32,000 nucleotides of DNA from Nostoc punctiforme PCC 73102. Lineage in GTDB: Bacteria > Cyanobacteriota > Cyanobacteriia > Cyanobacteriales > Nostocaceae. The stretch is taken from the NCBI RefSeq assembly GCF_000020025.1, contig NC_010628.1, forward strand, positions 8,160,001-8,192,000, written 5' to 3'. Shown in pieces: positions 1 to 32,000 of this stretch. Both the position numbers and the translations under genes were made by a program. The notes beneath the pieces are model-generated. The model made no database searches and was not told the DNA's origin. It worked only from the letters and a program-made list of their open reading frames with translations. How positions within the stretch are numbered: position 1 is the first letter of the stretch; each line of letters begins with the position of its first letter.

Positions 1-55
1 CATATTTTGATATGGCTTCATACTTTCAATCAGCAACGCCAATTTTTTAAAGTAC

Positions 56-3000
56 TCAGGAAACACTTGCAACTTGTAAATACTTCCCAGGTCGCTCGGT
101 ATCGGGGATATACCAGGCGGGGTTGCCTTGAGGATCTCGTCCTAATTTGGCATTAGGTTGCGGAGGACGATTACGTAGGCTGTTATTGGTAACTTCGCTG
201 TTTGTTACTTCTATGGGCGGTGCAGACAAAAATCCAGCAGACTGCATTTCGGCAATACTTTCTTTAAAGGCTGCCATTACAAAAGCTAGATCGGCTTCGG
301 AATGAGCTGTTGTCAAAAAGCAAGGACGGTGATCCCAAGTATGCACTCCCTTATCCCGCAGTAAATAAAATAGTAAGTCTCCATAAGGAAACTCTGGTGC
401 AGATTTCACAATAAACAGGGAGCCGAAGTTATAAGCTGTAAACGGAGCCTGAACTTTCTGGAAATAGCCCATAAGTTCCGCTACAAACTTATCAGTTCTG
501 GCATTGAGATTTTGCTGCAAGCTGGGGCCACTCTGTTTTAAATGTTGAAGTACTGCTTTGGCGGCTGCTAGTGCTAAAGGATGACGGACAAAAGTGCCGG
601 CAAAGTAAGTCACGCCAACTTCTGGAACTGAGTCATCCCCAAACTGCCAAAATCCACCATCTAAAGCATCCATATATTGCGATTTTCCAGCAATGACTCC
701 AATCGGTAGTCCACCGCCCACAATCTTGCCGTAGGTTGCTATATCAGCTTTGATACCAAAATGTGCCTGAGCGCCACCTGGATGAATTCTAAATCCGGTA
801 ACGATTTCATCAAAAATTAGAGCAATACCAGCTTCTTCCGTGAAATCACGCAATTGCTGAAGGAATTCCTTGGGCTGGTATTCAGGGCGACGGCTTTGCA
901 CAGATTCAACCATCACTGCTGCTAACTCATCAGCCCGGCTTCTAAGGATTTCTAGAGACTCAGGTGAATCGTAGTCCACCACCAAAATGTTCTCTACCAT
1001 TTCCGGTGGAATACCGGGAGCAGCAGGAATTGACCGGAGTTTTTTTGTCCCCCGAACAATTACTTCATCCAAAATACCGTGATAAGCTCCAGAAAAGATG
1101 GCGATTAAGTTACGCCCTGTGATGGTGCGTGCCATCCGCATCGCCCCCAAAACCGCTTCCGAACCTGTATTGCAAAAGGCTGCTCGGTCAAAGTTGGTCA
1201 ACTCACACATCAGCTTTGCCACTTCTCCAACTAAGGGAGTCTGCGGCCCAATTTCCATGCCTAGTTTCAGTTGCGCTTCAATTGCTTCGGTAATGAAAGG
1301 TGGCGACCAACCAAACAAATTCAAACCAAAGCCATTGCTTAAATCGACATATTCATTGCCATCAAGATCCCAAAGTTTAGAACCCGATGAACGAGACGCT
1401 ACGATGGGATAAACCATCTCTTTCATCGTCGGGTTAAAACCAGAAACAGTTCTTGGATCTGCCAAATAAGGGCGATGAGATTGAGTATATTCTTTGGATT
1501 TTTTAGTCCGTTGTGTGTATCTTTGAATAATTTTGTCTAGATGAGTGCGTTGTTGCGTTGTCAGAGTCTTAGTCTGGGTTTTTTCAATTCGAGCAGCCGC
1601 ACCAAATGCCTTTTTAGCGCCATTTGATTCCGTGTCTACCGATGCAGGTGATTCTTTGCTGGTTTGAGTCGCTGGGATCGATACGGCATTTTGTGGTTTG
1701 ACACCATTATTTTGAGGTGTCGCCGCAGGTACAACTGGGATTGTTACAGCTTGACTGTTGTTACCCAATAGTGACAATTGCTGACTCATGATTTGTAGCT
1801 GCTGATTAATCACATTTTCGAAGAAACTGGATGCAGCAGGTTGGGGAGAAATCTGAGGTGCAGATCCATTTGTATGAACTTCATGCACTACCAAAGTGGG
1901 TGATGTGGTTGCAGGTGCTGGTAATGGTACTTCTGGAATGGGTTCTGCAACGGTTTCTGTTAATCCTAATGCAGATAAAGTCTCAGGAGACAAGGCTGGA
2001 TTGATAAAGTCAGCCAGTGTTCCTAAATTGGGGTAAATTTCTAGTAACTGCCTAAGTGTTACTTTTACTTGAAATTTTTTCTTTAACGCTAGCCCCACTT
2101 GAGTCAGTGATAAAGAATCTAATCCCATTTCTAAAAATGTTGTCGAATCGTCAACACTAGCGATTTCCAATCCTGATGTTTCTTCAATAATTTCTTTTAG
2201 CAGAGGAATAAGCTTTTGCTGAGGAGATTTTGTCATATCTTGGGTTTTTTCTAACTGGGGATTTAAAGGTTTGGGAGTTGCTGCGCGATTGGGATGAGGT
2301 AAAGGATCAATCCAGAAGCGTTGGCGTTCAAAGGGATAGGTAGGCAGAGAAATTCGTTGTCGCGTTTCCCTTTGATAGAAGTTGCTCCAGTCAATAGATA
2401 CTCCTGCTAGCCACAGTTGTCCTACTGCCTTGAGTAATGCTGTCCATTCGGCTTCGTTCTCGGCGTTATCACTCAGAGAAGCGATCGCTATCTGTTGTTT
2501 AATATCTTTTGCTTGTTGGCGGGCTAAGGTCGTAGTTGTGATTCGCGGCCCAACTTCTAACAGTACGCGTTCTGGTTGCTGCCATAAGGTTTGTATACCC
2601 TCCGCAAATCGCACAGTCTGACGTAGATGTGTAGCCCAATACATCGGATCAGTTGCTTGCTGGGCTGTAATCCAGTCGCCGGTAACTGTGGAAACAAAGG
2701 GAATTTGAGGAGGTGATAATTTAACTTTCCTAACAACCTCAGCAAAGGGGGCTATGATGTCATCCATCATTGGGGAATGGAAAGCATGGGAAGTGTGTAA
2801 AGGGCGACAGACAACTTCTTCGCTTTCTAGTTGTTTTTGCAGAGCCGCGATCGCCTCTGTTGGTCCAGAAACTACACACAGGGAAGGGGCGTTAATTGCT
2901 GCGATCGCTAATTCTGGAATCAATCGCGGCTCTACCTCTTGGGCTGGTAAGCGTACTGAGAGCATAGCCCCTTGTGGTAACTCCCACATGAAGCGACCAC

Positions 3001-4972
3001 GATTTGCAACCAACATCAGCGCATCTTCTAAGGTGAATACACCCGCAATACAGGCGGCGACAAATTCGCCAATGCTGTGACCAATCATCGCTTGGGGTTT
3101 GACTCCCCAACTTTGCCACAGTTGCGCTAAAGCGTATTCAATGACGAATAATGCTGGTTGAGTAAAGCAGGTTTGCTTTAGGGCGATCGCGGCAGTTTCG
3201 CGATCGCTTGGCGCGGGATATATAATTCTTCGTAAATCCCCGCCCAGTAATGGTTTAAGGATTTCTGCACATTCATCTACTACCTCCTGAAACACAGGTT
3301 CACGGTTGTAGAGATTCAGTCCCATATCCACATATTGCGACCCTTGTCCGGGGAACATGAAGGCAACGGCTAGATTACGGATTACTGTATGGCGGGTATT
3401 TATTTGATTGGGATCTAAAGATTGCAGGGCTGCGATCGCATCTGTGATGTCGTGACAAACTACACTGCGTCGATAATTTAAGGCTTTGCGTCCTCGCTGT
3501 AGGGTATAAGCTACATCGGCTAAGTTAATTTCAGCATTGTACTGAAGATATTGCTGCAAATTTGCTGTTGCAGCTTCTAAGGCTGTGCTAGTTTTTGCCG
3601 AGAGCAACAATAGCTGCTGTGGACGAGAAGATCCTGAATTTTGAATTTGTGGCGCTTCTTCCAGCACAATATGAGCATTAGTCCCGCCGACACCAAAAGA
3701 ACTTACACCGGCTCGTCGCGGAGTTTCACCTTGTGACCATTCAGCTAGTTTGGTATTTACATAGAAGGGGCTGTTGGCAAAGTCAATCTTGGGGTTAGGA
3801 GCCTCAAAATTTAAGCTAGGTGGAATTTTTTTATAATGCAGGGCCAGAACGGTTTTAATTAATCCTGCTACCCCAGCAGCCGCAACTAAATGTCCGACAT
3901 TGCTTTTCAGAGAGCCGATCGCACAAAATTGTTTAGCATCTGTATGCACACGAAATGCTTGCGTCAGCGCTTCAATTTCAATGGGGTCGCCTAAAGGTGT
4001 TGCTGTACCGTGAGCTTCAATATAAGAGATAGTTTCTGGGTGGAAGTTGGCATAAGCTTGCGCCATTGCAATGGCTTCTGCTTGTCCATCTACGCTGGGT
4101 GCTGTAAAGCTTACTTTATCAGCACCGTCATTATTAATACCTGAACCACGAATTACGGCATAGATGCGATCGCCTTCATTGAGTGCATCTTCTAAACGCT
4201 TGAGGACAACTATTCCTGCGCCATTGTTGAACATTGTGCCCTGAGCGCTGGCATCAAAGGGACGACAATGACCATCGCCAGACAGCATACTGCCTTCTTG
4301 AGCTATATAACCGCTATTTTGGGGTGTAGTCATAGATACACCACCAGCTAAAGCCATATCGCACTGATAGCTACTTAAGGCTTGACAAGCTTGAATAATT
4401 GCTACCAAAGAAGTAGAGCAAGCCGTATTAACACTGACAGCCGGGCCTTTAAGGTTGAGCTTGTAAGCAGCACGGGTGGTTAAAAAGTCTTTTTCATTTG
4501 CTAACATGGTCTGGAACTCGCCGATGCGATCAACAATTTCCATACGTCCAGAAATATGGTTGGCAAAATAAGTATTTTGACCACAACCAGCGTATAAACC
4601 AATCAAACCATCGAAAGATTCTGATTCATAACCAGCATTTTCTAGAGCTTCATAAACCAACTCTAGAAAAACTCTGGCTTGTGGGTCCATAACCACAGCT
4701 TCCATTGGATTAATGCCAAAAAAGGCAGCATCAAAAGTTTCTCCCCCAGGAATGATTCCTCTAGCTTTTACATAACTGGGATCTTTGCAAAGGTTCGGGT
4801 CAATGCTGGGATCTAATTCTTCATCTTGAAAAAAAGTCGTTGACTCTAATCCCTCACACAGATTGCGCCAAAACTCATCAACATTGCCAGCGCCAGGAAA
4901 TCTTCCTACCATGCCGATAATGGCAACACCATCAATAGGATCTTGATTATCTGAGGTTTGCATATTTACCAT
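56..4972 (-). CDS. Type I polyketide synthase module KS-AT-ACP with a C-terminal class-III PLP aminotransferase (AMT) domain
   Basis: 1638-aa ORF. KS motifs: NTACSTS (Cys), EAHGTATPLGDP, NVGHL. AT has GHSIGE plus an HAFH (malonyl-type) motif. ACP has GLDSLS. The last ~450 aa are a GSA-aminotransferase-like fold with YGKIVGGG (PLP lysine). No KR, DH or ER. The ATG lies 3 nt after the stop of the upstream A-PCP gene. Approximate domain positions: KS 3650-4935, AT 2450-3340, ACP 1970-2200, AMT 200-1480. Confidence 0.9.
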   Translation of the reverse strand: MVNMQTSDNQDPIDGVAIIGMVGRFPGAGNVDEFWRNLCEGLESTTFFQDEELDPSIDPNLCKDPSYVKARGIIPGGETFDAAFFGINPMEAVVMDPQARVFLELVYEALENAGYESESFDGLIGLYAGCGQNTYFANHISGRMEIVDRIGEFQTMLANEKDFLTTRAAYKLNLKGPAVSVNTACSTSLVAIIQACQALSSYQCDMALAGGVSMTTPQNSGYIAQEGSMLSGDGHCRPFDASAQGTMFNNGAGIVVLKRLEDALNEGDRIYAVIRGSGINNDGADKVSFTAPSVDGQAEAIAMAQAYANFHPETISYIEAHGTATPLGDPIEIEALTQAFRVHTDAKQFCAIGSLKSNVGHLVAAAGVAGLIKTVLALHYKKIPPSLNFEAPNPKIDFANSPFYVNTKLAEWSQGETPRRAGVSSFGVGGTNAHIVLEEAPQIQNSGSSRPQQLLLLSAKTSTALEAATANLQQYLQYNAEINLADVAYTLQRGRKALNYRRSVVCHDITDAIAALQSLDPNQINTRHTVIRNLAVAFMFPGQGSQYVDMGLNLYNREPVFQEVVDECAEILKPLLGGDLRRIIYPAPSDRETAAIALKQTCFTQPALFVIEYALAQLWQSWGVKPQAMIGHSIGEFVAACIAGVFTLEDALMLVANRGRFMWELPQGAMLSVRLPAQEVEPRLIPELAIAAINAPSLCVVSGPTEAIAALQKQLESEEVVCRPLHTSHAFHSPMMDDIIAPFAEVVRKVKLSPPQIPFVSTVTGDWITAQQATDPMYWATHLRQTVRFAEGIQTLWQQPERVLLEVGPRITTTTLARQQAKDIKQQIAIASLSDNAENEAEWTALLKAVGQLWLAGVSIDWSNFYQRETRQRISLPTYPFERQRFWIDPLPHPNRAATPKPLNPQLEKTQDMTKSPQQKLIPLLKEIIEETSGLEIASVDDSTTFLEMGLDSLSLTQVGLALKKKFQVKVTLRQLLEIYPNLGTLADFINPALSPETLSALGLTETVAEPIPEVPLPAPATTSPTLVVHEVHTNGSAPQISPQPAASSFFENVINQQLQIMSQQLSLLGNNSQAVTIPVVPAATPQNNGVKPQNAVSIPATQTSKESPASVDTESNGAKKAFGAAARIEKTQTKTLTTQQRTHLDKIIQRYTQRTKKSKEYTQSHRPYLADPRTVSGFNPTMKEMVYPIVASRSSGSKLWDLDGNEYVDLSNGFGLNLFGWSPPFITEAIEAQLKLGMEIGPQTPLVGEVAKLMCELTNFDRAAFCNTGSEAVLGAMRMARTITGRNLIAIFSGAYHGILDEVIVRGTKKLRSIPAAPGIPPEMVENILVVDYDSPESLEILRSRADELAAVMVESVQSRRPEYQPKEFLQQLRDFTEEAGIALIFDEIVTGFRIHPGGAQAHFGIKADIATYGKIVGGGLPIGVIAGKSQYMDALDGGFWQFGDDSVPEVGVTYFAGTFVRHPLALAAAKAVLQHLKQSGPSLQQNLNARTDKFVAELMGYFQKVQAPFTAYNFGSLFIVKSAPEFPYGDLLFYLLRDKGVHTWDHRPCFLTTAHSEADLAFVMAAFKESIAEMQSAGFLSAPPIEVTNSEVTNNSLRNRPPQPNAKLGRDPQGNPAWYIPDTERPGKYLQVASVS

Positions 4973-4975
4973 TGC

Positions 4976-7006
4976 TTAAACACCTTGTTGATGATTACGG
5001 CGACGAGCTTGAGCTGCTTGTTGGCGTTGAGCGCGATTTTGCAGTTTGTTATGAGATGGTTGGCTGTTCTGGTTTGAATCCAAATATTTTGCTAAAGAGC
5101 CAATCGTTGAATACTGAAATAGCTTCACAGCAGGTAATTCAATACTAAGTTCCTGTTTGACTCGTGCAGCAACTTGCAGAATTGAGATTGAAGTTCCTCC
5201 CAAATCAAAGAAATTATCATCAATCCCAACGCGATCGATTTTGAGCAGTTCAGACAAAATACCTGCAAGCAAACGTTCTAAATCAGTTTGGGGAGCAATG
5301 TACGCTTGTTCGAGTTGCGGACGTTCTCTACTTGGTGCTGGCAATTTATGTCTATCTACTTTGCCATTTGCGGTTAGAGGCAGTGATTCTAACATTACAA
5401 ATGCTGATGGCACCATGTAATGAGGTAGGTGCTGCTGTAAAAAGCTACGTAAATTATTGTGTGTATATCTACTGTTATAGTGAGGAACAATATAAGCAGT
5501 CAACTGCTTTTCACCTGTTTCATCCTGACGAGCTAAAACAACAATTTCCCGAACATCAGGATGTTGTGCAATCTCCCGCTCAATTTCCCCTAGTTCAATT
5601 CGGAAACCGCGAATTTTTACCTGATTGTCAATCCGACCTAAGAACTCGATATTGCCATCTGGCAGATAACGAGCCAAATCTCCAGTTTTGTAAAGGCGGG
5701 TTGCTAAATTGCTATCAAATGAGTGAGAAATAAATTTTTCGGCAGTCAATTCTGGACGATTCAAATATCCTCTAGCTAATCCATCTCCAGCAATGTGCAA
5801 TTCGCCAATTTCTCCAATTGCTACTGTTTGGAAGTTGTTGTCTAATATATAAACTTGGGTATTAGCAATTGGGCGACCAATAGGAATAGATACACCTGGT
5901 TGCACTGGAGCTGTTATAAGATGGCAGCAGGTAAAAGTTGTATTCTCAGTTGGCCCATAACCATTAATTAGCCGACAGTTCTCTACTGTTTGGAGAAACT
6001 TCTGTACATGGGGAACAGATAAGACATCACCACCCGCTAAAAGTTGACGCAAAGATTTTAACGCATCAATTTTTTCATCCACTATGAGATGGAATAAGCC
6101 GGCTGTCAGCCAAAGAGTAGTGACTTGATATTGTTGAATAATCTGCCCTAATTCTTCTAATGATGGTGTATGAGGAGGGCAAATTACTAGTTGCCCACCG
6201 TTAAGTAAGCAACCCCAAATTTCAAAAGTTGAAGCATCGAAGGAAATAGGAGCAAGTTGCAGAATTATTTCTTCAGCAGTGAGGTGAGCATAATTAGTTT
6301 CTTTGACCAGCCTAACTACACCACGATGGATAACGCTAACCCCTTTGGGTGTACCTGTAGAACCTGATGTATACATGACATAAGCCAAGTTTTCAGCAGT
6401 GACGTTAGTGCTTAGGTTCTCTTTTTTATTTTGGGCGATTGTATGCCAATCTGCATCTAGGCAAATTACAAATGCTGTATGAGTAGGTAATTTAGCAACT
6501 AGGTCTTTTTGAGTTAATAGTATAGATACCTGAGTATCTAATAGCATAAAAGCTAAACGTTCTCGTGGATACCCTGGATCTAGCGGTACATAAGCTCCAC
6601 CTGCTTTGAGGATAGCTAAAAGTGCTACAACCATTTCTAAGGAGCGCTCTATGCAGATACCTACAAGAGTTTCTGCTTTTATACCTAGTGTTTGTAGATA
6701 TTGTGCCAGTTGATTAGCACGACTATTCAAATCTCTATAGGTGAGATGCTGATTATTAAATATTAATGCTACAGCATCAGGTGTTTTCTCAACCTGTGCT
6801 TCAAACAACTGATGAATACACGCTTGCTGAGGATAATCCGTTTGAGTCTTATTCCACTTGGTCAGTAGGTCTTTTTCGGATTCTTTCAAGATAGGTAATG
6901 TTAAATTATATCGTTCTAAGTTATTATCTGATGATAATGATGTTTGAGACTCAGTTACCAGAAATTGATTTTTATTTTTAGCTAATGAATCAGTTATTAC
7001 TTTCAT
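4976..7006 (-). CDS. NRPS loading protein: adenylation domain plus peptidyl carrier domain (A-PCP), with a Val-like specificity code
   Basis: 676-aa ORF. A-domain cores: LTYRDLN, YTSGSTGTPKG, FDAS, NGYGPTE, GELHIAGDGLARGY, YKTGDLARY, GRIDNQVKIRGFRIE, NGKVDR. Carrier motif: FFDLGGTSI. There is no condensation domain, so this is a starter module. Confidence 0.9.
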   Translation of the reverse strand: MKVITDSLAKNKNQFLVTESQTSLSSDNNLERYNLTLPILKESEKDLLTKWNKTQTDYPQQACIHQLFEAQVEKTPDAVALIFNNQHLTYRDLNSRANQLAQYLQTLGIKAETLVGICIERSLEMVVALLAILKAGGAYVPLDPGYPRERLAFMLLDTQVSILLTQKDLVAKLPTHTAFVICLDADWHTIAQNKKENLSTNVTAENLAYVMYTSGSTGTPKGVSVIHRGVVRLVKETNYAHLTAEEIILQLAPISFDASTFEIWGCLLNGGQLVICPPHTPSLEELGQIIQQYQVTTLWLTAGLFHLIVDEKIDALKSLRQLLAGGDVLSVPHVQKFLQTVENCRLINGYGPTENTTFTCCHLITAPVQPGVSIPIGRPIANTQVYILDNNFQTVAIGEIGELHIAGDGLARGYLNRPELTAEKFISHSFDSNLATRLYKTGDLARYLPDGNIEFLGRIDNQVKIRGFRIELGEIEREIAQHPDVREIVVLARQDETGEKQLTAYIVPHYNSRYTHNNLRSFLQQHLPHYMVPSAFVMLESLPLTANGKVDRHKLPAPSRERPQLEQAYIAPQTDLERLLAGILSELLKIDRVGIDDNFFDLGGTSISILQVAARVKQELSIELPAVKLFQYSTIGSLAKYLDSNQNSQPSHNKLQNRAQRQQAAQARRRNHQQGV

Positions 7007-8044
7007 ATTTTATTTCCGCAAAAAATAAATCTTTTTGCAAAACTTGTAGTTTTTAAGTAGTGCTGCATTTTTAACTCAACAAATGTCAAGTTTAACGTTG
7101 CAGCTAATGTTACTACTAAACTATACAAAACCAGAATTATTACTGAGTGAAAAATACTAAAGTTTGTTCTAAAATTCATATTGAGAAATACTTTTCTATA
7201 GATATAGATTTTTGGATAAACCAGTAAACTATGTAAGTTGAGTACGATATTGTTTCGAGATAAATAAGTAACGATGAATTATGATGTCTGAAAACTAAAT
7301 ATAGCTCCAACACCACGCAAGGTTTGTTGAAGCACTAGTATTTTTAATTACATTTTTTAGTCATATTTTTAATTTTTAAATTATATTTCAAGACTAATTT
7401 GACAAGAAATCATGCCGCAATCCTATAATGTTTATATGAAAGGGCACTGACTCTTAGATTTAGTTTTTTTATTTTGACCTATTTCCTCAAAATCTGAGTT
7501 ATTTTCAATACATCTTCATTGAAAATTAAAACTTTAGAGGTGATTTGCAATGAGAGTATTAACTGTACGTTAGCTTATTTGAGAGGATAAGAAGAATCAA
7601 TGCCTTGATGGGAAAGGAAGACAGCGATTTTACCAGCCGATAAGCAAGCAATGGAATCCGTTTGGAGATAGGTTGAACTCCAGGCTATGACCATCAAAAT
7701 TTTTTGTGCCCTAATTCTACTTATTAATACTTAATACTTTCAATATTTTATAGTATAAAACAGTTAGGACTTATACAATTGGCATAAATCTTTGCAAGGC
7801 ATTAGTCGGTTGTAGGGGCGTATAGATGTACGTTCCTCTCTAAGTATTTGTATCATGTATATTGTAAAATATTAAGCTGTTCTACATTTAACTTGGATGA
7901 TTAGGGCGGGTATAACTAGAACAGCTTTAAGAATCACAGGATAAAACAGGATATCAAAGGCGAGGGAGTATTACTCCCCCGCAATAGCCAACTTACTACA
8001 GCTTAATTGTTGAATTTAAAGCTGTAATCGTAATCATCTTTAGG

Positions 8045-8806
8045 TTAAATTACACTAGCTGAGAAAACGAAGTCATTTGCTGTTAGGCTAGTCGATGTAA
8101 CTCCAACCAATGAAGCCAACTCTGTATTTCCGGCTTTCACCAAAGTATCGCTACCCTGTTGCAATAGAGTTAAGGCACTAAATTGAGTAACACCAATACC
8201 GCCCAGCCCGATTTTATCAATGCCAACTGCAAAATCAGTTACAATGTTCTTGCTAGTTGGCAGACTGGCGTTAGCAATCCAGAATTGGTCAGCACCAGTA
8301 CCACCAGTTAAGCGATTACCGCCCTGTTGACCAGCAAATAGCACATCATCACCATCGCCACCAAACAGCGAATCATTCACACTGGAGAAGAGTTTGTCAT
8401 CTCCAGAACCACCGTAGAGGCGGTTATTGCTACCGTTACTCTTGAGGGTATCGTTACCTGAGCCACCGAAAGACAGTTGACGCGAACCTTCAACTACTGT
8501 GAGAGTATCAGCACCTGCGCCTCCGAACAAATTATTACTACCATTGGCTTCCACTACGGTAACTTCGTCATTACCATTGCCACCATCAGCACTAGTGTTA
8601 CTAGCAGGGCTATTTACGCCAATAAAAACTTGATCGTTACCATCTCCTGTGGACACTGAAGAGCCACTGCCGACTAGTACCGTATCTTCACCGTTACCAG
8701 TCACGATTGTGTTACCTTTAGTACCTTCTACAAAGTCTGCGCCGTCACCTGCAAATAAGGTTTGATTTGGCTTGAGGGTGACATCATCACTATTAGTAGA
8801 ACCAAA
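8045..8806 (-). repeat. Shared RTX/C-terminal cassette, copy 1 (3' end of the AP/NPP-like gene)
   Basis: Nucleotide-level paralogue of 11122-11883. I counted about 15 mismatches by eye in the first ~320 nt. It is more diverged from 17913-18677. The similarity continues past the stop codon into 7995-8044. Confidence 0.9.
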
Positions 8807-10717
8807 TTGAAGGTCTAGTGTTGTTAGTCCAACAGTGCGACCATCAAACCCTGCGGCTGTGAAGTACTGAGTATTGCCTACACTTTGAGAATCCAGAACT
8901 GTTGCTTGACCATTAGTAGTTTTTTCTGAAATCAATACTTCTTTAGTAGAGGGAACTACATCCGGGCCTCCCACCAGTGCTTCTGTAATGGCACGACCTT
9001 TCAAATCGCCATTACTTGGAATATCTAACCCTAAAATACGAGCAAGTGTAGGCGTGACATCGGCATTACTGACGGGCGCATAGTCCACATAACCTTGTTT
9101 AAAGTCTGGGCCAATAGCTTCCATGTTATTAAAGGTATCACCTCGACCAAAGCTGCCATGCATCCCCTGCCCTTGCTGCAAAGTTGTATCAGCAATTTCT
9201 ACCTGAGCTTGAGGGTTGTTTGGGTTGCTTGGGTCGGTGCTAAAGGTTTTGAAGTTGATAACTATAGATGGAACTGGTGTTTTAGCATCACCTTTTAGCC
9301 CGATCGCACTTAATGGTAAAGCACCTGGGATGTCTCCATAAGCATCGTCTACAAAAATCCCACTGATGTAGTCTTTTTGTGAAAGCAAATCCACTACCTG
9401 TTTAGCAAAGTCAGCATTGCCATTGGGCAGATAAATCAGGTCAGATCCACCATTAGCAGCTACAACTATCTTTGTACCTGGGTCAAGTTGGCCATTAATT
9501 ACCTCACCTGTACCACCAATTACACCATTCCCAGAAATAGGACGTTGACCTTGTGTGGCATCAACAGTCGCATACTGGATCTGGTTGAGGTCTGGGGGAA
9601 GGGTTGTAGGGTTAGGATCGTATAAGGGTAGACCTAGATCGTGAGCCAAATCAATTGCAACAAAACCTGCTGGTAGAAATCCCGGATTTACACCCGCATA
9701 AGTTTGGGTGGCAGCATAACTTGTAGTTTTTGTGCCTTGGCTATCAATAGCTTGTTTGCTGATGGTAGAAAAACCGTGGTCAGAAGTAATAAAGACATCA
9801 GTAGTTTTGTCTAAGCCTGTGCTTTTGAGATAGTCAAGAAGTTGCTTTAAATTATCATCAGCATTTTTGACCCCAGCTTTGGAGGTAGGGCCATTAATAC
9901 CTGGTGTTAAGGTGTTTAAGCTATCACCTTGATTATGTTGACTACCATCGGGATCTCTTGACCAGTAAACCAATGCGAATGGTTTACCATCTTCTTGAAA
10001 CTTGGGTAAAATTACTTTGGTTGTGGCATCTGCAAAGTATTGTTGTTGAGCAACATTAGCATTGAGAGTCCCTGGAGTTGTATTGTTACCAGCTGGCTGG
10101 ACTCGCGGTGTCGGTTTTACATCTAAACCAGCAGCTTGTAAGCGGTTGACAATATCTGGATCGAGTGGAACAGCAGAAGGTGAACCAGCAGGTGTAGTCG
10201 GCGGCGTTGCACCATTCGTACTATCATCAATAATAATTGTATCGGGAGTAGGAATATTACCTGTAATACCACCTTCTCGGTTAACTTGGGTAACATCTTG
10301 GATGGCAACTGGGCCTAGTTTACCAACTGCTGCTGTGTTGAAACCCTGCGATCGCGCGTAAGCTAAGAGTGACTCTTCATCTAAAAAGTTGTTACCGGGG
10401 AATTTTTCATCAATATCCCCCAAAACCGCATCATTTTCGATGAATGGCGTGACACTACCATTGGCATTAGGGCTAGGAAAACCAGTGTAGATAGTGTTGC
10501 TAAAGTCACCTGTATCACCAAGATAATGCCCCGTGGCGATCGCAGAAGCGTTCGGTGTGGTAAATGTCGGAAACAGTGAATGACTATTAGCGAAACTAAC
10601 TCCCTGCTGACGGACACTATATAAAGTTGGGGTATCAATTGAGTTTACAGAACCGTTACGCAATCCATCTGCAACAAAAATAATGACATTTCTACCGTTG
10701 TCGTTTGTATCAGCCAT
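8045..10717 (-). CDS. Alkaline-phosphatase-superfamily (nucleotide pyrophosphatase/phosphodiesterase-like) enzyme with C-terminal RTX calcium-binding repeats
   Basis: 890-aa ORF. AP-superfamily metal and nucleophile motifs: [36 protein letters not shown]. No N-terminal signal peptide. The last 253 aa are GGxGxD-type nonapeptide repeats plus a conserved tail. An AAGGAA Shine-Dalgarno-like sequence lies ~8 nt upstream of the ATG. Confidence 0.8.
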
Positions 10718-10927
10718 GCTTACTATTCCTTAAGTATTGTGAGCTACGATTAATCGCAGCAATTGTGTATCTGTATGAGCGATTAATTACGCTTAAGCCA
10801 AGCAAAAAATTCTTGGCTACAGAAACCTAAATAGTATTTGGCGACAAAATGCTTAGTGTCCACACAAAATAGGGCAGACAATTAAATGAACTTAACTTTG
10901 GTTACTGTCTCAAAAGATAGTTGTTCA

Positions 10928-10957
10928 ATGTTTAAGGAAAGTTATAAACAAGTTAAG
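10928..10957 (-). promoter_or_regulatory. Candidate Pho box (PhoB/SphR site): three 8-bp direct repeats in 11-bp phase
   Basis: The minus strand reads CTTAACTT-gtt-TATAACTT-tcc-TTAAACAT. Against the cyanobacterial consensus PyTTAAPyPy(T/A) the units score 8/8, 7/8 and 6/8. The site lies ~210-240 nt upstream of the ATG at 10717. Confidence 0.35.
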
Positions 10958-11121
10958 ATTTTGGACAAAAAGATTCCCGATTTCTTCAAGAAGTCGGGAA
11001 TCTAATCCTTTAGATAGAGAGCAAATCAAAATATGATTGCAATATCACTCTTTAGAGTTAGCAAAAGCGCTACAGCTTAATTCATTTTGAACATTGAATC
11101 TAAGCTGTAATCATTTTTCGG

Positions 11122-11883
11122 CTAAATGACACTAGCAGAAAAAACGAAATCATTTGCTGTGAGGCTAGTTGATGTAACTCCAACTAATGAAGCCAACTCT
11201 GTATTTCCGGCTTTCACCAAAGTATCGCTACCTTGTTGTAATAGAGTTAAGGCACTAAATTGAGTAACACCAATACCGCCCAGCCCGATTTTATCAATGC
11301 CAACTACAAAATCAGTCACAATGTTCTTGCTAGTTGGCAGATTGGCGTTAGCAATCCAGAATTGGTCAGCACCAGTACCACCAGTTAAGCGATTACCACC
11401 CTGTTGACCAGCAAATAGCACATCATCACCATCGCCACCAGACAAGGAATCATTGAAATTGGAGAAGAGTTTGTCATCGCCAGAACCACCGTAGAGACGG
11501 TTATTGCTACCGCCACTTCTGAGGGTGTCATTACCTGAGCCACCAAATAATGATTGACGAGAACCTTCAATTACAGTGAGGCTATCATCACCTGTACCGC
11601 CAAGTAAATTATTACTACCACTGGCTTCTACTACGGTAATAACATCATTACCATTGCCACCATCAGCACTGGTATTTTGAGCCGGGCCATTTTGACCAAT
11701 AAATATCTGATCGTTACCGTCTCCTGTGGATACTGAAGAGTCGCTGCCGGCTAGTACCGTGTCTTCACCGTTTCCGGTTTGGATTGTGTTCCCTTTAGTA
11801 CCCTCGACAAAATCTGCTCCGTCACCGGTGAATAGAGTTTGATTTGGTTGAACGGTAATATCATCGCTGGTAGTAGAGCCAAA
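11122..11883 (-). repeat. Shared RTX/C-terminal cassette, copy 2 (3' end of the 2068-aa gene)
   Basis: Same cassette as 8045-8806. It encodes FGST(N/T)SDD...[15 protein letters not shown]...QFWIANA(S/N)[11 protein letters not shown]...[11 protein letters not shown]. The 3' flank 11069-11121 is also similar to 7995-8044. Confidence 0.9.
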
Positions 11884-14800
11884 GTTAATTTCTTCAGTTT
11901 GAGGTTGACCTAAACCAGGAGCAAGGTTAAGGGGCTTCTCCAACTTCAGCAGTAGAATTTCATTGTTATCTATGACTGGATTTTGAGGATCATTTCCAGG
12001 ACGACCTGTAGAGAAGGGATAATTGTTGTCATTGGCTACCAAAATGGTATTTTTGTCAACAACTAAAACGTTTTCAATTGTGACAAATGGGAAGTCAAAG
12101 GTGGTTTTACCATCTCCATTCAGGTCGTTGGGGTCTTGGATGTTTAACAAGTCTGCAACTTCTTCTTTGGCTACATAACCATTAGAATCTGCTTTAGACA
12201 AGTCAATTTTGTAGATCCGCTTGAATTTAGCTGAGGCTCCTTGACCATTATCCCGTTCAATGACTAGGTACTCATTATCGTTAATGACTGCTAAATCGCC
12301 GATCGCATTTGCCGGATTATCCAATCTGTAGTACAGCTTTTTATCAGTGTACTTGTGGCTAGCTAAATCAAATTCGTTAATCCGCAAAGCACCAGGAGTA
12401 TCACCTTGAACTGTACCCTCTAGCAGCATATAGAGCTTGGTTTTGCTGGCGTTGATTGCTCCACCTTCAAAACCTTTTGAGCCACCCAAGTTAGCAAAGG
12501 CATCTCCTGAGAGAACATCTGGGTTTTGTGGCGATCGCACCACATTATACTGAGGATCGTCTCTGAGTTGATCTCGTACTTCATCGGCGATATCTGGGAA
12601 ATCTGAGAAGAGTGCATCTACCCCTAATTGATAGAACTGCTGAATTTCTAGCTCTAACTTGCCTTTGTAATCTGCTGCTAAATACTGATCTTCCGCACGG
12701 AAGGTATAGGGATGAACCTGTAAACCTGCGTTGTGAGCATCTTGAATTAAGGTTGAAGGAGGTAATGTTGTCTTGTCAGCATCATTAACTGCTCCATCCC
12801 CATTCACATCATCGGCTTTGCCATCGCCATTAGCATCAGTACCTTTGACGCTCACAATCATCCGCTTCCAAGGGCCAATGCCATCGGCATAAGTGGCAAC
12901 TTCAGCCAAGCCTTCTGGTGTTCGCAAGTCGCCATAAGTCCGAGTGTCACCACTGACTTTCAAATCATAAGGCTGACTTTCGATGATTTTGCCGTTGATA
13001 TCAATGTCACTGGCATCTAGCAATTGAACTAGGGGAATATCTACCCCAGCCGCAGGCATAATTACATCATGTAGTTCTTTGAGGTTGCTCACTTCAAAGG
13101 ACTGGATAAAGATGCGACTGGGGTCAGTAAAGTTATTTGCCTTCAGCGTATCAATTAGTAACTGGCTGATGTTTCTGTTTATTTTGTCTGTGGTGCCTAC
13201 ATAAGTAGCTTCATCTGCCGAATAGGTTGGATGCTTAGTTTCAGGATAGATGCCAATCTTTTTACCTGTATCGGCTTCTACTTGCTTAACCAAATCGATG
13301 ATTTCTGTGAGGGTAGGAATCTCAAATAGACCATCAAAGGACTGATCACGGAAAGGTAGACGTTCTTCGGCGCGTAAAGTCTTGATTTCAGCTAAAGTAA
13401 AGTCTTCTGCAAACCAACCTGTAATTGTGTTTCCATCTAAACTTACCGTTTTCTTGCGATCGGCAAACTCTGGATGCTTGTAAACATCTGTGGTTGTGTT
13501 GCTGAAATTGACAGTACCATCAGCGTTTAAAACTGCTAAAGCTGGCTCATGGCGAGCAATTAGCACACCATCTTTTGTAACTACCAAATCAGGCTCAATA
13601 AAGTCAGCGCCTCTTGCAATTGCTTGCTTATAAGACTCTAAGGTGTGTTCTGGACGATAACCACTTGCACCTCTGTGACCAATGACTTTAGGTGCTTCGC
13701 CATCTAAAGTTTTGAATCTGTCGGGTGTAGCAATGGGAGCCTCTAATAACTTACCACTGGCATCAAAATGCAACAGGTAAGGGCCAAACTCTTCTCCAAC
13801 CCAAATTGTCCCGTCTTTATCAAAGACGAATGACTCTACATCAAAGTCTGCACCAGTCAGTAATCTTCCAGTAGTTCCCTCATTCACAATTTGGAAAGGA
13901 ACTTTGTTGTTAGGGTCAGACAGTTGAATGTAATCTAAAACTTTAACGCTGCCGTCTCCATTTTCTGTTCCCTTAAAATTCGGGTCTAGACGATTGATTC
14001 GTAGCAGAAAATCTTCACTATTATCTTTGCTACCGTAACCGTTATCTGACAGGAAGTACAAAGAGTCGCTGTTAGCAAATTGAACACCGCTAAAGCCCTG
14101 TATTGGCTGTCCGGGGAAAGGCCCGGTTCTGCCATTCGCTGAAATGTCTGCACCGGAAACTGGCCCATCACTAAAGGTATCAGCAGGTAAAGAAGCAAAA
14201 CCAACTAACTCAACTTGGGGTACAGGTGTAGCAATTAATAGTTGACCACCCCGGCTGTGTTCACCATTGAGTACATTCAACTGGTTTAAATCTACATCAT
14301 TGAGTACACCGCTAGCTTGGACATCAAATAAGTAGGAACTGCGACCTAGTTGAGGATTAGAAGCGGCTTCGATAATACCAGAGCTTTCCCAAGAACCCAA
14401 GCCACTATTAAAGGCAGTACCTTGGGCATTCTGGTCTACTTCAAACAGAGGTTTGATGGTATCGGTAGCAATATCGTAAGACCAAACGCGATCATTACGT
14501 TGCTGGGCATCTATTATTTCTCCACCTAAACCTGCTGTATCTTCTTGGAGTAAGAGTTTGCCATTTTTATCAACAGTTACGTTGTCATAGCTTACTCCTG
14601 TATTTGGGCCACCAGTTAGTACCAATTCAAAGTTACTAATCTCTGCTGTTGGGTCACTTGCATTCAGGCTGAAGCGATAAGCTTTACCGTAAGGATTTTC
14701 AAAAGTGCCATTAGCCAGTTGATCCTCTGTTCCAGTGGTAACAAAGTAGAAAGTACCTGGATTGTTTGGGTCTTCCGTTATATCTTCCAGACGACGGAAG

Positions 14801-17328
14801 TTTGTAGAACGCAACACTCCATTGTCGCTACCATTTACCCAATCGCTGAGAGGTTTACCAGCATTGAGTAGCTGGTCGTCTCCACGGTCTTCTGTACCTT
14901 TGGTATCATAAACAGCCGAGCGATCGACCTTAGTCCAAGTAGCTTTTACTTTTGTACCTTCTGCTAAGGTTTCATTGTCATATCCTGTCACCTTGAGGAC
15001 GTACAAATCTCCGTCTTTCAGGCCATTCGGGTCTTCTGCTGTTTGATTACCGACGAACATATATAGTTCGCCATCACCATTGTCTTCGGTTGATAGTAGA
15101 ACTGTTTTACCTGAATTGGTGGCGCGATACTGAGATGCTGCTAGTACGTTTTCTTTGGAGAAGCGACCTAAACCATCTATAGATTGAGCAGTACCATCAG
15201 TTGTGACGGACCAACCCAAACTATCACTATTCTGCTCATCGGCGGTAAAGAATATTGGCCCACCTTCAAAACCATAAGTTGCTAAGTATGCTGAACAGAA
15301 TCGACCAAAGTTAATACCTGTTTGGGTTACAGCATCAGATGTAACTGTAATCTTGCCTAATTCATTACCTTTACTATCAACCGCATTCTCTATTAGGTCT
15401 TTACCACCTACTAGCTTCCAGTTCTTATCAAATTGCAATAGCGAAATTCTACCGCCTGTAATTTGTCCAGAAATTGTGCTGGAAAAATCTGTTTTAGTAG
15501 TGTCGCTCAATTCATGGTTGACGAATACATAGTAAGCATCGTCAGTCTCATAAATGCCCAAACCGTCAGGGATGCCTGTAAAAGCATACTTTTCAGTACC
15601 ACTGGGGACAAAGGAACCAAATTCTCCCTGTAGCAATGGGATTTCATCTCCAACTGTCAGGAGTTGATTCAGTCTGTAATTTGACCCATCGAGTGCTTTA
15701 ACATAAGCGGGATCGGTCGTTCTACCATCTTGAACAGGCTTTTGAGCAATTTGGGGAATTGCGGCTAAAAGTTGTCCACCTTCTGCATGGTTGCCGTTGA
15801 GAATATTCTGGTCTGGCGCACCTGCTACATTATTTTTGACGGTGTGAGCCTGTACATCAAACAAGTAAGCACCGCTACCTGGTAATGATTCGGAAGGAAT
15901 TTCGATAATGCCAGAACTTTCCCACTGCCCTTTGGCATTTGGGTCGTTGTATACAGTACCAGCAGCATCTTCATTCAAAGCAAACACACGAGCGATCGCT
16001 TTGGTAGTGGGGTCGAAAGACCAAACAGAAGCTTCCCGGTTTTCTGCTGCCATTACGTCGCCACCGTAGGAGGTTTGATCCTCTTGAAGCAAGATTTTGC
16101 CAGATTTATCAACTGTGATGTTGTCATAGCTGACACCTTTACCAGGCCCACCCGTTAACAACAGTTCAAAGTCACTGATTCCGGCTGTGGGGTCGGAGGT
16201 ATTTAATTTAAAGCGGTAGAGTCTGCCATAAGGGTCTTCTGCTTCGGCAGGATTATCGGTTGCTCCGGCTGCTGTCCCCTGACCTTGTTTATTTTTAGTG
16301 CCTGTGGTGACGAAATAGAAAGTTCCTGGATTATTTTGATCTTCGGCAAAATCTTCAATGCGCTGGAAGCTGGTTGAATTGTTGGCAGAATTAACGAAGG
16401 CTGTGAGATCGCTACCATCTACTTTTGGTGTACCGTCTGCATTGAAGATGATTGATTTATCAACCTTTGTCCAGGTTGCAGCTTTTTGGGTGCCTTCGCT
16501 AACTTGACCCTCGAATTCTGCACCATTGACTTTCAGAACGTATAAATCTCCGTTATTAAAGCCATTGGGGTCATCTGCGGTTTGTTGACCAACCCATAAA
16601 TACAGTTCGCCGTCATCATTATCTTCTGATACAAACAGCACTGTTTGATCGGAGTTCTCTGCCCGATATTGAGAAGCTGCAACTACGTTCTCTTTTCTAT
16701 AGCGACCTAAGCCGTCAAGCGCCTGTGCTGTACCATCTGGGGTTACAGCCCAACCCCGACTTGTATCACCACCTTCTTCAGGAGCAAAGTAGACGGGAAC
16801 CTCTGTACCACTAGCATCTACGAAACCGGATTGGGCTAGGTAAGATGAGCAGAAGCGATCGAAAGGACTAATGGTTGCTCCACTGGCATTGGTGTATAAA
16901 CCAGTTTGAGTATTTAAGGTATAAGTGCCAGTTGAGTCTACTATGGTGTCAATCAGGTTTTTACCGCCGATGACCTTCCAATTTTCATCAAAAACAAACA
17001 GCGACACCCTCGCACCAGTGATTTTTTCACCAGGAAATGTGCTGGAAATATCTGTTGTGACAGAGCCGCCTAGCTCATGATTCAACCATACATAGTTGTA
17101 GGTTTTTCCAGCGATCGTTACTTGGGTAGCACCTGTGCCATCAGGAATACCAGTGAAGGCATATTTTTCGGTGGCATCAACTTGGGGGGCTTCATCGATG
17201 TCAAACGTGCTAGTTAACAGGGGTACTTCATCCCCTACAGTCAATAAAGGTACGATTATTCTATTGTCAGAGTTATTTACTGTATCGACGTAAGCCGATG
17301 CTGTTGTTCTTCCGTTCTCAATAGCCAT
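11122..17328 (-). CDS. Giant multidomain phosphoesterase: two tandem PhoX/DUF839-like beta-propeller units, a phytase-like esterase domain interrupted by a glycerophosphodiester phosphodiesterase (GDPD) domain, and C-terminal RTX repeats
   Basis: 2068-aa ORF. Residues ~1-530 and ~535-1010 are paralogous: [17 protein letters not shown](S/A)YLA, GLGR(Y/F)xKENV, EDNx[18 protein letters not shown]. The phytase-like N-half contains [13 protein letters not shown]...GQPIQGFSG...LSDNGYG. GDPD motif [19 protein letters not shown]...[18 protein letters not shown] lies at ~12575-13695. The phytase-like C-half follows, then the 253-aa RTX cassette. Assigning the two N-terminal units to PhoX is from memory of motif patterns and is the weakest part of this call. 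Confidence 0.75.
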
Positions 17329-17851
17329 AATTAGAATGTTTTTTGGTGGGTATTTGGATTTAGCTGCATCACAAGCTATTCAAGTTCTCTCAACTGCATT
17401 ACTTGTGGTAAAAAGCAATCATTTTCTCACTCTATTAACCGGAATTATGGGAATATTTCAGAATTACATTACAAAAATATTGTTCGGTTCAGTCGAAAAT
17501 TGCTATTAACTCCGAGTCTTTTTTCACAGTTATTGAAAGCTAGAGTAATGATGTTCAAATGTTAACTACTAATCTGTGTTAGCTAGTAAGAGTGTGCAAC
17601 TAAATTCCGAGTTTAAGTTGGTCGATAGTAGTTATGAGAGAACTTGACCATTATTAGAGATGTTTCCATTGAAAGATTAAGAAAAGAATAAGTTAAACGG
17701 AAGAGATGATTAAAATACATTTAAATAAAAAATAATTTTTATTCACCCTTGCTGTATAATTCTTTTTAAGAGTTTTAAAGAGATGAAAGTTAATTTTTTT
17801 AGTTTGAATTTGCTAGCGATCGCATCAACTTTGCTGTCCAATAAATAGGCT

Positions 17852-17879
17852 GTAGGGACGTATAGCGGTACGTCCCTAC
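17852..17879. repeat. GTAG...CTAC palindromic hairpin repeat (Nostocales-type short intergenic repeat), possibly a terminator for the 1417-aa gene
   Basis: GTAGGGACGTA-tagcgg-TACGTCCCTAC, a perfect 11-bp stem, 33 nt downstream of the stop at 17913. A degenerate copy, GTAGGGGCGTA-tagatg-TACGTTCCTC, lies at 7812-7839. Confidence 0.6.
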
Positions 17880-17912
17880 TAAAGACTGTTCTATGAGAAG
17901 CTAGGCAACGAA

Positions 17913-18677
17913 TTAAGCCACGATACTAGCCGAGAAAACGAAATCATTTGCTGTGAGGTTAGTTGATGTAATGCCAACTAATGAAGCCAATTCTGTATTT
18001 CCAGCTTTCACTAAGGTGTCACTACCCTGTTGTAATAGCGTTAAACCACTAAACTGAGTAATACCAATACCGCCCAGCCCGATTTTGTCAATTCCGGCTG
18101 TAAAATCAGTAATGATGTTCTTGCTAGATGGCAGACTGGCGTTAGCAATCCAGAATTGGTCTGCACCAGCACCACCACTGAGGCGATTGCTACCTCCTTG
18201 ACCAGCAAATAGCACATCATCACCATCGCCACCAAATAGCGAATCATTGGTATTAGAAAAGATTTTGTCATCTCCAGAACCACCATACAGACGGTTATTG
18301 CTGCCGTTACTGGTGAGGGTGTCGTTACCTAGACCACCAAATAATGATTGGCGAGAACCTTCAATGACTGTGAGAGTATCATTACCTTCCGCCCCAAACA
18401 AATTATTATTACCATTGGCTTCCACTACGGTAATAACATCATCACCATTGCCACCATCAGCACTGATATTTTGAGCAGCGCCGTTTTGACCAATTACAAT
18501 TTGATCGTTACCATCTCCGGCAGAGACTGAAGAGTTACTACCTACGAGTACAGTGTCATCATCATTCCCAGCCTGGATTGTATTACCTTCAGTGCCCTCG
18601 ACAAAATCTGCTCCGTCACCTGCAAAGAATGTTTTTCCTGGCTGAACTGTAATATTATCGCTGTTGCTAGAGCCGAA
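17913..18677 (-). repeat. Shared RTX/C-terminal cassette, copy 3 (3' end of the 1417-aa gene)
   Basis: Same cassette and same order of repeats, but visibly more diverged at the nucleotide level than copies 1 and 2. It ends ...[12 protein letters not shown]. Confidence 0.85.
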
Positions 18678-21600
18678 ACTGCCGAGGAAAGTTGGCTTTA
18701 CACCTGTCAGGTTAACAGGATTGCGGGGATCGTAACTTGTGGTGTCAATATTTAGAAAATTGGGCAAGGCATTGGCTATATTCTCCCAAGGTACCAACTT
18801 AAAGTTAGAGTTGACGTTTTCACCATCAATGTTTTTGGCCGGTTCATTGGAGCCATCTTGAGTTACAAATAAACCAAATGGGAAGTTCGGCCCCAGTGGC
18901 ACGTTAATCACATCTGCACCGTCTGATTCTTGTACCCTGTCAATTGACCCATTGTTACCAACGGCAAAGTTACCCACATATTCGTTATTGCCTTCACGGG
19001 TGTAGGCAACAAAGGTACTATCGCCTTGGCTGGATGCTAGCAGATAACCTGTGCCGTTTTTGCCGTAGTAGATGGTCAACCCTTCTGCATCATCGGTAAG
19101 GTGAGAACCACCCTCAAAACGGACGCGATCGATCAGCTTGCCTGTTGTGCCACCGTCTGGTTCTGCCTGAAATTTCCAGATGCCCACATCTTCTTGGGCT
19201 ATGTAGAGAAAGCCGGTTTCTTGGTCAACGACCATACCCTCTGTTTGGGGAGAACGGTCTGCGGCTGTGGGTGAGGGGATGGTGAACTCCCGTACCAGTT
19301 CCGCTCCAATTTTGCCATTACCTTTGTCAATTAGCTTGAATTGAGCTATATCTCCAGTTTGGCGGCGACTGGTAAAAACATAGTAATCATTAGTTATAGG
19401 GCTACGGTATAAGGTAAGCCCGTAAGAACTGCGAGTTGATGCGGAATAGGGAGGTTCAAAAGGTGAGGCTTGGAAGATAGTGCCAATATTGCTATCGGTG
19501 ATATTTTCTAGGTAGTTACCGTCTATGCCAGGGTTGGGGTTAATTTTGAAAATTGCTAGTTTATCATTTTGGCGATCGCTAGCTACGGCAATATCAATAG
19601 ATTGATTGCCTAATTTAAAACCGTATTGCAGATCGATGTTGTTGTAGCGAATACCACCAGGATTAACTGTTTGCAATAAATTACCAGACAGGTCATAAAC
19701 CCGCAATCCAGCATTTTTGACTGAGGTTAGTACTAAACTATCAGCAGCATTTGTGGCGTTAACATAGATGGCTGGGTCATCAGCATCAGCATTCTGATCT
19801 ACAGCAGGTAATGCTGGATCTTCATCGTCAAATAAACCAGGACGAGTTTCTACTGTAGGTGCAGCAGTTGGAACCAAGTCTGCACCCAAGGTGAGGATTT
19901 GGGTATATTGGGTGCTACTAAAGTTGTTGTCACTCACCAGCACAATGGACTGACGACCATCTGCTAGTTTGGGACCGAAGGCAAGACCTTCTATATTATC
20001 CACTCCTGTAATCGGGTGATTTGCATCAGTGGGCAGATTGAGGTCAGTTAAATTCAACAGCAGACGCTTTTGGGCGGGTTTAATAGCTGCTAGTTGTTCA
20101 GCACTCAAACTATTGAGAGAATCGTAGAAACTAATGTCAGTCGCACCTTGCAAAGAAACTTCGTAGATTTTGATGGTATTGCCTACACCTTGGGCAAAGG
20201 AGCGTTCTAAGGCGAGGAAAGTGCCACGATTATCTATTGCCAATAAATCCGCCAAACCATTGTCAGCAGAGCCTGTGCTTGGGTTAGGTGCTTCGGGAAT
20301 GGCATCGGTGATGTAAAGGTATTCTTTTTCTGGTTGTCCAGTAACCAGATTATATTGCAGAATCCGAGAAGAGCTACCACTGGTGAATGAGGCTTTTAAT
20401 CCATCTTGGGAGAGGGCGTTTTCGGTGGCGGTAAATAGGGTTTTCTGGTCGGGTGTGATGGTGAGGCTTTCAAATGCCAGGTTATTGTATACACCTGATG
20501 TCTGCGTATCTCCGGCATCTACAATACCATTGTTGTTGGTATCTTCAACTACTGGCAGGAATTTGCTGGGGACAAAAAGCGATCCTACTTCTTGCCCTGT
20601 TGTAAGAGAAAATTCTTTAATAAAGGGATTGGTAACACGACCAGCAGTAGGATTAACTTCGCCTTCTGAAGAGATGAAGACTGTTCCATTGTTGCTTAAA
20701 GCAATGCCTTCAGGGTCAAGACTATTTAGTGGAAAAAATTTGCCGTTGGTATCTTTTAGGGTGGTGACATTGGTAAAAGTCACCCCGGAATCGGCAGCAG
20801 TGAAGGTATAAAAGCGGGCAGGAGCAACTTGAGAGCGATCGTCTGAGATGGCATAATAGCGGTTGTTAACAGCATCGTATGTGACACCAGATAATCCGCC
20901 CACTGGAGTTGGTGTGCCGTTGACATTTCCCGCCGCACCAGCAGGAATAAAGCCAGTAACGAAGGTAGTCTGCCTTTCAAAACTTACATTGGGAATGGTT
21001 TTACCTGCTTGAGTTGGTCTAGTTTGCACATCTGCGAACACCAAGCGATGGTCAGAACTGGGGAAGGGAAAAGTACCAACTGGGGAGAATGCCGGGTCAT
21101 TATTCAGCGGCCAAAAGACTCCTGAGTCGGTAATTGTCAGGTCAGCAGAGGGTAGCACGTAATCAGTCCGCAGGTTTCCGGGAGCTGTATCAGCAAAGTC
21201 TGCGGTATCAAAGCTAGGATTTCCTTTTTGGCTAACGTTTGCACCACCTTGTAAAGCCGCTTGTTGGGGACCGCCAAAACTGGTAGGAATGACATTAGTA
21301 TTGATCCCAGGATTTTGCAACAGTTGGCGAATAGCATTGTCATAACTATCACCATCTAATGGGTCAGCATTCTGATCGCCCATAATTACAAAGTCTGAGC
21401 CAGCAGCAATACCGCCTGTTTTACCCTGGTCATCATAAATGTAATTACCATTACCAGGGGTAATATAATCTGCCCAAAACCGAATTTCGTCATGGTTGCG
21501 CTTGCCGTTGCGGTCTTCCGCGCCATCAAAGGTCGGGGGTGTGGGGTGGCTAACAAGGGCGTGAATTGTTTTGCCGTTCACTTCGATGGGTACATCCCAG

Positions 21601-22166
21601 TGGCTTTTAGAGGAGAGGCGTAAAAGTGCCAGTTCCTCCTGAGAATACCAATCATTTGCCTGTGGCGTTGTGGGATCGTCGGGAAGCAAAGCATTGGGCA
21701 TATCCTTCCAGAGGAAGTTTTGGAAGGTGCGGATATTGGCGGTGTCAATGGGATATTTGGACAGCAGCAACATACCATATTGACCAGGGAAATCACCAAA
21801 TCCGAAGGCATCATCGCCATATCCCGATGTGCCTGGGGTTGTAACTACTGCGCTATTGTTGTTTAAGTCAAAGCCAGAGGCAATACCTGTGTTGGAGGGA
21901 GCGATATAGAAGTAGGGGTAGTCAACGGGAGTCGCACCGTTTTGACTTATGGCTAAATAATTTTGCTGGAATAGTTTAACTGCCTCTTGGGAGTAGTCAA
22001 ACTCATTAATTAGCAGCACATCCGGGTTGTTACGCTGGATAATTTCTGCAATAGCTTTTGCCTGAGCATTATTGGGGGTTGACAAATCGGCCGCTAATTG
22101 ACCTTGAGTACTGCGGTTTAGAGAAGCATTGAATTGGGAAAAGCGAATTGTATTATTAATTACCAT
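17913..22166 (-). CDS. Multidomain phosphoesterase: endonuclease/exonuclease/phosphatase (EEP) domain, phytase-like esterase domain, beta-propeller 3-phytase domain and C-terminal RTX repeats
   Basis: 1417-aa ORF. EEP motifs: [27 protein letters not shown] (~21010-22166). The phytase-like region contains GGLSGVTYD...YYAISDD. The beta-propeller phytase signature [11 protein letters not shown]...[12 protein letters not shown]...YNNIDL (~18700-19860) resembles Bacillus PhyC. A 254-aa RTX cassette ends the protein. No signal peptide. Confidence 0.8.
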
Positions 22167-22469
22167 AAGTTAGTGCTGGGGTAGATTCAAGTTTTGCAAA
22201 GATTAGTGTTTATCTGCGGCAACCACAGAACCAAATTGCTCAATCTCATCGCTGTAAAAGTGTGAAAAATTCTGAGTGTTAATGTGATTTATATTGTCGG
22301 TAAAAACCGTTAACTGCAAAGATGCGCTTCGCAGTTTAGAGAGTTTGCAATATCAACATGGACAATATAAAATATGCCTTCCAAATCACTGCTCTTAGAG
22401 ATTGTTAGAAGACAGCTACATAACTTTTTATATGAGTTTTTAATTGGGCAATCTCAAAGTATCCTGCTT

Positions 22470-22499
22470 AGATTAAGAAGTAGCTAGCAAAAAGTTAAG
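22470..22499 (-). promoter_or_regulatory. Candidate Pho-box half sites 22 bp apart
   Basis: The minus strand reads CTTAACTT-ttt-GCTAGCTA-ctt-CTTAATCT. The two outer units match PyTTAAPyPy(T/A) 8/8 and are spaced by two helical turns. The middle unit does not match. The site lies ~305-330 nt upstream of the ATG at 22166. Confidence 0.25.
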
Positions 22500-22830
22500 A
22501 TAAAAATAATTGTAGGGTTAGAGATGTTTTTTTCACAGCAATTATTCTCAGTTATATATCCCAATACGGTTGGGTTGAGCGTAAGCGTTACCCAAAAAAC
22601 CTTGATAATGTTGGGTTTCGTTCCTCAAACCAACCTACGTCTGATTATGTATATGTTTTTCTCTAATTAAGTTTCAAGTTGTTTGAAAATTGTTTCACTG
22701 TAACTTGAGGTGCTTTTAAATTCACCTTAACCACCATTAAATTTATCGGATAACTTAGAGAATTTAAAATTTTTGATACCAATAAGAGGACTTTTCAAAC
22801 ATCCTCTTAATGATAAATCTTTCACCCGAT

Positions 22831-22860
22831 ATAAAATAAGGTGGGCTGTTTACCCACCTT
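22831..22860 (-). terminator. Rho-independent terminator downstream of the COP23-like gene
   Basis: The minus strand forms stem AAGGTGGG / CCCACCTT (22838-22845 pairs with 22853-22860) with a 7-nt loop, followed by ATTTTAT (22831-22837). It lies ~95 nt after the stop codon. Confidence 0.55.
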
Positions 22861-22953
22861 AATGTAAATCTGTATTTTAAGATTACCGCGACAGAAAAAA
22901 CGATATCTTTTAGTTTTGGTGAAATTGTTCTGACATGTTGAGTAATTCAAGCA

Positions 22954-23730
22954 TTAGCGGAAATTACCAGGTTTTAAGCGAACAGAGTTAGGCTGAGACT
23001 GGCGACGAACTGCTACTCCATTTCGCAAATTGTTTCCAGTACCACCATCTTGGCGATCGAGGAAAGGTTTTAGATTAATGCCACTTCTAGATGAACTAAT
23101 CCGATTATTGCCACTCCCTAAAAGTGTACGTCCTAAATTATATAATTCATTCCCTCCACTACTGCGATCGCCATAAGTGTTAACGGCTATAGTTTGCTGT
23201 CCGTTGTCAGCAGTAGTCAAGTTCTGAAAAATACTATTGCGGATTACAACAGGATCTTTTCCACGTGGTACTGTCAGCACAATTCTACAGGTTGGGTTAG
23301 CTTCTGTTGTGACGCAGACAATATTTTCGTTATTCTCTACAGATGTCTGGAGTTCTTGTAAGCCATCTGGACGATAAAGTTCTAAGCGACTGGCAATTGT
23401 TGCACAACGTCTTTGTGCATCCCAACCACCGCCCAAAGCCGCAGGTGCTGCCCAAGGAAAGAATTGTCCTGGTTGACTTTGTGGCTGATACATAACGGTA
23501 GACTGACCGTTGTAAGTCTGGCAGGTAAACCGAGTTGTACCGTCAGATGAGGGTGAAGGGGGTATACCTGTTGATGTGTCTATTGGGACTGATGAGCCAC
23601 CTGATGGGACTGTTGGCACTACTACACCGTCGCCAGTAGAGTCATATTGTGCCATTGCTACCGAATTGCCGAGACACAAAGAGAAACCCAGAATACCCAA
23701 AGACATAAATCGCAGTAGTTGTGATGACAT
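22954..23730 (-). CDS. Secreted COP23-domain (circadian oscillating protein 23-like) protein
   Basis: 258-aa ORF. Signal peptide MSSQLLRFMSLGILGFSLCLGNSVAMA, then a Pro/Ser/Gly-rich linker. The core has the COP23-like pattern F-x-C...G-x-x-T-V-M...F-x-W...W-x-x-x-x-R-C-x-x-I-(S/A)-x-R...I-V-C...C...L-T-V-P. The family assignment is recalled from memory, not searched. Confidence 0.6.
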   Translation of the reverse strand: MSSQLLRFMSLGILGFSLCLGNSVAMAQYDSTGDGVVVPTVPSGGSSVPIDTSTGIPPSPSSDGTTRFTCQTYNGQSTVMYQPQSQPGQFFPWAAPAALGGGWDAQRRCATIASRLELYRPDGLQELQTSVENNENIVCVTTEANPTCRIVLTVPRGKDPVVIRNSIFQNLTTADNGQQTIAVNTYGDRSSGGNELYNLGRTLLGSGNNRISSSRSGINLKPFLDRQDGGTGNNLRNGVAVRRQSQPNSVRLKPGNFR

Positions 23731-24057
23731 AAATCATCCTCCAGTAGAAATAAGTAGGGAATTGATAGTTTAAGTGACGAATAATTCTCTTTTTTGATTC
23801 ATTAAAAACAGTATTTTTTTTCTCCCTTGCTTTTTTCTCTGGGAGTACCTTTTTCACCCACCCTTGAATTTCTGCATAACGCTCTACTCCTTCATAGTTC
23901 ATTTCGTGCTGGAGCGCACCTAGACCAAAGGGTATTTTTCTCACTTTGATGAGGAATTAGCGAAATACAGATAGAGCGATCGCAGGTATTCTACAACAAG
24001 GTCGTATTTTGAGATGCGATACCTCCGGTGGGCAAAGCCAACGCACAGCAGTAAAAC

Positions 24058-24086
24058 ACAAAAAACCCCGGCGAAACTAACCGGGG
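24058..24086 (-). terminator. Rho-independent terminator for the Psb34-like gene
   Basis: The minus strand reads CCCCGG-ttagtttcg-CCGGGG followed by TTTTTTGTG (plus-strand hairpin 24066-24086, A-tract 24060-24065). Confidence 0.75.
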
Positions 24087-24141
24087 TAAGAGAGAGAGGT
24101 ACGAATGACGATGAGATACAGCGATACCGAAATTGAAAATC

Positions 24142-24312
24142 TTAGCTAACGCTAAAACTAATTAAAACTAAAGTTGTAACAATTAAAGTAGCAAAAAGAC
24201 CTTGTAAAACGTATTTACGTTGTTCCCAAATTGCTGGGTACTCGGCGTAGTAAACCTTGGGTTCAGCTGCGTAGTTATTGAGAATGCCGTCTTCATTTAC
24301 AGTGGTGTACAT
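24142..24312 (-). CDS. Small single-pass membrane protein, ssl1498/Psb34-family light-harvesting-like protein (not in the supplied ORF track, which omits ORFs under 60 aa)
   Basis: Hand translation gives MYTTVNEDGILNNYAAEPKVYYAEYPAIWEQRKYVLQGLFATLIVTTLVLISFSVS* (56 aa). The LNN(F/Y)AxEPKxY motif plus a C-terminal transmembrane helix matches my recollection of the Psb34 family. A purine-rich AGAAGAGA lies upstream of the ATG, and a strong terminator lies ~55 nt downstream. Confidence 0.6.
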   Translation of the reverse strand: MYTTVNEDGILNNYAAEPKVYYAEYPAIWEQRKYVLQGLFATLIVTTLVLISFSVS

Positions 24313-24526
24313 ATTTTTTTCTCTTCTTTTGTTTACTTATGTAACTAAATTTAACAGGATTGTTACGAAACGTCAAGAGGACTTGACAAAAAAGGGCTGA
24401 TTATTTTAATAAAAATAACTTATCAGGCATAGGGGATTGAGGCAAAGCTACCCCAGCCGCCGAAAATGTCATATATTACGCAATTTTTTAAATTGCAAAA
24501 TCTAAAATCCAAAATTGTATAAAAAT

Positions 24527-24615
24527 AGAACTTACGCAAAACTACACGCGGTAGGGGCAATTCATGAATTACCCCTACCGGAAAATAACGGTTTGGGCTA
24601 TTTTTGGCGTAAGTC
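24527..24615. repeat. MITE-like nested palindromic repeat
   Basis: The outer inverted repeat ACTTACGCAAAA / TTTTGGCGTAAGT encloses the palindrome GTAGGGGCAATTCATGAATTACCCCTAC (24551-24578). A further hairpin, AGAGACGCGAT-aaa-TCGCCGTCTCT, follows at ~24652-24677. Confidence 0.5.
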
Positions 24616-24739
24616 CTGAAAGAGTAGAGACAATACGGTTCGGTTAAGGCAAGAGACGCGATAAATCGCCGTCTCTACAAAGGACTTACTTATTAGACAT
24701 CTCCAGAAATTAATTATGCGTTACCTGAAACCCTTTTAG

Positions 24740-24790
24740 TGTCACTGTAACCATAAGTTTGCCGCTTTTGAAAGCATAACCTTGCCGCAG
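24740..24790 (+). repeat. Relic transposon end: two degenerate TnsB-binding-type repeats starting with TGT
   Basis: TGTCACTGTAACCATAAGTTTGCCGC + TTTTGAAAGCATAACCTTGCCGCAG. This parallels the live end TGTCACTTAAAGGATATTGTGGCCG + TTTTTAAAGCATAAAGTGGCCGCAG, which begins 3 bp further right. Confidence 0.6.
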
Positions 24791-24793
24791 GAT

Positions 24794-24844
24794 TGTCACT
24801 TAAAGGATATTGTGGCCGTTTTTAAAGCATAAAGTGGCCGCAGT
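24794..24844 (+). repeat. Terminal inverted repeat, tniQ-proximal end (two TnsB-site-like repeats)
   Basis: TGTCACTTAAAGGATATTGTGGCCGTTTTTAAAGCATAAAGTGGCCGCAGT. It equals the reverse complement of 30308-30358 except for G/C at position 34. Confidence 0.9.
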
Positions 24845-24878
24845 AGTAAAACCTTAGAGAAAGGCGAATAAATAAGAT

Positions 24879-26465
24879 TTACTGTGAAAGATCCAGTCTT
24901 ATCTGCCTTAAAACATCAATTACCTCAGCCTGCCACAGCAAAGAGGGATGAGGCATAAATTTTCTGAGATTTTTAGCAGTAGGGGTAATGCCTTGTGCAT
25001 GAAGTACTGAAGCGAGTTGGCGTACTTCTCGACAGCCTTGCTCAATAGCTAGTTTATGGACGAATTTGCGGTAATCTTTATAGCGTAAAGAAATAGCATG
25101 GCACACAATAGGGCAATAGTGGTAGAAAGTAGCCAAACCAATACCAGTTCTCTTAGCTATTTTTCTTAGAGAAGGTGGTGGATACTCGTCGCTAAACAAA
25201 GCTAATTCAAGTATGTCTCTGATGTGTAAAAATCTTAGCTGCTGTTGATATTCACTATATCTAGTAGCCAAAGATGCTGATAAAGATTTTGAGCAAGCAG
25301 TTAAACTACTAGGAGTTTTGAATCCTAAACGAACAGCTAATTGAGTTAAAGAAGGAGGTGGTTCTTCTTCTTGAGCTAGTTGCATCGCCTGAATAACTCG
25401 TTCGCACTTAGGACTACTATTTGAAGTAACTAAAGCAGACTGTGATGATAATTTTTTCTGTTTAGGAGCAGGTAGAGAAACTAGCTGCTTAAGAGTAAGA
25501 GGTAGTATTTTAAGTTGAAGAAAATCGACAAGATTAGTTGATAAGGCGTAGCAGATTTTCAAAAGTTTATCTAAATTTGGGATGGCTACACCTGAATACC
25601 AATGTAGAATTTCATATCTCGATAACCCAAGCCAACGACCAAAAGCGGAAACATTACCTTGAGTATATTGATAGACGTAAGCTTCTAGGATTGTTTTAAT
25701 AGTCTCTCTTGGAGGTGGACAAGGAAATTCAGGAGCTTGAGCAATTAAATCTCCTAAAGTCTTAACTATCCAAATCTCTTGCTGTAAATTGGGTATCTCC
25801 TCGAACAATCTCTTATCTGGCAAAGATACTTCATAGTTCATCCCCAACCAACCACCACATTTCAGACAAAATCCAGGTCGTGAGTTATGCCACAGGTGTA
25901 AAAATTCAAGGTCACAGTGAGGACATTTTGATTCTAAAAATCGATAATGGATGGGACAAATGTTAGCTGGTTTCAAAGCCCACAGCAGAGGTGAATAAAT
26001 GACTTGTTGATTATTTAACCAGTCTTGATAGCAATAAGGACACCAAGCATGAGAATGCTTGAGCAATCCCAAAACTGGGAAGACTTTTGCCCAAGGTAGC
26101 ATTGTCAAAAACTGTAAGTCAGTACGTTTTGTCAATATTTCTAGAGCAAAAACCAGTTGTTTAGCTCCAATTTGTGTTCCGTTTAAAGCTTTTACAGAAG
26201 CTTGTCCATACAAACTTACGATACTTTTAGAATTCAAGGGATTGGTAGTATGGTTATGCCCAACTATTGGTTTTATCTCTCTAGCCAATAAAGTTCCAGG
26301 CAATACGCTATGAGCTGCGGCTAGACGAGCAACATAGCTAGTCAGACTTTCAACATAACAAGTACCAAGTCCAATCGGTTCCAGATGAAACAACCGGCTA
26401 GGACTGGGAGTAAATTCTGGGTCTTTGAGCCACAATTCATCGTTAACCGCCATGTTAGTCATCAT
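24879..26465 (-). CDS. tniQ: TniQ-family target selector, TnsD-like (N-terminal TniQ domain with zinc ribbon, C-terminal HTH repeats)
   Basis: 528-aa ORF. TniQ N-terminus: LFHLEPIGLGTCYVESLTSYVARLA. Cys/His cluster: HAWCPYCY...CPIHYRF...CPHCD...CLKCG. Two HTH-like segments: PSLTQLAVRLGF and PSLRKIAKRTGIGLATFYHY. The size is typical of TnsD. The start overlaps the tnsC stop by 11 nt; an alternative ATG at 26453 lies 1 nt past the tnsC stop. Confidence 0.85.
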   Translation of the reverse strand: MMTNMAVNDELWLKDPEFTPSPSRLFHLEPIGLGTCYVESLTSYVARLAAAHSVLPGTLLAREIKPIVGHNHTTNPLNSKSIVSLYGQASVKALNGTQIGAKQLVFALEILTKRTDLQFLTMLPWAKVFPVLGLLKHSHAWCPYCYQDWLNNQQVIYSPLLWALKPANICPIHYRFLESKCPHCDLEFLHLWHNSRPGFCLKCGGWLGMNYEVSLPDKRLFEEIPNLQQEIWIVKTLGDLIAQAPEFPCPPPRETIKTILEAYVYQYTQGNVSAFGRWLGLSRYEILHWYSGVAIPNLDKLLKICYALSTNLVDFLQLKILPLTLKQLVSLPAPKQKKLSSQSALVTSNSSPKCERVIQAMQLAQEEEPPPSLTQLAVRLGFKTPSSLTACSKSLSASLATRYSEYQQQLRFLHIRDILELALFSDEYPPPSLRKIAKRTGIGLATFYHYCPIVCHAISLRYKDYRKFVHKLAIEQGCREVRQLASVLHAQGITPTAKNLRKFMPHPSLLWQAEVIDVLRQIRLDLSQ

Positions 26466-27594
26466 CTGAATTTACCCCTACATCATCTCTTTTAGGTTTT
26501 CTTTGTCCAACACGACCTTTTTTGAGTAGGGAATTTTTGGCTGGCATTTTTATTCCATGTTCTGTTGAATATTGCCGCTCAAAAAAACTGGATTCTTCTT
26601 GAAAGCGTTTAAATCCCTGTTGTGCTTCTTCCTTAATTTTGTTGATACGAGATGCAGAAAAAGCACCTAATTTAAGATGTTTGCTATTAAGAGTCCGAGC
26701 TTCTTCAGAATAGGCAACTCTCAAAGAACGAGTTAACCAATTCTTCAATAGCCCCACACAACCAACTGAGCCAGAAAAAAGATACTCATAGTGTTGTTCT
26801 AATTTTGGTTCTTGTACAAGCGGAATGTGGCGTTGAAAAGTTCTAATTACTCTAATAAATTCAGCAATATCTTCTGGGTTATCAGCTTGGTAAGGTAACA
26901 GGTGAATATCTTCGCTACGCCGCCCTATTTGCCCATTCAAGGTAGGACAGTTAAGCAGTTCATAAGTTCCAAATAAAATATGTACTGTACCAGTAAGATT
27001 AGCAATAGACTTAATCCAGTTCATTTGCTGTAACATCTGGTGTCCGCCTGCCATCATAAATAAATGCTGTGCCTCGTCTACAGTAAAAGCTTTTACCTGA
27101 CGATAACGAAATGCTTTTTCCATTGCTCGGCGTAATGCGGGCGAATCTTGGCGGTAAGCCCGATTTAGCAACCCCAAATCCTTTACCTCACCGTGAGGAA
27201 TTTCATAATCAATTTTGTATTCAATCAAAACTTCCTGAAGGGATTCTAGGGCGCGAGTGTAATAATCTTTATAGCTAAACTTTCCTTGTTCTGTTGGAAT
27301 AGCTTCAATACCAGCAACAGCAATTTGACCAGGATTTTGGCGTAATGAGGGGAGAAATTCGTAATTTAGCAGATTTTCCAGACGCAAGCGTAAGGTTGTT
27401 TTTCCTACACCAGTCACACCAAAAACTAAAAATACTAAAGTGTCAGCTGGCTCCAGAATATTAATTAATAAAGTATCTAAGGCTTGTTTGAGCCTTTGAT
27501 GTGGAATAGTGATACTTTTGAAATAATCAGTTTTAATTTCGTTCGGCTGTAAGAGAAGTTCTTCTGGAAAAGAGTGCGACTGAATTTTTACCAT
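26455..27594 (-). CDS. tnsC: TnsC/TniB-like AAA+ ATPase transposition regulator
   Basis: 379-aa ORF. Walker A is FGVTGVGKTT and Walker B is FTVDEAQH. The ATG overlaps the tnsAB stop (ATGGTAA). Confidence 0.85.
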   Translation of the reverse strand: MVKIQSHSFPEELLLQPNEIKTDYFKSITIPHQRLKQALDTLLINILEPADTLVFLVFGVTGVGKTTLRLRLENLLNYEFLPSLRQNPGQIAVAGIEAIPTEQGKFSYKDYYTRALESLQEVLIEYKIDYEIPHGEVKDLGLLNRAYRQDSPALRRAMEKAFRYRQVKAFTVDEAQHLFMMAGGHQMLQQMNWIKSIANLTGTVHILFGTYELLNCPTLNGQIGRRSEDIHLLPYQADNPEDIAEFIRVIRTFQRHIPLVQEPKLEQHYEYLFSGSVGCVGLLKNWLTRSLRVAYSEEARTLNSKHLKLGAFSASRINKIKEEAQQGFKRFQEESSFFERQYSTEHGIKMPAKNSLLKKGRVGQRKPKRDDVGVNSDDD

Positions 27595-30197
27595 AGCTCC
27601 TCTGTATTGTAAGCTTCTATTTTGGTTAAATCTATTAATTTTTTTGCTGATGATTTTGGCTTTTTAATGCTTTCTGAACCTGCCAAAATATTTTTATCTA
27701 CATCTTGAACATTAGCTGAATAATTGTGTTTACTTAATTTACTTTCAATAACTGAGCTTTTTTCAATTAAAACCCAAATATCTTGTTGTGCTAAATCATG
27801 TAAGCGTTGTAATAACAAAGTTTCTTGGGCTTCAGTTCCTTCTAAATATGTAGCTTTTTCTTGGGCAGATAGAGTAATTCTTTGAGCGTGTTTCTGCCTT
27901 TTTCGACGTAATTGTGTGCTGGCTATGTTCACTTCTTTTTCGGAACGATTTTGGAAGGATTTGTAATGTTCAGAAATACAGCGTATCCAACGTCCCTTAA
28001 CGTAAGCATAAGCAGTCCCCATATCAAAAGGGTCGTAACGAATAGGTACATTAGTTCCTTCAATTTCTGGTCTTATGAACGAATCATCAATTGACCAATA
28101 GTAGAGATAATTAATTTTCACGCCTCTACTTGGTTGAACTTTTGCAGTTCCTTTAGGTGTAGAAGGTAAGGTAAAAATCTTAAAATTATCATCATAAATA
28201 ATCTGTTTCTGAGGGCGATAACCACTTGAATTTAGCCCTGACATAAAAGTTTGACGTGGGCTTTGTCCTAATGTTGGATGTTCTCTGCAATCATAGAATT
28301 CGTAACAATATGAACAAAAGTTTTCGTAGAGTTGATCTAGTGTCCAAACAGCTTGATTTTTGGGATTATTTGATTTCGTGACTTGGCGGACATTCTTAGT
28401 AATTTGAGTGTTGCCTCTAAGATTATAAAAAAACTCTGTATTTGTAGTTCCAAAAATACGTTCAATAATTGAACCAAATCTGGCTTTCGCAGCTGGTCGC
28501 TGCTTTTTGGTACATTCAAAAGCCGCTAACAAGGTCTCAAAGTATGTACTACTAAATTCTGTCCCACCGTCAACAACTATTGTCTCTGGTAATTTCTCAA
28601 ATCGCTGTACGCAGATTCTTAATACCATCATGCAACTACGGTAGCTTGGCTCGTCAAAAGTTAGGTAAACTGCGAGAATACGTCGGCTGTAAGCATCGAT
28701 TAACAGAGTTGCCCAAGGTCTACCAAGAAGATAACCTGTTCGGGAGCATACTAACTCAATATCCAGTTGCGTATGGTCAATGTGTGCTATCTCAAATGGA
28801 CGGTCGCCATGACATGGTGTGGTTAATTTCAACTCCCAATACAATAAAGATTGTTGATAAGCTGCTCTGTTTCCCTTACGTTTTTTTGTTTGCCTATAAC
28901 CAGAACGATGTTGAATTCTAGAACAAAATGTAGCGTAGCTAGGCAGCTTATCTGTTAGACCTGCTTTCTCCCATTCTCTTGCTAGAATTCCATAAACAGC
29001 TAGTTTGCTTCTTTGTTGAAAAGTTTCATAATATTCTTCAATTATTTTGTCAATGAAATCTTGAGACGATTGAGAAATTCTGGGTAAGCGATTGCCTCTA
29101 GCATTAGAGTTATTTAGCAGCCCAATATAACCACATTTGTACGCCTTTTGTGCTGCTATAAACTTAGCCTTCCATCTGCGAATAGTACGTTGTGGAACAG
29201 TTTCTTTATCTCTATAACTGTCATTAAGATAAGGTTCAATTACTTCATATCTTCGGTTAGCTTCTGCCAAGTCTTCAGGACTAGCTCTCAAAAAACGCTC
29301 CATTGCTTTTGGAGACATTTTTACTTGATTATGAGTTTTAGGTTCCAGTTGATTGGGTTTAACATCTAAAATATTCAGAATCGTTCCATTATTCGGTTGC
29401 GATTTTATCATTTGTACATAAGCTACCGCGATTTCTTGGTCACGGAAAAGCTGTACTTTTTCTGGCTCTGCTAAGGGTGCGGCACTCAAATTAATGTAAA
29501 TTTTTTTTGTAGCTATTAAAGCATTTATGTCATCAGGATTGCTCTGTTGAGTATGAATCATTTCCCAATAACTTATGCCCGGATTTAAGCTAATTAACTT
29601 CACCAAATTTTCAGCTATTTCTGGGTCAATTTGGTAATCTTCAGTAGTATAGGCTTTGAGAAATAGTCGATTTCTGTATTTAATCCAATCAATTTCTGTA
29701 TCTAACCGAATTCGGTAATACAGTCCTAATTTTTCTGCATAAGCAACTGCTGGCAGGTTTAACCACTGCCCATCTTCTGAACGCATATAACGTTGTGATT
29801 GTTTAGCTGCTAATTTTTCTAATCTTGATTCTGGTTTCCACTCTTCAAAACCTGCACTCCGCTTCCGAATTACGAAAAAGTCTGGTATATGCGAAGCTTT
29901 GATTATTTCCCCACTGCTTGAGGGGAATTCTAGAGTAATTTGATATGCTTGGTCGTAGTATTCGAGTACATCTGCGTCTTCTTCGTACTCCTCTACACCT
30001 GGCAATTCAATTTTATGGGACTCAAATTGAATAGTTTTTCCCATTTTGCGACTGGCGTAGTCGCCCCGGACATTTATACCACTGCTTTTGACTCGCCGAA
30101 TTGGTTCAGAGGCACGGATTTGGGAAATTAATTGCCTAGCCTCTTGTGGTAAATTTACGCCGCGACACCAATCATTAAACTCTTGGTCGCTCAACAT
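27588..30197 (-). CDS. tnsAB: TnsA-TnsB fusion: N-terminal TnsA-type endonuclease domain fused to a TnsB/MuA-family DDE transposase
   Basis: The N-terminal ~130 aa carry TnsA-like motifs FESHKIE...HIPDFFV...FEEWKPE (E / D / ExK). The downstream DDE core has IAHIDHTQLD, VVDGGTEFSS and ERIFGTTNTEF. The ORF track starts at a GTG (30239). I prefer the ATG at 30197 (MLSDQEF...), which has GGGGG 6-10 nt upstream. That gives 869 aa. Confidence 0.85.
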   Translation of the reverse strand: MLSDQEFNDWCRGVNLPQEARQLISQIRASEPIRRVKSSGINVRGDYASRKMGKTIQFESHKIELPGVEEYEEDADVLEYYDQAYQITLEFPSSSGEIIKASHIPDFFVIRKRSAGFEEWKPESRLEKLAAKQSQRYMRSEDGQWLNLPAVAYAEKLGLYYRIRLDTEIDWIKYRNRLFLKAYTTEDYQIDPEIAENLVKLISLNPGISYWEMIHTQQSNPDDINALIATKKIYINLSAAPLAEPEKVQLFRDQEIAVAYVQMIKSQPNNGTILNILDVKPNQLEPKTHNQVKMSPKAMERFLRASPEDLAEANRRYEVIEPYLNDSYRDKETVPQRTIRRWKAKFIAAQKAYKCGYIGLLNNSNARGNRLPRISQSSQDFIDKIIEEYYETFQQRSKLAVYGILAREWEKAGLTDKLPSYATFCSRIQHRSGYRQTKKRKGNRAAYQQSLLYWELKLTTPCHGDRPFEIAHIDHTQLDIELVCSRTGYLLGRPWATLLIDAYSRRILAVYLTFDEPSYRSCMMVLRICVQRFEKLPETIVVDGGTEFSSTYFETLLAAFECTKKQRPAAKARFGSIIERIFGTTNTEFFYNLRGNTQITKNVRQVTKSNNPKNQAVWTLDQLYENFCSYCYEFYDCREHPTLGQSPRQTFMSGLNSSGYRPQKQIIYDDNFKIFTLPSTPKGTAKVQPSRGVKINYLYYWSIDDSFIRPEIEGTNVPIRYDPFDMGTAYAYVKGRWIRCISEHYKSFQNRSEKEVNIASTQLRRKRQKHAQRITLSAQEKATYLEGTEAQETLLLQRLHDLAQQDIWVLIEKSSVIESKLSKHNYSANVQDVDKNILAGSESIKKPKSSAKKLIDLTKIEAYNTEELW

Positions 30198-30307
30198 ATT
30201 GGCCCCCAAGCTTTTAAAGCCGCAACAAGCTCTTACCACAAATCTAGGCTTTCGCCAGTTAAACAGTCTTTTATTGATATAAATATTTATACTTACCAGT
30301 TCAGATG

Positions 30308-30358
30308 ACTGCGGCCACTTTATGGTTTAAAAACGGCCACAATATCCTTTAAGTGACA
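30308..30358 (-). repeat. Terminal inverted repeat, tnsAB-proximal end of copy 1
   Basis: Its reverse complement reads TGTCACTTAAAGGATATTGTGGCCGTTTTTAAACCATAAAGTGGCCGCAGT. Confidence 0.9.
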
Positions 30359-30449
30359 CAAATGGACTTACGACAGCTTGAATTTTTGGGGTTTTTAAGA
30401 GACAAACTTGCTACTTCAGGTATTTGAGGGTGCATAATCCCTTAACTTT

Positions 30450-30502
30450 CGGCACGTTTATGCTTGATTTTTAGACTTTCGGCAACTTTTTGGTTTCAAA
30501 GC
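30450..30502 (-). repeat. Two further degenerate TnsB-site-like repeats in the inter-copy spacer
   Basis: The reverse complement gives AAAAATCAAGCATAAACGTGCCGA and CTTTGAAACCAAAAAGTTGCCGA. Compare AAGCATAAAGTGGCCGC and TGAAAGCATAACCTTGCCGC of the live and relic ends. Confidence 0.45.
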
Positions 30503-30581
30503 CAAATTTTAAGGCTGCGATCGCCTACGGCGGGCGCTTGCGCCATCGCGGAACGTTAAATCAAGCCTTGGCGCTTATCCT

Positions 30582-32000
30582 TGTCACTTAAAGGATATTG
30601 TGGCCGTTTTTAAACCATAAAGTGGCCGCAGTCATCTGAACTGGTAAGTATAAATATTTATATCAATAAAAGACTGTTTAACTGGCGAAAGCCTAGATTT
30701 GTGGTAAGAGCTTGTTGCGGCTTTAAAAGCTTGGGGGCCAATATGTTGAGCGACCAAGAGTTTAATGATTGGTGTCGCGGCGTAAATTTACCACAAGAGG
30801 CTAGGCAATTAATTTCCCAAATCCGTGCCTCTGAACCAATTCGGCGAGTCAAAAGCAGTGGTATAAATGTCCGGGGCGACTACGCCAGTCGCAAAATGGG
30901 AAAAACTATTCAATTTGAGTCCCATAAAATTGAATTGCCAGGTGTAGAGGAGTACGAAGAAGACGCAGATGTACTCGAATACTACGACCAAGCATATCAA
31001 ATTACTCTAGAATTCCCCTCAAGCAGTGGGGAAATAATCAAAGCTTCGCATATACCAGACTTTTTCGTAATTCGGAAGCGGAGTGCAGGTTTTGAAGAGT
31101 GGAAACCAGAATCAAGATTAGAAAAATTAGCAGCTAAACAATCACAACGTTATATGCGTTCAGAAGATGGGCAGTGGTTAAACCTGCCAGCAGTTGCTTA
31201 TGCAGAAAAATTAGGACTGTATTACCGAATTCGGTTAGATACAGAAATTGATTGGATTAAATACAGAAATCGACTATTTCTCAAAGCCTATACTACTGAA
31301 GATTACCAAATTGACCCAGAAATAGCTGAAAATTTGGTGAAGTTAATTAGCTTAAATCCGGGCATAAGTTATTGGGAAATGATTCATACTCAACAGAGCA
31401 ATCCTGATGACATAAATGCTTTAATAGCTACAAAAAAAATTTACATTAATTTGAGTGCCGCACCCTTAGCAGAGCCAGAAAAAGTACAGCTTTTCCGTGA
31501 CCAAGAAATCGCGGTAGCTTATGTACAAATGATAAAATCGCAACCGAATAATGGAACGATTCTGAATATTTTAGATGTTAAACCCAATCAACTGGAACCT
31601 AAAACTCATAATCAAGTAAAAATGTCTCCAAAAGCAATGGAGCGTTTTTTGAGAGCTAGTCCTGAAGACTTGGCAGAAGCTAACCGAAGATATGAAGTAA
31701 TTGAACCTTATCTTAATGACAGTTATAGAGATAAAGAAACTGTTCCACAACGTACTATTCGCAGATGGAAGGCTAAGTTTATAGCAGCACAAAAGGCGTA
31801 CAAATGTGGTTATATTGGGCTGCTAAATAACTCTAATGCTAGAGGCAATCGCTTACCCAGAATTTCTCAATCGTCTCAAGATTTCATTGACAAAATAATT
31901 GAAGAATATTATGAAACTTTTCAACAAAGAAGCAAACTAGCTGTTTATGGAATTCTAGCAAGAGAATGGGAGAAAGCAGGTCTAACAGATAAGCTGCCTA
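30582..32000 (+). mobile_element. Second copy of the same Tn7-like transposon, inverted, truncated by the window edge
   Basis: The stretch appears to be the exact reverse complement of 28940-30358, with mirror axis at 30470. Mirrored track ORFs have identical protein sequences and constant offsets (30088..30282 vs 30658..30852, 29940..30131 vs 30809..31000, 29148..29369 vs 31571..31792). It starts with TGTCACTTAAAGG at 30582. Confidence 0.9.
30743..32000 (+). CDS. tnsAB: TnsA-TnsB fusion transposase, copy 2 (5' part only; continues beyond the window)
   Basis: The ATG at 30743 mirrors 30197. The sequence reads ATGTTGAGCGACCAAGAG = MLSDQE..., identical to copy 1 as far as the window extends. 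Confidence 0.85.
   Translation, partial: MLSDQEFNDWCRGVNLPQEARQLISQIRASEPIRRVKSSGINVRGDYASRKMGKTIQFESHKIELPGVEEYEEDADVLEYYDQAYQITLEFPSSSGEIIKASHIPDFFVIRKRSAGFEEWKPESRLEKLAAKQSQRYMRSEDGQWLNLPAVAYAEKLGLYYRIRLDTEIDWIKYRNRLFLKAYTTEDYQIDPEIAENLVKLISLNPGISYWEMIHTQQSNPDDINALIATKKIYINLSAAPLAEPEKVQLFRDQEIAVAYVQMIKSQPNNGTILNILDVKPNQLEPKTHNQVKMSPKAMERFLRASPEDLAEANRRYEVIEPYLNDSYRDKETVPQRTIRRWKAKFIAAQKAYKCGYIGLLNNSNARGNRLPRISQSSQDFIDKIIEEYYETFQQRSKLAVYGILAREWEKAGLTDKLP

Follow-up and report, generated by a model that had tools for sequence, protein, structure and literature searches.

Three adjacent Nostoc punctiforme genes predicted to encode RTX phosphoesterases under Pho control

Results

Gene layout of the locus

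The window, by which we mean the whole 32-kb stretch of Nostoc punctiforme PCC 73102 DNA that was analyzed, contains three large adjacent genes on the minus strand, so that transcription runs from position 22166 toward position 8045 (Table 1). An earlier note, made from the sequence alone, had described three co-oriented reading frames of 890, 2068, and 1417 aa, and we recovered these at the positions given in Table 1. As the note had also proposed, no Sec or Tat leader was found: the open reading frames are maximal in length, and the N-termini contain neither a hydrophobic stretch nor an RR motif. Every domain family named from the sequence scored above its gathering cut-off in a Pfam scan of the three proteins. 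The predicted calcium-binding GGxGxD repeats at the C-termini were borne out by the RTX family PF00353, which is present on all three (38.8, 33.0, and 43.6 bits; cut-off 23).

Table 1. Features of the three-gene locus, with positions in the window.
Feature	Position	Strand	Remarks
Terminator-like GC-rich hairpin	7960..7982	-	63 nt past gene 1 stop codon; 10-bp stem, 7 GC pairs
Gene 1	8045..10717	-	890 aa; NPP/alkaline-phosphatase-superfamily core and RTX module
Gene 1 RTX/secretion module copy, aa 636-890	8048..8812	-	87% protein identity to gene 2 copy
Gene 1 NPP-type catalytic core, aa 1-635	8813..10717	-	PF01663, invariant ligands, fold match
Gene 1 canonical triple Pho box	10928..10957	-	-211 to -240; CTTAACTT-gtt-TATAACTT-tcc-TTAAACAT; score 21/24
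Gene 2	11122..17328	-	2068 aa; two PhoX-like modules, Phytase-like split by GDPD, RTX module
Gene 2 RTX/secretion module copy, aa 1811-2068	11125..11898	-	Shared module alignment, nonapeptides
Gene 2 Phytase-like, C-terminal part	12019..12519	-	PF13449 profile 117-284, 122 bits
Gene 2 GDPD, aa 1218-1579	12592..13677	-	PF03009 145 bits; GlpQ match; motifs
Gene 2 Phytase-like, N-terminal part	13708..14109	-	PF13449 profile 1-112, 83.7 bits
Gene 2 PhoX-like module 2, aa 526-1030	14239..15753	-	PF05787 60.9 bits; contains Cys678
Gene 2 PhoX-like beta-propeller module 1, aa 1-525	15754..17328	-	PF05787 62 bits, Foldseek PhoX
Gene 2 Pho-box-like array	17674..17736	-	-346 to -408; six 11-bp-phased units including TTTAATCA, CTTAATCT
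Gene 3	17913..22166	-	1417 aa; EEP, Phytase-like, beta-propeller phytase, RTX module
Gene 3 RTX/secretion module copy, aa 1164-1417	17916..18677	-	80-82% protein identity to other two copies
Gene 3 beta-propeller phytase, aa 788-1148	18723..19805	-	PF02333 288 bits
Gene 3 Phytase-like PF13449, aa 420-749	19920..20909	-	299 bits, full profile 1-284
Gene 3 EEP, aa 30-373	21048..22079	-	PF03372 Exo_endo_phos 110 bits; motifs INEF, GDQNAD, SDH
Gene 3 Pho-box-like array	22470..22521	-	-304 to -355; CTTAACTT and CTTAATCT units 22 bp apart; scores 20-21/24
Gene 3 second Pho-box-like array, opposite orientation	22704..22744	+	Window's best score, 22/24

A shared RTX module with features of type I secretion substrates

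One serralysin-type RTX module of ~255 aa, with six GGxGxDxUx nonapeptides per protein, is common to genes 1-3. Between its copies, protein identity is 80-87% and DNA identity 83-88%, and PDB sequence matches align it with the whole C-terminal domain, or beta-roll, of serralysin. The three proteins hardly differ over their last 60 residues (one ends in DFVFSASVI), and this C-terminal tail is a candidate uncleaved secretion signal. As is characteristic of substrates of type I secretion systems (T1SS), the proteins of genes 1-3 are acidic (pI 4.21, 4.30, and 4.22) and poor in cysteine (0, 2, and 0 residues). Scans with domain models identified no SLH domain, anchor or lipobox in the three proteins, and no pore-forming or acylation modules.

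These features are those of the serralysin/lipase-type substrates (AprA, PrtC, Serratia protease; 1sat, 1k7i, 6ixx), which are likewise acidic, Cys-poor and without an N-terminal leader, and in which a C-terminal GGxGxDxUx beta-roll is followed by an uncleaved signal. Whereas those substrates carry a single metalloprotease or lipase, the Nostoc cargo consists of one to five phosphoesterase modules, up to ~1800 aa.

Gene 1 has an NPP-type catalytic core

The gene 1 protein matched PF01663 (Phosphodiest) with 103 bits, above the gathering cut-off, and has the bimetal site ligands and Thr nucleophile of the NPP/alkaline phosphatase superfamily. The residues concerned (D17, T54, D257, H261, D313, H314, and H520) show no variation among 28 homologues (alignment A2) and align with the motifs of ENPP4. 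In a profile search the core matched ENPP4/5/6/7 and Xac NPP, and its AF2 model retrieved NPP3, NPP7, NPP1, and PafA with Foldseek (E ~ 1e-11 to 1e-10). All seven ligand and nucleophile positions, as well as the fold, are common to gene 1 and the NPP/PafA branch (Xac NPP 2gsn, ENPP1-7, PafA 5tj3). In contrast to this branch, gene 1 has a conserved core of ~635 aa, of which ~300 residues lie outside the Pfam match, its identity to solved members is only 11-16%, and an RTX tail stands in place of the signal peptide.

We compared the termini of 120 homologues of the gene 1 family. RTX repeats are present in 28 of these, with the N-terminus 7-29 residues ahead of the catalytic core; in 22 of the 27 that were scored the distance is 7-13 residues. 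A hydrophobic segment is absent from nearly all of them. Among the 92 homologues without RTX repeats, most have an N-terminal extension of 30-70 residues, which is usually hydrophobic. RTX tail and N-terminal signal peptide are thus largely mutually exclusive among the 120 homologues.

Gene 2 combines PhoX-like modules, GDPD and a split Phytase-like domain

The two PhoX-like modules at the N-terminus of the gene 2 protein are 50.6% identical over 532 aa (blastp). The PhoX-like assignment of the earlier note stands in that both modules, when scanned alone, scored well above the PF05787 cut-off of 24 bits, with a match that is partial and limited to profile positions ~224-454 of 515. The AF2 model of module 1 (pLDDT 91, pTM 0.91) has as its best PDB match in Foldseek the PhoX of Pseudomonas fluorescens (4a9v; E = 1.7e-16, TM 0.61/0.55), and the next matches, at ~1e-5, are generic propellers. 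The identity to PhoX in this alignment is 13%, about half of the Pfam profile is covered, and sequence-level searches of the PDB, including one with a profile, did not retrieve any solved PhoX. Each module has a single conserved Cys in an RFCS motif (Cys160 in module 1), and numerous Asp and Glu positions are invariant; C160 and C678, one per module, are the only Cys in the 4375 residues of the three proteins. Unlike PhoX, the gene 2 module is tandemly duplicated, fused to other enzymes, and without a Tat signal, as the protein has no N-terminal signal or RR motif.

The PhoX-like module is absent from 68 of the 82 gene 2 orthologues. It also heads subtilisin-RTX proteins, in which the Cys of the RFCS motif is replaced by Ser, and may thus not be a phosphatase in every context.

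The GDPD domain is nested within the Phytase-like domain (PF13449, 195 bits overall), between profile positions 112 and 117. Gene 2 residues 1208-1581 align end to end with E. coli GlpQ, the periplasmic, Ca-dependent glycerophosphodiesterase (1ydy/1t8q; E ~ 8e-30, 1ydy residues 26-351), and the motifs GHRG, EPD (E-x-D), and PEH are present. As the score on the NCBIfam GlpQ equivalog model (186.8 bits) is below the cut-off of 254 bits, the domain is a member of the family and not a GlpQ equivalog. It differs further from GlpQ in its position inside PF13449 and in that export would use a C-terminal signal instead of Sec.

Gene 3 carries a complete beta-propeller phytase

Residues 789-1151 of the gene 3 protein align with the Bacillus phytase 1poo (E = 2.8e-72), and 1poo, 3amr, and 1cvm all match the domain at E ~ 1e-72 over residues 19-350. 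The Ca-dependent, extracellular Bacillus beta-propeller phytase (PhyC/TS-Phy; 1poo, 3amr) aligns as a whole with this domain; the Bacillus enzyme is a Sec-secreted protein of ~380 aa, whereas the gene 3 version is an internal module of a 1417-aa RTX protein. For the EEP and PF13449 domains of gene 3, no solved homologue was found by sequence.

Pho-box-like arrays precede each gene

A cyanobacterial Pho box is defined by 8-bp CTTAACCT-like repeats, three or more in tandem, separated by 3-bp linkers (PMC1906773). Tandem 8-bp repeats with this spacing are present upstream of genes 1-3, in arrays whose distance from the start codons is 210-410 nt (Table 1). All eight sites scoring at least 20/24 in the window fall upstream of these genes, and none with such a score was found in control intergenic regions. 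The upstream sites are enriched relative to shuffled sequence: the score of the gene 3 array at 22470..22521 was reached by 0 of 200 shuffles, and for the gene 1 Pho box the shuffle fraction was 0.025-0.08.

One array per gene is also conserved in relatives, across 17-21 species. The gene 3 array at 22470..22521 is found in 20 Nostoc loci, and its first position is a perfect CTTAACCT in most relatives; the gene 2 array is the most conserved upstream block in 21 loci, and the gene 1 Pho box is nearly invariant in 17 loci, including Tolypothrix. Each gene lies behind its own SphR/PhoB-type Pho box, so that all three are probably turned on by phosphate starvation. The genes appear to be separate transcription units.

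Type I secretion genes adjoin orthologous clusters

In agreement with the earlier note, none of the window's nine ORFs that reach 150 aa encodes an ABC transporter, membrane fusion protein or TolC. In this respect the Nostoc cluster differs from the serralysin/lipase-type systems. In 23 of 83 related loci, however, an HlyB-type ABC exporter lies directly downstream of the orthologous cluster, accompanied in 19 of the 23 by an HlyD adaptor; five of them have the order gene 3, gene 2, gene 1, ABC, adaptor. The exporter of the relatives scores 739 bits on TIGR01846 (cut-off 725.6) and the adaptor 210.5 on TIGR01843 (cut-off 208.7). The ABC partner differs from that of the serralysin/lipase-type systems in bearing extra cNMP-binding and C39-like N-terminal domains. 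In the lineage of the window, an NRPS/PKS block occupies the place downstream of the cluster instead of the exporter. Among the neighbors of the cluster in the relatives are genes for FG-GAP/DUF4114 and Calx-beta proteins, types that are characteristic of the cell surface.

The cluster is widespread among Nostocales

The architecture of the cluster is present in ~80 Nostocales species representatives, and the family is also conserved in free-living planktonic Dolichospermum, Aphanizomenon, and Gloeotrichia. The gene family is common and already annotated in the group, and its architecture is not rare. The stacking of modules, which had been called unusual, is thus a conserved and modular trait of Nostoc and its relatives, and "island" is not an apt term for a locus that is conserved and chromosomal rather than mobile.

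Discussion

We consider it probable that the three proteins are Ca-dependent, Pho-controlled enzymes that are exported by a T1SS and free phosphate from organic matter. Both the secretion route and the substrates are predictions from sequence. The proteins would be exported unfolded, in one step, by an HlyB-type ABC exporter and an HlyD adaptor presumably encoded elsewhere in the genome, with a TolC-like outer-membrane channel completing the route. Outside the cell, Ca2+ would fold the RTX module together with those catalytic domains that depend on it, and the enzymes could then act on dissolved or matrix-bound organic phosphorus. Likely substrates are glycerophosphodiesters for the GDPD domain, phytate for the beta-propeller phytase, and nucleic-acid or lipid-headgroup esters for the EEP domain. 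The NPP core may act on nucleotide or other phosphodiesters, or on monoesters, as its specificity is not readable from sequence, and the PhoX-like propellers would probably act on monoesters.

For the PhoX-like and PF13449 modules, catalytic activity is putative. The PhoX-like modules, and perhaps those of PF13449, could be non-catalytic propellers that bind substrate or matrix, or aid folding or export, which would leave GDPD, NPP, phytase, and EEP as the only enzymatic domains. This is possible but somewhat unlikely. It would fit with the partial Pfam match, the failure of even a profile to reach solved PhoX, the 13% identity in Foldseek, the dispensability of the module among gene 2 orthologues, and its use at the head of subtilisin-RTX proteins. 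However, PhoX is by far the top structural match, the sole two Cys sit one per module at the RFCS motif and give way to Ser in the protease-linked versions, and many Asp and Glu residues of the modules are invariant. The Fe/Ca center of PhoX uses a Cys ligand together with carboxylates.

Canonical PhoX leaves the cell via Tat, a route for folded proteins. As the gene 2 propellers ride on an RTX substrate exported unfolded, their Fe/Ca cofactor would assemble extracellularly. That they are active, deeply divergent PhoX enzymes with a cofactor built outside the cell, at a locus that is a recombination-driven array of modules, is a tentative proposal about which we are rather doubtful. If true, phosphoesterase modules could be exchanged between genes by way of the shared 3' RTX cassette, and the products of these genes would be exported by a dedicated type I secretion system that is cNMP-gated and possibly Pho-regulated.

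The enzymes might be exported and yet stay on the cell surface, the sheath or the exopolysaccharide matrix, as a cell-bound phosphatase layer. Nostoc colonies sit in a thick matrix, and FG-GAP/DUF4114 and Calx-beta genes adjoin the cluster in relatives. Furthermore, surface and S-layer components are frequent among cyanobacterial RTX proteins (PMC3034196). Against this, the three proteins are devoid of SLH domain, anchor and lipobox, and the culture medium of Anabaena yields phosphatases and a GDPD protein; we regard retention at the cell as fairly unlikely.

That the proteins are cytoplasmic, or released by lysis or vesicles, with RTX modules serving only as Ca-dependent stabilizers, is very improbable: cytoplasmic Ca2+ is too low for Ca-dependent domains, and the window without a transporter gene and the discussion of non-classical release in cyanobacteria (PMC11424642) are set against the near exclusion of RTX tails and signal peptides among gene 1 homologues, the tight HlyB/HlyD synteny in relatives, and the acidic, Cys-poor composition of the proteins. 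We give just as little credence to phospholipase-, sphingomyelinase- or nuclease-type RTX effectors that act on symbiotic hosts or competitors instead of in nutrition; although the strain is close to lichen cyanobionts, RTX proteins are classical toxins, and EEP/NPP folds include sphingomyelinases (e.g., the ENPP7 match), Pho boxes stand upstream of all three genes, the family is kept in free-living planktonic genera, the phytase and GlpQ-type domains are nutritional enzymes, and pore-forming and acylation modules are absent.

Phosphorus is often in short supply in the blooms, soil crusts, and lichen or plant symbioses that Nostocales form. If the proposed phosphate-scavenging function is correct, one conserved locus equips them to attack phosphodiesters, phytate, and monoesters outside the cell with a set of Ca-dependent enzymes that is apparently Pho-controlled, wired to type I secretion, and variable between species. 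It would offer marker genes for the use of organic phosphorus in blooms and symbioses, a natural example of a switch from signal peptide to RTX export, and a test case for the maturation of PhoX-type metal centers after unfolded export. As current concepts are unchanged and the family is already annotated, the value is incremental.

Related enzymes have been described in other cyanobacteria. Nodularia, also a member of the Nostocales, has in nsp6490 a "GDPD (phytase domain)" protein that is induced by phosphate limitation (log2 4.6 after 7 days and 5.5 after 14 days) (PMC9846622; PMC3610870). By its published domain description (PMC9846622) it resembles gene 2 in combining GDPD and phytase-like domains, whereas the published accounts mention neither PhoX-like modules nor an RTX tail (PMC9846622; PMC3610870). 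The exoproteome of Anabaena 7120 includes the GDPD protein All0275 and several phosphatases; the comparison of All0275 with gene 2 is one of published domain descriptions only. The induction of nsp6490 and the extracellular occurrence of All0275 fit the role that we propose for the three genes. Large extracellular phosphoesterases behind tandem CTTAACCT-type Pho boxes are known from the Pho regulon of Synechocystis (phoA-nucH), Anabaena (alr0276 nucH/all0275 GDPD), and Synechococcus PCC 7942 (atypical PhoA) (PMC1906773). In contrast to the nucH-type enzymes, gene 3 with its EEP domain gave no match to the ExeM/NucH model NF033681 at E <= 0.01. In one relative (locus L001, 95%), a separate NucH-type RTX gene lies upstream of the cluster and scores 194 bits on this model, below its cut-off of 300.

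Domain composition of the RTX phosphoesterase cluster

The three minus-strand genes, transcribed in the order gene 3, gene 2 and gene 1, coincide exactly in position with the called ORFs, and each of the phosphoesterase and RTX families that the earlier note had named for them scored above its Pfam gathering score. For gene 1 the matches were Phosphodiest/NPP (103 bits) and RTX; for gene 2, PhoX twice (62 and 61 bits, with the halves scanned singly), GDPD (145 bits), Phytase-like PF13449 (195 bits) and RTX; and for gene 3, EEP (110 bits), Phytase-like (299 bits), beta-propeller phytase (288 bits) and RTX. The GDPD domain of gene 2 sits within the Phytase-like domain, the N-terminal part of which corresponds to profile positions 1–112 and the C-terminal part to 117–284.

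Features of the window, with strand and content
Feature	Position	Strand	Remarks
A-PCP protein, then KS-AT-ACP-aminotransferase protein	56–7006	minus	676 aa and 1638 aa
Gene 1	8045–10717	minus	890-aa ORF; Phosphodiest/NPP, RTX
RTX cassettes of genes 1–3	8048–8812, 11125–11898, 17916–18677		intra-genome similarity about equal to between-species similarity
Candidate Pho-box site of gene 1	10928–10957		textbook CTTAACTT-gtt-TATAACTT-tcc-TTAAACAT
Gene 2	11122–17328	minus	2068-aa ORF; PhoX x2, GDPD, Phytase-like PF13449, RTX
Candidate Pho-box array of gene 2	17674–17736		scan score at least 20/24
Gene 3	17913–22166	minus	1417-aa ORF; EEP, Phytase-like, beta-propeller phytase, RTX
Candidate Pho-box arrays of gene 3	22470–22521 and 22704–22744		scan score at least 20/24
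Terminator-like hairpin	22837–22861		between COP23 and gene 3 promoter
COP23 (circadian oscillating protein)	22954–23730	minus	signal-peptide-like N-terminus
PsrR1 photosynthesis-regulatory sRNA	24061–24143	minus	RF02701, 56.5 bits, gathering score 42
Tn7-like element	24794–30358		tniQ, tniB/tnsC-like AAA gene, tnsB-like transposase; 51-nt inverted ends
Second Tn7-like copy	30582–32000		inverted, 100% identical, runs past window end

The core of gene 1 is a conserved unit of ~635 aa present in thousands of bacterial proteins, and in its alignment all seven of the metal-ligand and nucleophile positions of the NPP/alkaline-phosphatase type are invariant. A profile of this core matched ENPP4-7 and the Xanthomonas NPP, and its AF2 model (pLDDT 75.5, pTM 0.83) retrieved NPP1, NPP3, NPP6, NPP7 and PafA in a fold search at E ~ 1e-11 to 1e-10. 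In PDB sequence searches, the phytase module of gene 3 aligned end to end with the Bacillus beta-propeller phytases (E = 2.8e-72). The GDPD module of gene 2 aligned with E. coli GlpQ (E ~ 8e-30) and retains the HRG, E-x-D and His motifs. The EEP module of gene 3 retains the NE, D-x-N and SDH motifs, found no solved homologue by sequence search, and did not match the NucH/ExeM model, so that its membership of that nuclease family was rejected. Sequence search likewise gave no solved homologue for the PF13449 module of gene 3; the name "Phytase-like" of this family is a prediction and does not derive from an assay.

The PhoX-like modules of gene 2

The PhoX-like halves of gene 2 are tandem duplicates of ~520 aa each (~51% identical), and their Pfam matches are limited to profile positions ~224–454 of 515. 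Searched against PDB sequences, module 1 gave no match even at E <= 10, either alone or as an 18-sequence profile, and its tie to PhoX structures comes from fold search. The AF2 model of residues 1–525 (pLDDT 91, pTM 0.91) had as its best match by far the PhoX of P. fluorescens, 4a9v (E = 1.7e-16, TM 0.61/0.55), followed by generic propellers at about 1e-5.

PhoX holds an Fe/Ca center by means of a Cys and carboxylates, and is exported via Tat. Across the 4375 residues of the products of genes 1–3 there are just two cysteines, C160 and C678, one in each PhoX-like module and both within a conserved RFCS motif; the module alignment also shows numerous invariant Asp/Glu columns. The Cys is retained in the sampled phosphatase-linked homologues of module 1, and is replaced by Ser in two subtilisin-RTX proteins (P0041, P0044) and in a 5'-nucleotidase-type protein (P0040). 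With 4a9v as the best structural match and the Cys and acidic residues conserved, the PhoX-like assignment, which the earlier note had singled out as most in need of confirmation, is supported as a fold relationship; as to catalysis, equivalence to PhoX is plausible. The export route of the gene 2 modules differs from that of canonical PhoX.

The homologues of module 1 include subtilisin-RTX proteins that begin with a PhoX-like module (within P0041–P0045). In two others, P0033 from Lyngbya and P0031, a stretch of ~360–380 residues breaks the PhoX-like propeller at about residue 300, and both proteins carry a GDPD domain in precomputed Pfam annotation. GDPD may here be nested in a propeller for a second time, independently of the PF13449 case.

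RTX tails and the probable route of export

Genes 1–3 share a C-terminal module of ~255 aa (80–87% identity in protein, 83–88% in DNA), the final 60 residues of which are near-identical. As the earlier note had proposed, the products (pI 4.2–4.3) lack leader peptides and carry Ca-binding repeat tails, with six GGxGxDxUx nonapeptides in each. The module aligned in PDB sequence searches with the whole C-terminal beta-roll domain of the serralysin-type proteases, classical type I substrates in which this domain is likewise C-terminal. Large, acidic, Ca-binding, Cys-poor and leaderless proteins of cyanobacterial exoproteomes have been taken as type I secretion system (T1SS) substrates (PMC11424642).

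Comparison of the 120 best homologues of gene 1, 28 with RTX repeats and 92 without, points in the same direction. The RTX-bearing proteins start 7–29 residues before the catalytic core (7–13 in 22 of the 27 scored) and nearly all are missing a hydrophobic N-terminal segment, whereas most of the non-RTX proteins have an N-terminal extension of 30–70 residues that is usually hydrophobic. The RTX tail therefore appears to replace the signal peptide in this family.

The survey of ORFs of at least 150 aa and their Pfam content bore out the claim that no transporter gene accompanies genes 1–3 in the window: no T1SS gene was found. The ORFs on the high side of the window, considered as transporter candidates, are Tn7-like TniQ, TniB and TnsB; these, COP23 and an NRPS/PKS pair make up the remaining large ORFs. 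In 23 of 83 related loci, the gene next to the cluster on its downstream side encodes an ABC protein of ~1000 aa, in 19 cases accompanied by an HlyD adaptor, and the order gene 3, gene 2, gene 1, ABC, adaptor occurs in five loci. In one related locus, L056, the ABC protein contains cNMP-binding, C39-like, ABC_membrane and ABC_tran domains and scores 739 bits against the NCBIfam model type_I_sec_HlyB (TIGR01846, cut-off 725.6); the 527-aa HlyD protein that follows scores 210.5 bits against type_I_hlyD (TIGR01843, cut-off 208.7). At the T1SS position, the window and 19 other loci have an A-PCP/KS-AT-ACP-aminotransferase block, which in the window resembles the opening part of an NRPS/PKS pathway of the beta-amino-fatty-acid lipopeptide type. 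In no locus do the ABC gene and this block occur together within 10 kb. The cluster thus commonly adjoins a T1SS pair, from which it appears to have been separated in the lineage of the window, and this adjacency in relatives largely resolves the puzzle of the missing transporter.

Distribution and modularity of the locus

About 80 species representatives from Nostoc and related genera have kept the locus, with 93–95% protein identity between the window and Nostoc sp. C117 (NZ_CP170991), Peltigera cyanobiont 210A and similar strains. Its content varies: the PhoX-like module occurs twice in gene 2 at 11 loci and once at 3, and is missing from it at 68; gene 3 carries a further PF13449 domain at 45 loci but not at 10, the window among them; and at 33 of 83 loci gene 1 was detected in the flanking sequence that had been fetched. 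Genes added in relatives encode NucH-RTX, PhoD-RTX, alkaline-phosphatase-RTX or FG-GAP/DUF4114 proteins. In a 95%-identical relative (L001, positions 1–3815), a fourth RTX gene with choice-of-anchor I and ExeM/NucH-type nuclease domains lies ahead of a gene 3 that is 1818 aa long and contains a second PF13449 domain, unlike the window, in which COP23 is immediately ahead of gene 3.

RTX cassettes of paralogues within one genome are 77–90% identical in DNA, about as alike as orthologous cassettes between species (79–94%), and the catalytic parts of close Nostoc orthologues are about 93–96% identical in protein. This pattern suggests patchy gene conversion among the cassettes of genes 1–3, and the cassette is a possible handle for domain shuffling.

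Pho-box-like sites upstream of each gene

Both strands of the window were scanned for three 11-bp-phased YTTAAYYW units, scored out of 24, according to the SphR Pho-box architecture (consensus CTTAACCT; PMC1906773). All eight sites scoring at least 20/24 lie within the three upstream regions of genes 1–3. Dinucleotide-preserving shuffles matched the site counts in 0 of 200 cases for genes 3 and 2 and in a fraction of 0.025–0.08 for gene 1, and three control AT-rich intergenic regions contained none at that score. The elements are also the best-conserved upstream blocks in alignments of 17–21 species. From their placement, statistics and conservation, each gene therefore appears to stand behind its own Pho-dependent promoter. 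Transcription as a single operon is unlikely, given intergenic gaps of 584 and 404 bp and a separate conserved Pho-box block before each gene. A clear terminator was seen after neither gene 3 nor gene 2.

A weaker conserved Pho-box-like element, scoring 19–21/24 (for example CTTAACCA-agt-AATAATCT-att-CTCAATTT), was seen in related loci (L056, L063, L065, L067, L069 and others) at 200–500 nt upstream of the gene for the ABC protein, which hints that the T1SS exporter itself may be Pho-regulated in relatives.

A probable secreted system for organic phosphorus

The best-supported model, which we consider probable, is that genes 1–3 encode Pho-regulated, Ca-dependent phosphoesterases that are type I secreted and scavenge organic phosphorus, whether set free or retained at the cell surface. 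That a PhoX-type metal center would be matured outside the cell after unfolded export, in a cassette-shuffling locus with a dedicated T1SS, is a proposal that we regard as rather doubtful.

Genes 1–3 belong with the known RTX-tagged secreted hydrolases and the cyanobacterial Pho-regulon exoenzymes. A genome survey predicted RTX phosphatases, phytases and phosphodiesterases, and found RTX proteins to be abundant in cyanobacteria (PMC3034196). Phosphate limitation induces Nodularia nsp6490, described as "GDPD (phytase domain)", with a log2 change of 4.6–5.5 (PMC9846622), and the exoproteome of Anabaena 7120 contains All0275 (GDPD) and several phosphatases (PMC4390845). The likeness of nsp6490 and All0275 to gene 2 is one of published descriptions only; cluster look-ups aimed at a sequence link led to names from Trichormus, Aphanizomenon and Tolypothrix alone, and an exact-sequence look-up of gene 2 matched no entry. 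Neither of two recent reviews of how cyanobacteria acquire phosphorus mentions phytases or RTX enzymes; prior art on Nostoc RTX phosphatases may exist.

Upstream neighbors of the cluster

In 31 related loci, COP23 is the conserved neighbor upstream of gene 3. The reading of the cluster as a mobile island was rejected, since COP23, gene 3 and gene 2 keep their order across species and the Tn7-like element lies outside the cluster, past COP23. The second Tn7-like copy starts 223 nt from the first and forms a perfect inverted repeat of 1419 nt, so that the pair reflects either two insertions placed head to head or an artifact of assembly. The PsrR1 gene is located between COP23 and the transposon.

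Follow-up and report, generated by a model that had tools for sequence, protein, structure and literature searches.

An old RTX-type tail shared by three clustered phosphoesterase genes of Nostoc, with evidence for a conversion tract at the 3' end of one of them

The window, by which we mean the whole 32-kb stretch of Nostoc punctiforme PCC 73102 DNA that was analysed, contains three large neighbouring open reading frames on the minus strand, here termed g1, g2 and g3 (Table 1). The catalytic parts of all three were assigned by Pfam to phosphoesterases, and the Pfam Phytase-like family is matched by both g2 and g3. At their C-terminal ends the three proteins share one module of about 250 residues. 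When the regions upstream of this module were compared with each other by blastp, no match was returned at E ≤ 1e-3. The catalytic regions are hence as dissimilar as a sequence-only reading of this DNA had proposed, and its description of the genes as otherwise unrelated is correct with respect to sequence but not with respect to function, all three being multi-domain phosphoesterases. By inspection of the longest reading frames, no N-terminal signal peptide was found in g1, g2 or g3, in that neither a hydrophobic nor a twin-arginine N-terminus was present.

Table 1. Features of the g1-g2-g3 locus (positions within the 32-kb window).
Feature	Position	Strand	Description
g1	8045..10717	(-)	890 aa; NPP/alkaline-phosphatase superfamily (Pfam Phosphodiest), C-terminal RTX module
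g2	11122..17328	(-)	2068 aa; 2 PhoX, Phytase-like interrupted by GDPD, RTX module
g3	17913..22166	(-)	1417 aa; Exo_endo_phos, Phytase-like, beta-propeller Phytase, RTX module
Module copy 1	8045..8806	(-)	253 codons + stop; starts FGSTNSDD; modelled beta-roll at residues ~8-180, then cap and putative signal region
Module copy 2	11122..11883	(-)	253 codons + stop
Module copy 3	17913..18677	(-)	254 codons + stop; 81-83% nt identity to copies 1 and 2
Putative converted (recipient) tract in g1	7950..8363	(-)	module nt 444-762, stop, ~95 nt of g2-type 3' UTR
Matching g2 segment (presumed donor type)	11070..11440	(-)	coding part 95.9% identical to g1; similarity to ~+52 nt
3'-UTR hairpin ACAGCTT...AAGCTGT downstream of g1	7998..8025	(-)	folds as hairpin
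3'-UTR hairpin ACAGCTT...AAGCTGT downstream of g2	11072..11108	(-)	folds as hairpin
Terminator-like G+C-rich stem-loop GCGGGGGAGTAATACTCCCTCGC	7960..7982	(-)	g2-type downstream sequence
Triple 8-mer repeat resembling a Pho box, upstream of g1	10928..10957	(-)	also conserved at six further Nostoc loci
Overlapping Pho-box-like repeats upstream of g2	17674..17736	(-)	from scan
Pho-box-like repeats upstream of g3	22470..22744	22470-22521 (-), 22704-22744 (+)	from scan

The presence of three collinear module copies, predicted at exactly the positions given in Table 1, was confirmed by a repeat search, which returned a three-copy family (8051-8350, 11128-11427 and 17922-18221; 96% and 87% identical to the copy used as reference), and by a three-way alignment. 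In the latter the module is gap-free from FGS(T/S)xSD to ANDFVFSAS(VI/IVA), and g3 alone differs in length, by one codon at its end. The 5' boundary is sharp: in 30-nt windows the identity is at chance level upstream of the FGS motif and rises there from ~33% to ~70% or more. Over the whole module (759 nt) the identities are 87.5% for g1/g2, 81.0% for g1/g3 and 83.3% for g2/g3. They are lower for nt 1-443 (81.5%, 77.4% and 80.6%, in the same order) and higher for nt 444-759 (95.9%, 86.1% and 87.0%). A level of ~96% is reached only by g1/g2 and only in the last ~316 nt, and it is to this part that the earlier description of a near-identical cassette of ~760 nt with ~95% identity applies; it does not hold for the module as a whole. 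Neither a divergence as expected from the rest of the genes with no boundary, nor the resemblance of a merely generic domain, was observed.

Isolated modules submitted to Pfam matched HemolysinCabind (PF00353) in 4-5 stretches (E = 1.2e-16 and 6e-17), and copy 3 additionally matched the serralysin C-terminal domain (Peptidase_M10_C). NCBIfam returned sub-threshold matches to RTX_toxin and serralysin domains. A sequence search of the PDB with the module retrieved the RTX blocks of CyaA, serralysins and a lipase. The AlphaFold2 model of the module, built on 41 homologues, has a mean pLDDT of 95.9 and a pTM of 0.91 and shows a continuous beta-roll of short strands (residues ~8-180) followed by a small beta-sandwich (~187-249). 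Foldseek searches with this model returned PML lipase, serralysin/PrtC, the CyaA RTX domain and AlgE R-modules, all at a probability of 1.0, and also RsaA; the TM-scores reach a modest 0.3-0.5, owing to additional domains in the targets. By its modelled fold, the module belongs to the RTX beta-rolls with C-terminal cap that are carried by type I secretion substrates.

In RTX proteins the repeats separate an uncleaved C-terminal secretion signal of ~60 residues from the body of the protein, and they hold the protein unfolded until extracellular Ca2+ is reached (PMC3034196). In the Nostoc module the RTX repeats end ~75 residues before the C-terminus, an architecture that would fit such an uncleaved C-terminal signal. 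The module may thus combine a beta-roll that binds Ca2+ with a cap and, behind it, an uncleaved signal region, and the g1, g2 and g3 enzymes are most likely exported by type I secretion. All three could then leave the cell via one type I (ABC/MFP/TolC) system, with the tail folding outside the cell upon Ca2+ binding. Genes for type I secretion ABC, MFP or TolC components were searched for in the 32-kb window and in the flanks of the cluster-bearing locus L077, and none were found in either. The sequence-only reading had suggested a secretion or anchoring module; the secretion type is supported by the beta-roll and the putative C-terminal signal region (Pfam, PDB and Foldseek), while nothing suggests anchoring. 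RTX proteins have their highest abundance in cyanobacteria, and predicted RTX phosphatases, phytases, nucleotidases and phosphodiesterases have already been listed (PMC3034196).

The intergenic regions point to a possible common regulation of the three genes. The Pho box recognised by cyanobacterial SphR/PhoB consists of three direct 8-bp repeats, PyTTAAPyPy(T/A), with a periodicity of 11 bp. The whole 32-kb window was scanned with this consensus for triple repeats with ≤ 4 mismatches, and all eight matches obtained lie upstream of g1, g2 or g3. They exceed the number found in shuffles of the same AT-rich intergenic regions (P ≤ 0.007), and those of g1 and g2 are kept in six other loci. From the presence of Pho-box-like repeats upstream of each gene we infer induction by phosphate starvation, and the g1-g2-g3 cluster is probably a Pho-regulon set.

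Homologues were collected from one genome per species. A module with 67-93% protein identity was found at 48 loci of Nostocaceae, nearly all of them representing the syntenic g3-g2-g1 cluster, which is present in ~40 Nostoc loci and also on the complete 7.18-Mb chromosome CP171148.1. The closest relative is L001, a Nostoc MAG, with ~92% nucleotide identity across 13.9 kb. The three genes thus form a conserved Nostoc cluster of putative phosphate-scavenging exoenzymes with predicted export. For Nostoc biology, the cluster marks very large, predicted-extracellular phosphoesterases, which bears on the acquisition of organic phosphorus in soil and in lichen symbioses.

In total, 90 modules were extracted for comparison. 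Over codons 1-70, 85 of the 89 modules have their nearest neighbour within their own gene type, and the paralogues are far apart in their 5' parts (dS 0.70-0.79 in codons 0-140 and 0.5-1.4 over the 5' ~440 nt). Moreover, the same three gene-module fusions occur with the boundary at the identical place in Nostoc, Calothrix, Anabaena and Cronbergia. Since the 5' part of the module tracks gene orthology, it represents an old shared domain and no recently moved cassette. A recent pasting of the whole 760 nt, as a mobile unit, onto three unrelated genes would agree with the sharp boundary at the FGS motif. It would also agree with the occurrence of the tail behind further N-terminal partners, namely PhoA-GDPD in L010 and L077 and a 5'-nucleotidase in L044 (a further locus, L002, carries it behind GDPD alone). 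The paralogue dS values, the orthology of the 5' part and the common fusion boundaries across genera speak against it, as does the fact that no transposase or recombination sites were found flanking the modules. We regard such an origin as very improbable, and the earlier proposal of a recent conversion or cassette exchange of the whole 760 nt is not upheld. Most of the module similarity is old shared ancestry, and the 5' ~440 nt evolve together with the host gene.

Two general trends across genomes were considered and rejected. Pervasive concerted evolution is not seen, the mean g1-g2 distance being 0.155 within a genome and 0.162 between genomes, with the within-genome distance below the between-genome distance in only about half of the genomes. 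As these values are nearly equal, conversion is sporadic, with no continuous concerted evolution. Likewise, the module is not always more diverged than its host gene: its dS is the higher one in g1 (0.42 vs 0.27) and in the 3' part of g3 but not in g2 (0.45 vs 0.58), and this comparison carries little weight.

The 3' part of the module, in contrast to the 5' part, is a mosaic across genomes. Over codons 141-253 the nearest neighbour is of another gene type in 23 of 89 modules, and in six of these it is from the same locus. For the window genes g1 and g2, dS drops to 0.17 in codons 140-250, compared with 0.70 in codons 0-140, whereas dS to g3 in codons 140-250 amounts to 0.41-0.48 for both. A maximum-chi2 analysis of the variable sites placed a breakpoint after module nt 443 (permutation p = 0.0005), equivalent to window positions ~8364 in g1 and ~11441 in g2, and the site patterns of pairwise agreement differ between the two sides of this breakpoint (p = 1e-4 to 9e-4). 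The module of the window g1 is 0.03-0.05 from its L001 orthologue in the 5' part; in codons 141-253 its distance is 0.056 to the window g2 versus 0.086 to that orthologue. An analogous switch from g1-like to g2-like affinity at nt ~443 was obtained for 4/4 g1 genes tested (window, L001, L008 and L011; L077 not included), with bootstrap values of 0.96-1.00 over nt 444-600.

Two types of gene ends can be distinguished. Type A, normal for g2, comprises a 762-nt module ending in SASV(I/V) and stop, followed by CCGAAAGATGATTACAGCTTAGATTCAAC...TTAAGCTGTAGCG and a G+C-rich terminator. Type B comprises a 765-nt module ending in SASVVA and stop, followed by TCTGTTCGCCTAG...GTTGAAACAGCGGTTTTCAATTACG, and occurs on 11 of 17 related g1 genes, including those of L037, L034 and L021. 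In the window both copies are present, and g2 retains the end that characterises g2 in 32 genomes. On g1, the type A end with hairpin and terminator was found in the window, L001, L077, L008 and L011. The window g1 carries g2-type sequence for ~95 nt past the stop codon, across the hairpin and the terminator-like stem-loop, and beyond this stretch synteny with the normal g1 flank resumes. The counterpart of the stem-loop in other genomes is part of the g2-type downstream sequence and is followed by a T run. The window was also searched for the type B downstream sequence of g1, with no match. Between the window g1 and g2 themselves, the similarity continues for ~52 nt beyond the stop codon; this continuation had been noticed from the sequence alone, and the two inverted repeats lie precisely where that reading had placed them.

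It may be asked whether these data could be explained in the absence of any DNA exchange, by stronger purifying selection on the 3' third of the module as the part holding the signal for a shared transporter. The 3' half is indeed more conserved in all three gene pairs (dN 0.02-0.08 in codons 140-250 vs 0.10-0.16 further 5'), and near-invariant columns of the family alignment concentrate there. However, the decrease in dS is specific to g1/g2 and not seen towards g3 in the same codons, the test of relative site patterns is significant, the similarity extends into non-coding DNA across hairpin and terminator, and most g1 orthologues elsewhere have a different 3' end. Selection alone is insufficient because of the drop in synonymous divergence and the non-coding extension, and we consider this explanation highly unlikely.

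The continuation of the tract through stop codon, hairpin and terminator indicates gene conversion from g2 to g1. The g1/g2 tract itself is real, and its direction, timing and recombination mechanism are deduced from sequence comparison. The direct repeats, 3-7 kb apart, would permit ectopic recombination between module copies, and in the lineage of the window the last ~316 nt of the g1 module, the stop codon and ~95 nt of 3' UTR were probably overwritten with g2-type sequence in a non-reciprocal transfer. Similar 3'-end exchanges recur in other genomes. The tract of the window g1 is ~0.10 from g2 of other genomes and 0.15 and 0.12 from the type A g1 genes of L008 and L011, respectively; being nearer to other genomes' g2 than to type A g1, it argues for g2 as the donor and for repeated local homogenisation. 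The most divergent g1, that of L039, has a weakly g2-like or type-A-like end, which weakens any conclusion on the ancestral state of the g1 3' end. The gene conversion envisaged in the sequence-only reading thus stands for the 3' tract of g1 and g2, on the basis of dS, breakpoint and non-coding extension, and falls for the whole module and for copy 3, which showed no recent exchange in the window. A candidate second tract between g2 and g3 at module nt ~150-330 (p = 0.019) was rejected, since the window g2 is there nearest to its g2 orthologues; the similarity of g2 and g3 in this segment is general and old.

Alternatively, the g2-like end of g1 might have been imported from another Nostoc strain by allelic replacement, the hybrid having arisen once elsewhere. 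Two observations suit this scenario: a single common breakpoint at nt ~443 in the 4/4 genes tested, and the terminator in the window g1 tract, which is absent after the window g2 and present after g2 of other genomes. Moreover, in a tree built from the catalytic part of g1 the g1 genes with a g2-type end are not monophyletic, L008 and L011 standing apart from the window and L001, although this tree is poorly resolved and nearly star-like and the non-monophyly is consequently weak evidence for import. On the other hand, each g2-type g1 tract finds its nearest counterpart in a g2 from the same or a very closely related genome and not in the other such tracts (0.056 between window g1 and g2, 0.091 between g1 and g2 of L011, compared with 0.149 and 0.124 from the window g1 to g1 of L008 and L011). 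These pairings point to local and repeated homogenisation, and a hybrid allele would still require an ectopic g2-to-g1 event at its origin. Import as the whole explanation is therefore improbable. The absence of the terminator after the window g2 suggests that an older or imported g2 allele served as the immediate donor, and inter-strain replacement may have contributed to the delivery of the converted allele. An assembly artefact can be excluded because the same allele occurs in independent assemblies, including the complete 7.18-Mb chromosome.

The inverted repeat that forms the 3'-UTR hairpins occurs twice in the window, compared with 0.02 matches expected by chance. In 854 kb of Nostoc sequence, 29 of the 32 hairpins of the ACAGCTT...AAGCTGT type lie no more than 80 nt past the stop codon of a module, and one stem pair shows a compensatory change from A-U to C-G between the g2 and g3 classes. 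No known RNA family overlapping modules or hairpins was found in Rfam. The hairpin placement, the compensatory change and the concentration of exchange in the 3' part would be in line with the last ~105 codons (the final RTX repeats, the cap and the putative secretion signal) and the hairpin forming one functional 3' unit that is kept homogeneous among the Pho-type exoenzyme genes by selection in addition to neutral ectopic recombination, which we consider unlikely. If true, such selection would maintain the fit of every substrate to one type I secretion system, and the hairpin might have a role in, e.g., mRNA 3'-end stabilisation, processing, or the coupling of translation termination to export.

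The sequence-only reading had also predicted that the direct repeats could mediate deletions. This prediction is matched in L006, L018 and L029, which are without g1: their g2 module runs straight into the downstream flank of g1 and carries a type B end, the junction lying inside the module. In L029, positions 11060-14456 align to 13086-16480 of L034 at 91.4%, and L006 is nested among g1-bearing genomes. Such a loss of g1 is the expected outcome of crossing-over between the g2 and g1 modules, and crossovers of this kind have probably deleted g1 in some genomes.

Taken together, the data are best described by an old RTX tail shared by a probably Pho-regulated cluster, with conversion of the g1 3' end by g2-type sequence and deletions of g1 by crossover between tails, a joint reading to which we assign a probability of roughly 0.8.

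The module and the process acting on it are both of known kinds, and no new mechanism needs to be invoked. With regard to the module, the RTX tail architecture of type I secretion substrates has been set out in a review (PMC3034196). Like serralysin/PrtC/AprA, the LipA-PML lipases, block V of CyaA and the AlgE R-modules, the Nostoc module has GGxGxDxUx nonapeptides and, as modelled, a parallel beta-roll, and it shares with those substrates a C-terminal cap, a putatively uncleaved C-terminal region and an enzyme body without a Sec or Tat signal. It differs from them in that it is only ~20-24% identical to the solved structures and carries at its N-terminus ~90 additional residues made up of degenerate repeats, in that adjacent ABC/MFP genes were not found in the window, and in that its secretion is predicted.

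With regard to the genes, a close precedent is provided by FrpA and FrpC of Neisseria meningitidis, polymorphic RTX proteins with large identical portions, unrelated N-terminal parts and insertions or deletions (PMC3034196). Both cases represent paralogues of one genome with unrelated N-termini joined to a near-identical RTX portion. FrpA/FrpC are iron-regulated and of unclear function, whereas the Nostoc partners are phosphoesterases with Pho-box-like promoters; furthermore, the near-identity in Nostoc is confined to the last ~316 nt and the 3' UTR, and phylogenetic data document the exchange.

With regard to the process, ectopic gene conversion and concerted evolution between bacterial paralogues are exemplified by tufA and tufB of Salmonella. 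The Nostoc case resembles conversion of this type in the apparently non-reciprocal homogenisation of a tract between dispersed direct repeats, the reduced synonymous divergence, the phylogenetic discordance of tract and flanks, and the accompanying inter-repeat deletions. Unlike there, the tract is of sub-domain size, restricted to the 3' end and reaches into the 3' UTR, the remaining parts of the genes are non-homologous, and the exchange is sporadic across lineages. No general principle is altered by these findings. Rather, the Nostoc tail represents a clean, phylogenetically documented case of a shared secretion tail acting as a recombination substrate, with three consequences: the signal-proximal part becomes homogenised locally together with the 3' UTR, a whole gene is lost through tail-tail crossover, and catalytic heads (PhoX, PhoA or none) are freely exchanged while the tail behind them stays the same.

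The 5' part of g2, the second of the three minus-strand phosphoesterase genes (14215–17328 in the window), was compared with L034 (5900–7668), L010, L077 and L002 among the Nostocaceae comparison loci. This region encodes an N-terminal head that varies among Nostoc genomes, while the remainder of the gene is collinear. The head consists of two PhoX domains in the window, in its closest relative L001 and in L037; L010, L034 and L077 have an alkaline phosphatase of the PhoA type there, and L002 and L003 lack the head. Different metal cofactors are generally reported for the PhoX- and PhoA-type phosphatases swapped here.

The third gene, g3, lacks a 1.2-kb in-frame segment in the window and in L001 that is found in most other genomes and, where present, codes for a second Phytase-like domain. 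By comparison with L034 (3408–4604) and L037 (1939–3134), the junction was located at window position ~18715, ~37 nt directly upstream of the C-terminal RTX secretion module common to the three genes. In the complete Nostoc chromosome CP171148.1 (L077, 8629–10000), an IS with a DDE_Tnp_1 transposase lies inside g1, the first gene, just upstream of the RTX module, and splits it into a catalytic ORF of 591 aa and an ORF of 296 aa with the module alone.

The palindrome ACAGCTT...AAGCTGT is nearly confined to the 3' UTR of genes that carry the module: within 854 kb of Nostoc loci (L001–L048), 29 of 32 sites followed the stop codon of a module by no more than 80 nt. Two classes, a g2 and a g3 class, are distinguished by their inner stems, including one compensatory exchange of an A-U for a C-G pair. 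The palindrome gave no match in Rfam.

Downstream of g1 lies a hybrid NRPS/PKS gene pair (see table), a synteny kept in L034, L037 and L077. At the other side of the window, a stretch between a COP23-family gene and a compact Tn7-like element matches the cyanobacterial sRNA PsrR1 over its full length.

Features of the window beside the three phosphoesterase genes
Feature	Position (nt)	Strand	Details
NRPS/PKS gene pair	56–7006	-	directly downstream of g1
NRPS/PKS protein one	within 56–7006	-	adenylation-PCP, 676 aa
NRPS/PKS protein two	within 56–7006	-	KS-AT-PCP-aminotransferase, 1638 aa
ACAGCTT...AAGCTGT palindrome	7998–8025; 11072–11108		
COP23-family gene	22954–23730		
PsrR1 match	24061–24143	-	RF02701; 56.5 bits, E = 3e-8
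Tn7-like element	24794–30358		
TnsB-type transposase	within 24794–30358		883 aa; rve and Mu-transposase C-terminal domains
AAA/TniB-like protein and TniQ	within 24794–30358		
Terminal inverted repeats	24794–24844; 30308–30358		51 nt each, TGTCACTTAAAGG...
Second Tn7-like copy	from 30582		continues beyond window end (32000)

The second Tn7-like copy begins 223 nt from the first in opposite orientation, and repeat comparison within the window showed 28940–30358 and 30582–32000 to be 100% complementary over 1419 nt. This inverted pair reflects either an assembly fold-back or two head-to-head insertions, the latter being odd in view of Tn7-type target immunity.

Follow-up and report, generated by a model that had tools for sequence, protein, structure and literature searches.

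Inversion of the DNA between inverted transposon copies is textbook biology. It arises as duplicative inversion during intramolecular replicative transposition, known for Mu, Tn3, IS elements and Tn7 with a TnsA catalytic mutant, and by homologous-recombination flip-flop between long inverted repeats, as at inverted IS or Tn copies and plastid inverted repeats. Here we describe a locus in Nostoc punctiforme PCC 73102 that bears the marks of both. As in the end product of duplicative inversion, there are two inverted copies of a transposon (element A), an inverted segment, and old and new target duplications that are split and inverted; as in flip-flop systems, long identical inverted repeats with reciprocally exchanged flanks surround a short unique segment, which the reference records in one orientation.

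Element A most resembles Tn5469 of Fremyella (Microchaete) diplosiphon and the Tn7-like elements of the cyanobacterial TnsAB-fusion clade (Hsieh & Peters, NAR 2023, PMC9881144; reviewed in PMC11406308), with which it shares a fused tnsAB, tnsC, a single tniQ, the lack of cargo, a size of ~5 kb, TGT/ACA ends and a multi-copy presence in filamentous cyanobacteria. Its TniQ is ~36% identical to the best Microchaete and Tolypothrix plasmid matches, which may not be from Tn5469, and insertion of Tn5469 is described as untargeted, in contrast to a strong enrichment of A copies 45–49 bp inside the termini of other mobile elements. The same TnsA-TnsB fusion, with the TnsA-site residue D106 conserved, is found in PmcCAST (type I-B2) and McCAST (type I-D); unlike these, A lacks both a CRISPR module and a second TniQ/TnsD, and nothing in the window ties it to a tRNA attachment site. 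Element A presents, in a minimal three-gene form free of any CRISPR parts, a fused TnsAB from the clade behind the type I-B2 and I-D CAST tools. Published results on this clade disagree: McCAST is purely cut-and-paste, with cointegrates in 0 of 150 events, whereas PmcCAST was reported to yield cointegrates about as often as TnsA-less type V-K CASTs do (PMC9881144, section 20), and both TnsA-less Tn7-like elements and type V-K CASTs transpose replicatively (PMC11406308).

Two described groups of minimal elements also home, by means of a TniQ/TnsD-type selector, to a short repeated feature on other genetic elements, namely the Tn5053 "res-site hunters" (PMC11406308) and a Tn7-like family of cyanobacteria directed at CRISPR repeats (Mob DNA 2025, PMC11837452). 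Element A resembles both in these respects and differs from both in its apparent target, the terminal ~50 bp of other transposons. A TniQ 36.6% identical to that of A is encoded on plasmid NC_019740.1 of Allocoleopsis franciscana PCC 7113; the CRISPR-repeat elements include some on an A. franciscana plasmid (PMC11837452), which may differ from the NC_019740.1 element.

Element A and its host MITE

We analyzed a 32,000-nt stretch of the PCC 73102 chromosome (the window), in which sequence and accessions together place two inverted copies of element A within a single MITE, termed MITE B (Table 1). The 5,565-bp element carries tniQ, tnsC and a fused tnsAB as three overlapping ORFs that occupy 24879–30197. 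A 5,566-nt unitig from Logan corresponds to 24793–30358 (element A plus one flanking base) and so fixes the ends of the element independently. A repeat finder paired the termini of copy 1 (98% complementary over 51 nt) and, between the copies, returned inverted arms at 28940–30358 and 30582–32000 that are 100% complementary over 1,419 nt and separated by a gap of 223 nt. At copy 1, AGGAT lies immediately left of TGTCAC (24794), and the far end of the element, GTGACA up to 30358, adjoins CAAAT; at copy 2, ATCCT lies immediately left of TGTCAC at 30582. Accessions ACC84852–84861 supply the gene order around both copies, with copy 2 reading TnsAB-TnsC-TniQ (ACC84858–60) and then a DUF1611 protein (ACC84861). 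TnsAB, TnsC and TniQ are each identical between the copies (TniQ, ACC84855 and ACC84860; TnsC, ACC84856 and ACC84859), and accessions with identical proteins indicate that the genome contains at least five or six copies of A.

Table 1. Features of the nested locus, in window coordinates.
Feature	Position	Strand	Description
TTTAG	24735..24739		left copy of the 5-bp target duplication of MITE B
B_R, terminal 49 nt of MITE B	24740..24788	+	begins TGTCACTGTAACCATAAGTTTGCCG, ends ATAACCTTGCCGC; two TnsB-binding-like repeats
AGGAT	24789..24793		one copy of the target duplication of A insertion 1
Element A copy 1	24794..30358	-	cargo-less Tn7-like transposon, TGTCAC...GTGACA ends
Copy 1 tniQ-proximal (left) end	24794..24844	+	51-nt terminal inverted repeat with two GTGGCCG repeats
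tniQ	24879..26465	-	528 aa; TniQ domain
tnsC	26455..27594	-	379 aa, AAA+ regulator; AAA_22 and TniB matches
tnsAB fusion	27588..30197	-	869 aa; TnsA-like nuclease domain, then DDE transposase
Copy 1 tnsAB-proximal (right) end	30308..30358	+	from the repeat finder; two GTGGCCG repeats, as at the left end
CAAAT	30359..30363		one inverted copy of the target duplication of A insertion 2; partner ATTTG outside copy 2, past the window edge
MITE B core	30364..30576	-	213 bp, inverted relative to the B end at 24740–24788; holds the inner TnsB-binding-like repeats
ATCCT	30577..30581		second AGGAT copy, inverted along with the core
Element A copy 2	30582..32000	+	tnsAB end first, leaves the window; tnsAB start 30743

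Profile searches identified PF06527 in TniQ (E 1.4e-15, with an HTH_26 match below threshold) and the TnsC domains listed in Table 1. In TnsAB they placed PF08722 on residues 74–163 (30.1 bits against a cut-off of 26.5) and PF00665 (rve) and PF09299 (Mu-transpos_C) on residues 503–752 of the 883-aa ORF, so that the TnsA-TnsB fusion proposed in the initial annotation is borne out by three domains within one 869-aa product. Putative TnsA catalytic motifs are present (FESH58–61, PD106FF and EEWK121). TnsAB matches TnsB chains in the PDB, and its closest characterized and solved relative is PmcCAST TnsAB (PDB 9BW1), matched at E 2e-270 in two stretches that span most of its length. Element A accordingly has what a Tn7-like transposon would be predicted to have: TnsB, TnsC, TniQ, a TnsA-type domain, TGT...ACA ends and a 5-bp duplication. 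The last is seen as TACTG in Nostoc sp. CALU 1950 and here as AGGAT and ATTTG, each of which occurs twice at this locus and once in intact MITEs. Among more distant relatives, examined for replicative footprints, a mini-A in a complete plasmid (L047) and a locus from a long-read sequence (L042) were without target duplication, as were three further loci (L011, L037 and L039) on MAG contigs, which may join the flanks of different copies.

MITE B is a non-autonomous, Tn7-like element of ~317 bp that sits between the DUF1611 and psb34/COP23 genes and is bounded by a 5-bp duplication, TTTAG, the second copy of which was seen in Logan contigs past the other end of B. Three related strains have the empty site, with a single TTTAG and no MITE (...CCCTTTTAG joined to AGACGTTGCA...). 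The 54 nt at 24740–24793, comprising B_R and AGGAT, are 100% identical to a B-type end on a plasmid of Nostoc sp. ATCC 53789, and B_R can be aligned to the termini of three intact copies of B, which have a single AGGAC or AGGGC where AGGAT stands here. No tRNA gene was found in the window, where the only Rfam match was PsrR1, 650 bp away, and with no tRNA there we rejected a tRNA or other classical attachment site as the target of A.

The MITE core is inverted between the two copies

It had been claimed from the window alone that the segment between the copies is inverted, and the coordinates and 5-mers on which this rested (AGGAT, CAAAT and ATCCT) were all verified on the sequence. Two comparisons, either of which could have refuted the claim, bear it out. 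First, when the core is flipped back, B becomes collinear with the three intact copies: the flipped reconstruction covers 100% of each, end to end and in one BLAST piece, and in a plasmid copy of B the core runs on into the reverse complement of 24740–24788. The intact B copies, taken with the three empty-site relatives, show the opposite core orientation. Second, the inversion predicted that ATTTG would lie outside copy 2, beyond the window. Logan TniQ matches are ~5.5-kb unitigs that end at the element ends, and we reached the outer flank through the neighboring DUF1611 protein; a candidate flank (P0001) proved to come from an unrelated genome and was discarded. Five Logan contigs encoding exactly ACC84861 run from the TTTAG side through the B end and CAAAT into TGTCACTTAAAGG, where they end, which in window orientation reads A-end followed by ATTTG. 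In these public read assemblies of the same strain the outer flank of copy 2 is thus A-end, ATTTG, 45 nt of the other end of B, and TTTAG.

Restoration of the B alignment from end to end by the flip shows that the inversion is real and that each 5-bp duplication is split between copies: the 213-bp B core is inverted, and the two A copies share out each duplication. The 5-mer match goes far beyond chance, given the presence of ATTTG, the collinearity of the MITE halves after the flip, and the single-copy state in intact MITEs of both 5-mers that are duplicated here. A metagenome contig collection gave no match to the A end, alone or with ATTTG; as this collection lacks element A, the result says nothing about the predicted flank. 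The locus is a fully resolved natural case: we know the unoccupied site, the MITE that received A, the two duplications and all four junctions. No obvious effect on the host follows from the inversion; what is flipped is the 213-bp non-coding core of a dead MITE.

Insertion near the ends of other transposons

The two A copies lie 49 nt from one B terminus (AGGAT) and 45 nt from the other (ATTTG/CAAAT), each with its tniQ end toward the nearby terminus. Among the nine full-length A copies with a readable flank at the tniQ end, six had a foreign TGT terminus 50–54 nt away, as did several mini-A MITEs, against a background of 0.068. The A copies do not show the untargeted insertion reported for Tn5469, which is the behavior of one member and does not formally define the family. 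This pattern suggests that the A family repeatedly inserts 45–49 bp inside the termini of other transposons, and in the literature that we searched we found no description of the terminal ~50 bp of other transposons as a target. A motif shared by the two insertion sites was considered, and the weak likeness to GCTTGAWTT noticed by eye was not reproduced at other loci.

This insertion habit is more novel than the inversion. If confirmed, the preference would constitute a new target-selection lifestyle for Tn7-like elements and would account for the nested arrays of Tn7-like ends in Nostoc genomes; homing to transposon ends, if true, would also be the opposite of classical Tn7 target immunity.

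Routes to the inverted arrangement

We favor, as the probable history of the locus, two separate insertions of A followed by homologous recombination that flipped the core. Each end of B would have been a preferred target of the A family, which would have led to two independent simple insertions of A, both with a normal 5-bp duplication. RecA-type recombination between the identical inverted 5.5-kb copies would then have flipped the core, which probably still flips to and fro, the reference recording one of two interconverting isomers. Several observations are consistent with this route. A recombination substrate is at hand, with 1,419 of 1,419 nt identical, three identical proteins and reciprocally exchanged flanks. 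In Nostoc sp. CALU 1950 an A copy >90% identical to ours occupies the same position in a B-type end with TACTG on both sides, and this clean duplication points to simple insertion as the normal outcome for the family. A habit of targeting transposon ends would explain two insertions in one 317-bp MITE, and the other genomic copies offer many donors. On the other hand, we found no strain with the un-flipped isomer or with a single A copy in MITE B, the three relatives being without B. Target immunity is typical of Tn7-like elements, for example Tn6022 (PMC11014353), and by analogy the arrival of another copy 213 bp away from one already present would count against two insertions. By the same kind of comparison, the cointegrates of PmcCAST suggest that replicative chemistry in the TnsAB clade is not far-fetched, and the final sequence is exactly that expected from duplicative inversion in one step.

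That one-step route, which we regard as possible though rather unlikely, posits a single A copy at AGGAT and a later replicative attack on the same molecule: with the 5' strands left uncut through failure of the TnsA activity of the fusion, the 3' ends would have joined to ATTTG 213 bp away, which would generate both the second, inverted copy and the flip. Its formula, x[L..R]rc(t)-rc(seg)-rc(x)[R..L]t, matches every observed base and requires one primary insertion only, and the way A copies lie at the hot spot, their tniQ ends facing the B terminus, would yield an inversion and not a deletion. The closest characterized relative of A's TnsAB, that of PmcCAST, was reported to make cointegrates despite its TnsA domain, and a McCAST TnsAB(D106A) mutant gave cointegrates in 149 of 150 events (PMC9881144, section 20); since A has the corresponding D106, a single catalytic failure might suffice. 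However, duplicative inversion needs uncut 5' strands, and the TnsA domain of A looks intact, scoring above the Pfam threshold with all three putative motifs present. The wild-type McCAST fusion produced no cointegrates in its 150 events, an ordinary duplication of 5 bp flanks a closely related A copy elsewhere, and target immunity at 213 bp would have to be overcome by this route as well. Moreover, later recombination would randomize the orientation of the core, so its present orientation is uninformative about origin. Of the interpretation that had been put forward for the locus, then, the inversion stands, and a preference for the replicative route is not supported: the junctions read identically whichever way the core lies, so the mechanism cannot be read from them, recombination between 5.5-kb identical inverted repeats would erase any record of origin, and the sequence gives no preference between replicative transposition and homologous recombination. 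Linking the copies by SNPs was uninformative, as the tniQ end of copy 2 has the copy 1 base at the sole variable position of the Logan unitigs.

We consider doubtful the combined proposal that A is a "transposon-end hunter", homing through TniQ and TnsC, and that the pair in the window records a replicative jump of the fused TnsAB from one end of the MITE to the other.

It is improbable that the inversion exists in the assembly only, the true chromosome having two simple insertions, AGGAT...AGGAT and ATTTG...ATTTG, with the 223-bp unique piece set the wrong way round between 5.5-kb identical inverted repeats. As the copies face each other with their tnsAB ends, the inner junctions of the two isomers are reverse complements of each other and the outer junctions are unchanged; only a clone or read with a reach of over 5.6 kb can orient the core, and the Logan short-read assemblies collapse A to a ~5.5-kb unitig. 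Yet the window lies within a finished, contiguous chromosome of 8,234,322 bp, which was presumably completed with paired-end clone libraries large enough for the 5.6-kb span. Even if the assembled orientation were arbitrary, recombination would be expected to make the present isomer in the cell.

Finally, a fold-back (palindromic) duplication of one copy with its flank, or a 5-mer coincidence, can be dismissed as extremely improbable: the locus does come close to a perfect palindrome, in which 5.5-kb arms surround a 223-bp spacer, but fold-back predicts ATCCT and B_R outside copy 2, where we found ATTTG, B_L (the distinct other end of B), TTTAG and normal neighboring sequence, and coincidence is excluded by two independent 5-mer matches together with the collinearity of the MITE.

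Outer flank of copy 2 and orientation of the host MITE

Two copies of element A, a cargo-less Tn7-like transposon, lie in inverted orientation within B, a non-autonomous Tn7-like MITE whose core separates them. The initial annotation had proposed that the segment between the copies is inverted, and had predicted ATTTG as the 5 bp outside copy 2, which leaves the window; its flanking 5-mers and coordinates are accurate to the base in the window sequence. We reached the outer flank by looking up the exact PCC 73102 DUF1611 protein in the Logan public read assemblies (other contigs of the same collection are 100% identical to the window). Five contigs carrying this protein end ...AACGTCT-CTAAA-TGTGACTGTAAGCATAAGTTTGCCGGGGTGGCACGTTTATGGTTT-CAAAT-TGTCACTTAAAGGATATTGTGGCCGTTTT, which in window orientation reads as the A end, ATTTG, then 45 nt from the opposite end of B, TTTAG and normal flank. 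These contig ends place the predicted ATTTG outside copy 2 and show that B carries its own clean 5-bp target-site duplication, TTTAG.

A 317-bp reconstruction of B, made of 24740-24793, the 30364-30576 segment in reverse complement, ATTTG and the opposite end of B, covers 100% of three intact plasmid B copies in one BLAST piece and aligns with them end to end, continuous across both insertion points. Intact copies have a single instance of both the AGGAT position (as AGGAC or AGGGC) and the CAAAT position; PCC 73102 has two of each. The full structure is thus TTTAG-B(49 nt)-AGGAT-A1-CAAAT-core(213 nt, inverted)-ATCCT-A2-ATTTG-B(45 nt)-TTTAG, where A1 and A2 are the two copies. The proposed inversion is upheld, since the match to the three intact copies is obtained with the core flipped.

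The 54 nt left of copy 1 (TGTCACTGTAACCATAAGTTTGCCG...) resemble a Tn7-type end, and the 223-nt spacer between the copies holds more repeats of the same type. In an intact ~290-bp B copy on a Nostoc edaphicum plasmid, the spacer homologue continues directly into the reverse complement of 24740-24788. A related 8.33-Mb genome, collinear with the window up to 24739, reads ...CCCTTTTAG followed immediately by AGACGTTGCATTGCAACGTCT... beyond the equivalent position, with B and A both absent, and the same empty site is found in N. punctiforme UO1 and a Nostoc MAG. The B insertion point adjoins a short hairpin repeat (AGACGTTGCATTGCAACGTCT; also in empty-site relatives L018 and L043, L-numbers denoting the loci compared), and another palindromic repeat (GAGACGCGATAAATCGCCGTCTC) is present on both sides; possibly they are Nostoc dispersed repeats, marking sites of insertion between genes. 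The PCC 73102 B also has 25 extra bp (CTACGGCGGGCGCTTGCGCCATCGC, with the short palindrome GCGCTTGCGC) that adjoin a HIP1 site and are absent from the three intact plasmid copies.

Coordinates of the features in the window
Feature	Position	Strand	Details
A, copy 1	24794-30358	minus	5,565 bp; three overlapping genes; starts TGTCAC, ends GTGACA; terminal inverted repeat 51 nt (repeat finder)
tniQ		minus	528 aa; PF06527
tnsC		minus	379 aa; AAA_22 + TniB
tnsAB fusion		minus	869 aa; rve + Mu-transposase domains in C-terminal part
AGGAT	24789-24793		directly before copy 1
CAAAT	30359-30363		directly after copy 1
ATCCT	30577-30581		directly before copy 2
A, start of copy 2	30582		TGTCAC
Inverted arms	28940-30358 / 30582-32000		1,419 nt, 100% complementary, 223 nt spacing (repeat finder)
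B end with AGGAT	24740-24793
B, core	30364-30576
Extra 25 bp in B	30525-30549
Collinear with 8.33-Mb genome	12954-24739		97.6% identity
Hairpin and palindromic repeats near B	24653-24676, 24549-24580
PsrR1 match	24061-24143	minus	Rfam, 56.5 bits; gathering score 42
Direct repeats of ~300 nt	8030-8353, 11107-11430, 17901-18224		81-96% identical
Phytase gene	17913-22166

Genes, copies and surroundings of element A

The ends of A were fixed independently by a 5,566-nt Logan unitig equal to window 24793-30358 (A plus one flanking base), because A is a multi-copy repeat in that sample and the unitig stops at its ends. The N-terminal 267 residues of the tnsAB product contain a TnsA-like endonuclease (PF08722, 30.1 bits vs a Pfam threshold of 26.5), and the protein carries the motifs FESH, PD106FF and EEWK, which we take to be counterparts of the TnsA catalytic residues. 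Its best solved-structure match by far is PmcCAST TnsAB (PDB 9BW1, E 2e-270), aligned in two segments that together span most of the protein. Gene content, TnsA domain and this match place A in the cyanobacterial TnsAB-fusion clade described by Hsieh and Peters (PMC9881144; PMC11406308); like Tn5469, A is without cargo and has a single TniQ (PMC9881144; PMC11406308). The best matches to its TniQ on Microchaete and Tolypothrix plasmids share only about 36% identity with it.

Exact-sequence look-ups assign the window to Nostoc punctiforme PCC 73102 (ATCC 29133). GenBank protein order runs from phytase (ACC84852) and COP23 (ACC84853) through TniQ, TnsC and TnsAB of copy 1 (ACC84855-57) and TnsAB, TnsC and TniQ of copy 2 (ACC84858-60) to the DUF1611 protein (ACC84861), so copy 2 is complete, with its tniQ end toward the DUF1611 gene. 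By their GenBank records, copies 1 and 2 encode identical TniQ, TnsC and TnsAB. Further identical A proteins (e.g. ACC84876-78, ACC84997-98, ACC85068, ACC85418) suggest at least five or six A copies in the genome. These additional copies lie outside the window within a few hundred genes of the locus, one only ~15 genes away with its TnsAB shortened to 811 aa; local hopping or a recent burst may lie behind them.

A match to the cyanobacterial sRNA PsrR1 adjoins psb34 and COP23 and is separated from the insertion site of MITE B by ~600 bp. Elsewhere in the window, shorter related repeats surround three direct repeats of ~300 nt, of which the third, at least, falls within the 3' part of the phytase gene. 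Related loci are annotated with large secreted phosphatase genes that contain calcium-binding repeats, and the direct repeats probably mark paralogues of this kind.

Origin of the inverted pair

The inversion is real, and attributing it either to replicative intramolecular transposition or to recombination between the copies, as the initial annotation did, was sound. The sequence does not tell these two routes apart. Since both inner ends are tnsAB ends, flipping the core turns the inner junctions into their reverse complements and leaves the outer ones as they are; short reads are blind to the isomer, and Logan assemblies collapse the A copies. The pair of identical 5.5-kb inverted repeats is, moreover, an ideal substrate for homologous recombination. 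However the pair arose, the core would be expected to flip repeatedly, and its present orientation therefore says little on origin.

Probably, two simple insertions of A into B would have been followed by homologous recombination between the copies, inverting the core. This order of events is supported by the ordinary 5-bp duplications that the A family makes, a TnsA domain that looks intact, the many identical donor copies in the genome and the recombination substrate itself; the McCAST fusion, with 0/150 cointegrates (PMC9881144), also counts in its favour. A one-step duplicative inversion by the replicative route would need only one primary insertion, and PmcCAST TnsAB, the nearest characterised relative, was reported to produce cointegrates about as often as type V-K systems lacking TnsA (PMC9881144); we consider this route rather unlikely. 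Both recombination after two insertions and the replicative route would have to get past target immunity, known for other Tn7-like elements (PMC11014353), at 213 bp. No intermediate strain was found, three relatives being without even MITE B. That the core orientation is arbitrary in the assembly is highly doubtful. Fold-back duplication of one copy is ruled out by the outer flank of copy 2.

Inverted transposon copies are known to give rise to inversions between them, and only a dead MITE is affected in this case. The locus offers a natural setting well suited to testing the activity of fused TnsAB transposases, and the A family's apparent preference for the ends of other transposons is a more novel lead than the inversion.

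Insertion of A near the ends of other transposons

A foreign TGT terminus is found 50-54 nt beyond the tniQ end, a distance made up of 45-49 nt and the 5-bp duplication, in 6/9 full-length A copies with a readable tniQ-end flank. These are the two window copies (B-type ends), a Nostoc sp. CALU 1950 copy inside the tnsAB-proximal end of a B-type element of full length (clean TACTG duplication), a Nostoc sp. DedQUE05 copy, and two further contigs with a different host end. The background chance of TGT in that 5-nt window is 0.068, the test being post hoc and indicative only. The same spacing occurs in miniature A-type elements (mini-A) of Nostoc sp. ATCC 53789, N. flagelliforme, DedQUE05 and Calothrix. 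Host ends at the nesting loci (window 24740-24793, L001, L010, L016, L045, L046, L047, L050 and L053) are of at least three sequence types, and the tniQ end usually faces the foreign terminus; the L053 copy is in the opposite orientation. At the tnsAB end the spacing was seen in 0 of the first four flanks, and a later-examined FACHB-252 copy does show it.

The pattern resembles a targeting of transposon ends and would be the opposite of Tn7 target immunity; no description of such a preference was found in the literature searched. Because a MITE has two inverted ends, it offers two targets in opposite orientation, exactly the arrangement of the two window copies. End targeting would account for a pair of A copies inside one 317-bp MITE, and fits a second independent insertion and an intramolecular jump equally.

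Some nested copies have no matching duplication. On the N. flagelliforme plasmid NZ_CP024792.1 (L047, 650-960), a 200-bp mini-A occupies the same B-end hot spot with no duplication, the B sequence (...TTGCCGCA, mini-A, GGACAAGCG) being continuous across it; duplications are also absent at the L016 mini-A and at a nested relative in the long-read contig L042. In a Nostoc sp. TH1S01 contig (L011), another A copy is bordered on either side by a third type of Tn7-like end, present as diverged inverted copies (GTCCATTTTCTT repeats ... ACGAAGTTATAAGTAT; flanks 1-108 and 5674-5818), with unmatched 5-mers CAACT and AAATT. On a Nostoc sp. C057 plasmid (L017, 5880-6000) the same flank adjoins the opposite end of A. 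The arrangement hints at rearrangements of this kind elsewhere, unless the MAG contig is a chimera.

Distant A relatives at L037 (10689-10730) and L042 (11488-11520), with TniQ 68% and about 49% identical to A's, end 29-32 nt inside a near-identical foreign terminus (GGCAATATTATCCTTCCACYGACA). With these relatives also nested, the habit seems older than the A family.

Follow-up and report, generated by a model that had tools for sequence, protein, structure and literature searches.

Head-to-head copies of a minimal Tn7-like transposon associated with a miniature Tn7-like element in Nostoc punctiforme PCC 73102

The chromosome of Nostoc punctiforme PCC 73102 contains two head-to-head copies of a minimal Tn7-like transposon, which appear to be nested in the two arms of a single miniature Tn7-like element. 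The best explanation for this arrangement, with a probability of about 0.5, is that both insertions were placed by target choice and that the centre between them was then flipped. The window, that is, the whole stretch of DNA analyzed, comprises 32,000 nucleotides (NC_010628.1, positions 8,160,001 to 8,192,000), and all coordinates below refer to it. Target immunity and attachment-site choice make Tn7-like systems predictable, including the CASTs for genome engineering, and the locus is a natural case in which two identical copies of a transposon whose core is near that of PmcCAST lie about 220 bp apart. It bears directly on the question of whether TnsAB-fusion systems have immunity (PMC11915506).

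The inverted pair and its element

A repeat search, rechecked by exact string identity, found two arms, 28940-30358 and 30582-32000, separated by 223 nt and complementary at 100% of their 1419 nt. The initial annotation had described head-to-head copies without visible differences, a copy 1 of 5,565 bp and tnsAB-proximal ends facing each other, and all of this was borne out (1419/1419 nt complementary; copy 1 at 24794-30358). In each copy, tnsAB starts 161 bp inside the spacer-facing end, and these ends therefore face each other. Copy 2, which is inverted and lies on the plus strand, begins with its right terminal repeat at 30582-30632, followed by the tnsAB N-terminus from 30743. It is predicted to be complete, its first 1419 bp (30582-32000) falling inside the window. 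The identity of the copies, which had been considered notable, is real but not special, because copies from unrelated sequencing runs are equally alike: other runs contain short-read contigs, 5.4-5.6 kb long, that are 99.98-100% identical to copy 1 and end at its ends. The exact TnsC protein was found on Logan contigs of at most 10 kb only.

Copy 1 (designated F1; minus strand) is a cargo-free Tn7-like transposon that encodes a TnsA-TnsB fusion, TnsC and TnsD. Its terminal inverted repeats are 51 nt long, with one mismatch between the left, tnsD-proximal repeat (24794-24844, plus strand) and the right, tnsAB-proximal repeat found by the repeat search (30308-30358, minus strand). Both begin with TGTCAC, giving the element TGT...ACA termini, and both contain two repeats, which on the left are the TnsB-site-like sequences AAAGGATATTGTGGCCG and AAAGCATAAAGTGGCCG.

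All three genes are on the minus strand. The protein encoded by tnsD (24879-26465) has 528 aa, belongs to the TniQ family (Pfam TniQ, E 1.4e-15) and aligns over residues 9-321 and 412-512 with the TnsD of PmcCAST (PDB 8v32_J/9bw1, E 1.1e-79). The tnsC gene (26455-27594) encodes an AAA+ ATPase of 379 aa with matches to Pfam AAA_22 and TniB as well as to PmcCAST TnsC (PDB 8fcu_Q, E 2.6e-90). The product of tnsAB (27588-30197), a natural TnsA-TnsB fusion of 869 aa from its ATG, matches PDB 9bw1_M across both the TnsA and the TnsB parts (E 2.1e-270). It is identified as a TnsB-type DDE transposase by the PDB matches to TnsB and TnsAB, by Pfam Mu-transpos_C (E 1.3e-06) and by Pfam rve (E 1.5e-06), the last at 28.8 bits and thus under the curated cutoff of 32.6. 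Over its N-terminal 268 residues, the fusion lines up with the TnsA part of 9bw1_M (228.7 bits for the domain, i-Evalue 1.1e-66), and an identical Logan product has a weak precomputed match to Tn7_TnsA-like_N. The TnsA motifs FESHKIE, IPDFFV and EEWKP are conserved with 9bw1_M, and the predicted catalytic residues appear to be present. Membership of the Tn7 superfamily is thus indicated by TnsB, TnsC/TniB, TniQ/TnsD and, by sequence, TnsA, together with the termini and a 5-bp target duplication. Overall, the 5,565-bp element and the type I-B2 CAST core of PmcCAST are close relatives.

The 5,565 bp are taken up by just three ORFs, with neither Cas effector genes nor a CRISPR array inside the element, and Pfam found no resolvase gene within it. 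No tandem repeats were found in 22000-32000. The end sequence of the element had no match in the viral_contigs scan, and tblastn of TnsD against plasmids recovered one close relative only.

The miniature element O and the split duplication

While the geometry given in the initial annotation was right, it overlooked that the spacer and the 54 bp to the left of copy 1 belong to one miniature Tn7-like element. As judged by alignment, the left flank (24740-24793) and the spacer (30359-30581) are parts of this element of about 290 bp, here called O, intact 291-bp copies of which occur on three Nostoc plasmids (pNe_5, pC052_A and a C057 plasmid). The left flank is a 54-bp terminal arm of O (TGTCACTGTAACCATAAGTTTGCCGC..., plus strand) whose interior points rightwards to copy 1 and which matches, in alignment, the P3 arm of the intact copies in L022 and L053. 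The spacer, which is 92-94% identical to O on the Nostoc plasmids, is the O interior (P2), and it is bounded by CAAAT at 30359-30363 (site y) and by ATCCT at 30577-30581 (site x, reverse-complemented). Its orientation is inverted relative to the arm at 24740-24793: a MAFFT alignment shows intact O running collinearly with the forward spacer and then the reverse-complemented 24740-24788. O itself is a mobile unit and was inserted into the Nostoc chromosome. A sister chromosome without O (L024) is collinear with window positions 12954-24739, and the homology ends exactly at the O terminus (24739). The empty site on this sister chromosome is flanked by a DUF1611 gene.

Copy 1 is inserted 54 bp in from one O terminus (site x). 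The second insertion point (site y) is about 50 bp inside the other, the right junction of copy 1 falling at O position 46-50. Although these offsets are unequal, the two points appear to be mirror-equivalent positions in the two arms of O. The 5-bp duplication of site x, AGGAT (24789-24793), is present once in intact O and twice in the window, where the second copy is reverse-complemented (the ATCCT at the end of the spacer), so that the duplication is split between the two transposon copies. Elsewhere in the family, a 5-bp duplication (ACTGC) was found in the relative L012, in whose flanks Pfam revealed no host-element genes. The left end of copy 2 is predicted to continue into ATTTG and the P1 arm of O (approximately AAACTATAAACGTGCC...CTTACAGTCACA), which would supply the second half of site y.

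The inverted centre was either flipped by recombination between the copies or made, along with the pair, by one intramolecular replicative transposition. The latter route is possible but doubtful. A copy resident at site x would have transposed into site y, 213 bp away in the other O arm, duplicating the element in inverted form and inverting the DNA between; the targeting of the O arms is shared with the preferred explanation, and the route alone differs. The initial annotation had suggested that the pair arose in one step with an inversion, and this is compatible with the junctions, which are as expected (x-L..R-y' / spacer inverted / x'-R..L-(y)), including a split and reverse-complemented duplication of the kind described as the classical signature of IS26 (PMC4471558). 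Additionally, PmcCAST, the nearest characterized TnsAB fusion, is reported to form cointegrates at about the rate of the TnsA-less type V-K systems (PMC9881144). Five of the six relatives with both flanks are without matching 5-bp duplications, which could mean frequent replicative movement and would favor a single step; however, these mismatched flanks are mostly from metagenome bins, which are prone to mis-joined repeats. Other considerations point toward cut-and-paste movement: the TnsA motif residues E64, D106 and K121 (our numbering, from the alignment) appear intact, and the related McCAST fusion moves in this way. Moreover, recombination between two independently inserted identical copies yields the same sequence, and for this reason the window cannot tell the one route from the other.

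The inverted AGGAT copy is a footprint of transposition rather than a product of assembly, and an assembly artefact, whether a read or contig folded back into a chimera or a wrong join across a multi-copy repeat, is very unlikely. The element is indeed multi-copy, short-read assemblies break at its ends, and reads shorter than about 6 kb cannot fix which way the 223-bp centre faces with respect to its surroundings. One relative does lie on a contig that is a genuine palindromic artefact (JAAUYH010233377.1; the two halves of the 41 kb retrieved match each other as 100% reverse complements). However, a fold-back gives a palindromic centre, whereas the 223 bp here are a non-palindromic O interior, with an ungapped identity of 15% to its own reverse complement and a best local self-complement score of 13 (shuffle mean 13.5 +/- 3.1). 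Both right-end junctions lie within 223 bp and exactly on the duplication boundaries of a known element, which is not chimera-like. The assembly fold-back raised in the initial annotation is accordingly refuted by the non-palindromic centre, by the genuine 5-bp duplication split between the copies and by the difference from a real fold-back contig. The orientation of the centre alone could be the choice of the assembler, and even then two ordinary insertions 213 bp apart would be left. Relatives L034 and L035 were considered as a second inverted pair and rejected, their perfect 41-kb palindromic contig being an assembly artefact.

Large palindromes with short unique centres are also known products of template switching and hairpin fold-back. 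The inverted terminal arms of O could prime strand switching, and one insertion might have been copied into a giant palindrome at these short inverted repeats, but this is hardly credible here. Under template switching, a single right-flank sequence and its complement would make up the centre, and beyond the left end of copy 2 the AGGAT/P3 arm would recur, along with a mirror image of the chromosomal DNA. The O sequences found at the two right junctions differ, however (CAAAT with the start of P2, and the end of P2 with ATCCT), and together they make up one complete O interior.

Insertion register and target immunity

Time and again, relatives of the element are found within unrelated Tn7-like ends, 50-54 bp in from the terminus. 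Among 12 independent left flanks, seven have TGT[GCT] at -52 to -54, for which 0.033 is expected per flank (P~1e-8), and L038, L015, L063 and L064 are further cases of this register. Insertions in the O arm itself occur at three positions (50, 53 and 54 bp), each in a different plasmid or genome; on pNFSY07 of N. flagelliforme the insertion, 50 bp in, is a single, un-inverted one by a miniature relative, while that on pNsp_c of ATCC 53789 is 53 bp in. The left end points toward the terminus in a ratio of only about 2:1, with the opposite end in five cases, and a single miniature copy lies between two foreign termini. The outer 53-bp modules were considered as part of the element and rejected, because they differ between copies that are 100% identical (the window and L001).

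This recurrence, both in many unrelated ends and in the same arm of O, makes it quite unlikely that the second insertion was untargeted, an element without immunity having hopped at random to a point 213 bp off in the opposite orientation. Such behavior would have a precedent in Tn5469, another cargo-free cyanobacterial element with one TniQ that is thought to be without site specificity (PMC9881144, PMC11406308), and three left flanks (L010, L023 and L047) have no terminus at -53. Given a hit within the 291-bp O, however, a mirror position to +/-4 bp combined with a mirror orientation has an estimated chance of about 1.5%. Taken with the 50-54 bp register in unrelated ends, the mirror-equivalent sites in O suggest that the arrangement was largely dictated by target choice and not by chance.

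If the two copies were nested by target choice, the events probably took the following order. O would first have inserted into the Nostoc chromosome. A minimal, currently active TnsAB-TnsC-TnsD transposon would prefer to insert into other Tn7-like ends at a distance of 50-54 bp from the TGT terminus, where the foreign two-repeat terminal module has its inner edge, usually with its own tnsD-proximal (left) end toward the foreign terminus. In related elements that target tRNA genes, TnsD reads the attachment site in the same register. Because O has two mirror-image arms, it would offer two insertion sites, and such a two-armed target would explain the orientation and spacing of the copies: once both arms were hit, the tnsAB ends would face each other across the O interior, now the 223-bp spacer. 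The second hit would require that target immunity be weak or absent. Homologous recombination between the identical inverted copies would then have flipped the interior, or else the assembler may have chosen one of two coexisting isomers; in either case, each copy would be left with one flank from each insertion.

The odds seem roughly even that this cyanobacterial family is a "transposon-end hunter," in which TnsD, or TnsC recruited by a resident TnsAB transposase bound at a foreign end, would read the foreign two-repeat terminal module and direct integration to its inner edge, 50-54 bp in. Other targets were considered. Targeting of tRNA genes was rejected, as none lies in the window or at 11 of the 12 relatives' loci scanned. 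The only scanned relative adjoining a tRNA gene is the 50%-identical element of L016, which targets tRNA-Leu and in which positions -53 to -43, counted from the left end, hold the T-arm of the tRNA; published work puts the TnsD motif for this clade at 40-50 bp from the left end (PMC11837452). Targeting of CRISPR repeats (PMC11837452) was likewise rejected, as there is no repeat array and TnsD still has its C-terminal region. A T-loop-like motif in foreign termini, GATTTGAACC, remained speculation as a TnsD site; it occurs in about half of the termini, on the strand opposite to the tRNA case.

Around a resident copy, canonical Tn7 keeps further insertions out over many kilobases (PMC11406308). 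The second copy here starts 223 bp away, and with copies 213-223 bp apart the conflict with canonical immunity, recognized in the initial annotation, is confirmed. Its proposal that the family lacks or escapes immunity is plausible in light of PmcCAST, whose TnsAB does not stimulate the TnsC ATPase and for which the authors question whether immunity operates (PMC11915506). It is thus plausible that the usual block on nearby second insertions does not stop this family. In TnsAB-fusion systems, the TnsB-TnsC contact behind Tn7 immunity may no longer repel and may even attract, which would explain both nested arrays and inverted twins a couple of hundred bp apart.

The 50-54 bp register in foreign Tn7-like ends points to a class of attachment site that is absent from the literature searched, the known classes being glmS, tRNA genes, CRISPR repeats, comM and res sites. 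If true, the element travels as cargo within larger relatives and the miniature elements derived from them, and the same pattern would also explain the nested Tn7-like stacks on Nostocales plasmids. A perfect chromosomal inverted repeat of 5.6 kb would, in addition, be a built-in source of inversion and instability.

Comparison with known systems

PmcCAST (Tn7744), the type I-B2 CAST of a Peltigera membranacea cyanobiont whose TnsABCD transpososome has been described (PDB 9bw1/8v32/8fcu), likewise has a TnsA-TnsB fusion, TnsC and TnsD, TGT ends with two-repeat modules and an attachment site read on the left-end side. In contrast, the 5.6-kb element is without Cas genes, a CRISPR array, a second TniQ, cargo or a flanking tRNA gene, and its TnsD has about 90 extra residues (322-411) that are unaligned to PmcTnsD.

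The cyanobacterial minimal Tn7-like elements that target arrays (Chacon Machado & Peters 2025, PMC11837452), which derive from tRNA-targeting ancestors, are also cargo-free tnsAB-tnsC-tnsD elements, multi-copy and insertion-sequence-like, and their insertion point keeps a set distance from a motif beside the left end. However, they sit in CRISPR spacers, at a constant distance from a repeat, whereas the element described here is flanked by Tn7-like ends with no repeat array. Their TnsD has also lost a C-terminal HTH region of ~60 residues, while residues 412-512 are kept here and align to PmcTnsD 346-446. In the tRNA-targeting TnsAB-fusion elements of cyanobacteria, the left end is about 30 bp downstream of a tRNA gene, an arrangement not found at this locus. 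Tn5469 of Fremyella diplosiphon differs in being described as untargeted and in having a much shorter TniQ.

Canonical Tn7 has the same protein roles (TnsB-type transposase, TnsC ATPase and TnsD) but not identical copies 213-223 bp apart. The intramolecular replicative transposition of IS26 follows the same junction logic, with two inverted copies flanking an inverted segment (PMC4471558), but its transposase belongs to an unrelated family, and here recombination between two independent copies gives the same junctions. The closest functional analogy for a transposon-hunting transposon is the "res-site hunters" Tn5053 and Tn402, TniQ-bearing relatives of Tn7 whose sole targeting pathway homes to the recombination site of another transposon (PMC11406308). 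These elements differ in being without TnsA, carrying a resolvase (TniR), targeting the resolvase-occupied res sites of the Tn3 family and replicating via cointegrates, and the comparison is a functional one only. Insertion at a fixed position in the site of another mobile element, as in the Tn5053 type, is what was found in 7 of the 12 left flanks.

The transposon and its relatives

Three overlapping minus-strand genes fill the transposon and leave no space for cargo. They encode a TnsA-TnsB fusion (27588-30197, 869 aa), an AAA+ TnsC (26455-27594, 379 aa) and a TniQ/TnsD protein (24879-26465, 528 aa). All three match proteins of PmcCAST, the type I-B2 CAST of the Peltigera membranacea cyanobiont and the nearest characterised relative, specifically the solved protein 9bw1_M for TnsAB (E 2.1e-270), 8fcu_Q for TnsC (E 2.6e-90) and 8v32_J for TnsD (E 1.1e-79). 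The TnsA motifs are kept in the alignment of TnsAB to PmcCAST. The element belongs to the cyanobacterial TnsAB-fusion clade of Tn7-like transposons, which is already known. Identities as a CAST, a tRNA-targeting or an array-targeting element were all rejected.

The transposon is multi-copy and, as judged from sequence, active. Many unrelated sequencing runs yield contigs of 5.4-5.6 kb that are 99.98-100% identical to it and break at its ends, and one run places it at a different locus. Because near-identical copies occur across unrelated runs, the perfect identity of the pair is uninformative on how the pair originated.

Several relatives are modified. In the Logan run SRR8435138 (L003 159-2769), tnsAB was annotated as a pair of abutting ORFs (235 and 633 aa, meeting at 866/868), TnsA being separated from TnsB by a point change in this one run, with the element otherwise 99.98% identical. 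The tnsAB genes of two others (L018 3229-9670, L049 226-5366) are broken by the same cassette of three tyrosine recombinases and DUF6262, which is another mobile element nested in both. A deletion derivative (L047 5237-13805), consisting of TnsAB and a 317-aa remnant, adjoins a CBASS-type operon (DncV-like NTase, E1/E2, JAB, SAVED). Additionally, miniature derivatives of ~200-213 bp, sharing the transposon's ends and an internal TTAACGAAGTTAT motif, occur on plasmids of Nostoc, Aulosira and relatives (L021 8056-8267; L061 7327-7526; L062, L063 and L064 near 7000-7250 / 6224-6425).

The inverted pair and the miniature element it occupies

The initial annotation described two head-to-head transposon copies, and this arrangement was confirmed. 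The arms 28940-30358 and 30582-32000, 1419 nt each, are 100% complementary and 223 nt apart. The 5,565-bp length of copy 1 is delimited by 51-nt terminal inverted repeats (24794-24844 and 30308-30358) that differ at one position. The start of tnsAB lies 161 bp in from the spacer-side end of each copy, and thus the tnsAB-proximal ends do face each other.

The first 166 bp of the spacer match, at 92-94%, a sequence that recurs on several Nostoc plasmids. In N. edaphicum pNe_5 it forms the central part of a ~291-bp unit, here called O, with the Tn7-like inverted termini TGTGACTGTAAGC...GGTTACAGTCAC; intact O is also present on Nostoc C052 and C057 plasmids. O consists of one arm (P1), an interior (P2) and the other arm (P3). 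Copy 1 is directly flanked on its left by 54 bp (24740-24793) that correspond to P3 in reverse complement, while the spacer is P2 in forward orientation, and the spacer joined to the reverse-complemented left arm aligns collinearly with intact O. Relative to the plasmid copies, the O interior found here has 25 additional bp (30520-30544, atcgcctacggcgggcgcttgcgcc), which adjoin a HIP1 site (GCGATCGC) and have the short direct repeat ATCGC on their flanks.

Directly left of copy 1 lies AGGAT, and its reverse complement, ATCCT, precedes the right end of copy 2; CAAAT lies directly right of copy 1. Since the AGGAT equivalent occurs only once in intact O, the window holds a genuine 5-bp target duplication, inverted and split between the two copies. 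The transposon family makes 5-bp duplications, as seen for ACTGC at a related locus (L012). With x the site in the P3 arm, y the site in the P1 arm, and L and R the tnsD- and tnsAB-proximal ends, the layout reads x-[L..R]-y'-(interior inverted)-x'-[R..L].

A fold-back chimera of the assembly, also raised by the initial annotation, would be palindromic through its centre. The centre of the pair is not, with 15% identity to its own reverse complement and a local score at shuffle level, and a fold-back is therefore excluded. A useful negative control is the metagenome contig JAAUYH010233377.1, a true assembly fold-back: it bears two 'inverted copies' (L034/L035) of a 78% relative, and the 41 kb fetched are 100% self-complementary about the contig centre. 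In the window, both right-end junctions fall on duplication boundaries inside one known element, O. Only the orientation of the centre could be the assembler's choice, and with the centre reversed the pair would be two ordinary insertions, separated as before by 213 bp. Template switching as a source of inverted duplication was likewise excluded, as each right junction has a different half of a single complete O interior.

A sister chromosome without O (L024, an 8.33-Mb JGI contig) follows window 12954-24739 collinearly at 97.6%, and the homology stops exactly at the O terminus. Compared with that strain, therefore, O and the copies inside it represent inserted DNA. Copy 2 is visible for 1419 bp; its remainder, its left junction and the far terminus of O are predictions. 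Copy 2 is predicted to end near 36146, followed by ATTTG and ~45 bp of the P1 arm close to AAACTATAAACGTGCCATCCCGGTAAACTTATGCTTACAGTCACA. Beyond this arm, a TTTAG duplication and then AGACGTTGCATTGCAACGTCT... leading into the DUF1611 gene are predicted, as in the sister's empty site.

O is inserted directly beside a near-perfect hairpin (AGACGTTGCAATGCAACGTCT), and a dispersed hairpin repeat (GAGACGCGATAAATCGCCGTCTC) flanks the site on either side (sister empty site L024 8985-9012; window 24645-24675). An Rfam match to PsrR1, a cyanobacterial photosynthesis regulatory sRNA (24061-24143, minus strand, 56.5 bits; gathering score 42), is located between a Psb34-like ORF and COP23, some 600 bp away from the transposon nest. 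The minus strand at 8045-22166 encodes three giant phosphorus-scavenging proteins of secreted type (890, 2068 and 1417 aa), in which phytase-like, PhoX, GDPD, phosphodiesterase and RTX calcium-binding domains are combined; the gene call for the last gives 1278 aa in the sister genome. Part of a natural-product cluster that runs past the window edge lies on the minus strand at 56-7006 and encodes a hybrid PKS (KS-AT-ACP-aminotransferase, 1638 aa) and an adenylation-PCP protein (676 aa). The closest DNA matches of the window are in Nostoc, which together with PsrR1 and COP23 marks the host as a Nostoc-type cyanobacterium.

Target choice and the 50-54 bp register

Site x lies 54 bp from the P3 terminus of O and site y at positions 46-50 from the P1 terminus. 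The two are mirror-equivalent, with the element's left end toward the terminus at each. On three replicons one and the same O arm holds an insertion, at 50, 53 and 54 bp. For family members whose TnsD is at least 58% identical, 12 independent left flanks were compared, and seven of them show, at -52 to -54, the TGT[GCT] terminus belonging to a different Tn7-like end (0.033 expected per flank by chance; binomial P ~1e-8); the register rests on ~20 loci, many from metagenome bins. Since copies that are 100% identical can still have outer modules of different sequence, these modules are part of the targets. In a tRNA-targeting relative (L016) the tRNA T-arm lies at -53 to -43 from the left end, and the TnsD motif of this clade is 40-50 bp from the left end (PMC11837452); the foreign terminus therefore sits at the expected TnsD reading position. 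We infer that the family targets terminal modules of other elements at their inner edge. With O as the target, its two arms would then offer two sites in mirror orientation with its own interior between them.

The register preference is not absolute. Three left flanks have no such terminus, and in five cases (L015, L038, L021, L063, L064) a right-type end is toward the terminus. On Aulosira laxa NIES-50 plasmid4 (L063 6171-6480), inward-facing, mutually unrelated Tn7-like termini lie exactly 53 bp away on each side of one miniature copy, which a single simple insertion fails to explain. The simple state of the O-arm site is found on N. flagelliforme pNFSY07, where the same arm holds a single miniature relative and the interior is in native orientation.

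O has ends similar to those of an 11.5-kb element that targets tRNA-Leu, and also to the tnsA-proximal end of a decayed element found on Tolypothrix plasmids. The former (L016 3859-15375, O-like ends TGTGACTTTACCCATAACTTTGCCGC) has its left end 31 bp from tRNA-Leu(tag) and a tRNA-Gly gene inside. In Nostoc TH1S01 and C057 (L010 1-108 and 5675-5818; L023 7889-8000), the element lies between inverted arms with GTCCATTTTCTT repeats and a TTAACGAAGTTATAAGTAT motif whose core is like loxP. The nearest TGTG terminus is ~112 bp off, and this target is of a different kind from the 53-bp cases. On a Tolypothrix PCC 7601 plasmid (L054 5605-11320), two different Tn7-like elements are head to head, the tnsA-proximal end of one abutting the truncated tnsB of the other.

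Route of formation, target immunity and precedents

The layout is expected either from recombination between inverted copies at x and y or from intramolecular replicative transposition from x into y. We give about even odds (roughly 0.5) to two targeted insertions, one in each O arm, after which recombination between the inverted copies would have flipped the O interior. An origin in one step, one of the possibilities listed in the initial annotation, fits the junctions, which carry the signature described for IS26; however, the two-insertion route gives the same junctions, so that they do not single it out, and the window sequence is compatible with both. In favour of the single step, the TnsAB of PmcCAST has been reported to form cointegrates despite its TnsA domain (PMC9881144); against it, the related McCAST fusion is cut-and-paste and the catalytic motif residues of TnsA are intact here. 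Matching 5-bp flanks are missing in five relatives lying in longer contigs (L010, L013, L042, L044, L047), the only clean duplication being that at L012, which would favour the single step, but the mismatched flanks come mainly from metagenome bins. They could stem from mis-joins, or the family could often undergo rearrangement by replication or recombination. The single replicative step is considered less likely than two insertions and a flip.

Two insertions and a flip, like the single step, need integration ~213 bp from an identical resident copy, which canonical Tn7 immunity would forbid. The conflict noted at the outset thus stands, and a lack of immunity in the family is plausible. The TnsAB of PmcCAST does not stimulate TnsC ATPase, and it has been suggested that the constitutive TnsA fusion may block TnsB-induced TnsC disassembly, leaving immunity in doubt (PMC11915506). 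The window supplies natural evidence pointing the same way, toward weak or absent immunity in TnsAB-fusion systems.

The target classes known from the literature are glmS, tRNA genes, CRISPR repeats, comM and res sites, and our literature search returned no description of targeting the ends of other Tn7-like elements. The inverted pair itself is an explained consequence of target choice. Such end-targeting has its closest functional parallel in the res-site hunters of the Tn5053 family.
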